Virus record (IMG/VR): IMGVR_UViG_3300008448_000122 | Location: 1-52,269 of that record | Length of the DNA stretch: 52,269 bases | Origin: a virus | Lineage: Duplodnaviria > Caudoviricetes | Direction: 5' to 3' (one strand) | Shown: piece by piece, positions 1-52,269 of the stretch | Position numbering within the stretch: the first letter of the stretch is position 1 | How the letters are laid out: each line of letters begins with the position of its first letter | The notes under the pieces: model-generated | Databases searched by the model: none | What the model saw: only the letters and a program-made list of their open reading frames with translations | Told to the model about the DNA's origin: nothing | Translations under genes and position numbers: made by a program

Positions 1-5
1 TTGGA

Positions 6-112
6 ACAGCAAAGTCGAAAAACTTTGGATCGTCGTAACCTATTGAAAACACTAGACTTGGGGCTTTTGGGGCCCCCGGCCCGAATCTAAGTCCTTTATT
101 TACAAGGGGTTA
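6..112. repeat. Early-region intergenic element copy 1: two inverted 25-bp boxes (36-60, 88-112) around a GC-rich core
   Basis: acagcaaagtc-gaaaaactttggatcgtcgtaacc...cactagacttggg matches 658-715 and 1754-1799; box 88-112 (taagtcctttatttacaaggggtta) is an inverted relative of box 689-713. Confidence 0.9.
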
Positions 113-373
113 GGGCAGCTTGAGATCTTCCTTGAGGATGTGCTTAATGTGGATCCTCGCCTGAAATACCGAACGTTCGGCCACCCGCAGTTCGTGCTGT
201 AGGGTGGCGTAGAGTTGCCCACGGTCGAAATCATTCAGGAAGGGCCGCGCAAGCGACGTTAGGCTGTGGAGGTAGCCGACGCGGCTGTATTCTTCCAGCT
301 TTTGCTCCACATCTTCCAAGAGATTGTGAAGTGCCTCAAACGAGGCGAGATTGTGCTTCTTATCGTTTTCCAT
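110..373 (-). CDS. Hypothetical early protein (87 aa, MENDKKHNL...)
   Basis: ATG at 373 lies 1 nt after the TAA of the upstream ORF (TAA-C-ATG); the longer 451 start would overlap that ORF. Confidence 0.7.
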   Translation of the reverse strand: MENDKKHNLASFEALHNLLEDVEQKLEEYSRVGYLHSLTSLARPFLNDFDRGQLYATLQHELRVAERSVFQARIHIKHILKEDLKLP

Positions 374-374
374 G

Positions 375-623
375 TTAGCAATCGTCCGTGTAGGTGTTGA
401 GGTAGGGGTCGTAGCCGTTGTCGGAAACATCGTAGAAGCCTTCGGCGGCAAAGCCGATGGTCTCGTTGATCGTTTCGATGATGAAGTCGATGCCCACTTC
501 CTGGTTGTAATCCAACAGCAGCAGAGCCTGGATCGCGTGCGGGTTGTCGGCTTCGGCTTCCGACAGGGTTTCCATGTAGTTGAGGATCGCGTCCTTGATC
601 TGCTCGGTGTCCATGTGGTTCAT
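375..623 (-). CDS. Hypothetical acidic early protein (MNHMDTEQ...), probably leaderless
   Basis: ATG at 623 lies 7 nt downstream of TATAAT (631-636, minus strand); the 689 start falls inside the repeat. Confidence 0.75.
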   Translation of the reverse strand: MNHMDTEQIKDAILNYMETLSEAEADNPHAIQALLLLDYNQEVGIDFIIETINETIGFAAEGFYDVSDNGYDPYLNTYTDDC

Positions 624-630
624 GCGGTGG

Positions 631-658
631 ATTATAGCGTCTGAGTTTCTGGCATCTA
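631..658 (-). promoter_or_regulatory. Sigma70-like promoter TAGATG-N16-TATAAT-N7-ATG
   Basis: Same geometry as four other promoters in the first 3 kb; the -35 box is the weakest of the set. Confidence 0.7.
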
Positions 659-766
659 CAGCAAAGTCCGAAAAGTTTGGCATCGTCATAACCCCTTGTA
701 AACACTAGACTTGGGATCGGGCCGGGGGCCCCAAACTTACCCAACCCCTTATGTTTCAAGGGGTTA
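658..766. repeat. Early-region intergenic element copy 2 (boxes 689-713 and 742-766, core inverted relative to copy 1)
   Basis: 670-715 is identical over 46 bp to 1754-1799; the core tcgggccgggggccccaa is the reverse complement of the copy 1 core ttggggcccccggcccga. Confidence 0.92.
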
Positions 767-768
767 TG

Positions 769-975
769 TCACTTCACCTTGCATTCCTTCTGTTTCATTT
801 CCTCGCACCATTCGTTGAAGCACATCTTGCAATATCCTGCATAGGTGCGCGCCCACGGGCCGATCTTGCATTCCTTGCACTTCAACGGGCCTTCCGTCTT
901 TTCGTCCCGAATCAAGGGGAAGATCAACGACATGGCGGACTGTGGGGGAGACTTGAGCTTGCGATGGGTTCTCAT
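769..975 (-). CDS. Small CxxC...CxxC putative zinc-binding protein
   Basis: CKEC and CKMC motifs; TAA-C-ATG coupling to the upstream ORF. Confidence 0.7.
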   Translation of the reverse strand: MRTHRKLKSPPQSAMSLIFPLIRDEKTEGPLKCKECKIGPWARTYAGYCKMCFNEWCEEMKQKECKVK

Positions 976-976
976 G

Positions 977-1078
977 TTAGAAAGGCGTGCTAAGGTAGCC
1001 TACAACGACGATGAAAACAAGGGCGCACATGGCGATATAGAACAGGACCGCCAGCGTCAGGTTAGCTTTCTTTTCCAT
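977..1078 (-). CDS. 33-aa single-pass membrane peptide MEKKANLTLAVLFYIAMCALVFIVVVGYLSTPF (not in the ORF track)
   Basis: Translated by hand; ATG lies 7 nt after TATACT; one hydrophobic stretch; fills the gap exactly. Confidence 0.75.
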   Translation of the reverse strand: MEKKANLTLAVLFYIAMCALVFIVVVGYLSTPF

Positions 1079-1085
1079 GGCTCGG

Positions 1086-1113
1086 AGTATAGCGTTAGAG
1101 GTTTAGGATTCAA
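1086..1113 (-). promoter_or_regulatory. Sigma70-like promoter TTGAAT-N16-TATACT-N7-ATG
   Basis: Read directly on the minus strand; close duplicate of 1441-1468. Confidence 0.8.
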
Positions 1114-1433
1114 TCCCCAATATCGAATGCATCGAATGCTGGGTTGCTAAGATCCCACACCATCTCATCCGATTGGATCGTGAGACCATCCCACATATCC
1201 TTGGGGAGCAGAGATTCTTCCCAACATTCTTGAAAGTTCTTGATGGTCTCTTCATCCGCCATCGAACCATCGGCCAGGAAGATTTCCTCGATCCAAGGGT
1301 AATCGTCGTTAGGGGTGAAGCAAAGGCGGAACTTCGTCACCTTCGGCATATCGTACTTGACCCATTCCAGCAAGTATTCCTTGCGAATCGCCCATTCTTG
1401 CTGGGCCGTCAGGAACTCCGGGTTGATCTTCAT
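1110..1433 (-). CDS. Hypothetical acidic early protein (107 aa)
   Basis: ORF with ATG 7 nt after TATACT. Confidence 0.75.
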   Translation of the reverse strand: MKINPEFLTAQQEWAIRKEYLLEWVKYDMPKVTKFRLCFTPNDDYPWIEEIFLADGSMADEETIKNFQECWEESLLPKDMWDGLTIQSDEMVWDLSNPAFDAFDIGD

Positions 1434-1440
1434 GCTTCGT

Positions 1441-1468
1441 AGTATAGGGTCAGAGTTTTAGGATTCAA
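1441..1468 (-). promoter_or_regulatory. Sigma70-like promoter TTGAAT-N16-TATACT-N7-ATG
   Basis: Read directly on the minus strand. Confidence 0.8.
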
Positions 1469-1476
1469 GCCTATTT

Positions 1477-1707
1477 TCAGTAGGCTTCCGAGCAACCTTC
1501 CCAGTTACCCTCTTCCCATTCCTGGGCCTCATCCTGGGCGACGATCCAATCGGCCATCGCATCGTGGAAAGATTGGAGCACGAATGCAACATACTGCTCG
1601 GTGCATTCGATCCCGTGCTTAATCCACATCACACCCACGATATCGTTCTCCGTAAGATCGGGGTGATCCGCCGCGACGTTCAGGACCAACGTTTCCTTCG
1701 TGCTCAT
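1477..1707 (-). CDS. Hypothetical acidic early protein (MSTKETLV...)
   Basis: ATG at 1707 lies 7 nt after TATACT; the 1773 start falls inside the repeat. Confidence 0.72.
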   Translation of the reverse strand: MSTKETLVLNVAADHPDLTENDIVGVMWIKHGIECTEQYVAFVLQSFHDAMADWIVAQDEAQEWEEGNWEGCSEAY

Positions 1708-1714
1708 GCGGGGG

Positions 1715-1742
1715 AGTATAGGGTCTGAGTTTCTGGGGGCAA
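1715..1742 (-). promoter_or_regulatory. Sigma70-like promoter TTGCCC-N16-TATACT-N7-ATG
   Basis: Read directly on the minus strand; spacer resembles that of 637-652. Confidence 0.78.
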
Positions 1743-1815
1743 CACTAAAAGCAGAAAAGTTTGGCATCGTCATAACCCCTTGTAAACACTAGACTTGGGG
1801 AGCTTGGGGCCCCCT
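1742..1815. repeat. Early-region intergenic element copy 3 (half element: box 1773-1797 plus partial core)
   Basis: 46 bp identical to copy 2; core ttggggccccc in the copy 1 orientation; no second box. Confidence 0.88.
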
Positions 1816-1838
1816 CGAAAGTATCCAATAGGATTTTG

Positions 1839-1957
1839 CGGGTCCCATATGGAACGATGCGTCATCTCCACCACACATCCTCAGGACCCATAGATCTACC
1901 CCACAACAAATTTAATAGGAATCTCAAAAAATCTCAACGGGTCCCATCGGGTCCCAT
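1839..1957. repeat. Cluster of CGGGTCCCAT direct repeats
   Basis: cgggtcccat at 1839-1848, 1938-1947 and 1948-1957; variant ggacccata at 1884-1892. Confidence 0.85.
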
Positions 1958-1959
1958 AG

Positions 1960-2208
1960 TCACATATTTTGATCTAATAGTTTCAAAATATCCAACCAAG
2001 TTTCCTTAGTCTTGAAATAGACTTCCATGGTGGTAGCTCCCCCCTTATCGTTCATGAGATAGATATCCAATCCATATAGGTTTTCATCATCCTTATATGC
2101 ATAGTATCCCTTGAAGTCTAGTTGGTTAAAAGTAAACATCACATAACCATCGACATATACTTTAATGCGACCGTTATGTGTAGTAAACTTATAGGATCTC
2201 TTTCTCAT
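1960..2208 (-). CDS. Hypothetical protein (82 aa)
   Basis: ORF with ATGA overlap to the upstream gene. Confidence 0.75.
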   Translation of the reverse strand: MRKRSYKFTTHNGRIKVYVDGYVMFTFNQLDFKGYYAYKDDENLYGLDIYLMNDKGGATTMEVYFKTKETWLDILKLLDQNM

Positions 2209-2450
2209 GGTTCAAAGGAGATGCTAACGTCGTTTAGAAGATCTTTTTGATCAATCATCCACTCTCCGAAGATTTCTCTAGCTTCTCCGGTTGAAAAGGA
2301 GACTGCGATCTTATCCACACCATTTTGATATGCATATGAAGCGACCATCATGATATCATTATTTGGGGCATGAGAGAACATTTGACCAGCCTTGAGGTCA
2401 TTGACCGCAATTTTAGTATCTCCCGTCTTTGCACTAATAGTAATTTTCAT
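2205..2450 (-). CDS. Hypothetical protein (81 aa)
   Basis: ORF with ATGA overlaps at both ends. Confidence 0.75.
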   Translation of the reverse strand: MKITISAKTGDTKIAVNDLKAGQMFSHAPNNDIMMVASYAYQNGVDKIAVSFSTGEAREIFGEWMIDQKDLLNDVSISFEP

Positions 2451-2575
2451 TGTACGAATTCCTTCATTATCTTATACATCATAACTACGACTAAAGACCA
2501 TAGGATGAACAGTACTACACCGTTCACTGTGGGCTTTAAGATTTTCTCGATAAACAGTTCACGATCCGAGTTCAT
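2447..2575 (-). CDS. 42-aa membrane peptide MNSDRELFIEKILKPTVNGVVLFILWSLVVVMMYKIMKEFVQ (not in the ORF track)
   Basis: Translated by hand; one hydrophobic segment; its TGA overlaps the next ATG. Confidence 0.7.
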   Translation of the reverse strand: MNSDRELFIEKILKPTVNGVVLFILWSLVVVMMYKIMKEFVQ

Positions 2576-2939
2576 TTTCTAGTTCCTCTTCAATATCCTT
2601 CCAAATTGTGATTCCATCGTAGTAGACGAAGTTCATATCTGCGCTGCAAGCGGTATAATTTACTTCAATGGCTACGATTTGATTTCCCTTGTAGTTGATT
2701 TCCTTTGGATCGAAGACATCGGTGATCCTAACAATGTATCCCATGGTTGAGATATAATCGCCCGCAGTCTTCTTTCTATCTTGGACGAGACTATTGATGG
2801 ATTCAAAGATTCGGTCACAGATATACTTCTTCTTGGTGCCAGGATAATCTGCTGGCATGAAAGGGTACTTGTTCCTTTCGGCAATAAGATTAACTACCTC
2901 AAGAAGTCCCTCAAGGTCGAAGGATGCGATTCTGTTCAT
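2559..2939 (-). CDS. Hypothetical protein (126 aa)
   Basis: ORF preceded by a promoter with N7 spacing to ATG. Confidence 0.75.
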   Translation of the reverse strand: MNRIASFDLEGLLEVVNLIAERNKYPFMPADYPGTKKKYICDRIFESINSLVQDRKKTAGDYISTMGYIVRITDVFDPKEINYKGNQIVAIEVNYTACSADMNFVYYDGITIWKDIEEELENELGS

Positions 2940-2946
2940 AGCGTCT

Positions 2947-2974
2947 GTTATAGCTCAGACGGTCCAGGGATCAA
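2947..2974 (-). promoter_or_regulatory. Sigma70-like promoter TTGATC-N16-TATAAC-N7-ATG
   Basis: Same geometry as the promoters in 631-1742. Confidence 0.7.
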
Positions 2975-3177
2975 GGCTTTTTCTTATCTTTATCATGAGG
3001 CTCTTCTATCCAGTAGATTTTGCCTCCAAAGCTATTGTAAAGCCATTCGTCTGGGTGAGGTGGTGGCGTGTAATGGCCTTTACCTTTATCATTACAATCC
3101 AAACAGCCTTCAACTTGAGGACCCCAAACTTTTCCACACTTGGGACATTCCCAACCAACATTTTTATTAGTCTTCAT
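2971..3177 (-). CDS. Small zinc-ribbon protein (GWECPKCG...CLDC)
   Basis: Two CxxC motifs; start uncertain (3177, 3183 or 3204). Confidence 0.7.
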   Translation of the reverse strand: MKTNKNVGWECPKCGKVWGPQVEGCLDCNDKGKGHYTPPPHPDEWLYNSFGGKIYWIEEPHDKDKKKP

Positions 3178-3364
3178 ACTCATTAAATATATCGAACAAA
3201 TCAATTATAGCCCTGTCGATCAATTCGATTCTTTCATTTAAGATTTCTAACTTTGAGTTGGGTATTTTAGTTCTATCTATTGATTCGGCCAGAGTCGCTA
3301 AAGTCTTTATTGAGAACTCAGTGTTTCTAATATCTGAGTAGAGATCATTGTGGTTTATTTTCAT
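3167..3364 (-). CDS. Hypothetical protein (65 aa, helical)
   Basis: ORF overlapping both neighbours in operon fashion. Confidence 0.65.
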   Translation of the reverse strand: MKINHNDLYSDIRNTEFSIKTLATLAESIDRTKIPNSKLEILNERIELIDRAIIDLFDIFNEYED

Positions 3365-3905
3365 TTTTAACTTCTTCCAATACCATCCAAGTGCCTAAAA
3401 ATCCTAAGTTAGTGGATTCCCTCATGATCGGAAAAGCTCTTCCTCTAACTTTTGTTGTCTCTAAGGTATATACGTTTTGAACCTTGAACTCGGTTTCAAA
3501 CTTTCTGTGATCTCTTACTGATTCTGACCATTCTTTAACTACTCTGCTCATATCATCTGGGTGGATGAAGGATACCCATCCTAGGTCTTTTAGATCTTCT
3601 AATCCGCCTCCAACTAGCCTTGCCATCGCAGTATTGACCCAAATAAACTTACCATGTTCGTCTGCTTTGAATAGTGGCTTTTGAGTTAGGTGTTGGCTAG
3701 CCTCGATAAATAATGCTAAGTTTGTTACTGAGGCTTCTATCCTATCCATCTGGTCTTTTAAAGTTGACCCGCCATTATTTTTTGTTTCGTGCAATATTGC
3801 TTTTAACTTTCGATTTCCAAAAGCTAGCATTAAGGCCACTAGGGTTCCTACTGATGCAAGTACTTCATGCCAGGGAATTAAATGCCAAAAGTTAGTAGTC
3901 TCCAT
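3345..3905 (-). CDS. Membrane-anchored PAS-domain protein (candidate holin or lysis regulator)
   Basis: N-terminal hydrophobic helix, short coiled coil, then PAS/PAC signature (DEHGKFIWVN.AM..L.G...EDL...GW..FIHPDD). The holin role is inference. Confidence 0.8.
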   Translation of the reverse strand: METTNFWHLIPWHEVLASVGTLVALMLAFGNRKLKAILHETKNNGGSTLKDQMDRIEASVTNLALFIEASQHLTQKPLFKADEHGKFIWVNTAMARLVGGGLEDLKDLGWVSFIHPDDMSRVVKEWSESVRDHRKFETEFKVQNVYTLETTKVRGRAFPIMRESTNLGFLGTWMVLEEVKNENKPQ

Positions 3906-3911
3906 AAATCG

Positions 3912-3933
3912 TATCCTTCTATAAGGATATTTA
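3912..3933 (-). promoter_or_regulatory. Late promoter TAAATA overlapping a hairpin that sequesters the Shine-Dalgarno sequence
   Basis: Minus strand reads cTAAATAtccttatagAAGGAtacgatttATG; stem TATCCTT/AAGGATA. Confidence 0.65.
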
Positions 3934-3950
3934 GTTTTCGGAGTCTACGT

Positions 3951-4301
3951 CTATGGGATATGTTTAATCCCATCTACATTTCTTATTACATTATAAGCTA
4001 TAGCCTTAAAAGGTTTATCGGATTGGTGGTCGTTAATTAAAATCCGCTTTCCCTGTCCGATACCCATAATAAGCATATCGTATATAACTCCTGCTGCACT
4101 TAATTGTTCTTCCGTGAGCTTCCTGGTTGATTCTGGGCGGGCTGTAGTAAGAATAATCATATGGCCTTCACAGTGCCATTTAGCCGTATTCTCCCGCGCG
4201 CCTGGAAGAGCTTTTAATACTTTGCAATTGGTGATGTCTGCAAAGTTATCAATATGTTCGATAAGTGTGCCATCAATATCTACAAAGTAAGTGTTTCTCA
4301 T
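3951..4301 (-). CDS. HAD-superfamily phosphatase (small, capless type)
   Basis: Motif I FVDIDGTL, motif II LTTARP, YDMLIMG...RILIND. Confidence 0.88.
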   Translation of the reverse strand: MRNTYFVDIDGTLIEHIDNFADITNCKVLKALPGARENTAKWHCEGHMIILTTARPESTRKLTEEQLSAAGVIYDMLIMGIGQGKRILINDHQSDKPFKAIAYNVIRNVDGIKHIP

Positions 4302-4325
4302 ATAAATACTTATAGGAGGTGCTTT

Positions 4326-4385
4326 ATGCTACTAAAACTAGATTTTGGACTGAAGGCGAATGGACCATGCGCCAATGGGTGTTGA
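4326..4385 (+). CDS. Possible 19-aa peptide MLLKLDFGLKANGPCANGC
   Basis: TATAAATA at 4301-4308 and AGGAGG 6 nt before ATG; very short and may be non-coding. Confidence 0.35.
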   Translation: MLLKLDFGLKANGPCANGC

Positions 4386-4409
4386 CTACATACCCATAGG
4401 AGGTTTGCC

Positions 4410-4736
4410 TCACTTGCCAACCATTTTATTTGCGATTGAAAGGTAAATTAGCCAGCAGACACAGCTTCCAAGTGAGCCATTAAATAGCATATCAAAAACT
4501 ATTTGATAGGGCCACATCTGCTTAAGTAAAAAATACTCTGCTGGGCTCCAGACTAATAGTCCCCACATTAGTCCCACCCAGAAGCCCATGCAGAGTATAC
4601 AATTCACAAGCTTTCCAAAGAATGGTATCTTAGCAAGAGCCAATCTAACGGGCTTGAAAATCGTTGAGTATACGACGATGTTAGCGGCTCCGAAAGTCGC
4701 TAGTGACCAGATAATAAAATTAGTTAGGTAATCCAT
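4410..4736 (-). CDS. DUF1360-like membrane protein
   Basis: Three hydrophobic segments; IF.P.R...GKLVNCILCMGFWVG pattern. Confidence 0.7.
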   Translation of the reverse strand: MDYLTNFIIWSLATFGAANIVVYSTIFKPVRLALAKIPFFGKLVNCILCMGFWVGLMWGLLVWSPAEYFLLKQMWPYQIVFDMLFNGSLGSCVCWLIYLSIANKMVGK

Positions 4737-5460
4737 GTGTCTTGTTGTGAATCAAAATTATTGGTAGCTGGCTTCTATGAGTCTTTACAAACTCATCTTT
4801 AGCCTTATACCATTCCTGTCTCATCTCGCCTGGAGATTCGTGCCTAATAATTATAGGCACTGCATAGTTAGAATAACCAAGTAAGTGTGCTTTGCTGGTC
4901 ATATGTATATCGTAAAAATCCCAAGGACCAGATAAGTATGACGGTTGTTTTAGTGTTATTGCTTTTAAGATTTTATAGGAGCAGGCTAAGAAGCAACCGT
5001 CTAAGCAAACCACTTGCCCATAAGGACCAAAATAATTTGGGGTCATGAAGACCTCATCTTGGCCTTGGAAAACGAATCCTCTGGAGGCTCCTAAATGTCT
5101 TGCGTTCCACCAAGCTCCATTGATTTTATTTGCGTCGTAGTAGGTAGATCCTGCCACTCCTACAAATCCTACATTTGGCTTCAAGCAGATTTGTAGTAGT
5201 CTCTCAAACTCGTGATGGTTGGTCATGATCTGAATGTCATCATGGCACATCACTATAATATCATTATCCTCTAACTTAGTCTCAATCTGAATCCAGTCTA
5301 AGTTTTGGGTATGTCCCTGATATATTGAAGGAGCATCGTAAGCTATAGCAATTCTCATATCTATATGAGATGAAGCTTTGTTTACATAATCCTTAATACT
5401 AGATAAGGATTTAGACTCTTTATTCAATCTACTACATATAGACAGGATAATTTTAGACAT
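4720..5460 (-). CDS. GT-A fold glycosyltransferase (family 2-like, StrF-type)
   Basis: IIVMCHDDI, GFVGVAGS, VVCLDGCFLA, WDFYDIH, IRHES motifs; start placed at 5460 to avoid overlapping terL. Confidence 0.82.
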   Translation of the reverse strand: MSKIILSICSRLNKESKSLSSIKDYVNKASSHIDMRIAIAYDAPSIYQGHTQNLDWIQIETKLEDNDIIVMCHDDIQIMTNHHEFERLLQICLKPNVGFVGVAGSTYYDANKINGAWWNARHLGASRGFVFQGQDEVFMTPNYFGPYGQVVCLDGCFLACSYKILKAITLKQPSYLSGPWDFYDIHMTSKAHLLGYSNYAVPIIIRHESPGEMRQEWYKAKDEFVKTHRSQLPIILIHNKTHGLPN

Positions 5461-7032
5461 ATGAAAAGTAATAGCCTGACGCTTGACGAAATTAAAGAAG
5501 AATTTCTTAAATGTAAAACTGATGCGGTATACTTCATATCTAAGTACATAAAAGTTTCCCACCCTAAAAGAGGGTTAGTAAACTTTGAACTTTACCCTTT
5601 CCAAAGAACAATAATTAAAGAGTTCTTTACACACAGATTTAATATACTTAGAAAGTTTAGACAAGCTGGTTGTACTACATTGATTGCTGCTTATTCTTTG
5701 TGGCTTTGTATGTTTAATCCTTACAAGACTGTGGCTATTCTGTCTAAAGGCGAGGCTGAGTCCACAGAAATTATTGATCGTATTAAATTGATGCACGCTG
5801 AACTTCCTGCTTGGTTACAACCTAAGATTATGGAAGACAACAAGCATACATTCAAGCTAGAGAACAAATCAGTAATCAAGTCTAAGGCTTCGGGAAAGCA
5901 ATCAGGTAGATCTATTCCTGGATCATTGTTGATCTTGGACGAAGCTGCATTCATTGAGCACATTGATACAATTTGGGCTGCTGCTTATCCAATCATTTCT
6001 ACTGGTGGATCTGTAATTGCTCTTTCAACTGTAAATGGTATTGGTAATTGGTTTCACAAGATGTATACTCAAGCTATCAATGGAGAAAACAATTTTAATG
6101 CAATTGATATTACTTGGAAGGAACATCCAGAATACTTTAGACAATCAGGGTATGAGCATCTATATGAATTGATGGCAAAGTATGAACCACCAGTCAATAT
6201 TGATGATTGGGAGAAGAATACTAGGGCTAACCTAAGCTTGAAAGAATGGTTGCAGGAATATGAAGCTAACTTCCTAGGAACTGGTGAAACTTACATTGAC
6301 GGTGAGATCCTAAGGCAGTTAAAGAGTGACGTAAATCGTGAATACAGAATCAAATACAATAATCGTATGCGCGTGTGGAAGGATCCTCAACCGTACCACG
6401 AATATGTATTAGCTTGTGATCCGTCAATAGGCCGAGAAAGAGATTATTCAGCCTTCCATGTTATTGATCTTTATAATGGGGAGCAAGTAGCAGAGTTTTA
6501 TTCGAACCGTACCCCAATCAACGAATTTGCTAAAATTATTGTAGACGAGGGCAGACTTTATAATACGGCTTATGTTCTGAGCGAAAGAAACGGTATTGGA
6601 AATAATTTAATTTATTTCTTACAAGAAAGTTTAGAGTATGAAAATCTAGTTATGGACGATAACCGTGAGATCGGTATGCAGATCACCCAGAAGAATAGGG
6701 AGGTCTTGTTGGCCGACATGGAGCATAATATAAGATCAAATAAAGTTAAAATTAACTCAGAAAGGCTAGTTGACGAGCTATTAACCTTTGTTATTGATAA
6801 AGATACCAATAAAATTAAAGCTGATACTAACTGCCATGATGACTTAATTATGGCTTTTGCTATGGCAATTAATACTTTTAATAAATTAAGAGAAAATAAC
6901 TTAATTGAAAGAGATACTTTAATTGATAACAGGAATATCCCACTTACCCCTATGCAGTCATATAAATATAAAGTAGTTACTGCTACTGGTAATGTAACCC
7001 TGGAAGATTATAAATGGCTAATAGGCAAATAA
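5461..7032 (+). CDS. terL: Terminase large subunit (T4 gp17-like)
   Basis: FELYPFQ adenine-binding motif, RKFRQAGCTT Walker A, LLILDEAAFI Walker B, ST.NG coupling motif, nuclease acidic motifs ACDPS.G and HDDLIMA. Confidence 0.97.
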   Translation: MKSNSLTLDEIKEEFLKCKTDAVYFISKYIKVSHPKRGLVNFELYPFQRTIIKEFFTHRFNILRKFRQAGCTTLIAAYSLWLCMFNPYKTVAILSKGEAESTEIIDRIKLMHAELPAWLQPKIMEDNKHTFKLENKSVIKSKASGKQSGRSIPGSLLILDEAAFIEHIDTIWAAAYPIISTGGSVIALSTVNGIGNWFHKMYTQAINGENNFNAIDITWKEHPEYFRQSGYEHLYELMAKYEPPVNIDDWEKNTRANLSLKEWLQEYEANFLGTGETYIDGEILRQLKSDVNREYRIKYNNRMRVWKDPQPYHEYVLACDPSIGRERDYSAFHVIDLYNGEQVAEFYSNRTPINEFAKIIVDEGRLYNTAYVLSERNGIGNNLIYFLQESLEYENLVMDDNREIGMQITQKNREVLLADMEHNIRSNKVKINSERLVDELLTFVIDKDTNKIKADTNCHDDLIMAFAMAINTFNKLRENNLIERDTLIDNRNIPLTPMQSYKYKVVTATGNVTLEDYKWLIGK

Positions 7033-8843
7033 GAGAAGGTTTTACTGAGTTCGCTAACCCAAACAATCCTTGGTTTAGCCCCGTAGGAACTGTAGGTAAG
7101 TTCTTTGCTAAGTTCTTTTCTTTGGGCAGATATGCTAGAAAAGAGGCTGAATTCGACCAGCAGTTAAGAGACCCAGCCCGACCAATTAAAGTAAATCCTG
7201 GTCGCCCTCTACACGGTGATGCAGTTCAGTCTAGAGATGTTATCAGGGTCACTTCAATGGCCCATAGCAAGACTAACTATCCTATTCTACCACAAGTCGA
7301 ACATGATAGAAAGAGAAGATATAGAGAATATGAGGACATGGATGGCTACCCAGAGATTGGATCAGCCTTCGATATCTACGCTGACGATTGCTCACAGGAA
7401 AATCTAGACGGAACTAAATGGGATATCATCACTGCCGATGAAGATGCCAAGCAGGAAATAATTGATCTATTTGATAGAATTGAATTAGATACTTATCTCT
7501 GGGATATTGTAAGAAATACAGTGAAGTATGGGGATAACTTCCTTGAGTTAGTTGTTGATATCAATGACATCAAGAAGGGTATTCAGAGAATCAAGATCTT
7601 AAATCCAAACTTCTTCTATAGAGTTGAAGACGAGTTCGGATATCTAAGTTCATTCCTTCAGGAGATTCCAAAGAAAGATAACTGGACTACTTATGGCAAC
7701 GTTGGACCAAATATTGACAATAGCCAAGTAATCCCACTAGATCCAGGCCAGATAGTACACTTTAGATTGCATACATCTGATCCAACGCATTACCCCTATG
7801 GTAAGAGTATAGCTTCTGGGGCTAGATCAATTTACAAGAGCTTGAAGATGATGGAAGACGCTATGTTGATCTATCGTCTTGCCCGCGCGCCCGAGAGAAG
7901 AATATTTTATATTGATACTGGATCTCTTCCTTCTTCCAAGGCTGAGATGCATATCAAGGAGCAGATGCATAAGTTTAAGAAGAGCAAGCTGTTCAACAAG
8001 AATACTGGCAACATGGAAGAAACCTACAATGCTATTTCAGCCGATGAGGACTTCTTTATCGCAGTAAATGGTAAGGGGTCAGGAACCAAGATCGAAACTC
8101 TTCCAGGTGCTGAGAATCTTGGCGAGGTCGATGACGTTAAGTACTTTAGAGATAAACTACTTGCGGCTCTAAAGATTCCAAAGGATTATATTGTTGAGAA
8201 GGATCAAGCCCCAGATAGAAAGGCTAACCTTGCTCAATTGGACGTTAAGTTCGCTAGAGTTGTAACCAGAATTCAAAAAGCCATTGAAATTGGTTTAGAG
8301 ACGATAGCCCATAGACACTTAATGATTAAGGGTTATCCAACTTCAGTTATTGAGAAACTTAAAATTAAGTTGCCTGCTCCTTCAGACATGGCTAGAAAGA
8401 GACAGCTTGATTTAGACCAGCAAAAAGCATTAGTTGTTGGTGCTGTTAAGAATTTAGGTATATTCCCAGTTGATAAGATATACAAAGATTATTATCAGTT
8501 AAATGATGTTCAAATAAAACAAATTAAAGATAAGCTCCAAGAAGAGATGGAAGAGCAGATGGAGCAGCAAATGGAGCAACAAAATGCCATGATGGGTGCG
8601 GCTCCTGGGATGCCTGGAATGCCTGCTCCAGGGGGCGATATGGGAGCTGGTGGGCCTCCTCCGGTCGGTGGTGAGCCTGCTGAAAACACGCCTCCAACTC
8701 AGGTAGAAAATATTAATTTAAGTGAACTTGAAACTTTACTATTGGAAAATAATGGGTCTAAGGAGTTATTAGACGTTATTAAGTCATTAAAATATAACGA
8801 AATGTATTTTAATAAAAAGATAAAGGAAACGCAGTCTAAATAA
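7014..8843 (+). CDS. gp20: Portal protein (T4 gp20-like)
   Basis: MEDAMLIYRLARAPERRIFYIDTG, IETLPGAENLGEVDDVKYFRDKLLAALKIP; follows terL. Confidence 0.97.
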   Translation: MANRQIREGFTEFANPNNPWFSPVGTVGKFFAKFFSLGRYARKEAEFDQQLRDPARPIKVNPGRPLHGDAVQSRDVIRVTSMAHSKTNYPILPQVEHDRKRRYREYEDMDGYPEIGSAFDIYADDCSQENLDGTKWDIITADEDAKQEIIDLFDRIELDTYLWDIVRNTVKYGDNFLELVVDINDIKKGIQRIKILNPNFFYRVEDEFGYLSSFLQEIPKKDNWTTYGNVGPNIDNSQVIPLDPGQIVHFRLHTSDPTHYPYGKSIASGARSIYKSLKMMEDAMLIYRLARAPERRIFYIDTGSLPSSKAEMHIKEQMHKFKKSKLFNKNTGNMEETYNAISADEDFFIAVNGKGSGTKIETLPGAENLGEVDDVKYFRDKLLAALKIPKDYIVEKDQAPDRKANLAQLDVKFARVVTRIQKAIEIGLETIAHRHLMIKGYPTSVIEKLKIKLPAPSDMARKRQLDLDQQKALVVGAVKNLGIFPVDKIYKDYYQLNDVQIKQIKDKLQEEMEEQMEQQMEQQNAMMGAAPGMPGMPAPGGDMGAGGPPPVGGEPAENTPPTQVENINLSELETLLLENNGSKELLDVIKSLKYNEMYFNKKIKETQSK

Positions 8844-8864
8844 AGTTGATATAGAAGATTTTTT

Positions 8865-10688
8865 ATGCTAACCAATTTAATCGAAAATCGTGGAAAAGAG
8901 TTCTCAAATCTCGTTAAGATCGGTGATTACCTTGCTAGATCATTAAGAGAAAATGTCGAACTATTTTATGTAGAGAACGGTAAAGTTACTTATGTAACTG
9001 AATCAGGTGGTGTCGTAACAGCAAATTATGGTTTCAAGCCAAATCTTAAGCTAACTAATGTCCAGGTTGATGATTCTTCAATCCTTGAAGACAGAGATGC
9101 TTTTGAGAAGGTAACAGATAAGAAAGTTTCAAATCTTCTATCAAATCTACTGGAGAGCGATTACCACGATGCCGAGAACCAGTTTGATGAGATCCTAAGT
9201 TTATTTGAGACCAAACTTTCCTTTGAGAGAATTAAGGAAAGACTAAGAACTAAGGTCGAGAGATTTGGTGAGAGCACTAAGATTGTCTCAACTCCTCAGT
9301 TCCAAAAGGTTTCAGAGATGAAGGATAAGATTGTCCAGTTCTTGAAGGAGAATAAGGACATAGTAAATATCCCAGAGATTAAGAATGGCCTAAAGTTAGC
9401 CTCAGTTGTATCAAAGGCTTTCAATCTTCCAAAGCTAACTCTAGAGCAGTTAGCCGAATCAAAGACTTTCTCAGTCAGACCATCAGATAGCAATTCAATC
9501 TATGAGCATCTTTGCAGACAAGAACTGATTGCCAAGGAGCTACTAGAAGCTAAAGAGAACTTCGATACTACTTGGGCTAACAATGAGCTAATCTCAGATC
9601 TAGCTTCAATGATCTATGAGAAGAGATCAAAGATTGAAGAGAAGGTAGCTGAGATCATAACTAAGATCCCATACTTTGCTCTATCAACCAAGAAGCAACT
9701 TTCAACCATCATTGAGAACTCACTGGGCCTCTCAGATCTAAAGATATCAAACAAGGATGTTACTAAGTTTGTTTCAAATATCTTTGAGATGAAGAAGCCA
9801 GTCAAGAATTACATCATGGACCTACTGAATGAGAAGTATGGTATCAATGTAAACAACTTAAGCGAAATCCCAACCTTCTCAAATCTTCTTAAGACTGAGA
9901 TGGTTGTCCTTGCCAGTCTAGCCAAGTTAGCTCCAAAGAATTCAGTAGTTAAGCAGACCTTGTTTGAACTAGCTGAATCACTAAAGACTAAGAATGGTGC
10001 TGAGTCAATAGACATTGTTGATTTCATCAACGAGGTATTTGATGAGGCTGGATTCAAGAAGCAACTAAATGAGACTAATCTCCTACAATACCTTGACTTT
10101 GCCAGAGTTGCAGATGATCTAGGAAAGATTGGAACTATCCTGAAAATGTTACAGCCAGCTTTAGGTGGTGAAGGTGCTCCAATAGGTGGAGATATGGGAG
10201 ATGCTGCTTCAATGGATCAGGCTCCAATGGAAGGCCAGCCAATAATCCCACCAGAGGGCGAAGAAGGAATGGGCGACGAAGAGGGCGAGCCAGAGCCTTC
10301 AGAGGCTGAAATGGCCGCTGAAGAGGTTCAGGGTGAAGAGGCTATGGGTGCTGAAGGTGGAGGAGAAATGCCACCCCCAGAAGAAGGAATGGAAGGAGAG
10401 ATTCCACCAGAAGAAGAGATGCAAGATGATACTGGCGAACCAATGGCTACAGATGAAATAAATGATCTTGTAAACAGAATCGAAGATCTTCTCTCTTCAA
10501 TCAAGACTGAAATGGGAGAAGGAGAAGGTCCAATGGGAGATGAGGAAGGATCAGGAGAAGAACTCCCACCAGAAGAAGGAATGGAGGGTGAGGAAGAAAT
10601 GCCACCAGAGGAAGGCATGGAAGAAGAGATGCCTGAAGAGGGCGGCGAAGAAGAATTTGAAGAAGAGGACGAGGAAGAAGAAGAGTAA
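8865..10688 (+). CDS. Helical protein with long acidic tail; candidate prohead core/scaffold
   Basis: Position after the portal, many (L/I)xE motifs, E/G/M/P-rich C-terminus. Confidence 0.6.
   Translation: MLTNLIENRGKEFSNLVKIGDYLARSLRENVELFYVENGKVTYVTESGGVVTANYGFKPNLKLTNVQVDDSSILEDRDAFEKVTDKKVSNLLSNLLESDYHDAENQFDEILSLFETKLSFERIKERLRTKVERFGESTKIVSTPQFQKVSEMKDKIVQFLKENKDIVNIPEIKNGLKLASVVSKAFNLPKLTLEQLAESKTFSVRPSDSNSIYEHLCRQELIAKELLEAKENFDTTWANNELISDLASMIYEKRSKIEEKVAEIITKIPYFALSTKKQLSTIIENSLGLSDLKISNKDVTKFVSNIFEMKKPVKNYIMDLLNEKYGINVNNLSEIPTFSNLLKTEMVVLASLAKLAPKNSVVKQTLFELAESLKTKNGAESIDIVDFINEVFDEAGFKKQLNETNLLQYLDFARVADDLGKIGTILKMLQPALGGEGAPIGGDMGDAASMDQAPMEGQPIIPPEGEEGMGDEEGEPEPSEAEMAAEEVQGEEAMGAEGGGEMPPPEEGMEGEIPPEEEMQDDTGEPMATDEINDLVNRIEDLLSSIKTEMGEGEGPMGDEEGSGEELPPEEGMEGEEEMPPEEGMEEEMPEEGGEEEFEEEDEEEEE
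10247..10640 (+). repeat. Coding imperfect repeats (PPEEGMEGE-like)
   Basis: Recurrent ccaccagaagaaggaatgg-like units. Confidence 0.8.
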
Positions 10689-10694
10689 TAATAT

Positions 10695-12704
10695 ATGAGT
10701 TGCAACAATTATACTGCTACCCAAATTCCCCTTAGCGTTGGTTTCGATGCTAATGGGAACGCTGGAAGTCTTGTTGAGACTAAGGAAATCAAAGTAACTA
10801 AGATAGAGACTCCAACTGATTCCGATCAATTAATTATTGCAGCAGGGACAGAAGTTGTATTTAAAGGTAATGTTACTGTAGAAGGCACTATAAATGTAGG
10901 AGCAGTCGAAGCGGCTTCCTCACTATCCTCATTAACAGATGTTACTATAACGTCTGTAGCTAATGGTGAAGTTTTAGTTTGGAGTTCTAATGATTGGATA
11001 AATAGAACTCTTGCTGAAGCGGGAATTCTTGGGACTACTGATTTAGCTAATTATGCTACAAACACTTATGTATCATCTAATTATGCTACATCAAACTCTT
11101 TATCAGCATATGCACCCTCATCTTGGGTAAATTCTAACTTTTTAGCAAACTCAACTATAGGGACTACTGTTCAAGGTTATGATCCTGTTCTTGAAGCTTT
11201 ATCGTTAGCTACTGTAACGGCTAATACTGTTGCTTATTTTAATACTGGTGCCGCCGCTACAACTACGACTTTAACACCTTTTGCAAGAACTGACTTATTA
11301 GCTGCTACTGGAGCAGCACCAATAAGAGCTAGTTTAGATTTAGAGCCTGGGGTTGATATTCAAGTTCAAAATACTAGTTTACAAGATATTGCAAATATTG
11401 ATACTGTCTTTCTTACTGAAAACGATGTCTTAGCTTGGGATGGTGCTAATTGGGTCGCCGTTGCCGCGCCTGGGGGAGGTCCAGTAGCATTAAATGATAT
11501 AACAGATGTTACTATCGCTACGGCTGTTGCTAATGACTTTTTAGTCTATGATAGTGGGCAATGGAGAGATCAAGCTCCATCGGTAGCCAGAACATCTCTA
11601 GGAGCTACAACAGTTGGAGCTAATATTTTTACTCTTAATAATCCTACAGCAGTAACATATTTAAAAATAAATAATGACAACTCTGTAAGCACTAGAACTG
11701 CGGTTGAAATGCAGTCAGATCTTTCAGTAACTCCAGGAACAAATGTTCAAACTCAAAATGCAAATCTTCAATCAATAGCTAATCAAACAACAACTGAAAA
11801 TACACTAATTTATTTTAGTGGATCAACTTCTGCTGCAACTACAACTTTAACTTCATTTGGAAGATCACTATTAGATGATGCAAATGCAACTGAGTGTAGA
11901 GGTACTTTAAGTGCTCAGTTATCTTCTGTGCCATTAGACAATCTTACTAATTTATGCACAGGGGCTGGATCAACTGGAGCATCTGCTTTTGGAAGATTAT
12001 TTTTTACTGTAACAAATGGTCTTTCACCTGGCATTAATATTCTTCCTGTGGATTTGTATGACCCAACAAACATTTCTAATAGTTATGGAAAAATATTAAG
12101 ATTTGAAGAATCTGCTATCCCAGGATATGGATTACCGAAATGGAATAATTTATTCTTAGGTGAACTAGCTAATGTTGATATAACGGGTGCTGGTGGCAAT
12201 TTGACTGCTGGAAGAATATTATACGTTAATACAAGCCAAGATTTAACAGAGTTAGCCAATCCTGCTGGGACAAGTTTTTTAAGACATGATGGAGCTAACA
12301 CAGGTCCAACTTGGAGATCTTCCGCTGATGTCAGAACAGATATTGGATTAGCTACAACAGATTCTCCTCAGTTTGCTGGAGTTAATGTTGGAAATGCTGC
12401 TGATACTTTAATAGCTAGATCATCCGCAGGAAATATTACTGTTGCAGGTCAAACAATATATCGAGCGGGAGGAACTGATGTTCCTATTTTAGATGGTGGA
12501 ACTGGAGCTTCCACTGCCGCTGGTGCAAGAACTAATATATTTGCTGGATTATCAATAGCAAAAGGTGATTTAATCACTTATGATGGTTCAGACTTTGCTA
12601 GAATTCCTGCTCCAACGATTGACGGAGCTTATTTACTCAGAGTTGTAAAATCTGGGAGTACTTTTACTTTTAGCTGGCAGCCTGAATCTAACTACAGCAA
12701 CTAA
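10695..12704 (+). CDS. Virion fibre protein (tail, whisker or head fibre)
   Basis: L..LTDVTI...NG.VL.W....W repeats, TTLT.F.R.LL repeats, DGGTGASTAAGARTN motif; A/T/G/S-rich. Confidence 0.82.
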   Translation: MSCNNYTATQIPLSVGFDANGNAGSLVETKEIKVTKIETPTDSDQLIIAAGTEVVFKGNVTVEGTINVGAVEAASSLSSLTDVTITSVANGEVLVWSSNDWINRTLAEAGILGTTDLANYATNTYVSSNYATSNSLSAYAPSSWVNSNFLANSTIGTTVQGYDPVLEALSLATVTANTVAYFNTGAAATTTTLTPFARTDLLAATGAAPIRASLDLEPGVDIQVQNTSLQDIANIDTVFLTENDVLAWDGANWVAVAAPGGGPVALNDITDVTIATAVANDFLVYDSGQWRDQAPSVARTSLGATTVGANIFTLNNPTAVTYLKINNDNSVSTRTAVEMQSDLSVTPGTNVQTQNANLQSIANQTTTENTLIYFSGSTSAATTTLTSFGRSLLDDANATECRGTLSAQLSSVPLDNLTNLCTGAGSTGASAFGRLFFTVTNGLSPGINILPVDLYDPTNISNSYGKILRFEESAIPGYGLPKWNNLFLGELANVDITGAGGNLTAGRILYVNTSQDLTELANPAGTSFLRHDGANTGPTWRSSADVRTDIGLATTDSPQFAGVNVGNAADTLIARSSAGNITVAGQTIYRAGGTDVPILDGGTGASTAAGARTNIFAGLSIAKGDLITYDGSDFARIPAPTIDGAYLLRVVKSGSTFTFSWQPESNYSN

Positions 12705-12937
12705 TCCTTAACCATATCACCACGCTTTATAGAGTTGAATAGTCTTACAAAGAAGACTTCTCTTAAAGCGTCTAACTCTCTCCATACATTTATCAGTTCT
12801 CTAAGATTGCTCTCTGATATCTTCTTAGAGTCTTTGATCTTAGTTAGAACTGATATGCAGCTTTCTAGGCTAGATTCATTCTGACGAGTAAGGTTCATCA
12901 GAGTATCGACGATATATTCTTTAGTTAAGTTTGACAT
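12701..12937 (-). CDS. Hypothetical protein (78 aa)
   Basis: ORF overlapping the helicase 3' end. Confidence 0.7.
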   Translation of the reverse strand: MSNLTKEYIVDTLMNLTRQNESSLESCISVLTKIKDSKKISESNLRELINVWRELDALREVFFVRLFNSIKRGDMVKD

Positions 12938-14300
12938 AGCTTATTTGGAACTTGTGGTTTTCGTAGTGTTTGATTCTGCTCTTTGAGTGCTTCTCTAGGT
13001 ATGGCACGGTATCATAGAAATCATAGAAGTGCATCTCAGTCTTGTTCTCAGCCTTTCTGATACCTCTACCAAGTCCTTGAATGGTAGGAATCTCGCCCTC
13101 TAATCCTCTGGCATTGATCATATGGCTGATCTCATTAATGTTGATTCCAGTCTGCATTACGTTTGTTCCGATGATGATTGGATGATTATTATCTTTGATG
13201 AAGGCTTGAATGATATCATATCTTTCCTCGATATTGTCTTTCCCTTCGACTGTGTATGCGTGAGGAATCAAAGCCTTTAGTTTGTGTAGGTGCTCTAGGT
13301 TCTTGACCAATATCAGAGTTTTAGAATTAGGGCTTTTCTTAATCAACTGATAGATGTTTGCAATCATTTGATTGCGTTGCTCGTTGTTGACTATAAACTT
13401 TTCATAGATCTGTTGATAACCTAAATCCTCGTCCTCCAGGCTCAAGGTAGGCTTGAATTCTAGGATCTGAATATTAGGCTTGGCTAGCTTTCCATCTTTG
13501 ATTAGATCTTCGGTTGATCTAGTGGAATAGACTGCACCAAAAGCCCCTTCTAATGTCAGCCTTCCATGGATATCATTCTTTTCCGATGGGACAGTGGCTG
13601 TGAATGCGATTCTAAATATTGCATTCGGAAAAGCCTCGATTGCGGCTATAGTAGTGTCACCTTTGCAGAACTGATGAGCCTCGTCAATCATCAATACTTC
13701 AGCCTGCTCAAGGTGGGTGTCTAGGATCTTCTCAATGCTCTGGACAGTTGAGAGCATGATATCCCCATATATGAATCCCTCACCTGAATTTATGCCAAGA
13801 GATTCGATGCCACAGGTTTTGAAGAAGTCGTATGTCTGCTTTAGGATACCTTTCTCCTTGAACAGAATGACCATCTTCCTGGGCGCGAGGGAGGCTACAA
13901 TCCCAGCCATTATCAGGGTCTTACCAGATCCAACCGGAGACTCAATTACGCCTCTATTAAAGTTTAGAACGTGCTGGATTGCTTCTTTCTGGTAGTCGTA
14001 GTAATTAAACTTCTTTACTTTTTGAATCTGTATAGGATCTGGTAGTTTATAAGTTCGATTAAGTCCTACATTTTCAGCCCCAATACTTAACAGATCATTT
14101 ACTACCCTGCTGAGTAAGCCAGTCCTAAATATTCCATTCTTAGCGAAATAGTGCTTTCTGCCATCCCAAACTCGACGCTTGTACTGCGGAGTATAATTAT
14201 ACCCTGGGACAAGAAAGCCATACTTGTCATGTAAGGCTTCTAATAACTTTGGATTATCAGTTATTAGCTTAGACCTTAAATTACCTATTTCTATTTCCAT
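12921..14300 (-). CDS. uvsW: SF2 DNA helicase, UvsW-like
   Basis: WDG in N-terminal domain, SPVGSGKT, IDEAH, FTAT, QGLGRGIR, FYDFYD..PYL..H...R. Confidence 0.93.
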   Translation of the reverse strand: MEIEIGNLRSKLITDNPKLLEALHDKYGFLVPGYNYTPQYKRRVWDGRKHYFAKNGIFRTGLLSRVVNDLLSIGAENVGLNRTYKLPDPIQIQKVKKFNYYDYQKEAIQHVLNFNRGVIESPVGSGKTLIMAGIVASLAPRKMVILFKEKGILKQTYDFFKTCGIESLGINSGEGFIYGDIMLSTVQSIEKILDTHLEQAEVLMIDEAHQFCKGDTTIAAIEAFPNAIFRIAFTATVPSEKNDIHGRLTLEGAFGAVYSTRSTEDLIKDGKLAKPNIQILEFKPTLSLEDEDLGYQQIYEKFIVNNEQRNQMIANIYQLIKKSPNSKTLILVKNLEHLHKLKALIPHAYTVEGKDNIEERYDIIQAFIKDNNHPIIIGTNVMQTGININEISHMINARGLEGEIPTIQGLGRGIRKAENKTEMHFYDFYDTVPYLEKHSKSRIKHYENHKFQISYVKLN

Positions 14301-14334
14301 AACCTACTATAATAGGTATGGTTAAAATAGAATT

Positions 14335-15078
14335 ATGGCTAATTTAAAAGATCCTAAGGCAGAAGAAAGAGATTTAGAACTTCAGAAGTTGTTTGAGAGT
14401 GTTCCGTATGAAACTGAAATGTTTGTAGAGCTTCCGTCTAAGGGAAGATTCTACCCTAGTTTTACTGGAGTTAAAGTAATTCCGTTATTATTTGAGGATG
14501 AGCAAAAGATCCTCATGTCTAGAAATAAGAATATTAACCCAGTCAATGAGATTTTAGCCAAGTGCGTACAGGGAATCAATATTAGCGATCTTCTAGCCAT
14601 GGATAAACTTTATCTTTTAATGAAGATAAAAGAGTTATCTTATGGGCCAGAATATAAGTTTTCTGTTATTTGCCCAGCCTGTAACGTCCCCACAGACTCT
14701 GCGCTTTTAATTGAAGGTATCCCAATAAATAGAGTTCCAGATGATCTTGTTGATCCCAGAGAAGTAACTCTGCCTATGTTAAGAGTTAAGGCTCAGATAA
14801 GATTCCCAAGAAGCTCAGACGAACAATATTTTAACACGACAGAAAACACTATTAATAATCTTTATCGTGTTGTTGTATCTCTAAATGGAAATGAGGACCC
14901 TATTTTTATCTCAAAAGCGATAAAAAAGATGCATATTAGAGATATTAAGACTATAGAAAAGGAAGTAAATAGAGCGGAATACGGAATCAGTACTAACTTC
15001 CAGTTTGACTGTCCGTCCTGCAAGCATTCAACGACATTAGCGATTCCGTTTGATGCAAATTTTTTTTCAGTGAACTAA
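14335..15078 (+). CDS. Baseplate hub / tail assembly chaperone (T4 gp26-like)
   Basis: ELPSKGRFYP, SYGPEY...CPAC, CPSC, ends ANFF; next to uvsW as in T4. Confidence 0.85.
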   Translation: MANLKDPKAEERDLELQKLFESVPYETEMFVELPSKGRFYPSFTGVKVIPLLFEDEQKILMSRNKNINPVNEILAKCVQGINISDLLAMDKLYLLMKIKELSYGPEYKFSVICPACNVPTDSALLIEGIPINRVPDDLVDPREVTLPMLRVKAQIRFPRSSDEQYFNTTENTINNLYRVVVSLNGNEDPIFISKAIKKMHIRDIKTIEKEVNRAEYGISTNFQFDCPSCKHSTTLAIPFDANFFSVN

Positions 15079-15242
15079 GCAGTAGTTTAACTATAGATGA
15101 ACTACTGTTACAAGCCTACATATTAGTTAACAAGTGTAGTTTTACTTATTCTGACGTTAAAAAGATGACTAAACTCGAAAGAGCTAGTTTTCTTAAGTTT
15201 TACGCAGATGACATAGAACGAATGAATAAGGCGAATAGCTAA
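15060..15242 (+). CDS. -1 frame extension of the gp26-like gene (gp51 / lambda-T-like domain), no suitable start codon of its own
   Basis: Open frame ...FSELSSSLTIDELLLQAYILVNKCSFTYSDVKKMTKLERASFLKFYADDIERMNKANS; slippery A_AAT_TTT_TTT at 15057-15066. Confidence 0.8.
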   Translation, partial: FFFSELSSSLTIDELLLQAYILVNKCSFTYSDVKKMTKLERASFLKFYADDIERMNKANS

Positions 15243-15243
15243 T

Positions 15244-16176
15244 ATGTACATTAATAACATTTCTGTTAACACCCGTCACAATAAACCAACAGTTTCATCA
15301 AGAACTGCTTTATTGGCTTACTTTTATAATGACGGACAGTACAAAGACCCTGAGTCGATCAGCGCAGTCTCAATCTTCAAGTCATCTGATAACTTCTACC
15401 CAAGCTCAGTAATAGGAAGCGATGGTCAGATAAAGAATAGTGCCTCAGGATTAGTCCTGATGAACTTTGCTAACTCTGCCGCTGCGACTGATAACGTAGT
15501 CTTCAATGCTTCCAACTATTCAATTGGAGCTTCTGGAATCTACAGACTCAGAGAGGGAGTTTATGCGGTAGTCTTAGATACTAACGCTGTAAGTGCCATA
15601 TTCAATCTTTCGGGAAACAACCCAATAACTAATAGGGTTGAATTGAATGGCGAGTATCTGGATGTCTGGACTGCCGAACTGAGCCAAGGAACAGACCTAA
15701 CGACTCTTATAAACACATTTGAGTTAGACTACGATAGGTTCTTCTCAACTACCGAGCCGCTAATGTTTAGAGCGGCTACAAGATTAGCTAATAGACAAAT
15801 TGTACTTGGCTCTAAGATTGATCTAAAGTTTACTAATGAGATTACAATAGAGAATACAAATATCGACACTTCAATCCTAAATCTTTTCAAGCAATCATTA
15901 GTGGTAAATCCACAGCTTGAAATCTTGAAGGAGAACGTCGAAAGAAATCTACCAGCTAGAGTAACGGTATCATCTTTCAGCCAGACATCAGCCTTATGTG
16001 ATGTAACCTCAGATAATACCGTTATATTTAATTGGGATACTGAAGCTCTAAAGACTCATCCAAGATTAATAGATGGAACTCTTGGATCTCTGACAGGTGC
16101 GTATTCTGCTAGAATAAAGTTTGATATACTCAATCAGACTTTCTATTCTAACATCTTCTCATTCATATTGAGTTGA
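15244..16176 (+). CDS. Hypothetical beta-rich protein, probably structural (310 aa)
   Basis: Long ORF coupled (TAA-T-ATG) to the frameshift extension. Confidence 0.7.
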   Translation: MYINNISVNTRHNKPTVSSRTALLAYFYNDGQYKDPESISAVSIFKSSDNFYPSSVIGSDGQIKNSASGLVLMNFANSAAATDNVVFNASNYSIGASGIYRLREGVYAVVLDTNAVSAIFNLSGNNPITNRVELNGEYLDVWTAELSQGTDLTTLINTFELDYDRFFSTTEPLMFRAATRLANRQIVLGSKIDLKFTNEITIENTNIDTSILNLFKQSLVVNPQLEILKENVERNLPARVTVSSFSQTSALCDVTSDNTVIFNWDTEALKTHPRLIDGTLGSLTGAYSARIKFDILNQTFYSNIFSFILS

Positions 16177-17113
16177 TTGCAATAGTTAGATCATCAAGTG
16201 GTTCAACACTAAGAGCTATCTTCCTAAGGCTCTCTGAGCCTAATCTAACGTAAAGCTCATTCCAGTCCTTGCCGCCTTCAGGGACAGAGACTCCCACTTC
16301 TCCAATCTTGGCTTTGCGAGCCTCCTGAAGGAATTGCGCTGTGCCTTCTTGACCCGCCTTATCTGAGTCGTAGGCACAAATGAGGGGGCCTCTGTAAAGA
16401 CTTAGTTGCGCCATCTGCTCTCTAGACACATGGCAGCTAAGAGTCGTAGTGGCATTGAATCCACAAGCCTTAAGTGCAAGGCAATCGAACACACCTTCGG
16501 TAACAAACAGGTAGTCGAAAGAGTCGTAGTTGAATGGGTATAGAACCTGAGACATCTTAAGATTCTTGCAGTTCAGGTATTTCGGCCAAGCTTGAGGGCG
16601 CAATCCTCTGGCCTGGAAGTAGAACATCTTCCCTTGACCATTGAAGAATGGGATAATCAGCCTGTCCTTGTAGATCCCTTCTTTGGCAACGTAGAAGTCG
16701 TATTTGCCAAGATTGCGCTCAAGGATGAACTCTGACGCTAGAGCCATCGTATAATCGTCGTAAACGCGCCCTAGATCGACTTTCTCAAAGGACCCTGTGT
16801 CTGGTAGGGTCGTGATTATCTCCTCTTGTACGGGCTCCTGGGGCTCTTGTAGGAAGCTCTCAAACAGGAACTTCTCGTAAGCCTGCTTGTAGGTGATCCC
16901 CTCAAGCTGGGAATAGAGCTTGACGAAGTTACCTCTATTATGAGTCTTGAAGCATCTCCAAAGCCCAGACTCTAAATTTACTGACATATGACGCTTATAG
17001 TCATCGTCTATAAATATAGAGGGAATAATAAGTTCAGTTCCGTCGCCAGATAGTCTATTATTAGCCTTAAACTTATTTAAACAATAAGTCCTAATAAACT
17101 CTGTTCCGATCAT
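16163..17113 (-). CDS. DnaG-type DNA primase
   Basis: DRLIIPF, YFQAR, PKYLN, TOPRIM VTEGVFD and AYDSDKAG, KDWNE; start at 17113 or 17119. Confidence 0.93.
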   Translation of the reverse strand: MIGTEFIRTYCLNKFKANNRLSGDGTELIIPSIFIDDDYKRHMSVNLESGLWRCFKTHNRGNFVKLYSQLEGITYKQAYEKFLFESFLQEPQEPVQEEIITTLPDTGSFEKVDLGRVYDDYTMALASEFILERNLGKYDFYVAKEGIYKDRLIIPFFNGQGKMFYFQARGLRPQAWPKYLNCKNLKMSQVLYPFNYDSFDYLFVTEGVFDCLALKACGFNATTTLSCHVSREQMAQLSLYRGPLICAYDSDKAGQEGTAQFLQEARKAKIGEVGVSVPEGGKDWNELYVRLGSESLRKIALSVEPLDDLTIAINSI

Positions 17114-17936
17114 GTTCATAAATAATATTAGTGCTTCAAGAAGTGATATTATAGACCAGTGCCTCTGGAAATATAATCTCAAATACAATCTGAAGATACC
17201 AGGATTTGGATCTAAGAATGAGGAATCTTTGAACTTCGGATCATTTATACACAAGATCTTTGAACTTGGGTATAAAGATAATGACGCTAAAGCGTTGATG
17301 AAGTTAGCTGAGTCTGAGAGGGGGACCTACAAAGTTCCTTTCGGAATGAATGATCGTATCAAAGTTTGCATTGAAAACTTTATCGTTTGGAACGGCAAAC
17401 TTGGCGAGACGATCTCAACAGAGGGTATGTTTGAGGTTCCCTTAGACAAAGAGCACGATATTAAATATATCGGCATCATCGACCGTGTAGTTAAGGGCAA
17501 GGATGGGGGTTATCTTGTAATTGACTACAAGACCTCAAAGAAAGAGAAGAAGACTAAGGATCTTTTGGATGACAAGCAGCTAATGGGTTATGCTTATGCC
17601 ATCCACGAGAAATACGGGGTAGACTACACAAGTATCTGGTGTGCCCATTACTATCCCGTTACTGGCAACTTCTACCCAGTCAGATTCTCAAAGGCTCAGA
17701 TCTGGAACTGGAGGAAGAAGGAGATTGATAAGGTCTGGAGAATCCGCAAGAAGACTAAGGACGAATTCCCTCCTCAAAAGAACATCTTCTGCGATTACTG
17801 TGAGTTCCAGCCAGTCTGCCCTCATTACAGCACTCAAGAGCAAGTCTGCACGAGGCTGGAGGAACAGGTTAAACTCCGAGACGAACAGAAGAAATTAACG
17901 GAGAACAAGCCAGAAAACAAACCCGCCAATAACTAG
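17112..17936 (+). CDS. PD-(D/E)XK exonuclease, Cas4/RecB-like with four cysteines
   Basis: SAS....QC, G..IH, GIIDRV, IDYKTS, QL..YA, C..C.....C. Confidence 0.92.
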   Translation: MFINNISASRSDIIDQCLWKYNLKYNLKIPGFGSKNEESLNFGSFIHKIFELGYKDNDAKALMKLAESERGTYKVPFGMNDRIKVCIENFIVWNGKLGETISTEGMFEVPLDKEHDIKYIGIIDRVVKGKDGGYLVIDYKTSKKEKKTKDLLDDKQLMGYAYAIHEKYGVDYTSIWCAHYYPVTGNFYPVRFSKAQIWNWRKKEIDKVWRIRKKTKDEFPPQKNIFCDYCEFQPVCPHYSTQEQVCTRLEEQVKLRDEQKKLTENKPENKPANN

Positions 17937-18009
17937 CATTTCAAAAAATCCTGGCCCCTTACTATTAGAGGTAACAATAAACTTTTGAATAAAATCTTGC
18001 TGGTCGAAG

Positions 18010-18318
18010 TTAGACATAATCTTCTAGGTTGATGGATTCGATCTTGCCAAGGATCATAGGGTAGTACAACTCACTGTCAATATCATTTAAAAAATTTATC
18101 ACGATTTCTTGATTAAATCCAGAGTCTATAATTAAGAATTTGCACAAAGAGTTTAACTTTAAAGGCTTTTGTTTCTTTAATGAATCTAAGATTTTTATTT
18201 GAAATAATCGTATTAATCTTTCTCCATATTTCATTTTCCATTTATCTAAGAAATCTATACTCATAGTAAATTCTATAAGTTCCATTAAATCTATTAACTC
18301 TGTATCTATATTATCCAT
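18010..18318 (-). CDS. Hypothetical protein (102 aa)
   Basis: Only sizeable ORF in the gap. Confidence 0.7.
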   Translation of the reverse strand: MDNIDTELIDLMELIEFTMSIDFLDKWKMKYGERLIRLFQIKILDSLKKQKPLKLNSLCKFLIIDSGFNQEIVINFLNDIDSELYYPMILGKIESINLEDYV

Positions 18319-18335
18319 TTATACCTTAAAATAAT

Positions 18336-18348
18336 TAGATAAATATAG
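18336..18348 (+). promoter_or_regulatory. Late promoter-like TAGATAAATATAG
   Basis: Identical 13-mer at 51126-51138; resembles T4 late TATAAATA; heads the tail operon. Confidence 0.65.
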
Positions 18349-18375
18349 ACTGGAGACAGTTAAAAATAGAAAAAA

Positions 18376-18840
18376 ATGTCCTACCCTGCATCAAAAAAAC
18401 TTTCTGACGGTCAGATGGCCTTCCAGACTGAATTTGATGATAACTTAAAAGTAGTAGAAACTGCTGTAGCTGGTGTTATGGCAGGAGATATTGTTAGCTT
18501 TAATTATGCTGGGTCAGAACGAATTGGGCTTGTAGTTAAGTCTAGAAGAACCGATTTCTCTGGATCTTTCAGGTCCACCAGAGGAAATACCTTACTTAAT
18601 GTGTTTCTTCTAGACTCAATAAGTAATTCAGATTGCAGGCTAATAATAAATACTTTGTACAGGAATCGTATTAGGGCTACTTATGTTAACAGTCCTAAAG
18701 TTTTAAGTGCTTTCTTAGGCAAGGAAAACTTTAGGACTTTTAATGCGGCTCTAATAGCAGATATCAGACTTTACCTTATAATTAACAGGGATGAGGTAAA
18801 AGAAGAAGAAGAGAAGATACCCGAAGAGGATGAATTATAA
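18376..18840 (+). CDS. Hypothetical protein (154 aa)
   Basis: ORF with TAATG overlap to the tape measure gene. Confidence 0.7.
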   Translation: MSYPASKKLSDGQMAFQTEFDDNLKVVETAVAGVMAGDIVSFNYAGSERIGLVVKSRRTDFSGSFRSTRGNTLLNVFLLDSISNSDCRLIINTLYRNRIRATYVNSPKVLSAFLGKENFRTFNAALIADIRLYLIINRDEVKEEEEKIPEEDEL

Positions 18841-20870
18841 TGGCAAACAGAGCAGATACAAATAGAGCTTTGGAAAGACTAATCTCCGCTCTTGAAGGAA
18901 ATAGAAAAGCTCAATTAGGTCTCCTTAACCCACTTGAAAGTGTCGCAATGAACTTTATGAATGGGGGTCCATTTGTAAAGGCAGCCAACAGTCTTGTAGA
19001 TTCTTTAGGTTCAGTAGTCAGCCCAACAAATAATTTGATGGGTGCTATGAAAGAATCAGATGAACTGCAAAAGAAGTTGCTTGGATCGAATAGCAATTTG
19101 ACCACCTTCATGGATAAGAATAGTGAAGCACTAGAAGGATTAAGAGGTGGTTTATTTGATAATGCTCAAGAGCTATTTACAAACTTTCAAGATGGATTAA
19201 GATTTAACTCTGATTCCTTGAATGTTCTTCAAAATAGAATGAGACTGACTGGACAATCAACAGATCAGTTAAGAAATACTACCAAAACACTTTTAGGAAT
19301 AACCAATAATGATATTGACGCAGTAGGAAGATTATCCAAGACAAATATGGATCTTGGAAGAACCTACATGGTCACTAATGATAAACTATTAGAGGCTTTA
19401 GATAGAAATACTGAAGTTCTTGATTTTGCTTCCTTATTTGATGAGGGTGAGCAAACATCAGATGCGATAATGAAGCTAACTGCTCAACTTACTGATAAGG
19501 GCGTAAATGTTCAAAAGCAACAAACTATAATAAAGTTTCTAGCTGATCAAAGCATTGAGACGATGCAGATGAGACAGAAGCTTGGCATATCTGTTGACAT
19601 TTTTGATCAGATAGCGAAGGGACAAGTTTCATTAGAAGATGTTTTAGGTAGCATAAACAGCTACTCAAAACAAAATTTAATAAGCAATAACAAAACAGCA
19701 AGTGATATAGCCTTAAAAGGATTAGGTGATGGCATAAAAGAAGTAGTCATTGCATCTAACCAAGTTGGTAATGCTTTAGGTAGATCGACTGATGATGTTA
19801 AAAAATACAGAAGTAAGGAAGATCAGTTTTATGATACATTTGAGACTTCACAAAAAGAAGCTAAAGAGTTTTATGATAAAACAGTAACAGACTTTTATGA
19901 TGTGATGAAGCCAACCCCAGAAATACTAAAAGCAATTCAAATAGGTATGCTTGGTTCTCTGGCTGGGGGTTTAATAAAAGGTAGTGTTCAAGGTATTCAA
20001 GGAATTATTGCAAATCTCTCAGTAAAATTTAAACCATTAGATAATTTAAAGAACATAGGAATTTTAAGTCCTGCGGCACTTGCAAATCAAGCAGCTAATC
20101 AAACATCCAAATCAATGTTAGGTGGAATGGTTAGATTCCTTCCTGGCTTATTAGGCCAAGGGTTAAAATTCCTTGGACCTATTGGATTTGTCTTAGGCAC
20201 TGCTTTACCGTTAATAACTGATCTCTTTTCTTCAAACAAAGAGAAAGAAGTTGATTTAAATGAAGCTACTAATGATTTAAATAAATCAGTAGCAGAATTA
20301 AATAACAATGCTAATTATTTAAAAAATATAACTTCAGCAGATAAAGGAGTTAATATTGAAAGACAGGCAATGATTGACAATCAAAAGCAGCAGATTGAGA
20401 AAATAAATAAGTTTGTTCAATCATTACAAGACGATGGTTCTGATGAAAAATTAGTAGCTTCAATAAAAGCTGATGCAGCAAAGCATATAGCAAAATTGAA
20501 TGCAATCGCTGAACAAGGTAGAAAATCTAATTTAAGCCAAAAGCAATTAGAAGATCTTAACAAGCAAGCGATGGAATCATCTAATCAGTTTAGTAAGAGT
20601 ATACAAGAAAATACTCAGATTACTGCTGAGAAGACTGCTATCATTGCAAAACCAATTGAAAAAGAGAATGAGAAGGATAAACCAGAAAAGCTAAGAACCA
20701 GCTTGGATGATATGTTAGCTCAATCTGTTGGTAGAGCTTTATCAATATCTTTACCAAAGAGTGATGGTAAGACTGAAGAGTTATTAAAAGAACTGAAAGA
20801 AGCCAATAGAGTTAGACTTCAGGTGTTAGAAGAGACAAGAAAGAGTTCTAGAGGATATATGGGTAACTAA
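18840..20870 (+). CDS. Tape measure protein (probable)
   Basis: Helical composition, GG..RFLPG.LG.G.KFLGPIG hydrophobic patch, position before tube-initiator/gp53/hub genes. Confidence 0.78.
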   Translation: MANRADTNRALERLISALEGNRKAQLGLLNPLESVAMNFMNGGPFVKAANSLVDSLGSVVSPTNNLMGAMKESDELQKKLLGSNSNLTTFMDKNSEALEGLRGGLFDNAQELFTNFQDGLRFNSDSLNVLQNRMRLTGQSTDQLRNTTKTLLGITNNDIDAVGRLSKTNMDLGRTYMVTNDKLLEALDRNTEVLDFASLFDEGEQTSDAIMKLTAQLTDKGVNVQKQQTIIKFLADQSIETMQMRQKLGISVDIFDQIAKGQVSLEDVLGSINSYSKQNLISNNKTASDIALKGLGDGIKEVVIASNQVGNALGRSTDDVKKYRSKEDQFYDTFETSQKEAKEFYDKTVTDFYDVMKPTPEILKAIQIGMLGSLAGGLIKGSVQGIQGIIANLSVKFKPLDNLKNIGILSPAALANQAANQTSKSMLGGMVRFLPGLLGQGLKFLGPIGFVLGTALPLITDLFSSNKEKEVDLNEATNDLNKSVAELNNNANYLKNITSADKGVNIERQAMIDNQKQQIEKINKFVQSLQDDGSDEKLVASIKADAAKHIAKLNAIAEQGRKSNLSQKQLEDLNKQAMESSNQFSKSIQENTQITAEKTAIIAKPIEKENEKDKPEKLRTSLDDMLAQSVGRALSISLPKSDGKTEELLKELKEANRVRLQVLEETRKSSRGYMGN

Positions 20871-20872
20871 AA

Positions 20873-21877
20873 ATGTATCAAATATTTAATAACAGACAAT
20901 TACACGAAAGATCTAATCTTACATTTGAGTTTCCGGGCCCAAATGGTCAAATACAAAGAGCATTCATACCATTCCTAGAGAACTGCGATATCAGTGAATC
21001 TCAAAAATCTAACTTAGCTGAGTATTCATTACTAGCTAGAAGTGGAAGTATATTTTCATACCTTGGAGCTAAATCTAGATCATTTAATCTAACATTTAAA
21101 ATAACATTCCAACACGTTGTAGATACTTTAGGAGTTGAAGGCATCAATCAAAGATTCAAACAGATTTTTACTGTTAATGCACAAGAGAACCCCAGAAGTT
21201 TATTCTTCCCAAACTCAAGTATTAAGAGTAGTGGTTTTGAAAATGCTTACTATGTCAATCACGCTAAGACTCACAGAAATTTTTATAAATCATTAAATGG
21301 AACTTCTAATGCAAAACAAAAATTTGTTAATAGTTCTATAAATGTTATTAACAATGTTACTAACCAAGTTATTGATTTTAAAAACACAATAGTAGACTAC
21401 CCTCAATTGAATACTGTAGAGGATCAAAACTCCATAGCAGAGCAGGATAAAGTAATAAACATAATTCTATATTGGATTAACCTAGTTAGATCATCAGTTA
21501 AAAACAATTCAAGAAATACAATTTATGGTTGTCCAATTATAAGAATAACTCATGGCCCGATGTACAATAATGTTCCATGTGTAACTGATTCTTATTCAAT
21601 TAAGATTGTTCAAGAAGCTGGTTATGAAGTAGAGAATCTTTTGCCAAAGCAGTTAGAAATCTCTATGTCTCTAATGGAGCAAAGAGTTGGAGATTTTGGA
21701 GAGTTTAGATCCACCGATGTAGTTAGAGGGGATAATAACACTGGCTGGGAATCATTCATAGAAGAGAATAATATGGACCCATACAATGGTATTATTATGC
21801 CACAAAGAAATCCAATAACTGGAAAGGATGCTCCAAGAGGTGGTTCGTATGGAGTTGATTTAAGACAATTCCTATAA
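20873..21877 (+). CDS. Baseplate tail-tube initiator-like protein (gp48/gp54 type)
   Basis: R....FSY.G..SR.F.L.F and P.IRI..G.MY..VPCV....SI...LPK..EISMSL pattern. Confidence 0.72.
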   Translation: MYQIFNNRQLHERSNLTFEFPGPNGQIQRAFIPFLENCDISESQKSNLAEYSLLARSGSIFSYLGAKSRSFNLTFKITFQHVVDTLGVEGINQRFKQIFTVNAQENPRSLFFPNSSIKSSGFENAYYVNHAKTHRNFYKSLNGTSNAKQKFVNSSINVINNVTNQVIDFKNTIVDYPQLNTVEDQNSIAEQDKVINIILYWINLVRSSVKNNSRNTIYGCPIIRITHGPMYNNVPCVTDSYSIKIVQEAGYEVENLLPKQLEISMSLMEQRVGDFGEFRSTDVVRGDNNTGWESFIEENNMDPYNGIIMPQRNPITGKDAPRGGSYGVDLRQFL

Positions 21878-21885
21878 GGTGAAAT

Positions 21886-22179
21886 ATGAATTATTTTAAT
21901 CATTTAAAGATTGGTTCGAATCAATACACTCACAAGAATAAAAAAGTAGTTTCATCAATTAATTCATTTGAGATAGAGACATACTTAAATAACTTAGAGA
22001 ATTTTGAATATGATATAGGAGTTGTTCCTGCTGGATTTGAGCATAGAGCAGATTTAATATCTGATGTATTTTACAACACTCCTACATTAGATTGGTTGAT
22101 TTGTTGGGCCAATAATGTGGATGATCCATTCCAGAAGTTGAATGCTGGCGATGAATTAAAAATACCTAAATTAATATAA
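21886..22179 (+). CDS. gp53: Baseplate wedge protein, T4 gp53 / LysM-like
   Basis: RADLIS..FY.TP.L.WLI..AN...DPF..L..G..LKIP. Confidence 0.88.
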   Translation: MNYFNHLKIGSNQYTHKNKKVVSSINSFEIETYLNNLENFEYDIGVVPAGFEHRADLISDVFYNTPTLDWLICWANNVDDPFQKLNAGDELKIPKLI

Positions 22180-24674
22180 TGAATAACTCTTTGCCAGGAA
22201 ACTTGTTTTTAACAACCTCTACAGAAGCTATAGAGTTGTTTTTAAACTTATCTGATTACAAAATAAAGTTATCTGATTTCTCTAATAGATTGACTGAAGA
22301 TCAGTTAAGAAGATCAGTTATTTGTTCGCCTTCATACAATTCAAATCTAATAGATTTTGAAATGAATTGGAATAAGGATCGACAAGGCTACACCAGTATT
22401 TTTAGATTTGTTGAGACTGGAAGTGTTTTTGAGTCACAGTTTATAGCCAAAGATTTAGTATCAGAGAGGGTGGCAGAGTTATTAACACAATCAAAAATAT
22501 CTAGGGAGAATAGAGTTGATTTAGAAGGCGACGTTGGTGAGTTAATTGAAAATCCAGTTAACTCTAGAGAACTATATTTTACTTTTGGTGTTGGGGAAGA
22601 TCTTTCAAATTGGGCTGGACCTTTCGTTGGAGTTTTAACAAATTCTGAAGTTACTTTTACTGAAAATGGGACAAGAGAAATTGTTCTTACTTTCCTTAAT
22701 AATGAAGGTAAATTTTTAAGAAATGAAGTTGAGGGTCCTAATGCAAATAGATTGTATTCAGTATTAAATAAATACGAAAGCATTTATAAAAATAGAAAAA
22801 TTAATTTACAAGTTACAGATACAATATTTTTAAGTGATTTAAAAAATGAAAATATTCACATAAAACTTAAAGAAATGTTAGTTGACTACATTGAAAGATG
22901 CGTAAGTTATCCAAGCGGTAATACAAACATAGTAGTCATCCTTCCAGACTTGGAGAAATTGTGTAAACAGTATTTTGAAAAATTTAGTGATCTGGAAAAG
23001 AATGGTGATTATGAAATGTTTTTTAGAAAATTAGGATTTAATTGTACTAAAAAATTTATTACCCCAGAGCAGGAAATTAAAATTAAGAAACAAATGAATG
23101 ATATAGAGAAACTAAAAAAACAATTAAAGCAAACAGAAGAATCTTTAAAAGTATTAGAAAACTCTAATCCTTCTTTTGGTCCAATAGGAGAGCCAGGAGA
23201 GAGGGCTGCCCGTGCTAGTGAAAATTTTGCAAGATCAAATTCTATAAAATATAACGAGGAAAACAAAAAGATATATCAAAGAAATTTAGACGTAATCCAA
23301 CAAGAGTACAAAGAAGAAATAAAGAAAGTAATATTAGAAGTAACTCTTAAGTTAGATGATGGCGAAAAATCAAGTGAATCAGAAAACACTCCAGATTATT
23401 ATGTTCCATTACAAACATTCAATAATAATTTAAATGAGATGTATAAGGAACTTGAATATAATTACGACGGAGTATTTTTAACAGAAAATGATCTTCGTGT
23501 AATATCTTTATGGAATAAAGAGATATTTAAGAACTTACCTTTAGATGATAAAAAAACTGTTTTCATATTTGGAGACAGAAATTTAATAGAAGACTTTTTG
23601 TATGTTTCAAAAGCTGTTTCATTTAATAAAGCAGCAGATTTTGTTATCAGCAAAGAATATGTTTCAAAGTATGATAAAGTTTATTACATAGATGGTAAAA
23701 AACTTTTTAGAGAGAAAATGTTTTTATTGAAGAGAAAAGATGTTGCAACTAACTCTTTTGATTACAACAAAAAAAATAATAGTGAGTTTGCTTTAGACGA
23801 TGATTCATTCTTTGATGACGTAACTAAAGAAATGATAAAGCTTATAGATTGTCCAATATTTAGACATAATATATCAAACCCAAATGTTCTATCTATATCA
23901 ATTCAAGGGCTACCAAGCTTTGTTGATGTTTATAATGTCTTTTACAATAGGAAGAGTTTAATACCATTTATTACTGATGCAGGCAGAATAGAAGAGTATA
24001 ATCCTATGGATACTGCTGGGCAGAACAGTGCGTTTTATGAACCACTTATGAAGCAAGGGTCAACAACTTTTCGAGGAAAATCTCTTTATCAAATTGTTAA
24101 AGATCAACTTGAGAAAGATAATAAGAAAAGCCCAGACATTAACAAAATATTTAGTATAATAGTGAGTCAAGGAAGTGAAACTGGCAATACTAGAGTTAAA
24201 AGAGCTATAGCTAATACTTCTGGAGTCGCTGCTGTAACTGGCTCAAATGGAGATACTAAGTTAATTCAAGTTGATCTTTCTGATAACAAACTAGCTGCAA
24301 TCTACACTATTCAAATATATAAGAAGTTGCTTCAAGAAGGTGCAGTGAATAAACCGATTGGTCCAACCTTAGAGTTCTTAAAACAACAAGAGTTAGCTTC
24401 TTTTGAAAGAGACTTATTCAACTTTTTATGTAATAAAGTTCAAAATGTTGTTATTAAAACTTTACCATGGTTTAGTATAAATGGATTCCCAGGGGATATG
24501 TCATGTATTTTACTAGGACTCCAAAATATAGCTGGCGATTTAAAAACTAAACAAAAAGCTTTGTATACTGGTGTATATTTTATAAAAGGTTATAAACACG
24601 TTATATCGCCAACAGAAATGTACTCGGAGTTTTCTTTAGGTAGAAAATCAAACGATCTGATAATAAAGGAATAA
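22179..24674 (+). CDS. Baseplate hub protein (gp27 / P2 gpD-like), enlarged
   Basis: Position between gp53 and spike; C-terminal YTGVYFIKGYKHVIS...YSEFSL.R. Confidence 0.72.
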   Translation: MNNSLPGNLFLTTSTEAIELFLNLSDYKIKLSDFSNRLTEDQLRRSVICSPSYNSNLIDFEMNWNKDRQGYTSIFRFVETGSVFESQFIAKDLVSERVAELLTQSKISRENRVDLEGDVGELIENPVNSRELYFTFGVGEDLSNWAGPFVGVLTNSEVTFTENGTREIVLTFLNNEGKFLRNEVEGPNANRLYSVLNKYESIYKNRKINLQVTDTIFLSDLKNENIHIKLKEMLVDYIERCVSYPSGNTNIVVILPDLEKLCKQYFEKFSDLEKNGDYEMFFRKLGFNCTKKFITPEQEIKIKKQMNDIEKLKKQLKQTEESLKVLENSNPSFGPIGEPGERAARASENFARSNSIKYNEENKKIYQRNLDVIQQEYKEEIKKVILEVTLKLDDGEKSSESENTPDYYVPLQTFNNNLNEMYKELEYNYDGVFLTENDLRVISLWNKEIFKNLPLDDKKTVFIFGDRNLIEDFLYVSKAVSFNKAADFVISKEYVSKYDKVYYIDGKKLFREKMFLLKRKDVATNSFDYNKKNNSEFALDDDSFFDDVTKEMIKLIDCPIFRHNISNPNVLSISIQGLPSFVDVYNVFYNRKSLIPFITDAGRIEEYNPMDTAGQNSAFYEPLMKQGSTTFRGKSLYQIVKDQLEKDNKKSPDINKIFSIIVSQGSETGNTRVKRAIANTSGVAAVTGSNGDTKLIQVDLSDNKLAAIYTIQIYKKLLQEGAVNKPIGPTLEFLKQQELASFERDLFNFLCNKVQNVVIKTLPWFSINGFPGDMSCILLGLQNIAGDLKTKQKALYTGVYFIKGYKHVISPTEMYSEFSLGRKSNDLIIKE

Positions 24675-24675
24675 A

Positions 24676-25899
24676 ATGGAAGTAAAGTTTGAAATAGGAG
24701 TTGTAACTGATGTACAAGACATTTATAAACATTTTAATTTTACAGTTGAAATAGAGGGTGGCGAAAAGACATCAGTAATTTACACATCTCCATTTTTCTT
24801 TTTTGGAGGAGGCGGGCAATTAACTCCTCCAAACATAGGATCAAAAGTAATAGTAATGTTTGATAAGGTAAAAAAATTCTATTACTATGTCTCTACAATT
24901 GTTGGGATGACAAATCCAGATTGGATCTATGACCCATCATTAAAAGTTTTACCCTTAACTGCGGACCCAACAATTTATACCGATAAGAATATTCCACAGA
25001 AAGTTAATTACACTAATGAGATTGGATCTGGATTAAAAATATCTAGAAAAAAATTAAGAAAGTATATTGACGCTAAAGTTGAGTTGAAGAGTGAGTTTGG
25101 TAAAAAAATTGCTCTAGTAGACTCACCAACGAATAGTCATGTTTTGATGAGAAATGAACATGGCGACGGTATAAGAATTATATCCCACGATTGGCTGGCT
25201 GGCACAACTGGATATCCTCATCCCATATATCCAAGTAGGTCAATAATTGTATTCTCCAAAGGCCCACAGTTTTATACAACTACTAGGGGTCTGATGGATA
25301 TGAAGGTTGTTGATGGGACTGAATTTAATATCCAAAACTATTCTACTGGAGCATTCGGCCCGTCCGAGTATGAAGCTCCTCCAGTACAATCCTCATCTAC
25401 AGATGTTCCTCTAATACCAAGAAATAAAGATTATTCTTCAGCTAGAATAGGAAATATTAACATTAGAAGTGTAAACTCAGATGTTAATATAGCGGTTAAT
25501 GGGACTGAGAGTGAGATATATATTACTACACCAAAGGCTAGAGTTGAGATCAGAGAGGATGGAACAGTTTTAATCCACTCTGCTGCAACTATTAACTTAA
25601 GAGCTGATGGTGATATCACAATGAAATCTAATAATGGTAGCATAAATATGGAGGCTGGCGGAGGGTCTATAAATCTGAAATCTTCCTCTAACTGCAACAT
25701 CCAGTCTGGTTCAGAAGTTAATATTAAATCTTCTGCTGCTCTTAATACTCAAGCTGGTGGAGAACTGAGCTTAAAGGCAGGAGGTAATTGTAATGTTGAT
25801 GGAACTCAGATACATTTAAATTCTGGGTTCTCTACAGATGCTGGGGATGCTGCAACTCCAAGACAAATAGATATACAGAGAAACGCATACGGTGAATAA
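24676..25899 (+). CDS. Central spike protein (gp5/gpV/VgrG-like) with no recognisable lysozyme domain
   Basis: N-terminal OB-fold-like PP.IGS.VIVMF, C-terminal 8-residue beta repeats ending VDGTQIHLN. Confidence 0.85.
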   Translation: MEVKFEIGVVTDVQDIYKHFNFTVEIEGGEKTSVIYTSPFFFFGGGGQLTPPNIGSKVIVMFDKVKKFYYYVSTIVGMTNPDWIYDPSLKVLPLTADPTIYTDKNIPQKVNYTNEIGSGLKISRKKLRKYIDAKVELKSEFGKKIALVDSPTNSHVLMRNEHGDGIRIISHDWLAGTTGYPHPIYPSRSIIVFSKGPQFYTTTRGLMDMKVVDGTEFNIQNYSTGAFGPSEYEAPPVQSSSTDVPLIPRNKDYSSARIGNINIRSVNSDVNIAVNGTESEIYITTPKARVEIREDGTVLIHSAATINLRADGDITMKSNNGSINMEAGGGSINLKSSSNCNIQSGSEVNIKSSAALNTQAGGELSLKAGGNCNVDGTQIHLNSGFSTDAGDAATPRQIDIQRNAYGE

Positions 25900-28628
25900 T
25901 GGCACTATTCGACACTAAGACATTTTTTTATAACGCTGGTCGTGGTGAAAATCCTACGACTGCTTTAGGTTCTGCATTCGGAATGCCTTACTGTTTAATC
26001 AGCTTAGGTGAAGACCTTCTCAGTCTCTTACCAAGAAGCGTTCTTGACCCAATGAGGAGATCTACTCAAGATGGTGTGACAGCCGCCGATGATTCTATTA
26101 AATCTGCTTTAGCTTCTCTTGGATTTCTTGACGGTATCATTGAATACGATACTGAAACTGGATCCTTCAGACTGGTCTCAGACTCCTCTAGAAATGGCCT
26201 AGATCGAAACGACAGCGACGATCTCAACTCAGTTGGTGGCTTCCTAGGGGCCGCATTTCAAGCCGCTGCATTTGCTGGAAGATTATACAATAACTATGAA
26301 ACAACAGTGAATCAAATAAATGCTATTAGTGATTGTATTCAATCCTATAGTGATTATTTAAATTACACGGGTGGAGCAAAAGCAAGCCAAATATCAAGAC
26401 TAGATCCTGATGAGTATGAAGAGTTGTTTAGAAAGTATGATATACTTAAAAAGGATATAGATGAGGCTACAAGATTTAGAGATCAAGCTCTGGGCTTACT
26501 TCAAACTATTGATAGCATCCTAGACGAAAGAGAACAAGATCCCACTTTAGAGCCAGTATTCTTGGCCGACTTCTCATCAATTGTTTCAGGTGCAAACGTA
26601 CTGGTCGAACCTCTTCCAGCCCCTGAAAGCATTGAAGAAATAATTAGATTGAAGTTTGGTCCTCCTATCTCAAAGACTGGTAAATTTATTTTGTCTGTAG
26701 ATGGATTGTATTATGATTCGCAAACTAGCGGTATAGTACCAGTTTTAATTGAGATAGAAAATAGAAAGTCTAATCTACAAAATAATGCTTTATGGAGATT
26801 GGATTTCGATTCAAACTTAGGTGGAAGAGGAAAGCAATTAAGTTTAGAGAGCTTAAAGTCTTACATTGACACAATACTGGATCCAAACATAGTAAATGAG
26901 TCTAACTTTATTAGACAGTATTATGATAAGGATGAAATTTTAGGAGAGATTGTAGGGCAAAAGAATAGAAGAGTATTTGATCTTTCCTCTCAGATAGTTG
27001 AGTTACAGGAGCAAGAAGTATCAGAAATTTTAATTTCTAATATGAGACAAGTAATGTTGTCTGAGGCTTCTCATTATCAACAAAAAATTAATAAGAGAAA
27101 GAAACAGATAGAGTTGGCTGTTTTAATGCCATCAATCTATAAGAACGAGATTATCTACAATCCTGGTGATGAGATACCAGTAAACGATTTCTCTTACTTA
27201 CAAGGAATAAATTATAAGTTAGATATTGAAAAACAAAAGAGTCTCGTCCTAAGCCAGAATGAAGTATCAGGAGTTGTTCTTCCTGTAGCTGTTAAGTATG
27301 TTCAACAATTAGATCAGCCAGAGAGAATTATACTTGACCATTTATTAATTAATAATATAGGAATAGGTGCTGTAGTAGCTGATGGATCGGGGCTTATGGC
27401 ACCTGAATTAACATTAACAGATACGATAGAAAAAAACGAATTACTCGCGCTTTATAACTTTTTAAAATTTGATATAGTAGAGCCTTCATCTACTTTATTT
27501 AAATTAAATAATTCTTCTGATTTTAGCACGAGAATGGATGCTCAATTAGTAGGCACATCAGAAAATAACATATTTAGCAAGGGAGTTGGAATAGCTTACT
27601 TAGAAGGGATTACTAAACACTCTGCAACCCAAACAACAGTCCCTAGTGGGATAGGAAGCTATGTAAGACTGCCAGAACAAAAAGAATTACAAGATTTACT
27701 TTACAACAAAAATGGAGCAACATTTGAAGCTTGGGTGTATACGCCAGGGCTGGATAGTGAAGTAAATGGCTTTAACAGTAATGGTGTTTCTAGCTTGTAT
27801 AGACTAATATTAGCAAATGAAAACACTGGCCTACAAAACACTTCTCAGCAACAAGCTGACATATTAAAAATAAAAAATCAAAGTGATTCAAATGCTTGTA
27901 AAGGAATAATTTTTGGATTTACAAGAGATCGTAGACTTACAAAAGATCAAGACCCATCTAACAATTCATCAGATAATAATATTGATGATACTTGTTTAGT
28001 TTTAGCACCAACTCAATCATTTAATTCATCTAGCGTTGGTTTTATTAATAAATCCTACGATATAACTAATTCTTGTTTTGGGGTTAGCAGTATATGGTAT
28101 TCAATGAGGCATCCAGTTAGTGCAGTTGTAAATGGAGTATCATTGTCTGCGTGCAACAATCAATTTTGCCAGATAACTTTAACTTTAGATCCAATACAAA
28201 ATAACATTAGTTTATATTGTGATGGACAACTTCTTACTACCTCAAGTTATAATGAGGTCTTTGGAATAAATCCAATAAAGAATTATGTTAACATTCCAAC
28301 ATTGAAACTTAATAATTCATTTGAGTATAATAGATCTTCGATGTCTTCTGTCAATGTCCCAGAGCTAAAAGCTGGACCAAAGTTAGACCAGTACTTTACT
28401 CCTTGGATAGTTGGGGGAGGATATACAGATGGTATGCAAACTGGTAATTTTATGGGTGGACAGTACGGTGGAATTATAAGTGGTTTAAGAGGATTTATTG
28501 GTGGATTAAAATTTTACTCAAAACCTCTTTCAAACATTCAAGTTTTGAAAAATTTCAATGCATCTAAAAACTTCTTTAAGAATATTGACATACCTTCATT
28601 AAACTGGGAACCAATTATAAGTGAGTAA
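25899..28628 (+). CDS. Large virion protein with C-terminal LamG/concanavalin A-like domain
   Basis: ATFEAWV, ISLYCDGQL, GFIGGLKFYSKPLS...V..NFNA. Confidence 0.75.
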   Translation: MALFDTKTFFYNAGRGENPTTALGSAFGMPYCLISLGEDLLSLLPRSVLDPMRRSTQDGVTAADDSIKSALASLGFLDGIIEYDTETGSFRLVSDSSRNGLDRNDSDDLNSVGGFLGAAFQAAAFAGRLYNNYETTVNQINAISDCIQSYSDYLNYTGGAKASQISRLDPDEYEELFRKYDILKKDIDEATRFRDQALGLLQTIDSILDEREQDPTLEPVFLADFSSIVSGANVLVEPLPAPESIEEIIRLKFGPPISKTGKFILSVDGLYYDSQTSGIVPVLIEIENRKSNLQNNALWRLDFDSNLGGRGKQLSLESLKSYIDTILDPNIVNESNFIRQYYDKDEILGEIVGQKNRRVFDLSSQIVELQEQEVSEILISNMRQVMLSEASHYQQKINKRKKQIELAVLMPSIYKNEIIYNPGDEIPVNDFSYLQGINYKLDIEKQKSLVLSQNEVSGVVLPVAVKYVQQLDQPERIILDHLLINNIGIGAVVADGSGLMAPELTLTDTIEKNELLALYNFLKFDIVEPSSTLFKLNNSSDFSTRMDAQLVGTSENNIFSKGVGIAYLEGITKHSATQTTVPSGIGSYVRLPEQKELQDLLYNKNGATFEAWVYTPGLDSEVNGFNSNGVSSLYRLILANENTGLQNTSQQQADILKIKNQSDSNACKGIIFGFTRDRRLTKDQDPSNNSSDNNIDDTCLVLAPTQSFNSSSVGFINKSYDITNSCFGVSSIWYSMRHPVSAVVNGVSLSACNNQFCQITLTLDPIQNNISLYCDGQLLTTSSYNEVFGINPIKNYVNIPTLKLNNSFEYNRSSMSSVNVPELKAGPKLDQYFTPWIVGGGYTDGMQTGNFMGGQYGGIISGLRGFIGGLKFYSKPLSNIQVLKNFNASKNFFKNIDIPSLNWEPIISE

Positions 28629-28631
28629 TTT

Positions 28632-30680
28632 ATGAGCGAAACAAAATATTTTGTTAATTGCAGAGGAGCAACATTTAATAAAGTTCACGCTGTTGAATGG
28701 GATGAGTCAGGGCAAATGCCTAGAATGACATCTCCATTTATGCCATACAATGAAAACTTAAATGCTAATATAATGACCTTTGCTGGGTCTACTAAGACTT
28801 CTAATTGGCTTCATTACAATGCAGAAGAGGCTGAAGTTCAAATTCAGTATTTAAAAGATATAGGAATAAATCTTGTAAGAATATATGGGGATATGTATTG
28901 TTGGGCTGCTTTTAAAGATAAGTATTTAAGCCATGTCGAATCTTTAGCTAAAATATGCAACAATAAAAAGATGTATACCCAGTGGGTTTTATTTGATGGA
29001 TATACAGATGGCGATACAAGTTCAACTAATCATTCATTAGGTTACTTTGACCCATCTACAATCTATGAAGCAGTATCGTGGGGTATCAAAAGATGGCAAA
29101 GATGTCCAAACATTAATTCAAATGATCTTAGTTATAACTGGGATTATTGGGGAGTATACAATGGTATGCCTACAAGACATCCATCTTCAATGGTGGTCAG
29201 TGGAGATGCTTATGTAACTGACATGGTAAACACCGCAGGAAAATTTTTTGGAACTCTGGCTTGGGAAGTGATGCACGATGTTAATATATTACCAACTGAA
29301 CCTTATGGATATGAATTTGTAGTATCGGCTATAAACAAAGTAAACTCTATTAAAAACTCAAGACAAAAAACTACATTCAGTGCTAAAAATATAAATGCTT
29401 CAAGCGCATATATCTCAGGCACAACCTACCCAGATATCTACAACTCAGGGATTATAACACAACTCACACCTCTTGTTGATTTTGTTTGTCATATTAATTC
29501 AAATTTCACTTGTTTAGGTTTGATAAATAATTATATAACCTTAAAAGATTTTTCCCAAAAAACTGGGAAGCCGGTAATGATCATTGACTCGTTTGTTGAC
29601 CATATTGGAACACCCTACGAACTTTTTAAATTTTCTAAAGATTTTAATATTGGGATTGTCATTGAAGGGTTAGTTGATAGGTCATTCACTAGAAAACCTT
29701 TAAATAGTAAAAAAGGAATACTGTTTGATGACGGTGACTGTAGAGAAAGTAAGGATATAAGTATTATAAAAGAAAAAACTCTTTCAGATGGATTTATTGG
29801 AAAGTATTCATTATCTAAATCAATTCCTGAAAAATTAGAATTTAGTATTTTAGAAGATGGACAAAATTACAATGGATCATCATTTGCTAGATACAACAAT
29901 TTTGATGAGCAAGGCCATAACGCTTGGGAAACTGTTTATGAGTCTTCTAGGGTTATTCCAGAATATAAATCTCTTTCTGTAGGGTATTCACCAATAGATT
30001 CTTTTTCAAGCTCTAAATCAAGTGGATGGGGGATTATAGGAGACGGGAGCGACTACACTATCTCTGGATTATTTGACACTATTCAATCCTTATCTGAAGA
30101 AATTTACAATTCTCTTTTAGCTGATATTGATGCAGATTTAACTAGAGAGTTAACTTGCTATAAAAGAATTACTAAGTTAATAAAGTTAACAGAAGATTTA
30201 AATATGTATAAAGGTCATAATTATTACAATAGGCCAAATTATGCATCAAGCTTTATATCGTCATCTCTTCAAGAGACTTTGTTTATCGCGGCCTCTGCTT
30301 TTATGCCAAGATCAATAACAAAAAGCACTGACTATAATGAGAGCCCATTTATTGGGACGCCTAGGTATCTATCCAACTTAGCTCTTACTGATGGACCATT
30401 TAGAGATTCCCCCATCTTACTTCAAAAACCAGTTTGTTTTTGGATAAGGCCAAATGGAGGAACAAGTGGATGCTGTATTTATGATCCTGGACTAGTGGGT
30501 TCTATATCTCCAACCGCTGATATATTATCATTATTAGATTGGGCTTCTTATGATACAAAGTTACAATCTTGGGTAACAGCACTCTACAATGCATATGTAA
30601 ACTTCAATAATAATCTTAGAAATTATCTATTGAATAGTTTAGGCGAATCTAAAGTATCTAATTACTTGTCAATAATTTAG
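28632..30680 (+). CDS. Glycoside hydrolase clan-A-like (GH5-type TIM barrel) protein with altered catalytic motifs
   Basis: LKDIGINLVRIY, LAWEVMHD, VDFVCH, GKPVMIID. Confidence 0.65.
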   Translation: MSETKYFVNCRGATFNKVHAVEWDESGQMPRMTSPFMPYNENLNANIMTFAGSTKTSNWLHYNAEEAEVQIQYLKDIGINLVRIYGDMYCWAAFKDKYLSHVESLAKICNNKKMYTQWVLFDGYTDGDTSSTNHSLGYFDPSTIYEAVSWGIKRWQRCPNINSNDLSYNWDYWGVYNGMPTRHPSSMVVSGDAYVTDMVNTAGKFFGTLAWEVMHDVNILPTEPYGYEFVVSAINKVNSIKNSRQKTTFSAKNINASSAYISGTTYPDIYNSGIITQLTPLVDFVCHINSNFTCLGLINNYITLKDFSQKTGKPVMIIDSFVDHIGTPYELFKFSKDFNIGIVIEGLVDRSFTRKPLNSKKGILFDDGDCRESKDISIIKEKTLSDGFIGKYSLSKSIPEKLEFSILEDGQNYNGSSFARYNNFDEQGHNAWETVYESSRVIPEYKSLSVGYSPIDSFSSSKSSGWGIIGDGSDYTISGLFDTIQSLSEEIYNSLLADIDADLTRELTCYKRITKLIKLTEDLNMYKGHNYYNRPNYASSFISSSLQETLFIAASAFMPRSITKSTDYNESPFIGTPRYLSNLALTDGPFRDSPILLQKPVCFWIRPNGGTSGCCIYDPGLVGSISPTADILSLLDWASYDTKLQSWVTALYNAYVNFNNNLRNYLLNSLGESKVSNYLSII

Positions 30681-32746
30681 AATACATTACCAACCTTAAA
30701 CGGCATGGTATAGTTATAAATTATATCAGGAATTTCTGTTTTAGGATCTATAAATTCTGCTATGTTATAGTTGTTTACTAGGTATTGAATTTTTTCAATT
30801 ACTTCTTCTTTATCTTTTCCAACTATAACAAAAACTTCACAGGCAGTCCATCCTTTCTCGCAGAATGCTAAATTTCCTTGCATACCAACTACATTCATAC
30901 CCCATTGACTGTTAATTATCTCTGTCGATGAGAATATTGGATTAAAGAATAATTCATATCCTCTTCCATAATTAGCTGTACCGGGAGTTCCACTTGTTAT
31001 TATCTGATTATGGATTAAATTTAAGGTATAACCTTTTTTATATCCTTTTGTAAATGGATCAGAGAATATCTTGTCATTTAGTAAATATCCATGAGCTACG
31101 CATATTGGAGTCAGACCTCCAGGGCAACTAGAAGTTCTTTCTTGTATTGTAAATAATAAATTTGAACTTAAATAGTATGGACTGCCTTTGAAGAATTTTT
31201 GTTCAATACTGCTCACCCCCAGCGGATTTACACCACTAAGATATTCAAATTTGTAATTTACATAACTATTCTCATCCAGGTAACCTCCTGGATAAATCAT
31301 ATTAATTGTTACTGCATTTCCTAAAGCAGAAAGTTGTATTCCACTTACAAAAACATTATTAGAATCAATTAACTGATTGCTTAGGGGGGAGTAGGTGTAA
31401 ACTTTATCAAATCTACAATCCATCCAAAACAATCCGCCAATTAAGAATCTCTGCATATTTGTATCTGGGACTGCTGCAAGCATTGCAGATACTGATTGTC
31501 CTGTAAGAGAAGAATAATTATAGTATTGGTCTTTATAGTATCTAAATGGTTGATAGAATGCATTTACAACTCTGTGTATTCCATCCCCTAAGAAATCCAT
31601 TACTAATTTTTGAAATGATATTGTGCTTTTATTGAAAGCAAGAATATCATAACTACCACCTCTCTCTGCTGCATTCAAGTTAGCTGCAAGATCTCCACTA
31701 GCTAAACTATTCTTAAAAGTAGAATATGTTTTTGTATCTGCTGATGCATCAACATCAAAATTAGTAGCAAGTCCAAACGCTGCGTTTGGATTTAGGGAGA
31801 AATAATCTCCTTCTGAAACAGATTGTAAGAATTCAATATTTCTACAACTTTGAATTACATGGTATTTATCATCCTCTTCATAATCTTTTGTGTATATTGG
31901 TATTGCATTTTGTCCGTCAATGATAAACAAATGTGAAGAAGTATGATAATTAAAAACTCCACCATAATTATAAATAGCATCGTTGCCGCCAGCACCCCCA
32001 GGGAGAATATTATGATATGTTTTTGGGATAGGTGGGATTGTGGCACTCATGGGGATTCCGTCAGTAGCTCCAGGGGGTCCGCCGAATAATCTTGATAACA
32101 ATCCGTTATCAGCGTTTAATCCATAACCCTCATAAAAAGTTGGATCTAAAAACATTTGTCTTCCCCAGCCAGTACCCCTATGAGATATGAAAATTCCATC
32201 TTCTAAACTATCACTAGCATTAAGTCTTGTATTCCACCAATCTATTGCGCCATTAAGATTTTTAGATAATTCAAAAGTATTTAATTTAAATTGTCTTCTC
32301 ACATTACCAAACATATTGGATTGAAATTCATCTATTTTCCTGCCATGATTTCCATTTAATATTGCTGCACTTATATCCATAGCATACCCCAAGCCAGTCG
32401 AAAGCAAACCAGCATATGGGTATTCATTAGACGCTAATGTTCCAGATCCATAGTAGATTGGGTATTGAGTTGTAGATGGATCGTATTGATTTGTTAGCCA
32501 AGCATACTGATCTTCAAAAAACGGTCTTCTCTCTTGATTATAAGTTAAGTTATTTGTGTTTATAGATGATGCTTGAAATTTAGTTGTTAAGCATTTTGAA
32601 TCATATTTGTATAGACATGGCCCTATCTCACTTATTGAAGCAGAAGCTGACTTGGAGCTTTTTAAGAACATATCTTCTGAATTCATAAAAGAATGATTCG
32701 GCTCTCTACTTCTTTTTAAGCTCAGATTATCAGAAATTTTAGCCAT
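30677..32746 (-). CDS. Hypothetical beta-rich protein (689 aa), inverted inside the tail module
   Basis: Long ORF on the opposite strand; G/Y/N/S-rich. Confidence 0.8.
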   Translation of the reverse strand: MAKISDNLSLKRSREPNHSFMNSEDMFLKSSKSASASISEIGPCLYKYDSKCLTTKFQASSINTNNLTYNQERRPFFEDQYAWLTNQYDPSTTQYPIYYGSGTLASNEYPYAGLLSTGLGYAMDISAAILNGNHGRKIDEFQSNMFGNVRRQFKLNTFELSKNLNGAIDWWNTRLNASDSLEDGIFISHRGTGWGRQMFLDPTFYEGYGLNADNGLLSRLFGGPPGATDGIPMSATIPPIPKTYHNILPGGAGGNDAIYNYGGVFNYHTSSHLFIIDGQNAIPIYTKDYEEDDKYHVIQSCRNIEFLQSVSEGDYFSLNPNAAFGLATNFDVDASADTKTYSTFKNSLASGDLAANLNAAERGGSYDILAFNKSTISFQKLVMDFLGDGIHRVVNAFYQPFRYYKDQYYNYSSLTGQSVSAMLAAVPDTNMQRFLIGGLFWMDCRFDKVYTYSPLSNQLIDSNNVFVSGIQLSALGNAVTINMIYPGGYLDENSYVNYKFEYLSGVNPLGVSSIEQKFFKGSPYYLSSNLLFTIQERTSSCPGGLTPICVAHGYLLNDKIFSDPFTKGYKKGYTLNLIHNQIITSGTPGTANYGRGYELFFNPIFSSTEIINSQWGMNVVGMQGNLAFCEKGWTACEVFVIVGKDKEEVIEKIQYLVNNYNIAEFIDPKTEIPDIIYNYTMPFKVGNVF

Positions 32747-32773
32747 GGTATAATCCTATTATTTTTTAAGTTG

Positions 32774-32787
32774 TATAAATATTTATA
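32774..32787. promoter_or_regulatory. Palindromic double late promoter TATAAATATTTATA
   Basis: Perfect 14-bp palindrome giving TATAAATA on both strands between divergent genes. Confidence 0.75.
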
Positions 32788-32836
32788 TTAGGGCCTGTAT
32801 TTATGGGTACTATAGTAAAATATTTGATTAATTAAA

Positions 32837-33280
32837 ATGACCTTATCTAATAATGTTACTGTTTATGGGAAGACTATACCACCTAAGTCTAGGAACACTG
32901 TAAACTTAAAATTACAGAAAAATACTGGATTCAAGTATCCCATAGATATTGACCCTGATAGAGGTTACTTTGTTAAGCAAACTGGGCTAGATCTAGTTAA
33001 AAACAATCTAAGAAACCTTCTTAGGACAGAGCCGGGGGAGAGATTTATGCTTCCTCAATATGGCTGTGGGCTAAGAAAGTACTTAATGGAGCCATTAGAT
33101 GAGGTTACTTTTTCTCAAGTAAGAGATACAATTAAAACCTCAATATATAAATATTTGAGTAAAGTTACCATTTCTAGCTTACGAATAACACAACTTCCTT
33201 CTGGTCAGATGAAAGTTAATTTACTTTGTAATCTTAAGGATGTTGAATTGGTAAATTTTGATTTTAATTTTGAATTCTAA
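32837..33280 (+). CDS. gp25: Baseplate wedge / sheath initiator (T4 gp25-like)
   Basis: NL.NLL.T.PGER.M.P.YGCGL..YLMEP. Confidence 0.93.
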   Translation: MTLSNNVTVYGKTIPPKSRNTVNLKLQKNTGFKYPIDIDPDRGYFVKQTGLDLVKNNLRNLLRTEPGERFMLPQYGCGLRKYLMEPLDEVTFSQVRDTIKTSIYKYLSKVTISSLRITQLPSGQMKVNLLCNLKDVELVNFDFNFEF

Positions 33281-34872
33281 TGGCATTTTCAGGAACAGTT
33301 AATTCAGATTTCTTAAAGTTAATCCCCCCAGCGGTGGATTATGCTGAAAAAGTATTAGACTACACGGCAGCAGACTTTGCCTCATTCAGAAAGACTCTGA
33401 TAGATTATGCAAAAGCTGTTTATCCTTTAGATTATAACAACTTTTCTGAGTCTGATTTTGGAATATTTTTGATGGAGTTAATGGCTGCGGTTGGACATAT
33501 ACAGTCATTTAAAACCGACTTCGTAGCCAACGAATCATTTATAAGAAGTGCTAGACAGAGAAGCAGTGTAAAGAAGCTATTAGAGTTGGTCGGTGTTAGG
33601 ATGAAAGGTCCTATCAGTGCAGCGGCGAATGCTAAAATACAAATTCAAACAAATTCTGCTAGCGTGTCATCAGTGACAATAACGCCAGAAAACAGAATAT
33701 TAACGATTGAATCACCTGAAGACGGGGGAGCATTAACTTATACAATATACAAAGTTAATACAGATGGGACAGTAGATCTGGATTCAAACTCCACTAATAT
33801 TGTATTTAATGTTAGCACTGTAAACAATAACATTAATATTAATAATGTCGTATTACTTGAGGGAGCATTAGTAATTGAATCAGGGCAGTTCGATTCGGAA
33901 GACACTGTTAAGACTGTTACCTTATCCCAGTTTCCTTATGTTGAAAGAAGCGCACAGGTATTCATTGAAGGAAATCCTCAAACAGCGGGCGTCTATACTG
34001 AAGAAGAGAATCTATACTTTGCGTCAGGGCCATCCGATAAAATTTTTCAAGTAGTTACCAATGATCTCTTCCAAGCGAAGTTGCTTTTTGGGGATTCTAC
34101 ATTAGCCGTAACTCCTTCAGTTGGAGACACTTATACAGCAATATACAGAGTTGGAGGAGGAAGTAGAGGAAATATAGCTGCGGAAGTTATCAATTTCCCA
34201 GTAACTGTTACCTTAGATGATGGTGCTCAGACTCAAGGTAATGGCATCCTACAAAATACTACAGAGGCGACTGGTGGTGCGGAAGCTGAGTCATTAACTC
34301 ATGCTAAGAAGTATGCGCCACTTACATTTAGAAGACAGGATAGATTAGTTACTTTAGCCGACTACAAGTCATTTGCAAATACTTTTATATCTAACTATGG
34401 ATCAACAGGAAAAGCAAATGCAGTTGTTAGAAGAGCATACTCCTCTGCTAATATAATTGACCTGTTTGTACTAGAGAAAGCATCAGACACTCAGTTAAGA
34501 AAAGCTACACCAGAGTATAAAAAACAACTACTTGAATCAATTCAAGAAAAGAAAATGCTAACTGATGAGCCAGTAGTTGTTGATGGCTTAATAAGAACAA
34601 TAGACATATTTGTAACAATAAACATAGAAAAGAAGTTTAAGAACTTCCAATCAGATATAAAGAACAAAGTAAGAAATAGAATCTTAGAATATTTTAATGT
34701 AGATAATGCAGAGTTCGGAGAGTCATTTCAACCCCAAGACTTAGTAAGATTTATCATAGAAGTACCTGAGGTTAGATTTGCTACTATAGACAACATTGAT
34801 TCCCCAATAATTATAGATTTTAATGAAATTATTCAAGTAAATAACTTTACTATTAACACGGTGATAATCTAA
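33280..34872 (+). CDS. gp6: Baseplate wedge protein (T4 gp6 / baseplate J-like)
   Basis: DF..F...L..Y, FGD.....P..G....YRVGGG.RGN, GGAEAES, QDRLVT..DY. Confidence 0.93.
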   Translation: MAFSGTVNSDFLKLIPPAVDYAEKVLDYTAADFASFRKTLIDYAKAVYPLDYNNFSESDFGIFLMELMAAVGHIQSFKTDFVANESFIRSARQRSSVKKLLELVGVRMKGPISAAANAKIQIQTNSASVSSVTITPENRILTIESPEDGGALTYTIYKVNTDGTVDLDSNSTNIVFNVSTVNNNININNVVLLEGALVIESGQFDSEDTVKTVTLSQFPYVERSAQVFIEGNPQTAGVYTEEENLYFASGPSDKIFQVVTNDLFQAKLLFGDSTLAVTPSVGDTYTAIYRVGGGSRGNIAAEVINFPVTVTLDDGAQTQGNGILQNTTEATGGAEAESLTHAKKYAPLTFRRQDRLVTLADYKSFANTFISNYGSTGKANAVVRRAYSSANIIDLFVLEKASDTQLRKATPEYKKQLLESIQEKKMLTDEPVVVDGLIRTIDIFVTINIEKKFKNFQSDIKNKVRNRILEYFNVDNAEFGESFQPQDLVRFIIEVPEVRFATIDNIDSPIIIDFNEIIQVNNFTINTVII

Positions 34873-37800
34873 TGGTAAACAAATCATACTTAAATGACCA
34901 GACATACTACAAGTCCAATTACTCTAAAGCCTTAGAATATATTGTTCCAAAGTATTTAATTTATGATGATTTAAATAAGTTTGGTCAAGCAATTGATTTA
35001 AAAGATCAAATAATAAATTCTCATATTGATGTAGCAAATAATATATCATCAATATTAAATATATCTTCTATCCCTGGAACTGTATTCAGTTCAATCAATT
35101 CATTTCAAGGGATCTCTAAATATTTTATAAAACAAAATAGACTTTCTGAAATAACAGCGGAATCTTTTTACAGGGAGATATTAGACAGAGTTGATGTAGA
35201 CTATTCTGATTTTGATTCTAGTGGAGACTTTAAAAGCTATCTTGATGTAACTCTGCTACCTTCAATAAGACTCAATTATCCAAGCTTATACTTTTCAAAC
35301 GGTGATAGTTTCTCTGCAACACATACTTACTTAATAGATAATCTTTCTTGGCTTTACTTCTTAAATACTTCAGGTCCTATAACAAATATCTATTCTGAAT
35401 TATCTGATCTAATAGCTTCTAATTTATATTTTGGAAATTCGATAAGTATCAATGACTGCATAAAACTTCTTACACAGTTTCTTTGGAAGAACAATTTAAC
35501 CAACTACTATCCTTCAACTTTTCTTAGCTCTACAGGAGAGTATGTTAGTGGAACTCAACAATTAGAAAAGCTAAAGACTTGGATAGATATTGTCTATTCA
35601 CCCCTTTATGCTGATAGATCTGATTATACTGTCAAAGACCGTTTTGATCTGTTTAGAGATAATACTCTAAAGATTAAAAATAAAGTTCCTAATGGGCCAT
35701 TCCATAAACTACTTCAAATAATATCATTAGCTGCATTTGATATAAACGATGGAACTGAGAAACTGAAGTCATTGAATGATATTGAAGAGTGTCCAGAGGA
35801 ATACTTACCTCTACTAGCTGATTTAATTGGCTGGAAGTTATTTGGATCTAATCCAGAGAGATGGAGACTTCAGTTAAGAAATGCAGTAAGTGTTTATAAG
35901 AAGGCAGGAACTAAAAAGTCTATCCAGTTTGCTCTAAATAGCGTATTCCCAAAGGACGTTTTTAGTATAGAATCAAAGCTAAATGAGCTTTGGGAATCCT
36001 ATGTTCCATATCTAATTTATTACTCTTTGGCAACTGAGTCCCCTTACTTTAAATCAAATGATACTTGGACCAGAGAGTTGTCTGAACAATTAGAGGTAGG
36101 TTATTACTCTTACTCAAGTATAGATGAAAATATTAGATTAGCTACAGATAGAATTATTTACGAAGTAAAAAATGTTTCATCTCTATCTGGATCTTTTAAT
36201 TTCCCATCTAATCTTTCTAGTTTTAATTATAGAGGAAGAGATTATTCAATACCACCATTTGAAGAATATCCTTATTATGTAAATGTTGAAATAGATGAGG
36301 AGATGGTAGATACAATTGTAGATAGACTTGTTTGCTTTGGAGTTAGTAAATCTTTTGCCAACAAAGTTGGGCAATACATAAAGTCCAATACTCTAAATGT
36401 TGATGACATAGCTAGATCAAATAGCTGGCTATTTTTCACTTCTGGATACAATGAGCCACCAAATATTTCAGATATAGTTTCAACTTTAAATAGCAAAAAA
36501 TTTGAGTATGTCTCATTGTGGTCAGGTAAGTCATCTCACTTCAGATTAGATCTTCAAGCTTCGGATTTTGATTTTAGTAACAAAGATGAAAAAGAGGACA
36601 CGGGGGACGCTCCACAGATAGCTTCTCAAATCGTAAATGAATTTGCCCCAGCCCATGCGATACCACTTATAAATTTAAACTTATCAGCTATTGATTACAC
36701 AGACTCAGATATTTCATTATTTCAAAAAATAGCTTTAGATAAATCAGAGTTGTCTGAAAATGTAAATTCAATCTCAAACCATCAGATTTCTGCTTTGTAT
36801 GTAAGTTCATATAAAAGAAATACAAGCTCTGGGTATGATCTCCAAAGAAAAGACCTACAAACTTTACAATCTTCATTATTAAAAAATGGAACAACTATCA
36901 CTAATGTTCCTAGAAATACAATAAGAAGAAGGTCATATGAAAAGATTGCTCCATCACATGGTTATTATGATAGAACTGGATTTAATATGCCAGTATCTTT
37001 TGACCCATCATCCTCTCTATCTGGAATAGTTCTTGGATTTATCCCTAGCTCATTATCTTATCAAAAAATAATTAACTATTCAAGCATACCAGAAGTTTAC
37101 TCAATTTGCCACGATATAAAATCTCCTTCATCTTTTTACGGCTATGCTGCCAGTTCAACCATTAAGTGTAGAGGTCATGTAAGTTTAACTTATAATGATT
37201 ATTATATAGACAGAGGCCAACTAGATCCAATTTATGCTACGATGCATGATATAATTGAGAAAAGAAAAATATATGAGGCATCATCAAACTATCCTGTACC
37301 TAATGTATCATCAACATCAGTATATCAAAATTATTTGAGAGAGACTAAATGGAAAAATATTTATCAAAGCTATGCTAACTCAGCTACAGAAGTTAGTGGG
37401 TGGGGCATTAACTCTGTAGAAAATTACTACAGTTTTAGATTTGGTAACGATTTGCATAAATTATATAACACTTATACAAAAGAGTTTAATAGGCATAGGC
37501 TTGCAGAGGATCTTTATTATCTTGATGGAGCTAACATATTCTCCCACACCTATGGCCCAATACTATACAATCATGATTTAAATTACTTAGGATCTTCTAA
37601 TTTAGTAATTAGTTCATTAACTTCCTATGATAATACTCTGAGCAAAGATAATATATTTGCGTCAGCTAATCAAAGCAGTGGTGTTTATTCTTCAGTAGCA
37701 GTATTTGATAGTGGTTACGATCTTTACAATTCTTCAATTGTAGATGGAGTTGATCTAGTGTCGCTTTCTGGATCGGTTAATACTAATTATTTTGGAATAA

Positions 37801-38789
37801 TAAAAATACCATTCTCTGAGAAGAAGAAAAACTCTTCTGATTATATGTTCAATAGAACATTTGTAAAGATGGATTCAGCGGGTGGAAGTCCATATAATCA
37901 AAGATTAAGATTTGATATAAGTAGAAAGAACTTAGATCCAAACTTAGGATATCCAATACAAAATAACTTCCTATTACCAGAGCATGAATTCAAACTAAAT
38001 CTAAAAGGAATTATTCTAAACACTAATGGTACAGAGAGTGGGGGATCAATAGGAGTTTGGATTCATACTCAAGTAGAAGATGGAAAGTATTGGTCTTTCG
38101 ATGTTGACGGTAATTGGACTCAGCACTCAGTTACTGGCTTGAATGGAATCTACTTCCCAGATAGATCACGGTATATTCATTCTTTAAACACGCCAGAAGT
38201 TAATAGACAATTTACAAGTGGCACTGAATCTAGATTTAAATGCATTGACGTTATTACCGACCAATCAAATTCAGTTGCTCCAATATACAACTTGGAACAG
38301 GATGATTTCTATAATTTAAATTTAATATTTAATACTTACAACAATTATTGTGGCCTTGGGGAAAACAAGGGTATAATAACTGATAGAAATTATGGCCTAT
38401 CATATGGTCAAGTACATAGAAAGAATCAAAAGTATTTTATAGAAATATTCTCTTTTGCTACTAATGACAGATATCTCCTATTAGATGAAGTAACTTTAAT
38501 TGATTCCACTATGAATGAAATGGCTAAAACACCGGCTATATTTAGTGCTTGCCCACAACCAAAAATTGAACTCTCAAAAGATCAACTTTATAGTTTGTTT
38601 ACATTCTGGAACGACATAGCTGGAAAGAATCATAAATATGGATATGCTAGCAGGGATGCTATGGAGACAAGCGGTGTGATGTATTCTCAAGGTGGATCAA
38701 AACTAGACTACAGAGTAAATACAATGTGGTTTGACAGAACTTATAGCAGTGGGGGTGCAACATTATCCTCCATAGAAGTGACGGTTTAA
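34872..38789 (+). CDS. Large baseplate wedge protein (gp7 / P2 gpI-like core)
   Basis: DIEECPEEYLPLLADLIGW, YKKAGTKKSI, F.PAHA; follows gp6. Confidence 0.8.
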   Translation: MVNKSYLNDQTYYKSNYSKALEYIVPKYLIYDDLNKFGQAIDLKDQIINSHIDVANNISSILNISSIPGTVFSSINSFQGISKYFIKQNRLSEITAESFYREILDRVDVDYSDFDSSGDFKSYLDVTLLPSIRLNYPSLYFSNGDSFSATHTYLIDNLSWLYFLNTSGPITNIYSELSDLIASNLYFGNSISINDCIKLLTQFLWKNNLTNYYPSTFLSSTGEYVSGTQQLEKLKTWIDIVYSPLYADRSDYTVKDRFDLFRDNTLKIKNKVPNGPFHKLLQIISLAAFDINDGTEKLKSLNDIEECPEEYLPLLADLIGWKLFGSNPERWRLQLRNAVSVYKKAGTKKSIQFALNSVFPKDVFSIESKLNELWESYVPYLIYYSLATESPYFKSNDTWTRELSEQLEVGYYSYSSIDENIRLATDRIIYEVKNVSSLSGSFNFPSNLSSFNYRGRDYSIPPFEEYPYYVNVEIDEEMVDTIVDRLVCFGVSKSFANKVGQYIKSNTLNVDDIARSNSWLFFTSGYNEPPNISDIVSTLNSKKFEYVSLWSGKSSHFRLDLQASDFDFSNKDEKEDTGDAPQIASQIVNEFAPAHAIPLINLNLSAIDYTDSDISLFQKIALDKSELSENVNSISNHQISALYVSSYKRNTSSGYDLQRKDLQTLQSSLLKNGTTITNVPRNTIRRRSYEKIAPSHGYYDRTGFNMPVSFDPSSSLSGIVLGFIPSSLSYQKIINYSSIPEVYSICHDIKSPSSFYGYAASSTIKCRGHVSLTYNDYYIDRGQLDPIYATMHDIIEKRKIYEASSNYPVPNVSSTSVYQNYLRETKWKNIYQSYANSATEVSGWGINSVENYYSFRFGNDLHKLYNTYTKEFNRHRLAEDLYYLDGANIFSHTYGPILYNHDLNYLGSSNLVISSLTSYDNTLSKDNIFASANQSSGVYSSVAVFDSGYDLYNSSIVDGVDLVSLSGSVNTNYFGIIKIPFSEKKKNSSDYMFNRTFVKMDSAGGSPYNQRLRFDISRKNLDPNLGYPIQNNFLLPEHEFKLNLKGIILNTNGTESGGSIGVWIHTQVEDGKYWSFDVDGNWTQHSVTGLNGIYFPDRSRYIHSLNTPEVNRQFTSGTESRFKCIDVITDQSNSVAPIYNLEQDDFYNLNLIFNTYNNYCGLGENKGIITDRNYGLSYGQVHRKNQKYFIEIFSFATNDRYLLLDEVTLIDSTMNEMAKTPAIFSACPQPKIELSKDQLYSLFTFWNDIAGKNHKYGYASRDAMETSGVMYSQGGSKLDYRVNTMWFDRTYSSGGATLSSIEVTV

Positions 38790-38790
38790 T

Positions 38791-39840
38791 ATGTTTACTC
38801 AAGGATTTGCAGAAGTAATAACTGATATACTGACCGTCAATCCGGCAATAAGAACTATTCCATCTGCTAGTGCAATATTAGATACTTCAAACTATACATT
38901 CAATGCTGTTACTTTTGGTAAAGACGATGTGGGATTTCTTTACCATGCTCATGCCTTATCCAGTATAGATGAATATTGGCCGCCATTTTTAGATCTTTAT
39001 CCATACAAAGCAAACAGTGGTCATATTATAGCGATTCGGGGAAACTCTACATCACCTTCATCATACCATTCTTCTGCCACTCATTTACTTCTATCCTCAA
39101 TTTATAATTCTGTACCTAATTACCCATCAATTTACGATAATAGATTGGAAAGAGGGAATGCTTTAACTGAAGTACAATATGGTATTTCCGCGATTTCTCT
39201 AGCCCTTTCTTTAGGAGAAAATCCTATTTTAAGTTACACACCTGGGGACCCAGCCTTAGTTGTGTCATCCAATATCGGTCATTATATTAATGCAATAGTA
39301 CATGACAATTTACTCTATAGCTCGTTGTGGAATGTGATAGGGGGGTATCCGCCTTCAGGTCAAGTTTCTAAATATTTATTATTTGATAATAATGGATCAT
39401 TTGTTTTAAGTGGAAATCTTAGCGGAGTATTTAATTCTAAGCAAATAGTAGATAAGCTTGGATTCATTAAGATAAATGAAGCCATAAATGTAACAAGCGT
39501 TTCTGGCGGTCCCTACATTACCAGCGGTTCAGGGTTCCCGTCAAATCCAGGAGTTATACTTGGAGTTAAATTAGAGAAGGGGGATGCAGTAGCTCTTGCA
39601 CTGTTCGGGGGAGTAAAACATATTGGAGTATGGTGTCTAGATTTAAAACAGATGTTAAAATCAGGCTTAAATCCTCCATACACTTGGAATTATCTAAATA
39701 ACAATAGGAAATATAAGCTAGTAGCTAAGGTAACTTTCTGGGATGATTTATTATATAATCAAGATCTTGGAAGCACCCCTGGCCTAAGTTTGTTAGATAC
39801 TAATGGAGTCTTAACAAAATTAAAGTTTAATTTTAAATAA
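38791..39840 (+). CDS. Hypothetical baseplate/tail protein (349 aa)
   Basis: Operon position; composition. Confidence 0.65.
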   Translation: MFTQGFAEVITDILTVNPAIRTIPSASAILDTSNYTFNAVTFGKDDVGFLYHAHALSSIDEYWPPFLDLYPYKANSGHIIAIRGNSTSPSSYHSSATHLLLSSIYNSVPNYPSIYDNRLERGNALTEVQYGISAISLALSLGENPILSYTPGDPALVVSSNIGHYINAIVHDNLLYSSLWNVIGGYPPSGQVSKYLLFDNNGSFVLSGNLSGVFNSKQIVDKLGFIKINEAINVTSVSGGPYITSGSGFPSNPGVILGVKLEKGDAVALALFGGVKHIGVWCLDLKQMLKSGLNPPYTWNYLNNNRKYKLVAKVTFWDDLLYNQDLGSTPGLSLLDTNGVLTKLKFNFK

Positions 39841-39841
39841 A

Positions 39842-40462
39842 ATGGAAAAATCATTCGCAGACAGTCTCAATATGAAGGGTCACTTAACCATCAGTAAAGT
39901 TTCTGGTGGAAGTGAAGAAATCATATTTGATGAGAAGAACGTAATCGTATCAGGATTTGGATACGGACTGGCTTATCTATTCTCTAGATTAGGATCAACT
40001 AATATTGCAGACTTTCAGATTGATAGATTCCAATTAGGAACTGCTGGTAGCCTAGCTAATCAAGTAAGCTCAACCTATCAACTATCCAGCCCCCTTAGTA
40101 GTTTAGCTGAATATATAGGGACTACAGGAGATAGTAATCTATTTGCTTTCTCCTCAATACAAATAAAGAATGGAACTCAATCAACCTCCCCAACTCCATT
40201 CTTTGCTAAAATTCCATTTACTAAAGTTACAAAAGTCGATGATAGGACAGTAAGATATACTATATTTGTAGATGAGGATTCCTGTAATAATGTTTCGAGA
40301 TCAGGATCAGATGCTAATCTAAATGAGATTGGACTTTTTATGAAGAATCCATTAGGAACTGCAACTGATGCTTCTATTCTTGTAGCATATAAATACTTTA
40401 GTAACATCAGAAAGACTGATGATTTTGGATTGATTTTTAGATGGACTATATCACTCGGATAA
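39842..40462 (+). CDS. Baseplate/tail-fibre attachment protein
   Basis: KN.IV..G, LNEIGLF, AYKYF..I.KT.DF.L.FRWTI pattern. Confidence 0.7.
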   Translation: MEKSFADSLNMKGHLTISKVSGGSEEIIFDEKNVIVSGFGYGLAYLFSRLGSTNIADFQIDRFQLGTAGSLANQVSSTYQLSSPLSSLAEYIGTTGDSNLFAFSSIQIKNGTQSTSPTPFFAKIPFTKVTKVDDRTVRYTIFVDEDSCNNVSRSGSDANLNEIGLFMKNPLGTATDASILVAYKYFSNIRKTDDFGLIFRWTISLG

Positions 40463-40465
40463 CCC

Positions 40466-43400
40466 ATGTTTAACCCAAACGATCTCTATACCACTTTAGG
40501 TTCTAACAAACTTCAGGCTTGTTGGACAAATCTTGTTACTAAGTTTGATACTAGTTCATTCTATAACTGGGAACAAGACAATCTTCCTATTTACGATTTA
40601 GATGAGAGAACTGCCTTTCTATGGGAAAGATTTGGGCATCCAACATCATCAGTAAATGGTGTGGCTTTAGTTGTATCTGCTGATGCCAATCCTGCAAATT
40701 GCAATACAAATATATTTAAAACTCTTAGTGGTTGTTTAAATGCAATCCCAGAAGTTATTAATTATCCAATAGTAGTTGAAGTTGCTAGCTTTGGAAATCT
40801 TGGAAATCTTTCTCTATCAAATAAAGTTTTTGGACCAAGAGGTTCAATAGAAATTATCAATAGAAATTATTCTAGAGTTAACTCTCTTATTGAATATGGT
40901 ACAAGTATTGAAAATTCTTTTGAGTATGTTGACTCAACTAGAAATGACTATCTTGCCTCCTCAGTTTCATCGTTAAATTATTTAGGATTATTTAATTTAG
41001 ATAGTATTCAAAAAGGTTTTATATCTGCCAGTGCCTTAGGTGCTGGATCTGCGGCAGTTTTTAGTAGCGTTACAGATTCAAGACTTTTAAACAATCTGAC
41101 TCTATTTACAAGAAAGCCTCAGATAACATATAATCAAAGATTAACAGCAGCCCTAGCCGCTAAGAATAGTGTAAGTGCCTGGACTGGAACAAGCCAACGA
41201 GTATCATTTAATGCCTACGAAAAGAATGCCGAAAGCTGGGATTCTTTAGATACTTATGATGCTTCTACTATAAATGAGATATCTAACTCAGTAATAAATT
41301 GGGGAGACAACGGTGTTAGACTTACTCAACCTATAGCTTATGGCAATAGATTACAATCTATAAAAGTTTATAATTGTGATGGGCCAATTTATATCAGAGG
41401 ATTTACTGTAGATGGTTCTGGGTATGGTGGAAGAGAGTACGGGATAGATGTTAGAAATTCTACAATAAATCTAGATGATTGTTCAGTAGCTAGATGTACT
41501 AAAGCTGGTCTTTATGCTGTCAACTCTAAAGTTCAATTAATTAGAAGTTTTATTGGATACAGAAATTATGCTTTCAATTCTGCTGGCACTAGAAATGATG
41601 TTTCTTGGACAACAAAAATAAATGGTGGTAGTAATGTTGTAAATAGAGATAATGTTAAAGCTGCTGGGATACTTGCATTAAACAGTGAGATAAAATTAAA
41701 CTCAGATCAGAATAGATTTAATACTTTACTAACTCAAGATTATTCTACTCTTACTGGCGGCTTTGCAACAACAGTATCTGGATATAATGCATTTGATAGT
41801 TTAATATGCTTGTCAAGAAATGATATTGGAATTGAATTAATAAATTCTAAATTAATTGGTGGACAGAGAGAACAAAATTTAGGATATGGTGATCCTTATT
41901 ATGGTGCTCAACAAGCTTTTATTGAATTAAACACTGAGGTTGGATTAAAGTTAGATAACAGTAAGTTTGATTATAGTGGTAGATTATTTTTAATAGGAAA
42001 CTTTAAGGGATTAGATGCAGTTCAATCAGAAATACTTTTAGATATATTAGAAGCCTCAAACAATCAGAAAGAAGCTATTAAACTTGAGAATAGTAAACTG
42101 AACTACAATAAAGAACTCTATCTCCCAGACACAACTGGCGATGGAAATAATATTTTATTGAAGTCTAATGGTACACATTTAAAGTTAATAAATTCTGTAG
42201 TCGAGCCAACCGATACGTCAGGTTATTACAACTACTATAGAAATGTAATTGCTTCAGGATCTTTTGGAACAACTCAACTTTTATCTGATCAAAGAGGTAT
42301 TCTACCTTCAATAGTTGTTGATTCAAATTCAAAGCTTAGATTGATTGGTGCTCAAATAACAAATCCATCAAGCTTCTGTGATGATGAGAAGTCTATATTT
42401 GGTGCAGCTTTCCATGTCAATGATAACTCACAGTTAATATTACAAGGTACAAGCTCTTATGCTACAAAGATCATTGGGCCAGATGGATTTGCCTATCAAA
42501 ATAATAAAGCTGGCTTGTACGCAAATAATAACTCAACCATAAAGATTCAAGGTCCGACCGTAATAGCTAAGTATGGCGTTGACGTTCTTTGTGACAACAA
42601 TTCTAACCTAGAGGTAACTCCACCAAAGAAAGTCGATGGCACTATAGATGTACAAGGATTTAATCTTTCAGGCCCAAGATCTCATACTTCTGTAGAGCTT
42701 CATTCAACTAGAGCTTGTCTCGTTGCTAATAATAATTCTGTTATTTCAATGAAGGATGTTGGAAGCTATCTTCCTTATTGGAATACTGGAGCTTATGGGT
42801 CCAGCATACTTCTAAGTGGAATGAATTATCCTATTGATTCAACTGGATTAAACTACGCTCAATATACAAGTGGTGGTTTCATACAGTTCTATCCAAATCC
42901 AAACGACTCTGCTGCTTATGGGACAGGAAATCCTGGAAGGGATACTCCAACAATTCCTGGAGCTGTTAACTTTAGTAGAAATGCTTTTGATTATAATTAT
43001 TTCCTAACTAGTATTATTGGAGATAAAGATAGCAATCAAAATTTCTCTGGGGTAACAGTAGGAGGAATGTGTGTAAGAGCCTTGAATGGTTCAAAGGTTG
43101 ATCTTGATAACGTACACTTCCCCTGTGGATGGCCTAATCCATCAGGAATAATCTATGAGTATAGTGGTCCTGAAGGAGTATGTTCAAGATTGTTTATATG
43201 GAACATTGCCGATCTATCACAATTAAATGCTAGATACATAACGGTAAGCGGATCACACCCAGCAGATGCCGCTTACTTTGGACCAAGCGGAACATATGGA
43301 TCTTTAAGCGGTGCGCCAGCAGGCACCCCAGATACAGGCTCTGTATCAATTTTAGATACTTATGGAAGAGCTACTAATCACCTTTACGGAAATTCAAGTG

Positions 43401-43858
43401 GCACAAATCAAGGTCCATTCAGATTATACTTCTCAGTTAATCCAGCTATAAACTGGGCCAAGTCTAACTCTACGACTGGCATAGATGGATTCATACCACA
43501 AATTTATGCTCAAGGTTACCAGTTCTCAGGCAACATGAATTTCCCTGGATCTGTAACTTCAGTGTATAAATCAATACTGCAAACAAGTTCAACGATAGTA
43601 AATACTTCTGGTTTCTATTATGCATCAGCGATTGTCGCAAGCCCAAATACAATCAGAGTTTTACTTGATGATTCTGCTGCAAACGCTTTTGCAAATGCGA
43701 AACATAATTCAACTGGAAAGTCTGGATTAGCTAGAGTTGTTGATTTCTACTTCCCGTTCACTGGTCAGTTTGGAGGAGACTCACTTGCAGATTCAGTTAA
43801 GAATAGAGGTAAGGGAGTGAAGTCAGTCAACACATTTGATCTGGAGAAGAATAACTAA
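40466..43858 (+). CDS. Tailspike-like protein with probable parallel beta-helix
   Basis: Repeated G(I/L).(L/A).NS.(I/V) rungs; N/S/G-rich. Confidence 0.72.
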   Translation: MFNPNDLYTTLGSNKLQACWTNLVTKFDTSSFYNWEQDNLPIYDLDERTAFLWERFGHPTSSVNGVALVVSADANPANCNTNIFKTLSGCLNAIPEVINYPIVVEVASFGNLGNLSLSNKVFGPRGSIEIINRNYSRVNSLIEYGTSIENSFEYVDSTRNDYLASSVSSLNYLGLFNLDSIQKGFISASALGAGSAAVFSSVTDSRLLNNLTLFTRKPQITYNQRLTAALAAKNSVSAWTGTSQRVSFNAYEKNAESWDSLDTYDASTINEISNSVINWGDNGVRLTQPIAYGNRLQSIKVYNCDGPIYIRGFTVDGSGYGGREYGIDVRNSTINLDDCSVARCTKAGLYAVNSKVQLIRSFIGYRNYAFNSAGTRNDVSWTTKINGGSNVVNRDNVKAAGILALNSEIKLNSDQNRFNTLLTQDYSTLTGGFATTVSGYNAFDSLICLSRNDIGIELINSKLIGGQREQNLGYGDPYYGAQQAFIELNTEVGLKLDNSKFDYSGRLFLIGNFKGLDAVQSEILLDILEASNNQKEAIKLENSKLNYNKELYLPDTTGDGNNILLKSNGTHLKLINSVVEPTDTSGYYNYYRNVIASGSFGTTQLLSDQRGILPSIVVDSNSKLRLIGAQITNPSSFCDDEKSIFGAAFHVNDNSQLILQGTSSYATKIIGPDGFAYQNNKAGLYANNNSTIKIQGPTVIAKYGVDVLCDNNSNLEVTPPKKVDGTIDVQGFNLSGPRSHTSVELHSTRACLVANNNSVISMKDVGSYLPYWNTGAYGSSILLSGMNYPIDSTGLNYAQYTSGGFIQFYPNPNDSAAYGTGNPGRDTPTIPGAVNFSRNAFDYNYFLTSIIGDKDSNQNFSGVTVGGMCVRALNGSKVDLDNVHFPCGWPNPSGIIYEYSGPEGVCSRLFIWNIADLSQLNARYITVSGSHPADAAYFGPSGTYGSLSGAPAGTPDTGSVSILDTYGRATNHLYGNSSGTNQGPFRLYFSVNPAINWAKSNSTTGIDGFIPQIYAQGYQFSGNMNFPGSVTSVYKSILQTSSTIVNTSGFYYASAIVASPNTIRVLLDDSAANAFANAKHNSTGKSGLARVVDFYFPFTGQFGGDSLADSVKNRGKGVKSVNTFDLEKNN

Positions 43859-46443
43859 TGTCTACTACTTTTTTTGATTCTGTTTATAAGTACAATGATC
43901 CTGTAAGATATTTTAAGGCTAATGATCCTTACTACTTTGAAGTTGATAACATACCACTAAAGCAGCTTCAAGAGAACTGCAACTTCTTAAAAGATCAAAT
44001 ATCAAAGCTATTAACAGGCGGAACAAGCACAAGTTCTATTACAAGTCTTGGATCTGTAGGAAGAGATAATTTTACAGAACTACAGCCTTACGTTGCTGGG
44101 CTTGATAATAAAGTAAAAGTAAGACCTGGAAGATACACAGCTAGAATAAATGATGCGTATTCAATTCAGCCTTTACAATTCCTAACTCAGGTTGCCGGAT
44201 TTAATGTTGGGGAACTAAAGTCCTTTCAATATGCCAATCAAATAAATTCACTATACAATAGCACTGTTCAAAAGATAAGAAGCACTGTCGCTTCAGATGC
44301 TCTTGGAATGAACGGTCTTTTAGAAAGAACATTTATATATTCTGTAAGAGATATTAGTAGAAAGTCTCCATTCTTAGTTAATACAGGAACTTGCCCAGGA
44401 TATTCAAACAGAGAAAGCAATGATCAATTCAAAGCGTATCCTAATTGGACTGGAGAATTATTTAATGCACTGTCAAATCCAAACGAAGAGTTCTCAGTAA
44501 TATCTCCTTTCTTTGGATCTGTAGGAAGCACAATAGCCACAGGAGAGTTTAGAGATTTACCAAAGCTAGAAACTTTATTTATCAAGAGATGGAGAGGTAT
44601 AACAAGGACTGCAATTGTTAATGTAGAGGAAGAACTAGAGATTGAAATACCGCCATTTAGTGATGATGATTTCTTCTACTACGATGAGAACAATCAGAGA
44701 CAGCCAATAACAGCCAGTCAAAGAATAGACTTAGTATTTATTTATTCTAAGCCAATTGATACGTCTTCGACCACAATTAATAAATTTGAAAATCAGAACG
44801 GCCAAGGTTTCTGTGGAGTAAACAATGGCGTTCCAACTGCTCCAGTAAAAATAAATAAGCCAGTTCTAGGATTGGTTAAAGGTGCTGGTCTTGGCGTAAA
44901 CTACCATTTCATCGCTGGTCCCGGCATTCCTCAACCACTAAACAAGTCTACAACTCAGATAAATGGATCTGATGAGTATCCAATGATCCTTGCTAGCCCT
45001 GCTGATTCTTCAGGGGCCAACATGGGATTTGGAAATATTAAAGGCTCATTCCCCTCACCAGACGATTTGATGAATATTGCTCCTCTTCTAACAGAAGATT
45101 TAGAGCAATCAAGTCCAGCATTGATCGGCCAATCAATAATGCCAGTTGCTTATGTGGTCGTTAGAAAGAATGCTAACGTAAATGAATCCTCAAACAACAT
45201 CATTGAAATAGCGGATCTAATTGACATCAGACCATTCTTTAGAACAACAGAATTAGCTTATAATGAAAGAGCAGGGTTAGCTGCTGCTACTCCACAAGTT
45301 TCTTTAGCTAATCCAGTTGCCACAGAAGGGTATGTTGATTATGTTGCAAAAGCTTTAGATAATAAGATTTCACAAATCACTGGTGTCAATACTCAACAAA
45401 CAAATATTCTAAGTGGCTTGCCAAGAATAATTGGTGCTGGCTATGTAATGGGTGGAACTGCTTACGGTGTTGAAGGAACTCTGAGAGACTTCTTATTAAA
45501 GACTTCTAACCCAAATGCAGTAAACACAGATGTTAGATCTAATTTTGATTATCCATCTAATATACTAATTAATACCAGACCAGACTGGGATTTAGCTACA
45601 TGGCTGTCTGATGGTGATATTACAGGCGGCTCTCCTGGAAGTACAAAGTATGATTGGATAAACTACTCCATAAGCAAGGTTCCAGATGGTTTTGGTATTA
45701 GTGGTTTAAATACTGCGAATGAATTTTTAAGCGATAACTCAACAGCCTACGGACCAATAAGTAATCAAGTAAGAGATTACAATTCTAGCGGAAGACCTCT
45801 AGGATTTGGTACTTGGCCTTCCCATGAAGTTGTAAGTTCTAATGGTGGATATTACACTTTGTATTATGTATCTAAAACTATTAAGATTAATAGGTCCTTG
45901 GTCCCATGGATGGCCGATTATAGAGTTAATGTTAGACTACATAACTGCGTCCCTCTATCCTCTAGAATATTAGCAACAGAAAATAATAATATCTCTAGGT
46001 ATGGTCAAGGAGCAACAATATCAAATGTTTGGGTCTCCAAGAAAAGAATATCCCAAAATGATTTTGAATTTACTATATTTGTTGGATGGACTGCGGATGA
46101 TGTGTTTAGACAAGAAGGAAGCACATTCCTACTTCCAAAGATAGCTAGAGCTAGAAACACAATCGGAAACAACACTCAAAGACCAATAAATTATAATGGC
46201 TTTGCCGTAATAACTAAAGATATGTTAGCCCAAAGAGATATAAATGATGCATACCCATGGGCTAACGGTAGACCAAGCACTACATCTTCAAATTTTAATC
46301 CATCCTATTATAGTTCTGGAGGAAATAAGATTGGTGTTGCGTTATATCCCACTGTAAGTTTTGAAGTTATAGGAATACCAGAAAACTACAATCCAGGACA
46401 GAACTTAAATTCCGCAAATCCATATCTCACAATCATAAGCTAG
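43858..46443 (+). CDS. Hypothetical tail/fibre protein (861 aa)
   Basis: Operon position; DN.PLKQL.EN..FLK and IDIRPF motifs. Confidence 0.68.
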   Translation: MSTTFFDSVYKYNDPVRYFKANDPYYFEVDNIPLKQLQENCNFLKDQISKLLTGGTSTSSITSLGSVGRDNFTELQPYVAGLDNKVKVRPGRYTARINDAYSIQPLQFLTQVAGFNVGELKSFQYANQINSLYNSTVQKIRSTVASDALGMNGLLERTFIYSVRDISRKSPFLVNTGTCPGYSNRESNDQFKAYPNWTGELFNALSNPNEEFSVISPFFGSVGSTIATGEFRDLPKLETLFIKRWRGITRTAIVNVEEELEIEIPPFSDDDFFYYDENNQRQPITASQRIDLVFIYSKPIDTSSTTINKFENQNGQGFCGVNNGVPTAPVKINKPVLGLVKGAGLGVNYHFIAGPGIPQPLNKSTTQINGSDEYPMILASPADSSGANMGFGNIKGSFPSPDDLMNIAPLLTEDLEQSSPALIGQSIMPVAYVVVRKNANVNESSNNIIEIADLIDIRPFFRTTELAYNERAGLAAATPQVSLANPVATEGYVDYVAKALDNKISQITGVNTQQTNILSGLPRIIGAGYVMGGTAYGVEGTLRDFLLKTSNPNAVNTDVRSNFDYPSNILINTRPDWDLATWLSDGDITGGSPGSTKYDWINYSISKVPDGFGISGLNTANEFLSDNSTAYGPISNQVRDYNSSGRPLGFGTWPSHEVVSSNGGYYTLYYVSKTIKINRSLVPWMADYRVNVRLHNCVPLSSRILATENNNISRYGQGATISNVWVSKKRISQNDFEFTIFVGWTADDVFRQEGSTFLLPKIARARNTIGNNTQRPINYNGFAVITKDMLAQRDINDAYPWANGRPSTTSSNFNPSYYSSGGNKIGVALYPTVSFEVIGIPENYNPGQNLNSANPYLTIIS

Positions 46444-46444
46444 T

Positions 46445-49400
46445 ATGTCTCTTTTTTCAAACTGTGGAGAATATTTACCAGGGCAAGAACCCCCAACTAC
46501 ATCTAGTATTCCTACGGTAACCCCTAACGTATTAGTTGTAAGAGAAGAAAGAGATATAGTCTATAGGCTTCCCCCAGATAGAAGGCCGCCTTGGCAGTTA
46601 AGATGGAAGTGTGAAGATAGATCTCCTAGTCCTTGCCCTCCCGGTACTACTGGACCAGGAATATTTCCTAGAGAGTGTTTGCCTTGTGATGGTGAATTTG
46701 GAAACCCAAGTCCAGGAGCAGATGGCTGCGATTATGTAGGAAGAGAGCAATGTGTACAACAATGCCCCTCGCAAATTGGTTGTATTCCAATACCACCAGT
46801 ATATAAATGCGATTGTACCGAAGTACCTTGTCCCCCTGGGCAGACTGGGGCAATCATAGATTGCGAGTGCTTACAGTGTAATCCCATAGGATCCGATGTT
46901 TTTGGTAATCCTATTTATGAGCCTGGATGCGTTTATCCAACCAGAGCCTCATGTGAAGAAGTATGTGTAGATTCAAACACTTGTGACGGTGGAGTTACCC
47001 CAACTAATCCAGCAACAGGACGAGGAACACAAAAGAGCATATGTGTAACTCAGAGGATAAGTCCCTGCCCTCCAATAACTGGACCAAACATTTCAGTCAC
47101 TGGAGCAATTTATGATAGAGAATGTTTGCCATGCAGGGCAATCTTAAACCGTGATGGGACGGTAAGATATGAATTCCCAACAAGAGATAGCTCAGGAAAT
47201 CCATTACCACCAATAGCTGGTGATCCAAATGTTCTTTGTATAGAACCTTCTGCTTGTAAGGCAAGTTGCTTAGATCAAAATACTTGTGGTGTAACTCAAT
47301 CGGAGCCAACAGAGCCAGATCCATTCTATGCTTGTATGACGGTCTACTCTGAAGGATGCGGAGATCCATTAGATCCAGAATGCATATTTATAGGTAATAT
47401 AAATTACAAAGAATGTTTACGCTGCAATCAGGCTCAGGACGGTTCTTGGATTCCTCCAACAGAATATTATGGTACATCTTATCCTAATATTCCTCAGGGA
47501 ACATCACTTGATCAGCAGTTTGAAGCTTGTGTTCCATTATCTTCATGCCAGCTAAGTTGTGATATTGAAGTAAATTGTGATCTATCTTGCCCCCCTGCTC
47601 TTCCTAGGTATAGATGTAAAGTTATAGAGCAAGAGTATTGCCCTGAGGTTGGGACTGTAGGGCCACTATCCCGAAGATTAAAAAGTGTAAGGAGAGAATG
47701 TGAAATCTGCCTACCAGGAACAAATCAGGAAGGGTGTGATTATGAAAGTGATTCTTTGTGTAGAGCAAGTTGCGCTGATGAAGAGTATCCATGTATTGGA
47801 GTAGTCCAAAATAATAATACTACAAATAACATAAGATATTCAAGACAAGAACTACAAATCCCATGTGAGCCGCCATTCATAGGAACACAGCTATACCAAA
47901 GAACTTGCTCTGAGATTCAATGCTCACCGGCAGACCCAGAATGCGTTGCCTACAGTTTTCCAGATATTAATAGTTGTACAAATGGTTGGCAATCTGAACC
48001 TGGAATTTGCATACCACCTAACTCTAATACTACAGTTTCCCAGGTATCAATTACTAGTGATATAGAGAATAATGTATCTCAATTTCCAACTGAAGGATTC
48101 GCAGGGAGCACTCAAGGAGAAGGGGGGTTTGGGGATACCCTAACGCCGGAACAACAGAATCCAGTACAAAGAGAGACAGTAATCTCAAGTCCAACTTCTT
48201 TATTAAATAAACTTTTGACTGGACTGGGAATTATTAAAAATCAAAAAGTAATTGATACAGAGATTCTTGCCTCAAAGAAAGAGGTTGAGGTACAAAAAGT
48301 AGGAAGGTCAGCAACTACCCTTCACCCAGCGTACAACTTTGCAAATATAAGTAATGATATTCTTCCTGAAGTTGCAATGGTAGATAATGATTTATTTAGA
48401 GATATATTTGCTGACAGAGTTGCCAAGGAAGTTAGATATGTGCTAATTAGAAACACTCAAAACTTACCTTGGGATGAAAGACCTATTCAATCAATAACTG
48501 ATGAGAAGTTAGCACTGTCTTTAAACCCTGTTCTTCTTAAAGCTTTAAACTCTATCCATTATCCAGATGGAGAAAAGATACCATTAACAACTCTTTTAAG
48601 ATCTATTAAAAGACATATGTTACTAGGTAATCTGGAGGATTTTGATGTTCAATACTTTATTGAACTAGAGAATAAACAAAAAGAAGATAAGTTTAATGTT
48701 TATCTAAAGAGCACAGACAAGACCTTATTAGAAGCTGCGGCTTTAACCTTAATAAAAGAAAAGGAAGTAATAATAACTAAGGAAGATAAAGATCCTTATA
48801 ATGCAAGAAGGCTTAGAAGACAAAAGAGATTGAATGTAGATATCAAAACCAGAACTTGTATTATTAAAGAAGATGGTACTTCTTGCGATCTCCCTGTTGA
48901 GAACGCTGGATTGCTAATAGGCAAATCAAGTGGAAGTTCTATAGTAGATGCTAAGATAATAAATGGTGTTGGAGATGGTTATTACCTGTACCTAAATGTT
49001 GATGGTGAGTGCCTGCCCTATAGCTATGAGACTAATGAGGAAGTTACCAGATACCCTCCTCAAAATATTAGATATCAAGCTTTGAAAGTTCTAGGTGAGA
49101 ATCCAGATATAACAATAAAAGCTAAATCTTTAAGTGGGTCACATGAGTTTACCTCAGGAATAAATTTAACTATAAACTATCAGCCAATGTTCCTGAGATT
49201 GGATTTAGAGTCCGTATCTTCAACTCCACAATCAAGCTACTTAGTAGACAATACAAGCGCAAACTATTTGTTGATGACCAATGAGTCCGAAATAAATGAT
49301 TACTTAAATACAAATGGATTCGCTACCACAAGAGTTAATATAGATTATAGAGATCCAATTTTAAAGTATATCTTTGATACTTCAACTCTAACTTACAATC

Positions 49401-50179
49401 AGAACGATGTTGATTTCAATCAAATGGAACCTAAGTCGGCTAGCGGATCTATAAGAGCTTCTACAAATGCTGTCATAAGTAGAACACTTCCATTTGCTCT
49501 AGTGATTGTCCCAGTTAGAGGATCTGCATTTAATCCATTTAATGGAATCTCAGATATAGAAAGCATAGATGATAGAGTTACTAGAAAAGTAACTATGATG
49601 CCAACTATAAGCCAGAATGACACTGGAAGCTTCCTATCTCCACTAGAGGAGAAAGTCTTATTTGAAGAGACGGGAACTTTTAAGGTAGGCTTAAAAGAAA
49701 CTCCAGATTCAAACGCTATAACTTATAGATTTAATCCCTCTGCTCCTTACCTAACACAAACATTCTATAATAAAGATTTTCAAACCTACTCTACCGTACC
49801 AAGTGGTGTGGGGTCTTTATCCTCTTATGGGCTATCCCATATGGTTAAAAACTCTTTAGACTACATCATTGATACATATGAAGCTAGCGATGTAAAGTGG
49901 TTTGATATTTACAGAAGACTCTCAATGACAAAGTTTGTACAAGTAATGTACGATTCAAATGATGAATTACTTGATCAGATTGCAAACTCATTTAGACCTA
50001 ACGTACAAATATCAAATATTTTTATTGAAGAGTCTGGTAATAATACTACTGGGGTAAACTATGGTGGTTCTTTATATTCAGTAACTGAAGACTATGGTAT
50101 ACTTCCTGAAGATGAGAGAGTTGTAATTTCTGTTGAAGACAGAACATCTATTTTAAATAGTCCTCCACCAATAGAATAA
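46445..50179 (+). CDS. 1244-aa protein with N-terminal cysteine-rich repeats
   Basis: About 50 Cys in the first ~525 aa forming ~6 repeats; remainder Cys-poor. Confidence 0.85.
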   Translation: MSLFSNCGEYLPGQEPPTTSSIPTVTPNVLVVREERDIVYRLPPDRRPPWQLRWKCEDRSPSPCPPGTTGPGIFPRECLPCDGEFGNPSPGADGCDYVGREQCVQQCPSQIGCIPIPPVYKCDCTEVPCPPGQTGAIIDCECLQCNPIGSDVFGNPIYEPGCVYPTRASCEEVCVDSNTCDGGVTPTNPATGRGTQKSICVTQRISPCPPITGPNISVTGAIYDRECLPCRAILNRDGTVRYEFPTRDSSGNPLPPIAGDPNVLCIEPSACKASCLDQNTCGVTQSEPTEPDPFYACMTVYSEGCGDPLDPECIFIGNINYKECLRCNQAQDGSWIPPTEYYGTSYPNIPQGTSLDQQFEACVPLSSCQLSCDIEVNCDLSCPPALPRYRCKVIEQEYCPEVGTVGPLSRRLKSVRRECEICLPGTNQEGCDYESDSLCRASCADEEYPCIGVVQNNNTTNNIRYSRQELQIPCEPPFIGTQLYQRTCSEIQCSPADPECVAYSFPDINSCTNGWQSEPGICIPPNSNTTVSQVSITSDIENNVSQFPTEGFAGSTQGEGGFGDTLTPEQQNPVQRETVISSPTSLLNKLLTGLGIIKNQKVIDTEILASKKEVEVQKVGRSATTLHPAYNFANISNDILPEVAMVDNDLFRDIFADRVAKEVRYVLIRNTQNLPWDERPIQSITDEKLALSLNPVLLKALNSIHYPDGEKIPLTTLLRSIKRHMLLGNLEDFDVQYFIELENKQKEDKFNVYLKSTDKTLLEAAALTLIKEKEVIITKEDKDPYNARRLRRQKRLNVDIKTRTCIIKEDGTSCDLPVENAGLLIGKSSGSSIVDAKIINGVGDGYYLYLNVDGECLPYSYETNEEVTRYPPQNIRYQALKVLGENPDITIKAKSLSGSHEFTSGINLTINYQPMFLRLDLESVSSTPQSSYLVDNTSANYLLMTNESEINDYLNTNGFATTRVNIDYRDPILKYIFDTSTLTYNQNDVDFNQMEPKSASGSIRASTNAVISRTLPFALVIVPVRGSAFNPFNGISDIESIDDRVTRKVTMMPTISQNDTGSFLSPLEEKVLFEETGTFKVGLKETPDSNAITYRFNPSAPYLTQTFYNKDFQTYSTVPSGVGSLSSYGLSHMVKNSLDYIIDTYEASDVKWFDIYRRLSMTKFVQVMYDSNDELLDQIANSFRPNVQISNIFIEESGNNTTGVNYGGSLYSVTEDYGILPEDERVVISVEDRTSILNSPPPIE

Positions 50180-50180
50180 T

Positions 50181-50501
50181 ATGCCTTTAGCTGTATTAAA
50201 TGGTGATTTTAGTTTAGGTCATTGCTGGCCCCCAGCACCCTCAATAACAACTTCACAGCAGGATGTATTTTGCCATAGTATTCTAGTTGTTGTTGAAGGT
50301 GATACATTTAGTCCTCATCCTGGGCCTTGTGGCGACTCCTCTACTCACGTTCCAAAAACAGTTCCTGGGATTGGGAGCCCTACTGTTTTTATAGGCGGAA
50401 AAAAAATATACAGGGACGGAGACTTATTAAGTTGTGGAGACGTAGCCAAAGTCCAATCTCATACAGATGTATTTATAGATGGGCTAGGAGCTAAACCTTA
50501 A
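50181..50501 (+). CDS. PAAR-family spike tip protein (T4 gp5.4-like)
   Basis: GD.S.GHCWPP, GD...PH..PC, H......GSPTVFIGG....R.GD..SCGD. Confidence 0.93.
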   Translation: MPLAVLNGDFSLGHCWPPAPSITTSQQDVFCHSILVVVEGDTFSPHPGPCGDSSTHVPKTVPGIGSPTVFIGGKKIYRDGDLLSCGDVAKVQSHTDVFIDGLGAKP

Positions 50502-51085
50502 TGGTATCTAGCATAGAACAAACTGGATACGGACTGTTCCCAGGATCTGGAACTTATGGAAGTATAATATTTACTAGAAGATTGTATACAATTGGATTTG
50601 GGCAAAATGCTACAACAGAATTTGATAAGTGGTGTAATTCTGTAAGTGTCTATCCTTCTTATTATACAAGAGTTATTGAGGAAGGATCTAACAGACAATT
50701 TATAAATAATAATGAGACTGGTGCCCCGTCACTTCCAACCACAGTTTTATCTGAAATTAATGGCTCTTCTGTACTTCAAAATTTAGCTTCAAGCTCATTG
50801 AAAGAACCAATCAAGTTATACTTTAAACTTAAGGATAACTATTCATTTCCTTCTTGGTTAAAATTTCAGGAAGGAAAGGGAAGAATTTATGGGAAACCTC
50901 CAAATTCAGCATCATCCTTTGACCCAATAGTAATTAATGATACTAATAAAAGAATTGAAATGTATCTAGTTCCTTTTGGTCAAAATTTTAATGAGCCCTT
51001 CGATCAAGAAACTGCAATTTTATTTGGCTATGCTTATGCCTTAATAACCTATGACAGTATTGTTGATACACCTTGCCCTACATGA
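50501..51085 (+). CDS. Protein with putative Ig-like segment
   Basis: FPSWLKF....GRIYGKP resembles the putative-Ig (He_PIG) core. Confidence 0.6.
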   Translation: MVSSIEQTGYGLFPGSGTYGSIIFTRRLYTIGFGQNATTEFDKWCNSVSVYPSYYTRVIEEGSNRQFINNNETGAPSLPTTVLSEINGSSVLQNLASSSLKEPIKLYFKLKDNYSFPSWLKFQEGKGRIYGKPPNSASSFDPIVINDTNKRIEMYLVPFGQNFNEPFDQETAILFGYAYALITYDSIVDTPCPT

Positions 51086-51097
51086 CAGAAATTAAAT

Positions 51098-51119
51098 TTT
51101 ATTAATTAATATTAATAAA
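51098..51119. terminator. AT-only inverted repeat, possible terminator or operator
   Basis: tttattaat-taat-attaataaa at the end of the tail operon. Confidence 0.3.
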
Positions 51120-51125
51120 GCTACA

Positions 51126-51138
51126 TAGATAAATATAG
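51126..51138 (+). promoter_or_regulatory. Late promoter-like TAGATAAATATAG
   Basis: Identical to 18336-18348; followed by GGAG and ATG. Confidence 0.65.
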
Positions 51139-51163
51139 TATAGTATTTTCACGGAGAATTAAA

Positions 51164-51448
51164 ATGCGCGGAATCACATTAAGCGAAGACTTTGTTAAGC
51201 AGATTGTTGGAACCCACCCCAGCAAGAAGATCTCAGAATCAACCGAGGCTCCACAAGCTGAAGCCCACGTTTGCCCTCTATGCGAATCACAGCTAGCTGA
51301 ACCAATCTCAGAAGAGAGAATTCAGGAGCACGTTGATTACTTCCTAGACGTTATCAACGAGAACTTTGATATCGTTGGCGAAGAACTAAATGAGGAAGAG
51401 GAAGTCGAGGAGACTGAGGAAGAGGTCGAAGAGTCAGACGAAGAGTGA
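51164..51448 (+). CDS. Small acidic protein with CxxC...H
   Basis: HVCPLCES...EH; poly-Glu tail; GGAG upstream. Confidence 0.78.
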   Translation: MRGITLSEDFVKQIVGTHPSKKISESTEAPQAEAHVCPLCESQLAEPISEERIQEHVDYFLDVINENFDIVGEELNEEEEVEETEEEVEESDEE

Positions 51449-51460
51449 TAGGAGCTTGAT

Positions 51461-51883
51461 ATGATGCCCAACAATAAGGCAACAAGAGCTTCTGCCAATT
51501 CTGCGCTTTTGGCTGAACAAATAATGCAAGGCATTATGGGTGGTGATACAAAGCCACCCACAACTCAGCCACCTTCAACTCAAACTGTTCAAGAGTTTTC
51601 TAGAAAGGTTACATCTGGCCCAAATCTAAAGAATATAAAGATTTCAGATAACCTAGTTGAGAGTATAGTAAACTTTGCAACCAAGAAAACTCCAGAGCCA
51701 ATCGTTGAGGAACAAAGAGTTGATGAGGAAGAGTTAGTTCAGGATAGACTATCTGATCTTGTTAATAGACTAACTGCTCTATTAAAAGAAGCCAAAGAGT
51801 TTGTCACTGAAATGACTACTACTGGCATGATTGGTGTCGGCCCAATGAAAAGTAAGAAAAAGAAAATAGTGAGGAAGCCTTGA
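51461..51883 (+). CDS. Hypothetical protein (140 aa)
   Basis: AGGAG upstream; coiled-coil segment. Confidence 0.75.
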   Translation: MMPNNKATRASANSALLAEQIMQGIMGGDTKPPTTQPPSTQTVQEFSRKVTSGPNLKNIKISDNLVESIVNFATKKTPEPIVEEQRVDEEELVQDRLSDLVNRLTALLKEAKEFVTEMTTTGMIGVGPMKSKKKKIVRKP

Positions 51884-52233
51884 ATCTAATAGGACTAATA
51901 ATAGAGACCAGAGCTTCTTCGGGTAAGGGCTCGGCAGCAGGAAGAGCTAAGATGTTGACCTCTGGAAAGAGATCACACACTAATCCTGTTAAGTCTAAGA
52001 TGAGAGTATTTCCTTCTATTAACAAGGCTGTAGCCAGAACAAAGCCTGGAGATACTTGGTCAACCAAGGGATCAGATAGAGCTTATGTAACTACAATGCA
52101 TAAGTGGGGGAAGAAGAGACAGCAGACAGTATCAGGAAGAACAGCTAAAGGATTTAGATCCATAAAGGCTGCTCAGAAGTTTGCTAAAAATACGATGAAG
52201 CGTTATCGTAAGATCAGATCAAAGGGAGCCTAA
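51880..52233 (+). CDS. Highly basic protein (117 aa, TTG start)
   Basis: K/R/S/T/G-rich; TTGA overlap with the previous stop. Confidence 0.72.
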   Translation: MNLIGLIIETRASSGKGSAAGRAKMLTSGKRSHTNPVKSKMRVFPSINKAVARTKPGDTWSTKGSDRAYVTTMHKWGKKRQQTVSGRTAKGFRSIKAAQKFAKNTMKRYRKIRSKGA

Positions 52234-52234
52234 T

Positions 52235-52269
52235 ATGCTTTTAGTTGAATATAGATTACTTGATAAGTT
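52235..52269 (+). CDS. Partial ORF MLLVEYRLLDK..., possibly the prohead protease
   Basis: TAA-T-ATG coupling; identity inferred from context only. Confidence 0.4.
   Translation, partial: MLLVEYRLLDK

Follow-up and report, generated by a model that had tools for sequence, protein, structure and literature searches.

Stem-loop-plus-promoter modules as probable cassette boundaries in the early-gene array of a distant T4-like phage

Three copies of an intergenic element near the left end of a phage contig are, in our assessment, likely to be the stem-loop halves of stem-loop-plus-promoter modules that punctuate a GC-rich, hyperplastic early-gene array. The modules would be akin to the "PeSLs" (promoter-early stem-loops) of T4-type phages, without their Shine-Dalgarno sequence, and the gene cassettes between them would be shuffled via general recombination. 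All coordinates refer to the window, i.e., the whole stretch of DNA that was analyzed (52,269 bases).

The phage that carries the elements is a distant T4-like freshwater myovirus, very far from cultured T4-type phages. Among the window proteins, the portal is T4-type (Portal_T4 Pfam match, E 4e-80), and further Pfam matches were obtained to Terminase_6N/6C, UvsW_N (UvsW helicase), T4_baseplate, and a gp6-like protein. The best match to the portal among cultured phages has 33% identity. Completeness is 44% for the window and is estimated at 77% for the relative G001, and the lineage is represented in 11 studies in addition to the possible source. Positions 1–1900 gave no blastn match among 50,697 phage records, and Rfam returned for positions 1–2500 only a subthreshold SmY match (E 0.26). 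When relatives were sought with the product of ORF B, none appeared, and a search with the PAS protein returned one contig, which stops before the array.

Elements, genes, and predicted promoters of the array

The three-copy intergenic element of the preliminary description is real and not a matter of chance. The exact motif CACTAGACTTGGG occurs three times in the 52,269 bases, at 50, 703, and 1787. The box TAACCCCTTGTAAA, with up to three mismatches allowed, is found at 36(+), 99(−), 689(+), 753(−), and 1773(+); there are 13 matches in all, and the remaining eight, with three mismatches each, look like chance. Counted over the full 52 kb contig, there are just these three copies. The array has a markedly higher G+C content than the rest of the genome, and its genes lie on the minus strand, which corrects the first description. 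The features are as follows.

1–35 (minus): T-rich spacer and start of the −35 hexamer of the predicted copy-1 promoter; the remainder and the gene lie beyond the window edge (L214, 2445–2866)
36–112 (minus): element copy 1, with stop-side box 112–87, core 61–87 in orientation A, and promoter-side box 60–36
110–373 (minus): ORF F, 87 aa; start 1 nt after the ORF E stop (375–377), stop within the copy 1 box
375–623 (minus): ORF E, 82 aa from the promoter-proximal ATG
621–658 (minus): predicted promoter after copy 2; −10 TATAAT at 631–636, weak −35 at 653–658, ATG at 621–623, 7 nt past the −10
689–768 (minus): element copy 2, with both boxes and core 714–741 in orientation B
769–975 (minus): ORF D, 68 aa, cysteine-rich; 74% identical to an L216 ORF
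977–1078 (minus): ORF C, 33 aa, hydrophobic; partial homologue in L216
1076–1113 (minus): predicted promoter TTGAAT-16-TATACT, without stem-loop element; −10 at 1086–1091, ATG at 1076–1078, at 7 nt
1110–1433 (minus): ORF B, 107 aa; no Pfam or PHROGs match
1431–1468 (minus): predicted promoter TTGAAT-16-TATACT, without stem-loop element; −10 at 1441–1446, ATG at 1431–1433, at 7 nt
1477–1707 (minus): ORF A, 76 aa from the promoter-proximal ATG
1705–1742 (minus): predicted promoter after copy 3, TTGCCC-16-TATACT; −10 at 1715–1720, ATG at 1705–1707, at 7 nt
1773–1815 (minus): element copy 3, with the promoter-side box only; core in orientation A
1839–1863 (no strand assigned): conserved 25-nt junction motif at the boundary between an AT-rich module and the GC-rich array

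The junction motif at 1839–1863 also marks the array start in relatives.

Read on the minus strand, the module order is stop codon, quasi-palindromic box, polyG/polyC core, second box, T-rich spacer, promoter, and ATG. The boxes take the form TAACCCCTT, an A/T-rich stretch, and AAGGrsTTA. They had been described as inverted 25-bp boxes. The boxes are present as such, but each is itself a quasi-palindrome, so the two are as much direct as inverted repeats. The second box carries a short U-rich run. The core sequence is either GGGGGCCCC or GGGGCCCCC; on the gene strand, it is GGGGGCCCCAA in copy 1 (orientation A) and TTGGGGCCCCC in copy 2 (orientation B). The stop-side box of copy 1 (112–87) contains the TAA stop codon of ORF F (110–112), and the stop codon of ORF D (769–771) lies 2 nt off a box, both as initially reported. 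Also as reported, the core of copy 3 is oriented like that of copy 1 and the second box is missing, specifically the one on the stop side; this copy opens the array and is preceded by a noncoding junction region, not by a gene. The 46-base identity between copies 2 and 3 is exact (670–715 and 1754–1799) and sits within a 109-nt direct repeat, 83% identical. Together with copies from two related contigs, nine close copies align over ~145 nt from the stop codon to the ATG, and in five of them the box supplies the stop codon. The spacer is T-rich in window-type copies and an A-run in copies of the G001 type.

Promoters had been assigned to copies 2 and 3. Both are predicted here as well, but the assignment was incomplete: copy 1 has one too, past the left window edge, as seen in a metagenome contig identical to window positions 1–2444. 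The array holds four promoter-plus-ATG units, three of which are called by a generic promoter scan. Over both strands of the whole window, the pattern TATAMT-N6-8-ATG with an ORF of 30 aa or more behind it appears just four times in total, each time within the array. The broader pattern TTGnnn-N15-18-TAnnnT-N5-9-ATG yielded 23 units in 12 of 14 oriented loci, with the ATG exactly 7 nt past the −10 in 21 of these 23 units, although the 14 loci are not all independent. Among the close copies, the −10 is TATAMT in nine of nine and the ATG stands at 7 nt in eight of nine. The module promoter is predicted to be of the host-type sigma-70 kind, TTGnnn-16-TATAMT. The location of the ATG 7 nt after the −10 hexamer implies a leaderless mRNA without a Shine-Dalgarno sequence; there is no room for a leader, and a purine-rich motif before the ATG is absent. 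The layout of each cassette seems suited to leaderless translation. From the RNA run X16, three 35-nt matches of <90% identity were all that was obtained, and these were not counted as expression.

Pfam and PHROGs searches matched none of the six array ORFs. Alternative starts were considered as well. A 98-aa version of ORF A, read from 1773, would begin within the box and is probably not genuine. More generally, we reject the long ORF starts that lie in the box (MTMPNFS..., at 689 and 1773), since only two of the nine close copies have the ATG and copy 1 has ACG there.

Core orientation, pairing, and mosaicism among relatives

The core had been described as flipped between copies, and this is indeed the case: over 25 nt, the G/C cores of copies 1 and 2 are reverse complements of each other. 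Positions 66–112 and 689–735 are 85% complementary over 47 nt. The local alignment score of the two cores is 8 in the direct orientation versus 19 as the reverse complement, a value that none of 2000 shuffles reached (highest 12). Tabulated over the nine close copies, orientation A is found in four, orientation B in three, and other G/C cores in two. The end-points of the inversion vary, as two copies have the core alone inverted and one of the three B copies the whole hairpin. The flipped piece is ~25 nt long and contains no promoter and no gene. Its own small hairpin survives the inversion, and the predicted structure is unchanged by core inversion. Moreover, an independent metagenome contig is 100% identical to window positions 1–2444, orientation included. 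A small hairpin-associated inversion, or gene conversion between copies of opposite orientation, is the best reading of the flipped core, and the two-fold symmetry of the boxes would permit either; we do not take it for a regulated switch.

Folded as RNA, the minus strand of copy 2 gives −47.3 kcal/mol (z = −5.0), and the gene strand of copy 1 folds no better than shuffled sequence (z = +0.40). In 20 copies across relatives, 75% of the cells pair, compared with 23–51% when the partner column is slid; RNAalifold, applied to a 20-copy alignment, returned no consensus structure (0 pairs). Covariation is modest, the observed values being reached by 4 to 25 of 500 shuffles depending on measure and pairing scheme, and local and long-range pairing schemes fit about equally. 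The stem-loops depart from the canonical intrinsic terminator: none of the three was called in a simple terminator scan, and their short U-run lies at some distance from the G/C stem. Conservation of the boxes extends to their primary sequence, beyond mere pairing ability, which could mean protein binding.

Copies also exist beyond the window, with six more in two related metagenome contigs, and relatives whose terminases are 67–76% identical carry a homologous element family. Comparison of these related phages reveals common genes in different orders and homology that breaks at the elements; the gene families F2, F3, F5, and F8–F12 occur in differing orders among the arrays. In this respect, the suggestion of an exchangeable array of small early genes has held up. 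Between the window and L216, ORF D and its stop-side box are kept (74% amino acid identity), whereas the two diverge in the core, in the second box, and in the gene downstream. The L219 element at 58–138 is 90% identical to copy 1 and has unrelated genes on either side, and the homology begins exactly at the TAA stop and ends past the second box. Relative to G001, L210 has an insertion between F11 and F12, and a stem-loop-plus-promoter element marks its end. In assembled contigs from two other samples, different cores lie beside the same flanking genes, with loose ends at 103 and 742. Many related contigs terminate inside the array, and the assembled contigs of X2 and X4 break at repeats. None of the three relatives closest by terminase identity (L119, L120, and L121) extends into the array; the breakpoints were therefore read from two short metagenome contigs and more distant relatives. 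Two joints were also seen, one from 1814 back to 43 in one assembled contig, the sides of which are similar repeats and which may be a mapping artefact, and one from 689 to 1778 on opposite strands; owing to the repeated, palindromic sequence in which they fall, they are indistinguishable from other copies or mapping artefacts.

In searches further afield, the raw-read run X24 gave 0 reads. Viral contigs scanned with a 14-mer returned 114 single matches, all of them attributable to chance, as even the best had no more than 35 of 66 bases in common with the element, and a scan of viral contigs for the promoter-side box gave none, the window's own record possibly being excluded. Bacterial genomes scanned with a box 20-mer yielded scattered single hits, some of them ordinary terminator hairpins, and no full element. 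The same scan picked up one unrelated multi-copy repeat, and it offered no clue to the host.

Proposed function of the modules and competing explanations

The anatomy and conservation of the elements, the mosaic breakpoints, and the recurrence of both orientations are seen directly in the sequences, and termination, leaderless initiation, and the mechanism of recombination are inferred. The stem-loop would end or attenuate the upstream transcript, or stabilize its 3′ end, and the module promoter would restart transcription for the next cassette, such that each cassette is insulated from its neighbors. The modules are the sole sequence common to otherwise unrelated cassettes and hence could act as homology patches for the general recombination of the phage. 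Homologous recombination at the modules would then shuffle, insert, and delete cassettes, as proposed for T4-type PeSLs. Cassette shuffling is thus probably achieved by ordinary homologous recombination.

The conserved boxes could also be DNA operators for a dimeric phage or host regulator of the early promoters, with the hairpin potential as a by-product. TAAsyCCTT ... AAGsrsTTA is kept across lineages with terminases only 67–76% identical, many pair columns are invariant, and a third arm, TTAyGAC, is conserved upstream of the promoter. We nevertheless regard this explanation as unlikely: the distance from box to −35 varies by subfamily (~45 nt versus ~31 nt), the promoters at 1076 and 1431 have no boxes at all, and the element always follows directly after a stop codon, as expected of a 3′-end signal. 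Moreover, some double-sided changes preserve the pairing (24 cells, a count to which 4 of 500 shuffles get). An RNase III- or RNase E-type processing or stability site in a long read-through early transcript, in place of a terminator, would fit a hairpin that is long and imperfect, with internal loops, that can adopt a three-hairpin fold as well as a single long hairpin, and that has a weak U-tract and no terminator-scan call. It is rather less probable than an operator role, as the downstream genes each have their own promoter and processing is not needed for their expression; in addition, a PeSL stem-loop placed in a reporter is reported to terminate effectively (PMC2839356).

The preliminary description took the elements for dedicated recombination or inversion sites, and this part is not supported, given that no recombinase match was found in the two incomplete records searched and that the flipped piece is a ~25-nt stretch devoid of promoter or gene. 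Its remark that no recombinase is visible in the window was accurate, as there is no Phage_integrase or Resolvase match. The same holds for G001: PF00589 (Phage_integrase) was found in 0 of the two records (window 44% and G001 77% complete) versus 14 of 14 control genomes, and PF00239 (Resolvase) in 0 of the same two, both incomplete, versus 12 of 14. Boxes acting as sites of a dedicated site-specific recombinase or invertase (attC-like or Hin/Gin-type), which captures cassettes and flips the core, would account for the sharp edges of the element (L219 58–138 versus copy 1), the stop codon provided by the box in five of nine close copies, and the recurrence of both core orientations. The PeSL authors, moreover, speculate that a protein might recognize the GGGG...CCCC stem (PMC2839356). 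Yet the small hairpin is kept in the flipped piece, the end-points of the inversion are not the same in all copies, each cassette, in contrast to those of integrons, comes with its own promoter, and the independent contig is identical over 2444 bases with the same orientation. Together with the missing matches, this makes such sites very improbable. A variant in which the double-box hairpins are structure-specific recombination sites (cruciforms or single-strand hairpins) for a junction- or hairpin-processing enzyme encoded outside the recovered 44%, flipping cores and moving promoter-bearing, leaderless cassettes, is slightly easier to accept and would still rank just below RNA processing. 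If true, it would amount to integron-like capture without an integrase in a lytic T4-like phage. Least probable of all is a MITE- or REP-like miniature mobile element, spread by transposition and located between genes by happenstance. The element forms a discrete ~80-nt unit whose ends are inverted, is present in several copies, and occurs in both orientations relative to its flanks (L219 element c), but no target-site duplication is visible at copies 1 and 2 and no transposase is in view. Within the window and the first 7 kb of G001, copies are confined to the early array, always between stop codon and promoter, and the 20-mer scan found no full-element copies in bacterial genomes.

Relation to known systems

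Stem-loop-plus-promoter modules with homologous exchange between them are the preferred reading and have their closest counterpart in the PeSLs, a comparison already made at the outset and sustained by the T4-like genome, the polyG/polyC stem-loop coupled to a sigma-70-type promoter, and the junctions at elements. According to the source papers, PeSLs are found in the T4-type phages RB49/phi1, PST/T4, and nt-1/KVP40, have sigma-70-like −35 and −10 sequences ~17 nt apart, carry a Shine-Dalgarno sequence and start codon at the module 3′ end, and form mini-circles through recombination between flanking modules (PMC2839356; PMC4122927). In their stem-loops, polyG followed by polyC is typical (PMC2839356). 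Here too, the stem-loop lies directly upstream of a predicted sigma-70-type early promoter, the modules are clustered in a hyperplastic region among small ORFans (all window copies lie within 1–1815), and indel or replacement junctions fall at modules (window versus L216, L219 versus copy 1, and L210 versus G001). The differences are that the ATG stands 7 nt past the −10 without a Shine-Dalgarno sequence, two 25-nt quasi-palindromic boxes flank the stem-loop, the upstream stop codon is often within the first box, and both orientations are seen for the core or for the hairpin as a whole. In addition, the array is markedly richer in G+C than the remaining genome, and the phage is very distant (portal 33%). 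If this reading is true, PeSL-type cassettes would extend past the enterobacterial, Vibrio, and Yersinia T4-type phages to a very distant freshwater lineage, which would support stem-loop-plus-promoter modules as a general T4-like way to keep exchangeable, insulated early genes. New for the class would be the leaderless build of every cassette, which bears on translation start in the host, and the presence of both hairpin orientations, which would offer a natural test of orientation-independent action.

The analogy to integron attC sites, also drawn in the preliminary description, is not supported. Integrons rely on an IntI-type tyrosine recombinase and GTTRRRY core sites in attC, and their promoterless cassettes are expressed from a common promoter. 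The elements share with attC an imperfect palindrome at the cassette 3′ end that abuts or overlaps the stop codon, in arrays of small exchangeable genes. However, no IntI-type integrase was found in the two incomplete records, inspection of the boxes by eye revealed no GTTRRRY-type core site, a −35/−10 pair directly precedes the ATG of each unit, and the phage is T4-like and of lytic type.

In the Hin/Gin/Fim switches, a serine or tyrosine invertase acts on an invertible segment that carries a promoter or gene end; here the two incomplete records gave no invertase match, and the inverted piece is a G/C hairpin of ~25 nt without a promoter. Parvovirus "flip/flop" isomers arise from hairpin transfer at the genome ends during rolling-hairpin replication. 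As in these terminal hairpins, the inner part of a palindrome is present in two coexisting orientations, but the elements here are internal, between genes, and tied to promoters. Minute inversions of hairpin loops in chloroplast noncoding DNA were reportedly described by Kelchner and Wendel in 1996. They are alike in that a short spacer flanked by inverted repeats can face either way among otherwise collinear copies, with no recombinase, and unlike in that the copies here are paralogous, within a phage array, and in one case include the stems.

A repeated element with a flipped core

The array at the start of the contig had been described as punctuated by three copies of an intergenic element, two with paired boxes, whose core is flipped between copies. 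This observation is confirmed. Motif and box counts recover the three copies and no others in the contig, and CACTAGACTTGGG occurs exactly three times. The stop codons at 110-112, inside a box, and at 769-771, beside one, were also found as reported.

Features of the array (box motifs from a motif scan of the window)
36..112, element copy 1; box motif at 36 and, on the minus strand, at 99
689..768, element copy 2; box motif at 689 and, on the minus strand, at 753
1773..1815, element copy 3; box motif at 1773
110..373 (-), ORF F
375..623 (-), ORF E
769..975 (-), ORF D
1839..1863, junction motif where the AT-rich module meets the GC-rich array

The identity between 670-715 and 1754-1799 extends over exactly 46 bases and is nested in a 109-nt repeat with 83% identity. 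Between copies 1 and 2, positions 66-112 and 689-735 are 85% complementary, and the cores align with a score of 19 as reverse complements versus 8 in direct orientation (none of 2000 shuffles reaches 19). By hand count, the boxes flanking these cores match slightly better directly (43/53) than inverted (38/53), so that an inversion confined to the core appears to be the most economical description. Every box is itself quasi-palindromic, which is why both alignments work.

Metagenome contigs were scanned with a 20-nt box pattern, giving nine loci on six contigs; L213-L215 belong to one contig (L214), and L218 is part of the contig of L219. Contigs L216 and L219 carry two and four elements, respectively, and in the remaining three the match barely exceeds the 20-nt pattern. 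Nine close copies can be aligned from stop codon to ATG, with a mean column identity of 73%. Orientation A of the core, GGGGGCCCCAA as read on the gene strand, is found in window copies 1 and 3, L219a, and L216a, and orientation B, TTGGGGCCCCC, in window copy 2, L219b, and L219c; the other two copies have different G/C cores. L219c has its boxes inverted along with the core, making it a full reverse complement of the copy-1-type hairpin within an unchanged stop-to-promoter frame.

An alignment of 20 copies accommodates two alternative pairing schemes, each with ~75% of cells paired compared with 23-51% for slid partners. Covariation is modest, with 24 double-sided cells in the nested scheme (reached by 4 of 500 shuffles), and RNAalifold predicted no consensus structure from this alignment.

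Module anatomy and the phage that carries it

A second repeat, present in four copies in the array, has the sequence of a promoter: TTGAAT or TTGCCC, a 16-nt spacer, TATACT or TATAAT, 7 nt, and ATG. A generic promoter scan picks up three of the four. In the whole window, TATAMT-N6-8-ATG leads into an ORF of 30 aa or more at just four places, all of them in the array. With the ATG 7 nt past the -10 hexamer, transcripts are expected to begin at or beside its A, and we infer that the array mRNAs would be leaderless. The window's first bases are part of the -35 hexamer of a promoter of the same type after copy 1, as revealed by metagenome contig L214, which is 100% identical to window 1-2444 and extends 422 nt beyond, into further genes. 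Because copy 1 thus also precedes a promoter and genes, the full element reads as a single module consisting of stop codon, box, G/C core, box, T-rich spacer, promoter, and ATG.

The contig, linear over its full 52,269 bases in IMG/VR, has a completeness estimate of 44%. Among its large ORFs are matches to T4-type portal, large terminase, UvsW helicase, primase, and baseplate families; for the portal, the best match in 50,697 phage records reaches only 33% identity, which makes this a very distant T4-like myovirus. The minus strand carries all genes from 5562 down to 1, and G+C is 49-52% from base 1 to ~1850 versus 27-45% elsewhere in the window. None of the window's six array ORFs has a Pfam or PHROGs match; DUF932 and GP88 proteins are present in relatives' arrays.

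Phages of this terminase group (67-76% terminase identity where a match is listed) account for the 13 viral-contig loci in which the conserved 25-nt junction motif (CGGGWCYCNNATGSAACGATGCGTC) is present, and all relatives have an array of the same kind past it. Promoter-plus-ATG units number 23 in 12 of 14 oriented loci, with the 7-nt spacing in 21 of 23, although these loci are not all independent. The relative G001 (91 kb, 77% complete) has a GC-rich array of 6.7 kb with eight promoters of this type, five conserved stem-loop elements, and a sixth, on the box-core-box plan seen in the window. The base-composition contrast recurs in G001 (terminase ~67% identical), the early arrays having ~50-55% G+C (window 1-1850; L212, reverse strand, 1-6700, in G001) and the phages otherwise 27-45%.

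Motifs of the form GGGWCCC or GGAGTCCC are repeated around the junction motif (window 1839-1863 and 1865-1960), and the junction region of contig L122 (900-1000) has about four tandem copies of a ~20-nt A-rich unit. Several contigs stop within tens of bases of the junction motif, a possible operator or assembly-breaking repeat. After the last AT-rich gene (1960..2208) and right ahead of the junction region, the minus strand has a canonical terminator-like hairpin with a T-run (1935-1949). Hardly any of 31 gene starts in the whole window is preceded by a Shine-Dalgarno-like sequence; the host is unlikely to depend on Shine-Dalgarno pairing.

Probable cassette exchange and comparison with known systems

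An ORF of L216 shares 74% identity with ORF D, and the DNA homology runs from the ATG of D through the stop-side box; past this box, core, second box, and the unrelated downstream gene all differ. Element L219a and copy 1 share 90% identity across 81 nt; the homology begins precisely at the TAA, and the genes on either side of it are unrelated. Gene families recur in varying order across ten arrays. Families F11 and F12 are adjacent in G001 and are split in L210 by a block that includes family F2 and terminates at a stem-loop-plus-promoter element.

Fifteen sequencing runs from 12 studies contain at least 78% of the words sampled from window 1-1900 (one run possibly being the contig's source); 14 carry the label freshwater or lake water, and one is labeled fungus metagenome. 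Runs X2, X4, X16, and X24 were aligned to the window; X24, a raw-read run, gave no reads aligned to the stretch. In X2 and X4, assembled contigs span the whole stretch yet are broken at the elements, where loose ends join other cores to the same flanking genes (at 103 and 742) and include sequences matching L219 elements. An opposite-strand joint (689/1778) was seen in assembled contigs of two runs, one of which also has a joint going back from 1814 to 43; these joints may stem from further copies of the element, from artefacts of the palindromes, or from genuine inverted or circular forms.

The preliminary description had compared the elements with integron attC sites and inferred that they are recombination or inversion sites. 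Neither an integron nor an invertase is supported: no recombinase was found in the window (44% complete) or in G001 (77% complete), each cassette bears its own promoter, and the flipped piece does not fit in size or content. In chloroplast DNA, small hairpin-loop inversions occur without a recombinase. The analogy with promoter-early stem-loop (PeSL) cassettes of T4-type phages is supported. As characterized in two reports (PMC2839356; PMC4122927), PeSLs are strong sigma-70-like promoters that come with an AT-rich region upstream, a Shine-Dalgarno sequence, and a start codon and that follow a stem-loop, often polyG then polyC; they are concentrated in hyperplastic regions, where they mediate indels and the formation of mini-circles. 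The window modules have the sequence-level PeSL features except the Shine-Dalgarno sequence, the AT-rich upstream region being possibly matched by the T-rich spacer, which supports reading them as PeSL-type cassettes that, judged by sequence, differ from described PeSLs in lacking it. A limited literature search, judged by titles, found no description of leaderless PeSL-type cassettes.

Variation away from elements and outside the phage

A 50-nt stretch (window 362-411) is 86% identical to L122 299-348, from a relative whose terminase is 76% identical. It spans the last codons of ORF E (protein end ...YTDDC) and the start of ORF F; outside it, both ORFs appear by eye unrelated to the L122 genes. 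The stretch reads as a mosaic joint within genes, away from any element. In the AT-rich module, segment 2579-2933, which holds ORF 2559..2939, is missing from L120 (terminase 91% identical), marking an indel. A 186-aa phage protein (3345-3905, minus strand; 77% identical in a related contig) has a PAS domain (PAS_3, E 1e-8). Finally, a multi-copy, nearly identical repeat in a Candidatus Poribacteria chromosome (L224 and ~20 further loci) opens with the same 20-mer as the phage stop-side box, TAACCCCTTGTAAATAAAGG. There the 20-mer overlaps an apparent -35 hexamer, and the repeat is probably unrelated or an insertion-sequence end.

What the first reader, a model, noticed from the sequence alone, without database searches (positions are those of the whole stretch)
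46604..48019. Novel cysteine-rich repeat array in a tail protein encoded immediately before PAAR
Seen: about six repeats of pattern (Y/W)xC-x7-8-C(P)-x11-20-(R/K)EC-xx-C-x(var)-C-x5-8-C-xxx-C-x5-6-C. By hand count they hold 8, 10, 8, 10, 8 and 6 Cys, always even, with extra Cys appearing in pairs. Pro/Gly-rich loops, no signal peptide, and a Cys-poor ~700-aa C-terminal region. Known: such Cys density typifies disulfide-bonded extracellular eukaryotic modules and is rare in phage proteins, which fold in a reducing cytoplasm; genes beside PAAR in contractile systems often encode spike-associated cargo. Inference: a disulfide- or metal-stapled virion appendage that might lock on oxidation after lysis, bind surfaces or eukaryotic mucus, or act as a redox-sensitive trigger. 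The next gene after PAAR is Ig-like.
Basis: partly seen in the sequence, partly recalled or inferred. Interest (0 to 1): 0.8.

Follow-up and report, generated by a model that had tools for sequence, protein, structure and literature searches.

The report
Disulfide-type mini-domain array in phage tail protein
A tail-region protein of an uncultured freshwater phage carries six tandem copies of a small, previously undescribed cysteine-stapled domain, one that many related phages use in varying numbers, probably as a tough, length-adjustable stalk.

Summary
ORF 46445-50179 (1244 aa) holds 50 Cys in residues 56-522, in six units of 8, 10, 8, 10, 8 and 6 Cys. The window's other ORFs average 0.79% Cys.

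The protein has no Pfam, PHROG or PDB match. It belongs to a large uncultured-virus family (311 cluster representatives) with three parts:
- an N-terminal FxCGExxPG motif;
- 0 to at least 16 Cys modules;
- a conserved ~670-aa C-terminal domain, modelled confidently by AlphaFold but without a PDB match.

Family statistics favour disulfides over metal sites:
- The Cys count between motif and C-terminal domain is even in 91 of 99 representatives.
- C4/C5 and C2/C8 are present or absent together (Fisher 3e-25 and 1e-10).
- Relatives hold 4-, 6-, 8- and 10-Cys versions.
- The array contains no His.

AlphaFold models one module at pLDDT 93 as a beta-hairpin plus a helix carrying C-x3-C. It resembles Kunitz domains only weakly.

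The array's loops evolve faster than the rest of the protein. PAAR adjacency is real (32 of 47 loci), but it is part of lineage-wide gene order. The cargo, mucus and redox-trigger ideas remain untested.

Best reading (0.55): a disulfide-stapled, length-variable stalk of a baseplate appendage.

The parts
46445..50179 (+). Whole gene: 1244-aa tail/baseplate-block protein (P0001), made of N-terminal motif, Cys-module array, linker and C-terminal domain
   Evidence: ORF list. Homologues. No Pfam or PHROG family.
46445..46498 (+). N-terminal motif MSLFSNCGEYLPGQEPPT. It holds C7, the one Cys outside the even-numbered array, and is family-wide as F-x-C-G-E-x-x-P-G
   Evidence: Nearly invariant in 5 of 5 close homologues. 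Present in the consensus of 134 sequences. Found in 112 of 153 sequences by my regex; the other 41 are mostly fragments.
46601..46783 (+). Module 1 (residues 53-113), canonical 8 Cys
   Evidence: HMM domain E 8e-16. AlphaFold model pLDDT 93.3: strands 2-6 and 24-28, helix 48-54.
46802..46984 (+). Module 2 (residues 120-180), 10 Cys; the extra pair is C124 + C140
   Evidence: HMM E 1e-13. C124 and C140 are both absent in P0005.
47033..47287 (+). Module 3 (residues 197-281), 8 Cys, long C4-C5 loop (34 residues)
   Evidence: HMM E 3e-10. Best outside match is module 2 of L001.
47327..47590 (+). Module 4 (residues 295-382), 10 Cys; the extra pair is C313 + C382
   Evidence: HMM E 3e-6. C313 and C382 are both absent in P0005.
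47606..47794 (+). Module 5 (residues 388-450), canonical 8 Cys
   Evidence: HMM E 3e-14.
47858..48010 (+). Module 6 (residues 472-522), degenerate, 6 Cys
   Evidence: Spacing. Not found by the HMM in the window, but the orthologous unit of P0005 is found. C488 + C511 are replaced in P0005 by two other Cys.
48020..48166 (+). Cys-free, low-conservation linker (residues 526-574)
   Evidence: 14-80% identity in homologues, the lowest of all regions in P0003-P0005.
48167..50176 (+). Conserved C-terminal domain (residues 575-1244), the part that defines the family
   Evidence: The best 150 of 311 representatives all match it. AlphaFold pLDDT 89.7, pTM 0.90. No PDB or BFVD structural match.
50181..50501 (+). 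PAAR protein (106 aa), directly downstream
   Evidence: PF05488 E 1.1e-8, phrog_281 E 1.9e-20. A PAAR ORF lies right after the family gene in 32 of 47 loci.
50501..51085 (+). 194-aa ORF, homologous to the C-terminal extension that is fused to PAAR in relatives
   Evidence: BLASTP to the 302-aa PAAR protein of L003, E 2e-10, and to the 269-aa one of L004, E 4e-7. Weak He_PIG hit.
43858..46443 (+). 861-aa upstream neighbour, conserved partner in gene order
   Evidence: A homologue lies directly upstream of the family gene in 40 of 47 loci. No Pfam, PHROG or PDB match.
40466..43858 (+). 1130-aa neighbour of the same conserved block
   Evidence: A homologue is present in 34 of 47 loci. No Pfam, PHROG or PDB match.

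Best explanation
The gene encodes a structural appendage of the baseplate region of an uncultured freshwater myovirus. It has three parts. (1) A short conserved N-terminal motif (F-x-C-G-E-Y-x-P-G) carries the only unpaired cysteine; it is probably the attachment end. (2) An array of small autonomous domains of about 60-90 residues follows, joined by Pro/Gly-rich linkers. Each domain is a beta-hairpin plus a C-terminal helix held together by disulfide bonds. The core staples join C1 and C3 on the hairpin to C6 and C7 (C-x3-C) on the helix. Two add-on bonds are C2-C8 and C4-C5, and occasional further pairs occur. (3) A conserved ~670-aa alpha/beta domain of unknown fold forms the C-terminal end. 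The array works as a stiff, chemically robust spacer or stalk. Evolution changes its length by adding or removing modules: none, one, three, six or at least sixteen in relatives. Its surface loops change fast and could also contact surfaces. Because the virion is assembled in a reducing cytoplasm and no viral thiol oxidase was found, the roughly 25 disulfides per chain most likely close after lysis in oxic water. Shown: the architecture, the family, the parity and co-occurrence statistics, the predicted fold class, and the faster loop evolution. Inferred: that the pairs are disulfides, the stalk role, virion location, and the time of oxidation.
For: Architecture and variable module number: window 5 + 1 degenerate modules; L001 three; L003 one; 13 of 112 full-length representatives have no Cys in this region; L064 has at least 16 four-Cys units; family consensus. 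Pairing: the mid-region Cys count is even in 104 of 112 full-length representatives, and in 91 of the 99 that have any Cys (binomial 3e-19, not corrected for relatedness). The count modulo 4 is 0 in 55 and 2 in 36. P0005 lost 124+140, 313+382 and 488+511 and gained six other Cys, so the N-part count is 51 in 5 of 5 close homologues. Over the 165 unique modules that have all four anchor Cys: C4/C5 both present 139, C4 only 3, C5 only 0, neither 23 (Fisher 3e-25); C2/C8 150 / 5 / 1 / 9 (1e-10). The minimal four-Cys units keep just C1, C3, C6 and C7. There is no His in the array. Fold: AlphaFold on 50 module sequences gives pLDDT 93.3, with C1 and C3 on the two strands and C6-x3-C7 on the helix. 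The only structural neighbours, all weak, are disulfide-rich extracellular domains: TSR and Kunitz, Z 2.0-2.4. Exposure and fast evolution: non-Cys identity of the array versus the C-terminal domain is 27 vs 56% (P0005), 48 vs 70% (P0004) and 71 vs 93% (P0002). Among four runs' contigs the array shows 7 nonsynonymous and 11 synonymous differences, none removing a Cys; elsewhere 1 nonsynonymous and 14 synonymous (Fisher 0.046). Structural context: gp25-like, gp6-like and Tail_P2_I-like genes lie upstream and PAAR lies downstream, and the block is conserved. Precedent: disulfide-linked fibres and baseplate in cyanophage Pam3, and a disulfide network in phage Milano; both are DTT-sensitive (PMC9942802 and PMC10491603, passages). 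The gene occurs near-identically in 20 runs of 14 studies labelled freshwater or lake metagenome, 3 of them possible sources.
Against: No coordinates of the AlphaFold model were available, so no S-S distances were measured. Disulfide bonding is inferred from counts only. The parity and co-occurrence statistics treat related sequences as independent. The co-absence of C4 and C5 could partly reflect a few old loop replacements. Eight of 112 representatives have odd counts, and 52 of 194 modules fall outside my simple classes. Phage tails assemble in a reducing cytoplasm, and correct pairing of about 25 bonds without a catalyst is demanding. Nothing shows that the protein is in virions, and no cultured phage carries the family (0 of 3 members tested gave a tblastn hit in INPHARED). 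The function of the C-terminal domain is unknown, so 'stalk' is an argument from architecture. The strain-level signal is small (8 nonsynonymous sites, p 0.046).
Confidence: 0.55

Rival explanations
1. The modules are metal-binding (zinc or iron) mini-domains that fold in the cytoplasm around Cys4 sites, two per 8-Cys module, and are not disulfide knots.
For: The assembly compartment is reducing (established knowledge). Each module has one C-x-P-C-x-G-like knuckle. The neighbouring PAAR family and phage spike tips are known metal binders (recalled). Eight Cys is the commonest count, 21 of 112.
Against: Counts that are 2 modulo 4 are common: 36 of the 91 even counts. Functional 6-Cys and 4-Cys versions exist in which exactly two Cys disappear together. 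That would break a Cys4 site but leaves a disulfide model intact. Extra Cys come and go as pairs. There is only one CxxC per module and no His. No zinc-ribbon or treble-clef Pfam family hits any of the 50 modules. The weak structural neighbours are disulfide domains.
Confidence: 0.17
2. The array is itself the binding organ. The modules are scaffolds that present fast-evolving loops to a host or environmental surface (receptor, polysaccharide, particles), like knottin- or Kunitz-type binders, and are not a passive spacer. This can coexist with the disulfide model.
For: Loops diverge much faster than the flanking domains while the Cys stay. Seven of the 8 nonsynonymous strain differences lie in loops of modules 1-2. 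Each window module is closer to modules of other proteins than to its neighbours, so module types are maintained.
Against: Fast change also fits relaxed constraint on a spacer. Thirteen of 112 family members lack Cys in this region altogether. The conserved C-terminal domain is the more usual candidate for a distal binding domain. No lectin or adhesin family was detected.
Confidence: 0.2
3. The protein is cargo or an accessory of the spike tip, functionally tied to PAAR.
For: A PAAR ORF lies immediately downstream in 32 of 47 loci. In relatives PAAR carries an extra C-terminal domain, so the tip is elaborated in this lineage.
Against: The adjacency is part of a longer conserved gene order: the 861-aa homologue lies upstream in 40 of 47 loci and the small downstream protein is present in 42 of 47. 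The probable VgrG/gp5-like gene is at 24676-25899, far from PAAR. There is no adaptor, toxin or enzyme domain. A 1244-aa chain on a piercing tip is sterically unusual (inference).
Confidence: 0.06
4. The modules are true Kunitz/BPTI-type protease inhibitors that protect the virion or block host proteases.
For: The module profile gives its best PDB sequence hits to conkunitzin-S2 (E 0.13) and anntoxin (E 0.42), with C6-x3-C7 aligned to the Kunitz C-terminal C-x3-C. Structural neighbours include four Kunitz-type chains at Z 2.1-2.4.
Against: None of these scores is significant. Pfam Kunitz_BPTI hits 0 of 50 modules and does not hit the whole protein. Foldseek finds nothing. The inferred C2-C8 and C4-C5 bonds differ from the Kunitz 14-38 bond (Kunitz pairing recalled). 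No conserved reactive-site loop is apparent.
Confidence: 0.02

Closest known systems
Kunitz/BPTI-type disulfide-rich mini-domains
   Same: Size of about 60 residues. A beta-hairpin is followed by a C-terminal helix that carries C-x3-C, and Cys near the N-terminus and on the second strand are available to staple the helix (Kunitz layout recalled). These are the best, though non-significant, sequence and structure neighbours. Tandem arrays exist in eukaryotic proteins (recalled).
   Different: No significant score anywhere: Pfam 0 of 50 modules, Foldseek none, Z at most 2.4, E at least 0.13. The module has eight Cys, with inferred extra bonds C2-C8 and C4-C5 instead of the Kunitz 14-38 bond. It occurs in a phage tail protein without a signal peptide.
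Disulfide-crosslinked phage virions (cyanophage Pam3; Agrobacterium phage Milano)
   Same: Tailed-phage structural proteins are stabilised by disulfides despite cytoplasmic assembly. In Pam3 a single N-terminal fibre Cys is bonded to the baseplate wedge and DTT releases the fibres. In Milano DTT lowers particle stability (passages of PMC9942802 and PMC10491603). The invariant lone Cys of the N-terminal motif here could play the Pam3-like tether role (inference).
   Different: Those are single bonds within or between ordinary folds. Here there are dedicated Cys-rich modules in tandem, about 25 predicted intrachain bonds per chain, and no sequence relation (no tblastn hit in the phage collection).
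Tandem spacer domains (Ig-like, FN3, collagen-like) in phage fibres and bacterial adhesins
   Same: Small autonomous domains in variable copy number sit between an anchoring end and a conserved distal domain, with copy number differing between relatives (the comparison class is recalled).
   Different: The fold is held by disulfides and not by a hydrophobic beta-sandwich core. The module is unknown to Pfam, PHROGs and the PDB.
PAAR-linked proteins of contractile injection systems (T4 gp5.4 neighbourhood, T6SS PAAR cargo)
   Same: The gene lies directly upstream of a PAAR gene.
   Different: There is no VgrG/gp5 features, adaptor or toxin domain. The adjacency is explained by lineage-wide synteny.

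Membership tests
New family defined by the ~670-aa C-terminal domain (no public name) | Significant profile match to the C-terminal domain | tested here: met
   The profile of A3 finds 311 representatives at E <= 1e-3 and 143 at E <= 1e-30. The best 150 listed all match profile positions in the C-terminal part. The window protein is the source. 47 unique locus proteins match the C-terminal HMM.
New family defined by the ~670-aa C-terminal domain (no public name) | N-terminal F-x-C-G-E-x-x-P-G motif | tested here: met
   The window has MSLFSNCGEYLPGQ. The motif is in the consensus of 134 sequences.
8-Cys module (no public name) | Match to the module HMM built here, with the C1..C8 pattern | tested here: met
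   Five window units at domain E 8e-16 to 3e-6. Unit 6 is not detected in the window but is detected in P0005. There are 200 hits in 104 of 193 family sequences.
Kunitz_BPTI (PF00014) | Pfam HMM above the gathering score | tested here: not met
   No Pfam family for the whole protein at E <= 0.1. Kunitz_BPTI was hit by 0 of 50 modules at E <= 10.
Kunitz_BPTI (PF00014) | Fold: hairpin plus C-terminal helix superposable on solved Kunitz domains | tested here: inconclusive
   VIA-align Z 2.1-2.4, rmsd 2.1-4.1 over 35-39 residues for four Kunitz-type chains. Foldseek gave no match.
Kunitz_BPTI (PF00014) | Disulfide pattern 1-6, 2-4, 3-5 (recalled) | tested here: inconclusive
   Co-occurrence supports C2-C8 and C4-C5, which differs from the Kunitz 2-4 bond. 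The core C1/C3 to C6/C7 bonds could match 1-6 and 3-5, but they were not resolved.
Zinc ribbon / treble-clef type Cys4 metal modules | Two CxxC-type ligand pairs per site | tested here: not met
   There is one C-x2-C per module. 6-Cys and 4-Cys versions lose two Cys at a time. No such Pfam family was hit by any of the 50 modules. Metal content itself is not testable here.
PAAR (PF05488), for the downstream gene | Pfam HMM above the gathering score | tested here: met
   35.7 bits against a cutoff of 27, E 1.1e-8. phrog_281 E 1.9e-20.
Spike cargo or effector of contractile systems | Adaptor or toxin domain, or a physical link to PAAR/VgrG | tested here: inconclusive
   No domain of any Pfam family. 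Gene adjacency in 32 of 47 loci. Binding could not be assessed.
Disulfide-stabilised virion components (Pam3 / Milano type) | Disulfides observed in particles; sensitivity to reducing agents | not testable with these tools
   Only indirect sequence statistics are available.

The most novel reading that the evidence does not exclude
Phages of this lineage mature part of their tail outside the cell. The array leaves the reducing cytoplasm unbonded, and only after lysis, in oxygenated water, do about 25 disulfides per chain snap the modules into rigid knots. This sets the reach of a baseplate appendage and perhaps arms the particle. The invariant lone N-terminal cysteine then forms a covalent tether to the baseplate, as the fibre Cys does in Pam3. 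The module would be a new prokaryotic-virus class of disulfide mini-domain that grew stepwise from 4 to 6 to 8 to 10 Cys.
Probability: 0.22. Interest if true: 0.8.

Novelty: new variant of a known kind. Interest (0 to 1): 0.62.

Why it matters
Modular spacers in phage fibres and single disulfide cross-links in virions are both known. A dedicated, tandemly repeated, disulfide-type mini-domain in a phage tail protein is not described in Pfam, PHROGs, the PDB or the papers my four searches returned.

The module occurs in a large and widespread family of uncultured aquatic viruses, so it is a general design and not a curiosity. It sharpens an open question: how do particles built in a reducing cytoplasm acquire many correctly paired disulfides? 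It also offers a clean test system, because single modules of about 60 residues come in natural 4-, 6-, 8- and 10-Cys series.

The module could interest protein engineers as a small stable scaffold with naturally variable loops. The conserved 670-aa C-terminal domain is a confidently predicted fold with no solved relative, which makes it a good target for structural work on baseplates of uncultured phages.

Tried and rejected
- **Complex prediction**: PAAR as partner against the C-terminal domain plus the N-terminal 55 residues. The tool returned 'no answer', so this is no evidence either way.
- **RNA evidence**: no RNA holder is listed, so nothing can be said about expression.
- **ESM Atlas**: no usable hit for the array. 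For the C-terminal part only sub-threshold scores of 0.84.
- **Structure searches, C-terminal model**: Foldseek against the PDB gave no hit at E <= 1e-3. VIA-align wide gave only Z <= 2.6 on one helical stretch, 553-614. BFVD gave none and pdb_via none. The model has 670 residues, so single-domain matches may have been missed.
- **Sequence searches against the PDB**: nothing for the whole protein (best E 0.7), for the family profile A5, or for the 861-aa and 1130-aa neighbours.
- **Cultured phages**: tblastn of three family members (P0001, P0036, P0137) against INPHARED gave no match.
- **Thiol oxidoreductases**: Erv1/ALR, thioredoxin and glutaredoxin families were not found in the window or in five related records of 53-95% estimated completeness. 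The Erv1 control rang in no control genome at that threshold, so that search is uninformative. DsbA-type families were not searched.
- **Module outside the family**: the profile search among longer proteins gave 15 hits, all 15 with the C-terminal domain. Among proteins of 29-151 aa there were no hits. Both searches are word-indexed, so this is weak evidence. The 161 unlisted hits were not seen.
- **DNA tandem repeats**: none.
- **Host**: one hit in 185,579 species genomes, a 30-kb contig of a MAG labelled Altibacter sp.. The portal is closest to Flavobacterium phages at 33% identity. This is only a faint pointer to Bacteroidota.
- **Earlier findings of the scan** were not open.
- **Rejected ideas**: metallothionein-like metal sponge, because a defined hairpin-helix fold is predicted and aromatic residues are conserved; EGF, TSR or other Pfam Cys-rich families, because no hits were found.
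- **Papers**: the CASP16 paper (PMC12750041, passages) turned out irrelevant. Supplementary files of the Pam3 and Milano papers (disulfide mass-spectrometry tables, stability figures) could not be seen.
Full report
**1. The observation**

The ORF at 46445-50179 (+) encodes 1244 residues. It contains 54 Cys:
- C7;
- 50 Cys between residues 56 and 522;
- 3 Cys in the last 720 residues.

Units 1-5 follow aromatic-x-C1-x6/7-C2(P) ... C3-x2-C4 ... C5-x5/7-C6-x3-C7-x5/6-C8.

The array is 10.5% Cys, 12.4% Pro, 8.0% Gly and has no His. The other 29 ORFs I tabulated hold 0.79% Cys, and the binomial tail for the array is 2e-39. There is no DNA-level tandem repeat.

In four full-length homologues of 83-44% identity, 44 of the 50 array Cys are invariant.

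**2. Context**

The window is a whole IMG/VR virus record of 52,269 bases with an estimated completeness of 44%. It encodes:
- a large terminase, a T4-type portal, a helicase, a primase and an exonuclease;
- a baseplate hub protein and gp25-like and gp6-like wedge proteins;
- a Tail_P2_I-like 1305-aa protein.

The closest portals among cultured phages are only about 33% identical (Flavobacterium and Microcystis phages).

The target is the last large gene of the baseplate block. It is followed by a PAAR gene (PF05488, 35.7 bits) and a 194-aa ORF. A probable VgrG/gp5-like spike gene lies at 24676-25899 (phrog_9992; sub-threshold DUF2345), about 25 kb from PAAR.

**3. A large family with a variable Cys array**

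The word-indexed search found only four relatives. Locus scans then found a 996-aa relative with three 8-Cys units (L001) and an 849-aa relative with one unit (L003).

A profile of these three forms was scored against 1.84 billion cluster representatives. It found 311 proteins at E <= 1e-3 and 143 at E <= 1e-30. Only the best 150 are listed, and all of them match the C-terminal ~600 residues.

The consensus of 134 sequences shows the family plan: F-x-C-G-E-x-x-P-G near the N-terminus, a Pro-rich lead, Cys modules, a linker, and the C-terminal domain.

An iterated module HMM finds 200 modules in 104 of 193 family sequences, 1 to 6 per protein. More distant members carry other versions. L064 (2501 aa, 111 Cys before the C-terminal domain) has at least 16 units of just four Cys, [WYF]-x-C ... 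C ... C-x3-C. Thirteen of 112 full-length representatives have no Cys in this region.

The module profile, searched among longer proteins, returned 15 hits, all 15 with the C-terminal domain. Among small proteins it returned none.

No member is found in the collection of cultured phages (0 of 3 queries). The window's gene itself occurs almost identically in 20 runs of 14 studies labelled freshwater or lake metagenome, three of them possible sources.

**4. Are the cysteines paired?**

For the parity count I kept 112 of 153 sequences. I dropped 41 that lacked a start, the N-terminal motif or the beginning of the C-terminal domain. Results:
- The number of Cys between the motif and the C-terminal domain is even in 104 of 112.
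- Among the 99 with any Cys it is even in 91 (binomial 3e-19, relatedness not corrected).
- The commonest count is 8 (21 proteins).
- Counts are 0 modulo 4 in 55 and 2 modulo 4 in 36.

In P0005 six Cys are lost (124+140, 313+382, 488+511) and six others gained, so all five close homologues keep 51 Cys in the N-part.

At module level I used the 165 unique modules that have all four anchors C1, C3, C6 and C7; modules lacking an anchor were dropped.

| Pair | Both present | First only | Second only | Neither | Fisher p |
|---|---|---|---|---|---|
| C4 / C5 | 139 | 3 | 0 | 23 | 3e-25 |
| C2 / C8 | 150 | 5 | 1 | 9 | 1e-10 |

In the three 'C4 only' cases, C5 lies just outside my distance window.

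The four-Cys units of L064 keep exactly the remaining four. The simplest reading is two core bonds joining C1 and C3 to C6 and C7, plus optional bonds C2-C8 and C4-C5, plus occasional further pairs such as those in window modules 2 and 4.

A Cys4 metal site would not tolerate the loss of two ligands, and there is only one C-x2-C per module and no His. I could not measure S-S distances, because the structure tool returns no coordinates.

**5. Predicted structures**

Module 1 was modelled with an alignment of 50 modules taken by reference from the window and 24 loci. The result is pLDDT 93.3, with strands at 2-6 (C1 at 4) and 24-28 (C3 at 26, C4 at 29) and a helix at 48-54 carrying C6 (51) and C7 (55).

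Searches with this model gave:
- Foldseek against the PDB: nothing.
- VIA-align against 48,161 chains: six rows at Z 2.0-2.4, namely a thrombospondin-type domain, four Kunitz-type chains and one unrelated enzyme.
- The module profile against PDB sequences: non-significant best hits to conkunitzin-S2 (E 0.13) and anntoxin (E 0.42), aligning C6-x3-C7 with the Kunitz C-terminal C-x3-C.
- Pfam: Kunitz_BPTI was hit by 0 of 50 modules.

So the module works like a small disulfide-stapled hairpin-helix domain. It resembles Kunitz domains in layout, but membership is not supported.

The C-terminal domain (residues 575-1244, 89-sequence alignment) is modelled at pLDDT 89.7 and pTM 0.90 as a mixed alpha/beta structure. 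It has no match in the PDB or BFVD. Sub-domain matches may have been missed because of its size.

**6. Evolution of the array**

Each window module is more similar to modules of other proteins than to its neighbours, so the array is old.

Non-Cys identity, array versus C-terminal domain:

| Homologue | Array | C-terminal domain |
|---|---|---|
| P0005 | 27% | 56% |
| P0004 | 48% | 70% |
| P0002 | 71% | 93% |

Contigs of four runs show 33 single-base differences. In the array there are 11 synonymous and 7 nonsynonymous differences; all the nonsynonymous ones fall in residues 66-138, and none removes a Cys. Elsewhere there are 14 synonymous and 1 nonsynonymous (Fisher 0.046). The loops therefore change fast on a fixed Cys scaffold. 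This fits an exposed surface, but relaxed constraint would give the same pattern.

**7. PAAR and gene order**

In 47 unique loci:
- a PAAR ORF starts within -80 to +400 nt of the family gene's stop in 32;
- a homologue of the 861-aa protein lies directly upstream in 40;
- a homologue of the 1130-aa protein is present in 34;
- a homologue of the small protein at 51164-51448 lies within 1.5 kb downstream in 42.

PAAR adjacency is therefore real, but it is part of lineage-wide synteny and does not by itself indicate a physical link.

In several relatives PAAR is 260-326 aa long. The window's 194-aa ORF after PAAR is homologous to that extension (E 2e-10 and 4e-7).

**8. How it most likely works**

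Shown:
- the tripartite architecture;
- the variable module number;
- the pairing statistics;
- the hairpin-helix prediction;
- the fast-evolving loops;
- the place in a baseplate gene block.

Inferred: the modules are disulfide-stapled beads on Pro/Gly-rich strings. They form a stiff and durable stalk of adjustable length between an N-terminal attachment motif and a conserved distal domain.

The motif's invariant lone Cys may form an intermolecular bond, as the fibre Cys does in Pam3 (PMC9942802, passages).

No Erv1-type oxidase, thioredoxin or glutaredoxin was found in the window or in five related records, one of them 95% complete. Oxidation after release into oxic water is therefore the most economical guess.

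Milano (PMC10491603, passages) and Pam3 show that disulfide-dependent virion stability exists in tailed phages.

**9. Novelty and verdict**

Four literature searches returned no description of tandem Cys-rich modules in phage tail proteins. The library lacks most subscription journals, and supplements were closed.

I rate this a new variant of a known kind: a modular fibre or baseplate spacer and disulfide-stabilised virion part, built from an undescribed module in an undescribed family. Interest is 0.62.

Noticed in passing
window 50501-51085 (+): The 194-aa ORF after PAAR is homologous to the C-terminal extension that is fused to PAAR in relatives (L003 302 aa, E 2e-10; L004 269 aa, E 4e-7). 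PAAR and this protein probably act together at the spike tip. The gene is split here and fused elsewhere.
   Followed up: partly
window 24676-25899 (+): 407-aa protein with phrog_9992 'baseplate assembly protein' and a sub-threshold DUF2345 (VgrG C-terminal) hit. It is the probable central spike gene, about 25 kb from the PAAR gene.
   Followed up: partly
window 1-2000: GC is 0.51 here against 0.29-0.43 in the rest of the record. The stretch has only short overlapping ORFs with no Pfam hit, no tRNA and no Rfam match. Unexplained.
   Followed up: partly
window 3345-3905 (-) and 4720-5562 (-): A PAS-domain protein (PF08447, E 1e-8) and a glycosyltransferase-like protein (PF13712, E 5.5e-9) are encoded on the minus strand before the terminase. 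A PAS sensor domain is unusual in a phage.
   Followed up: no
L064 313-7815 (+): 2501-aa family member with 111 Cys ahead of the C-terminal domain, including at least 16 minimal four-Cys units [WYF]xC..C..Cx3C separated by Pro/Thr/Gly-rich linkers. It is the longest array seen.
   Followed up: partly
window 40466-43858 and 43858-46443 (+): The 1130-aa and 861-aa neighbours share a similar N-terminal motif (…EQDNLPIYDLDE… / …EVDNIPLKQLQE…, read) and are conserved with the target in most loci. They may share a common attachment motif; this was not tested.
   Followed up: no
window 51164-51448 (+): 94-aa acidic protein with a CPLC motif. A homologue lies within 1.5 kb downstream of the family gene in 42 of 47 loci. 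It has no Pfam family.
   Followed up: no
window 46640-46856: Strain-level amino-acid differences among four metagenome runs cluster in loops of modules 1 and 2 (P66S, Q110E, P128A, P131 two changes, A136V, I138V). C64 shows only a synonymous change.
   Followed up: yes
L068 3001-4677 (+): This is the only hit among 185,579 species genomes. It lies on a 30-kb contig of a MAG labelled Altibacter sp. (Flavobacteriaceae). It may be a binned phage contig and is a faint host hint.
   Followed up: no
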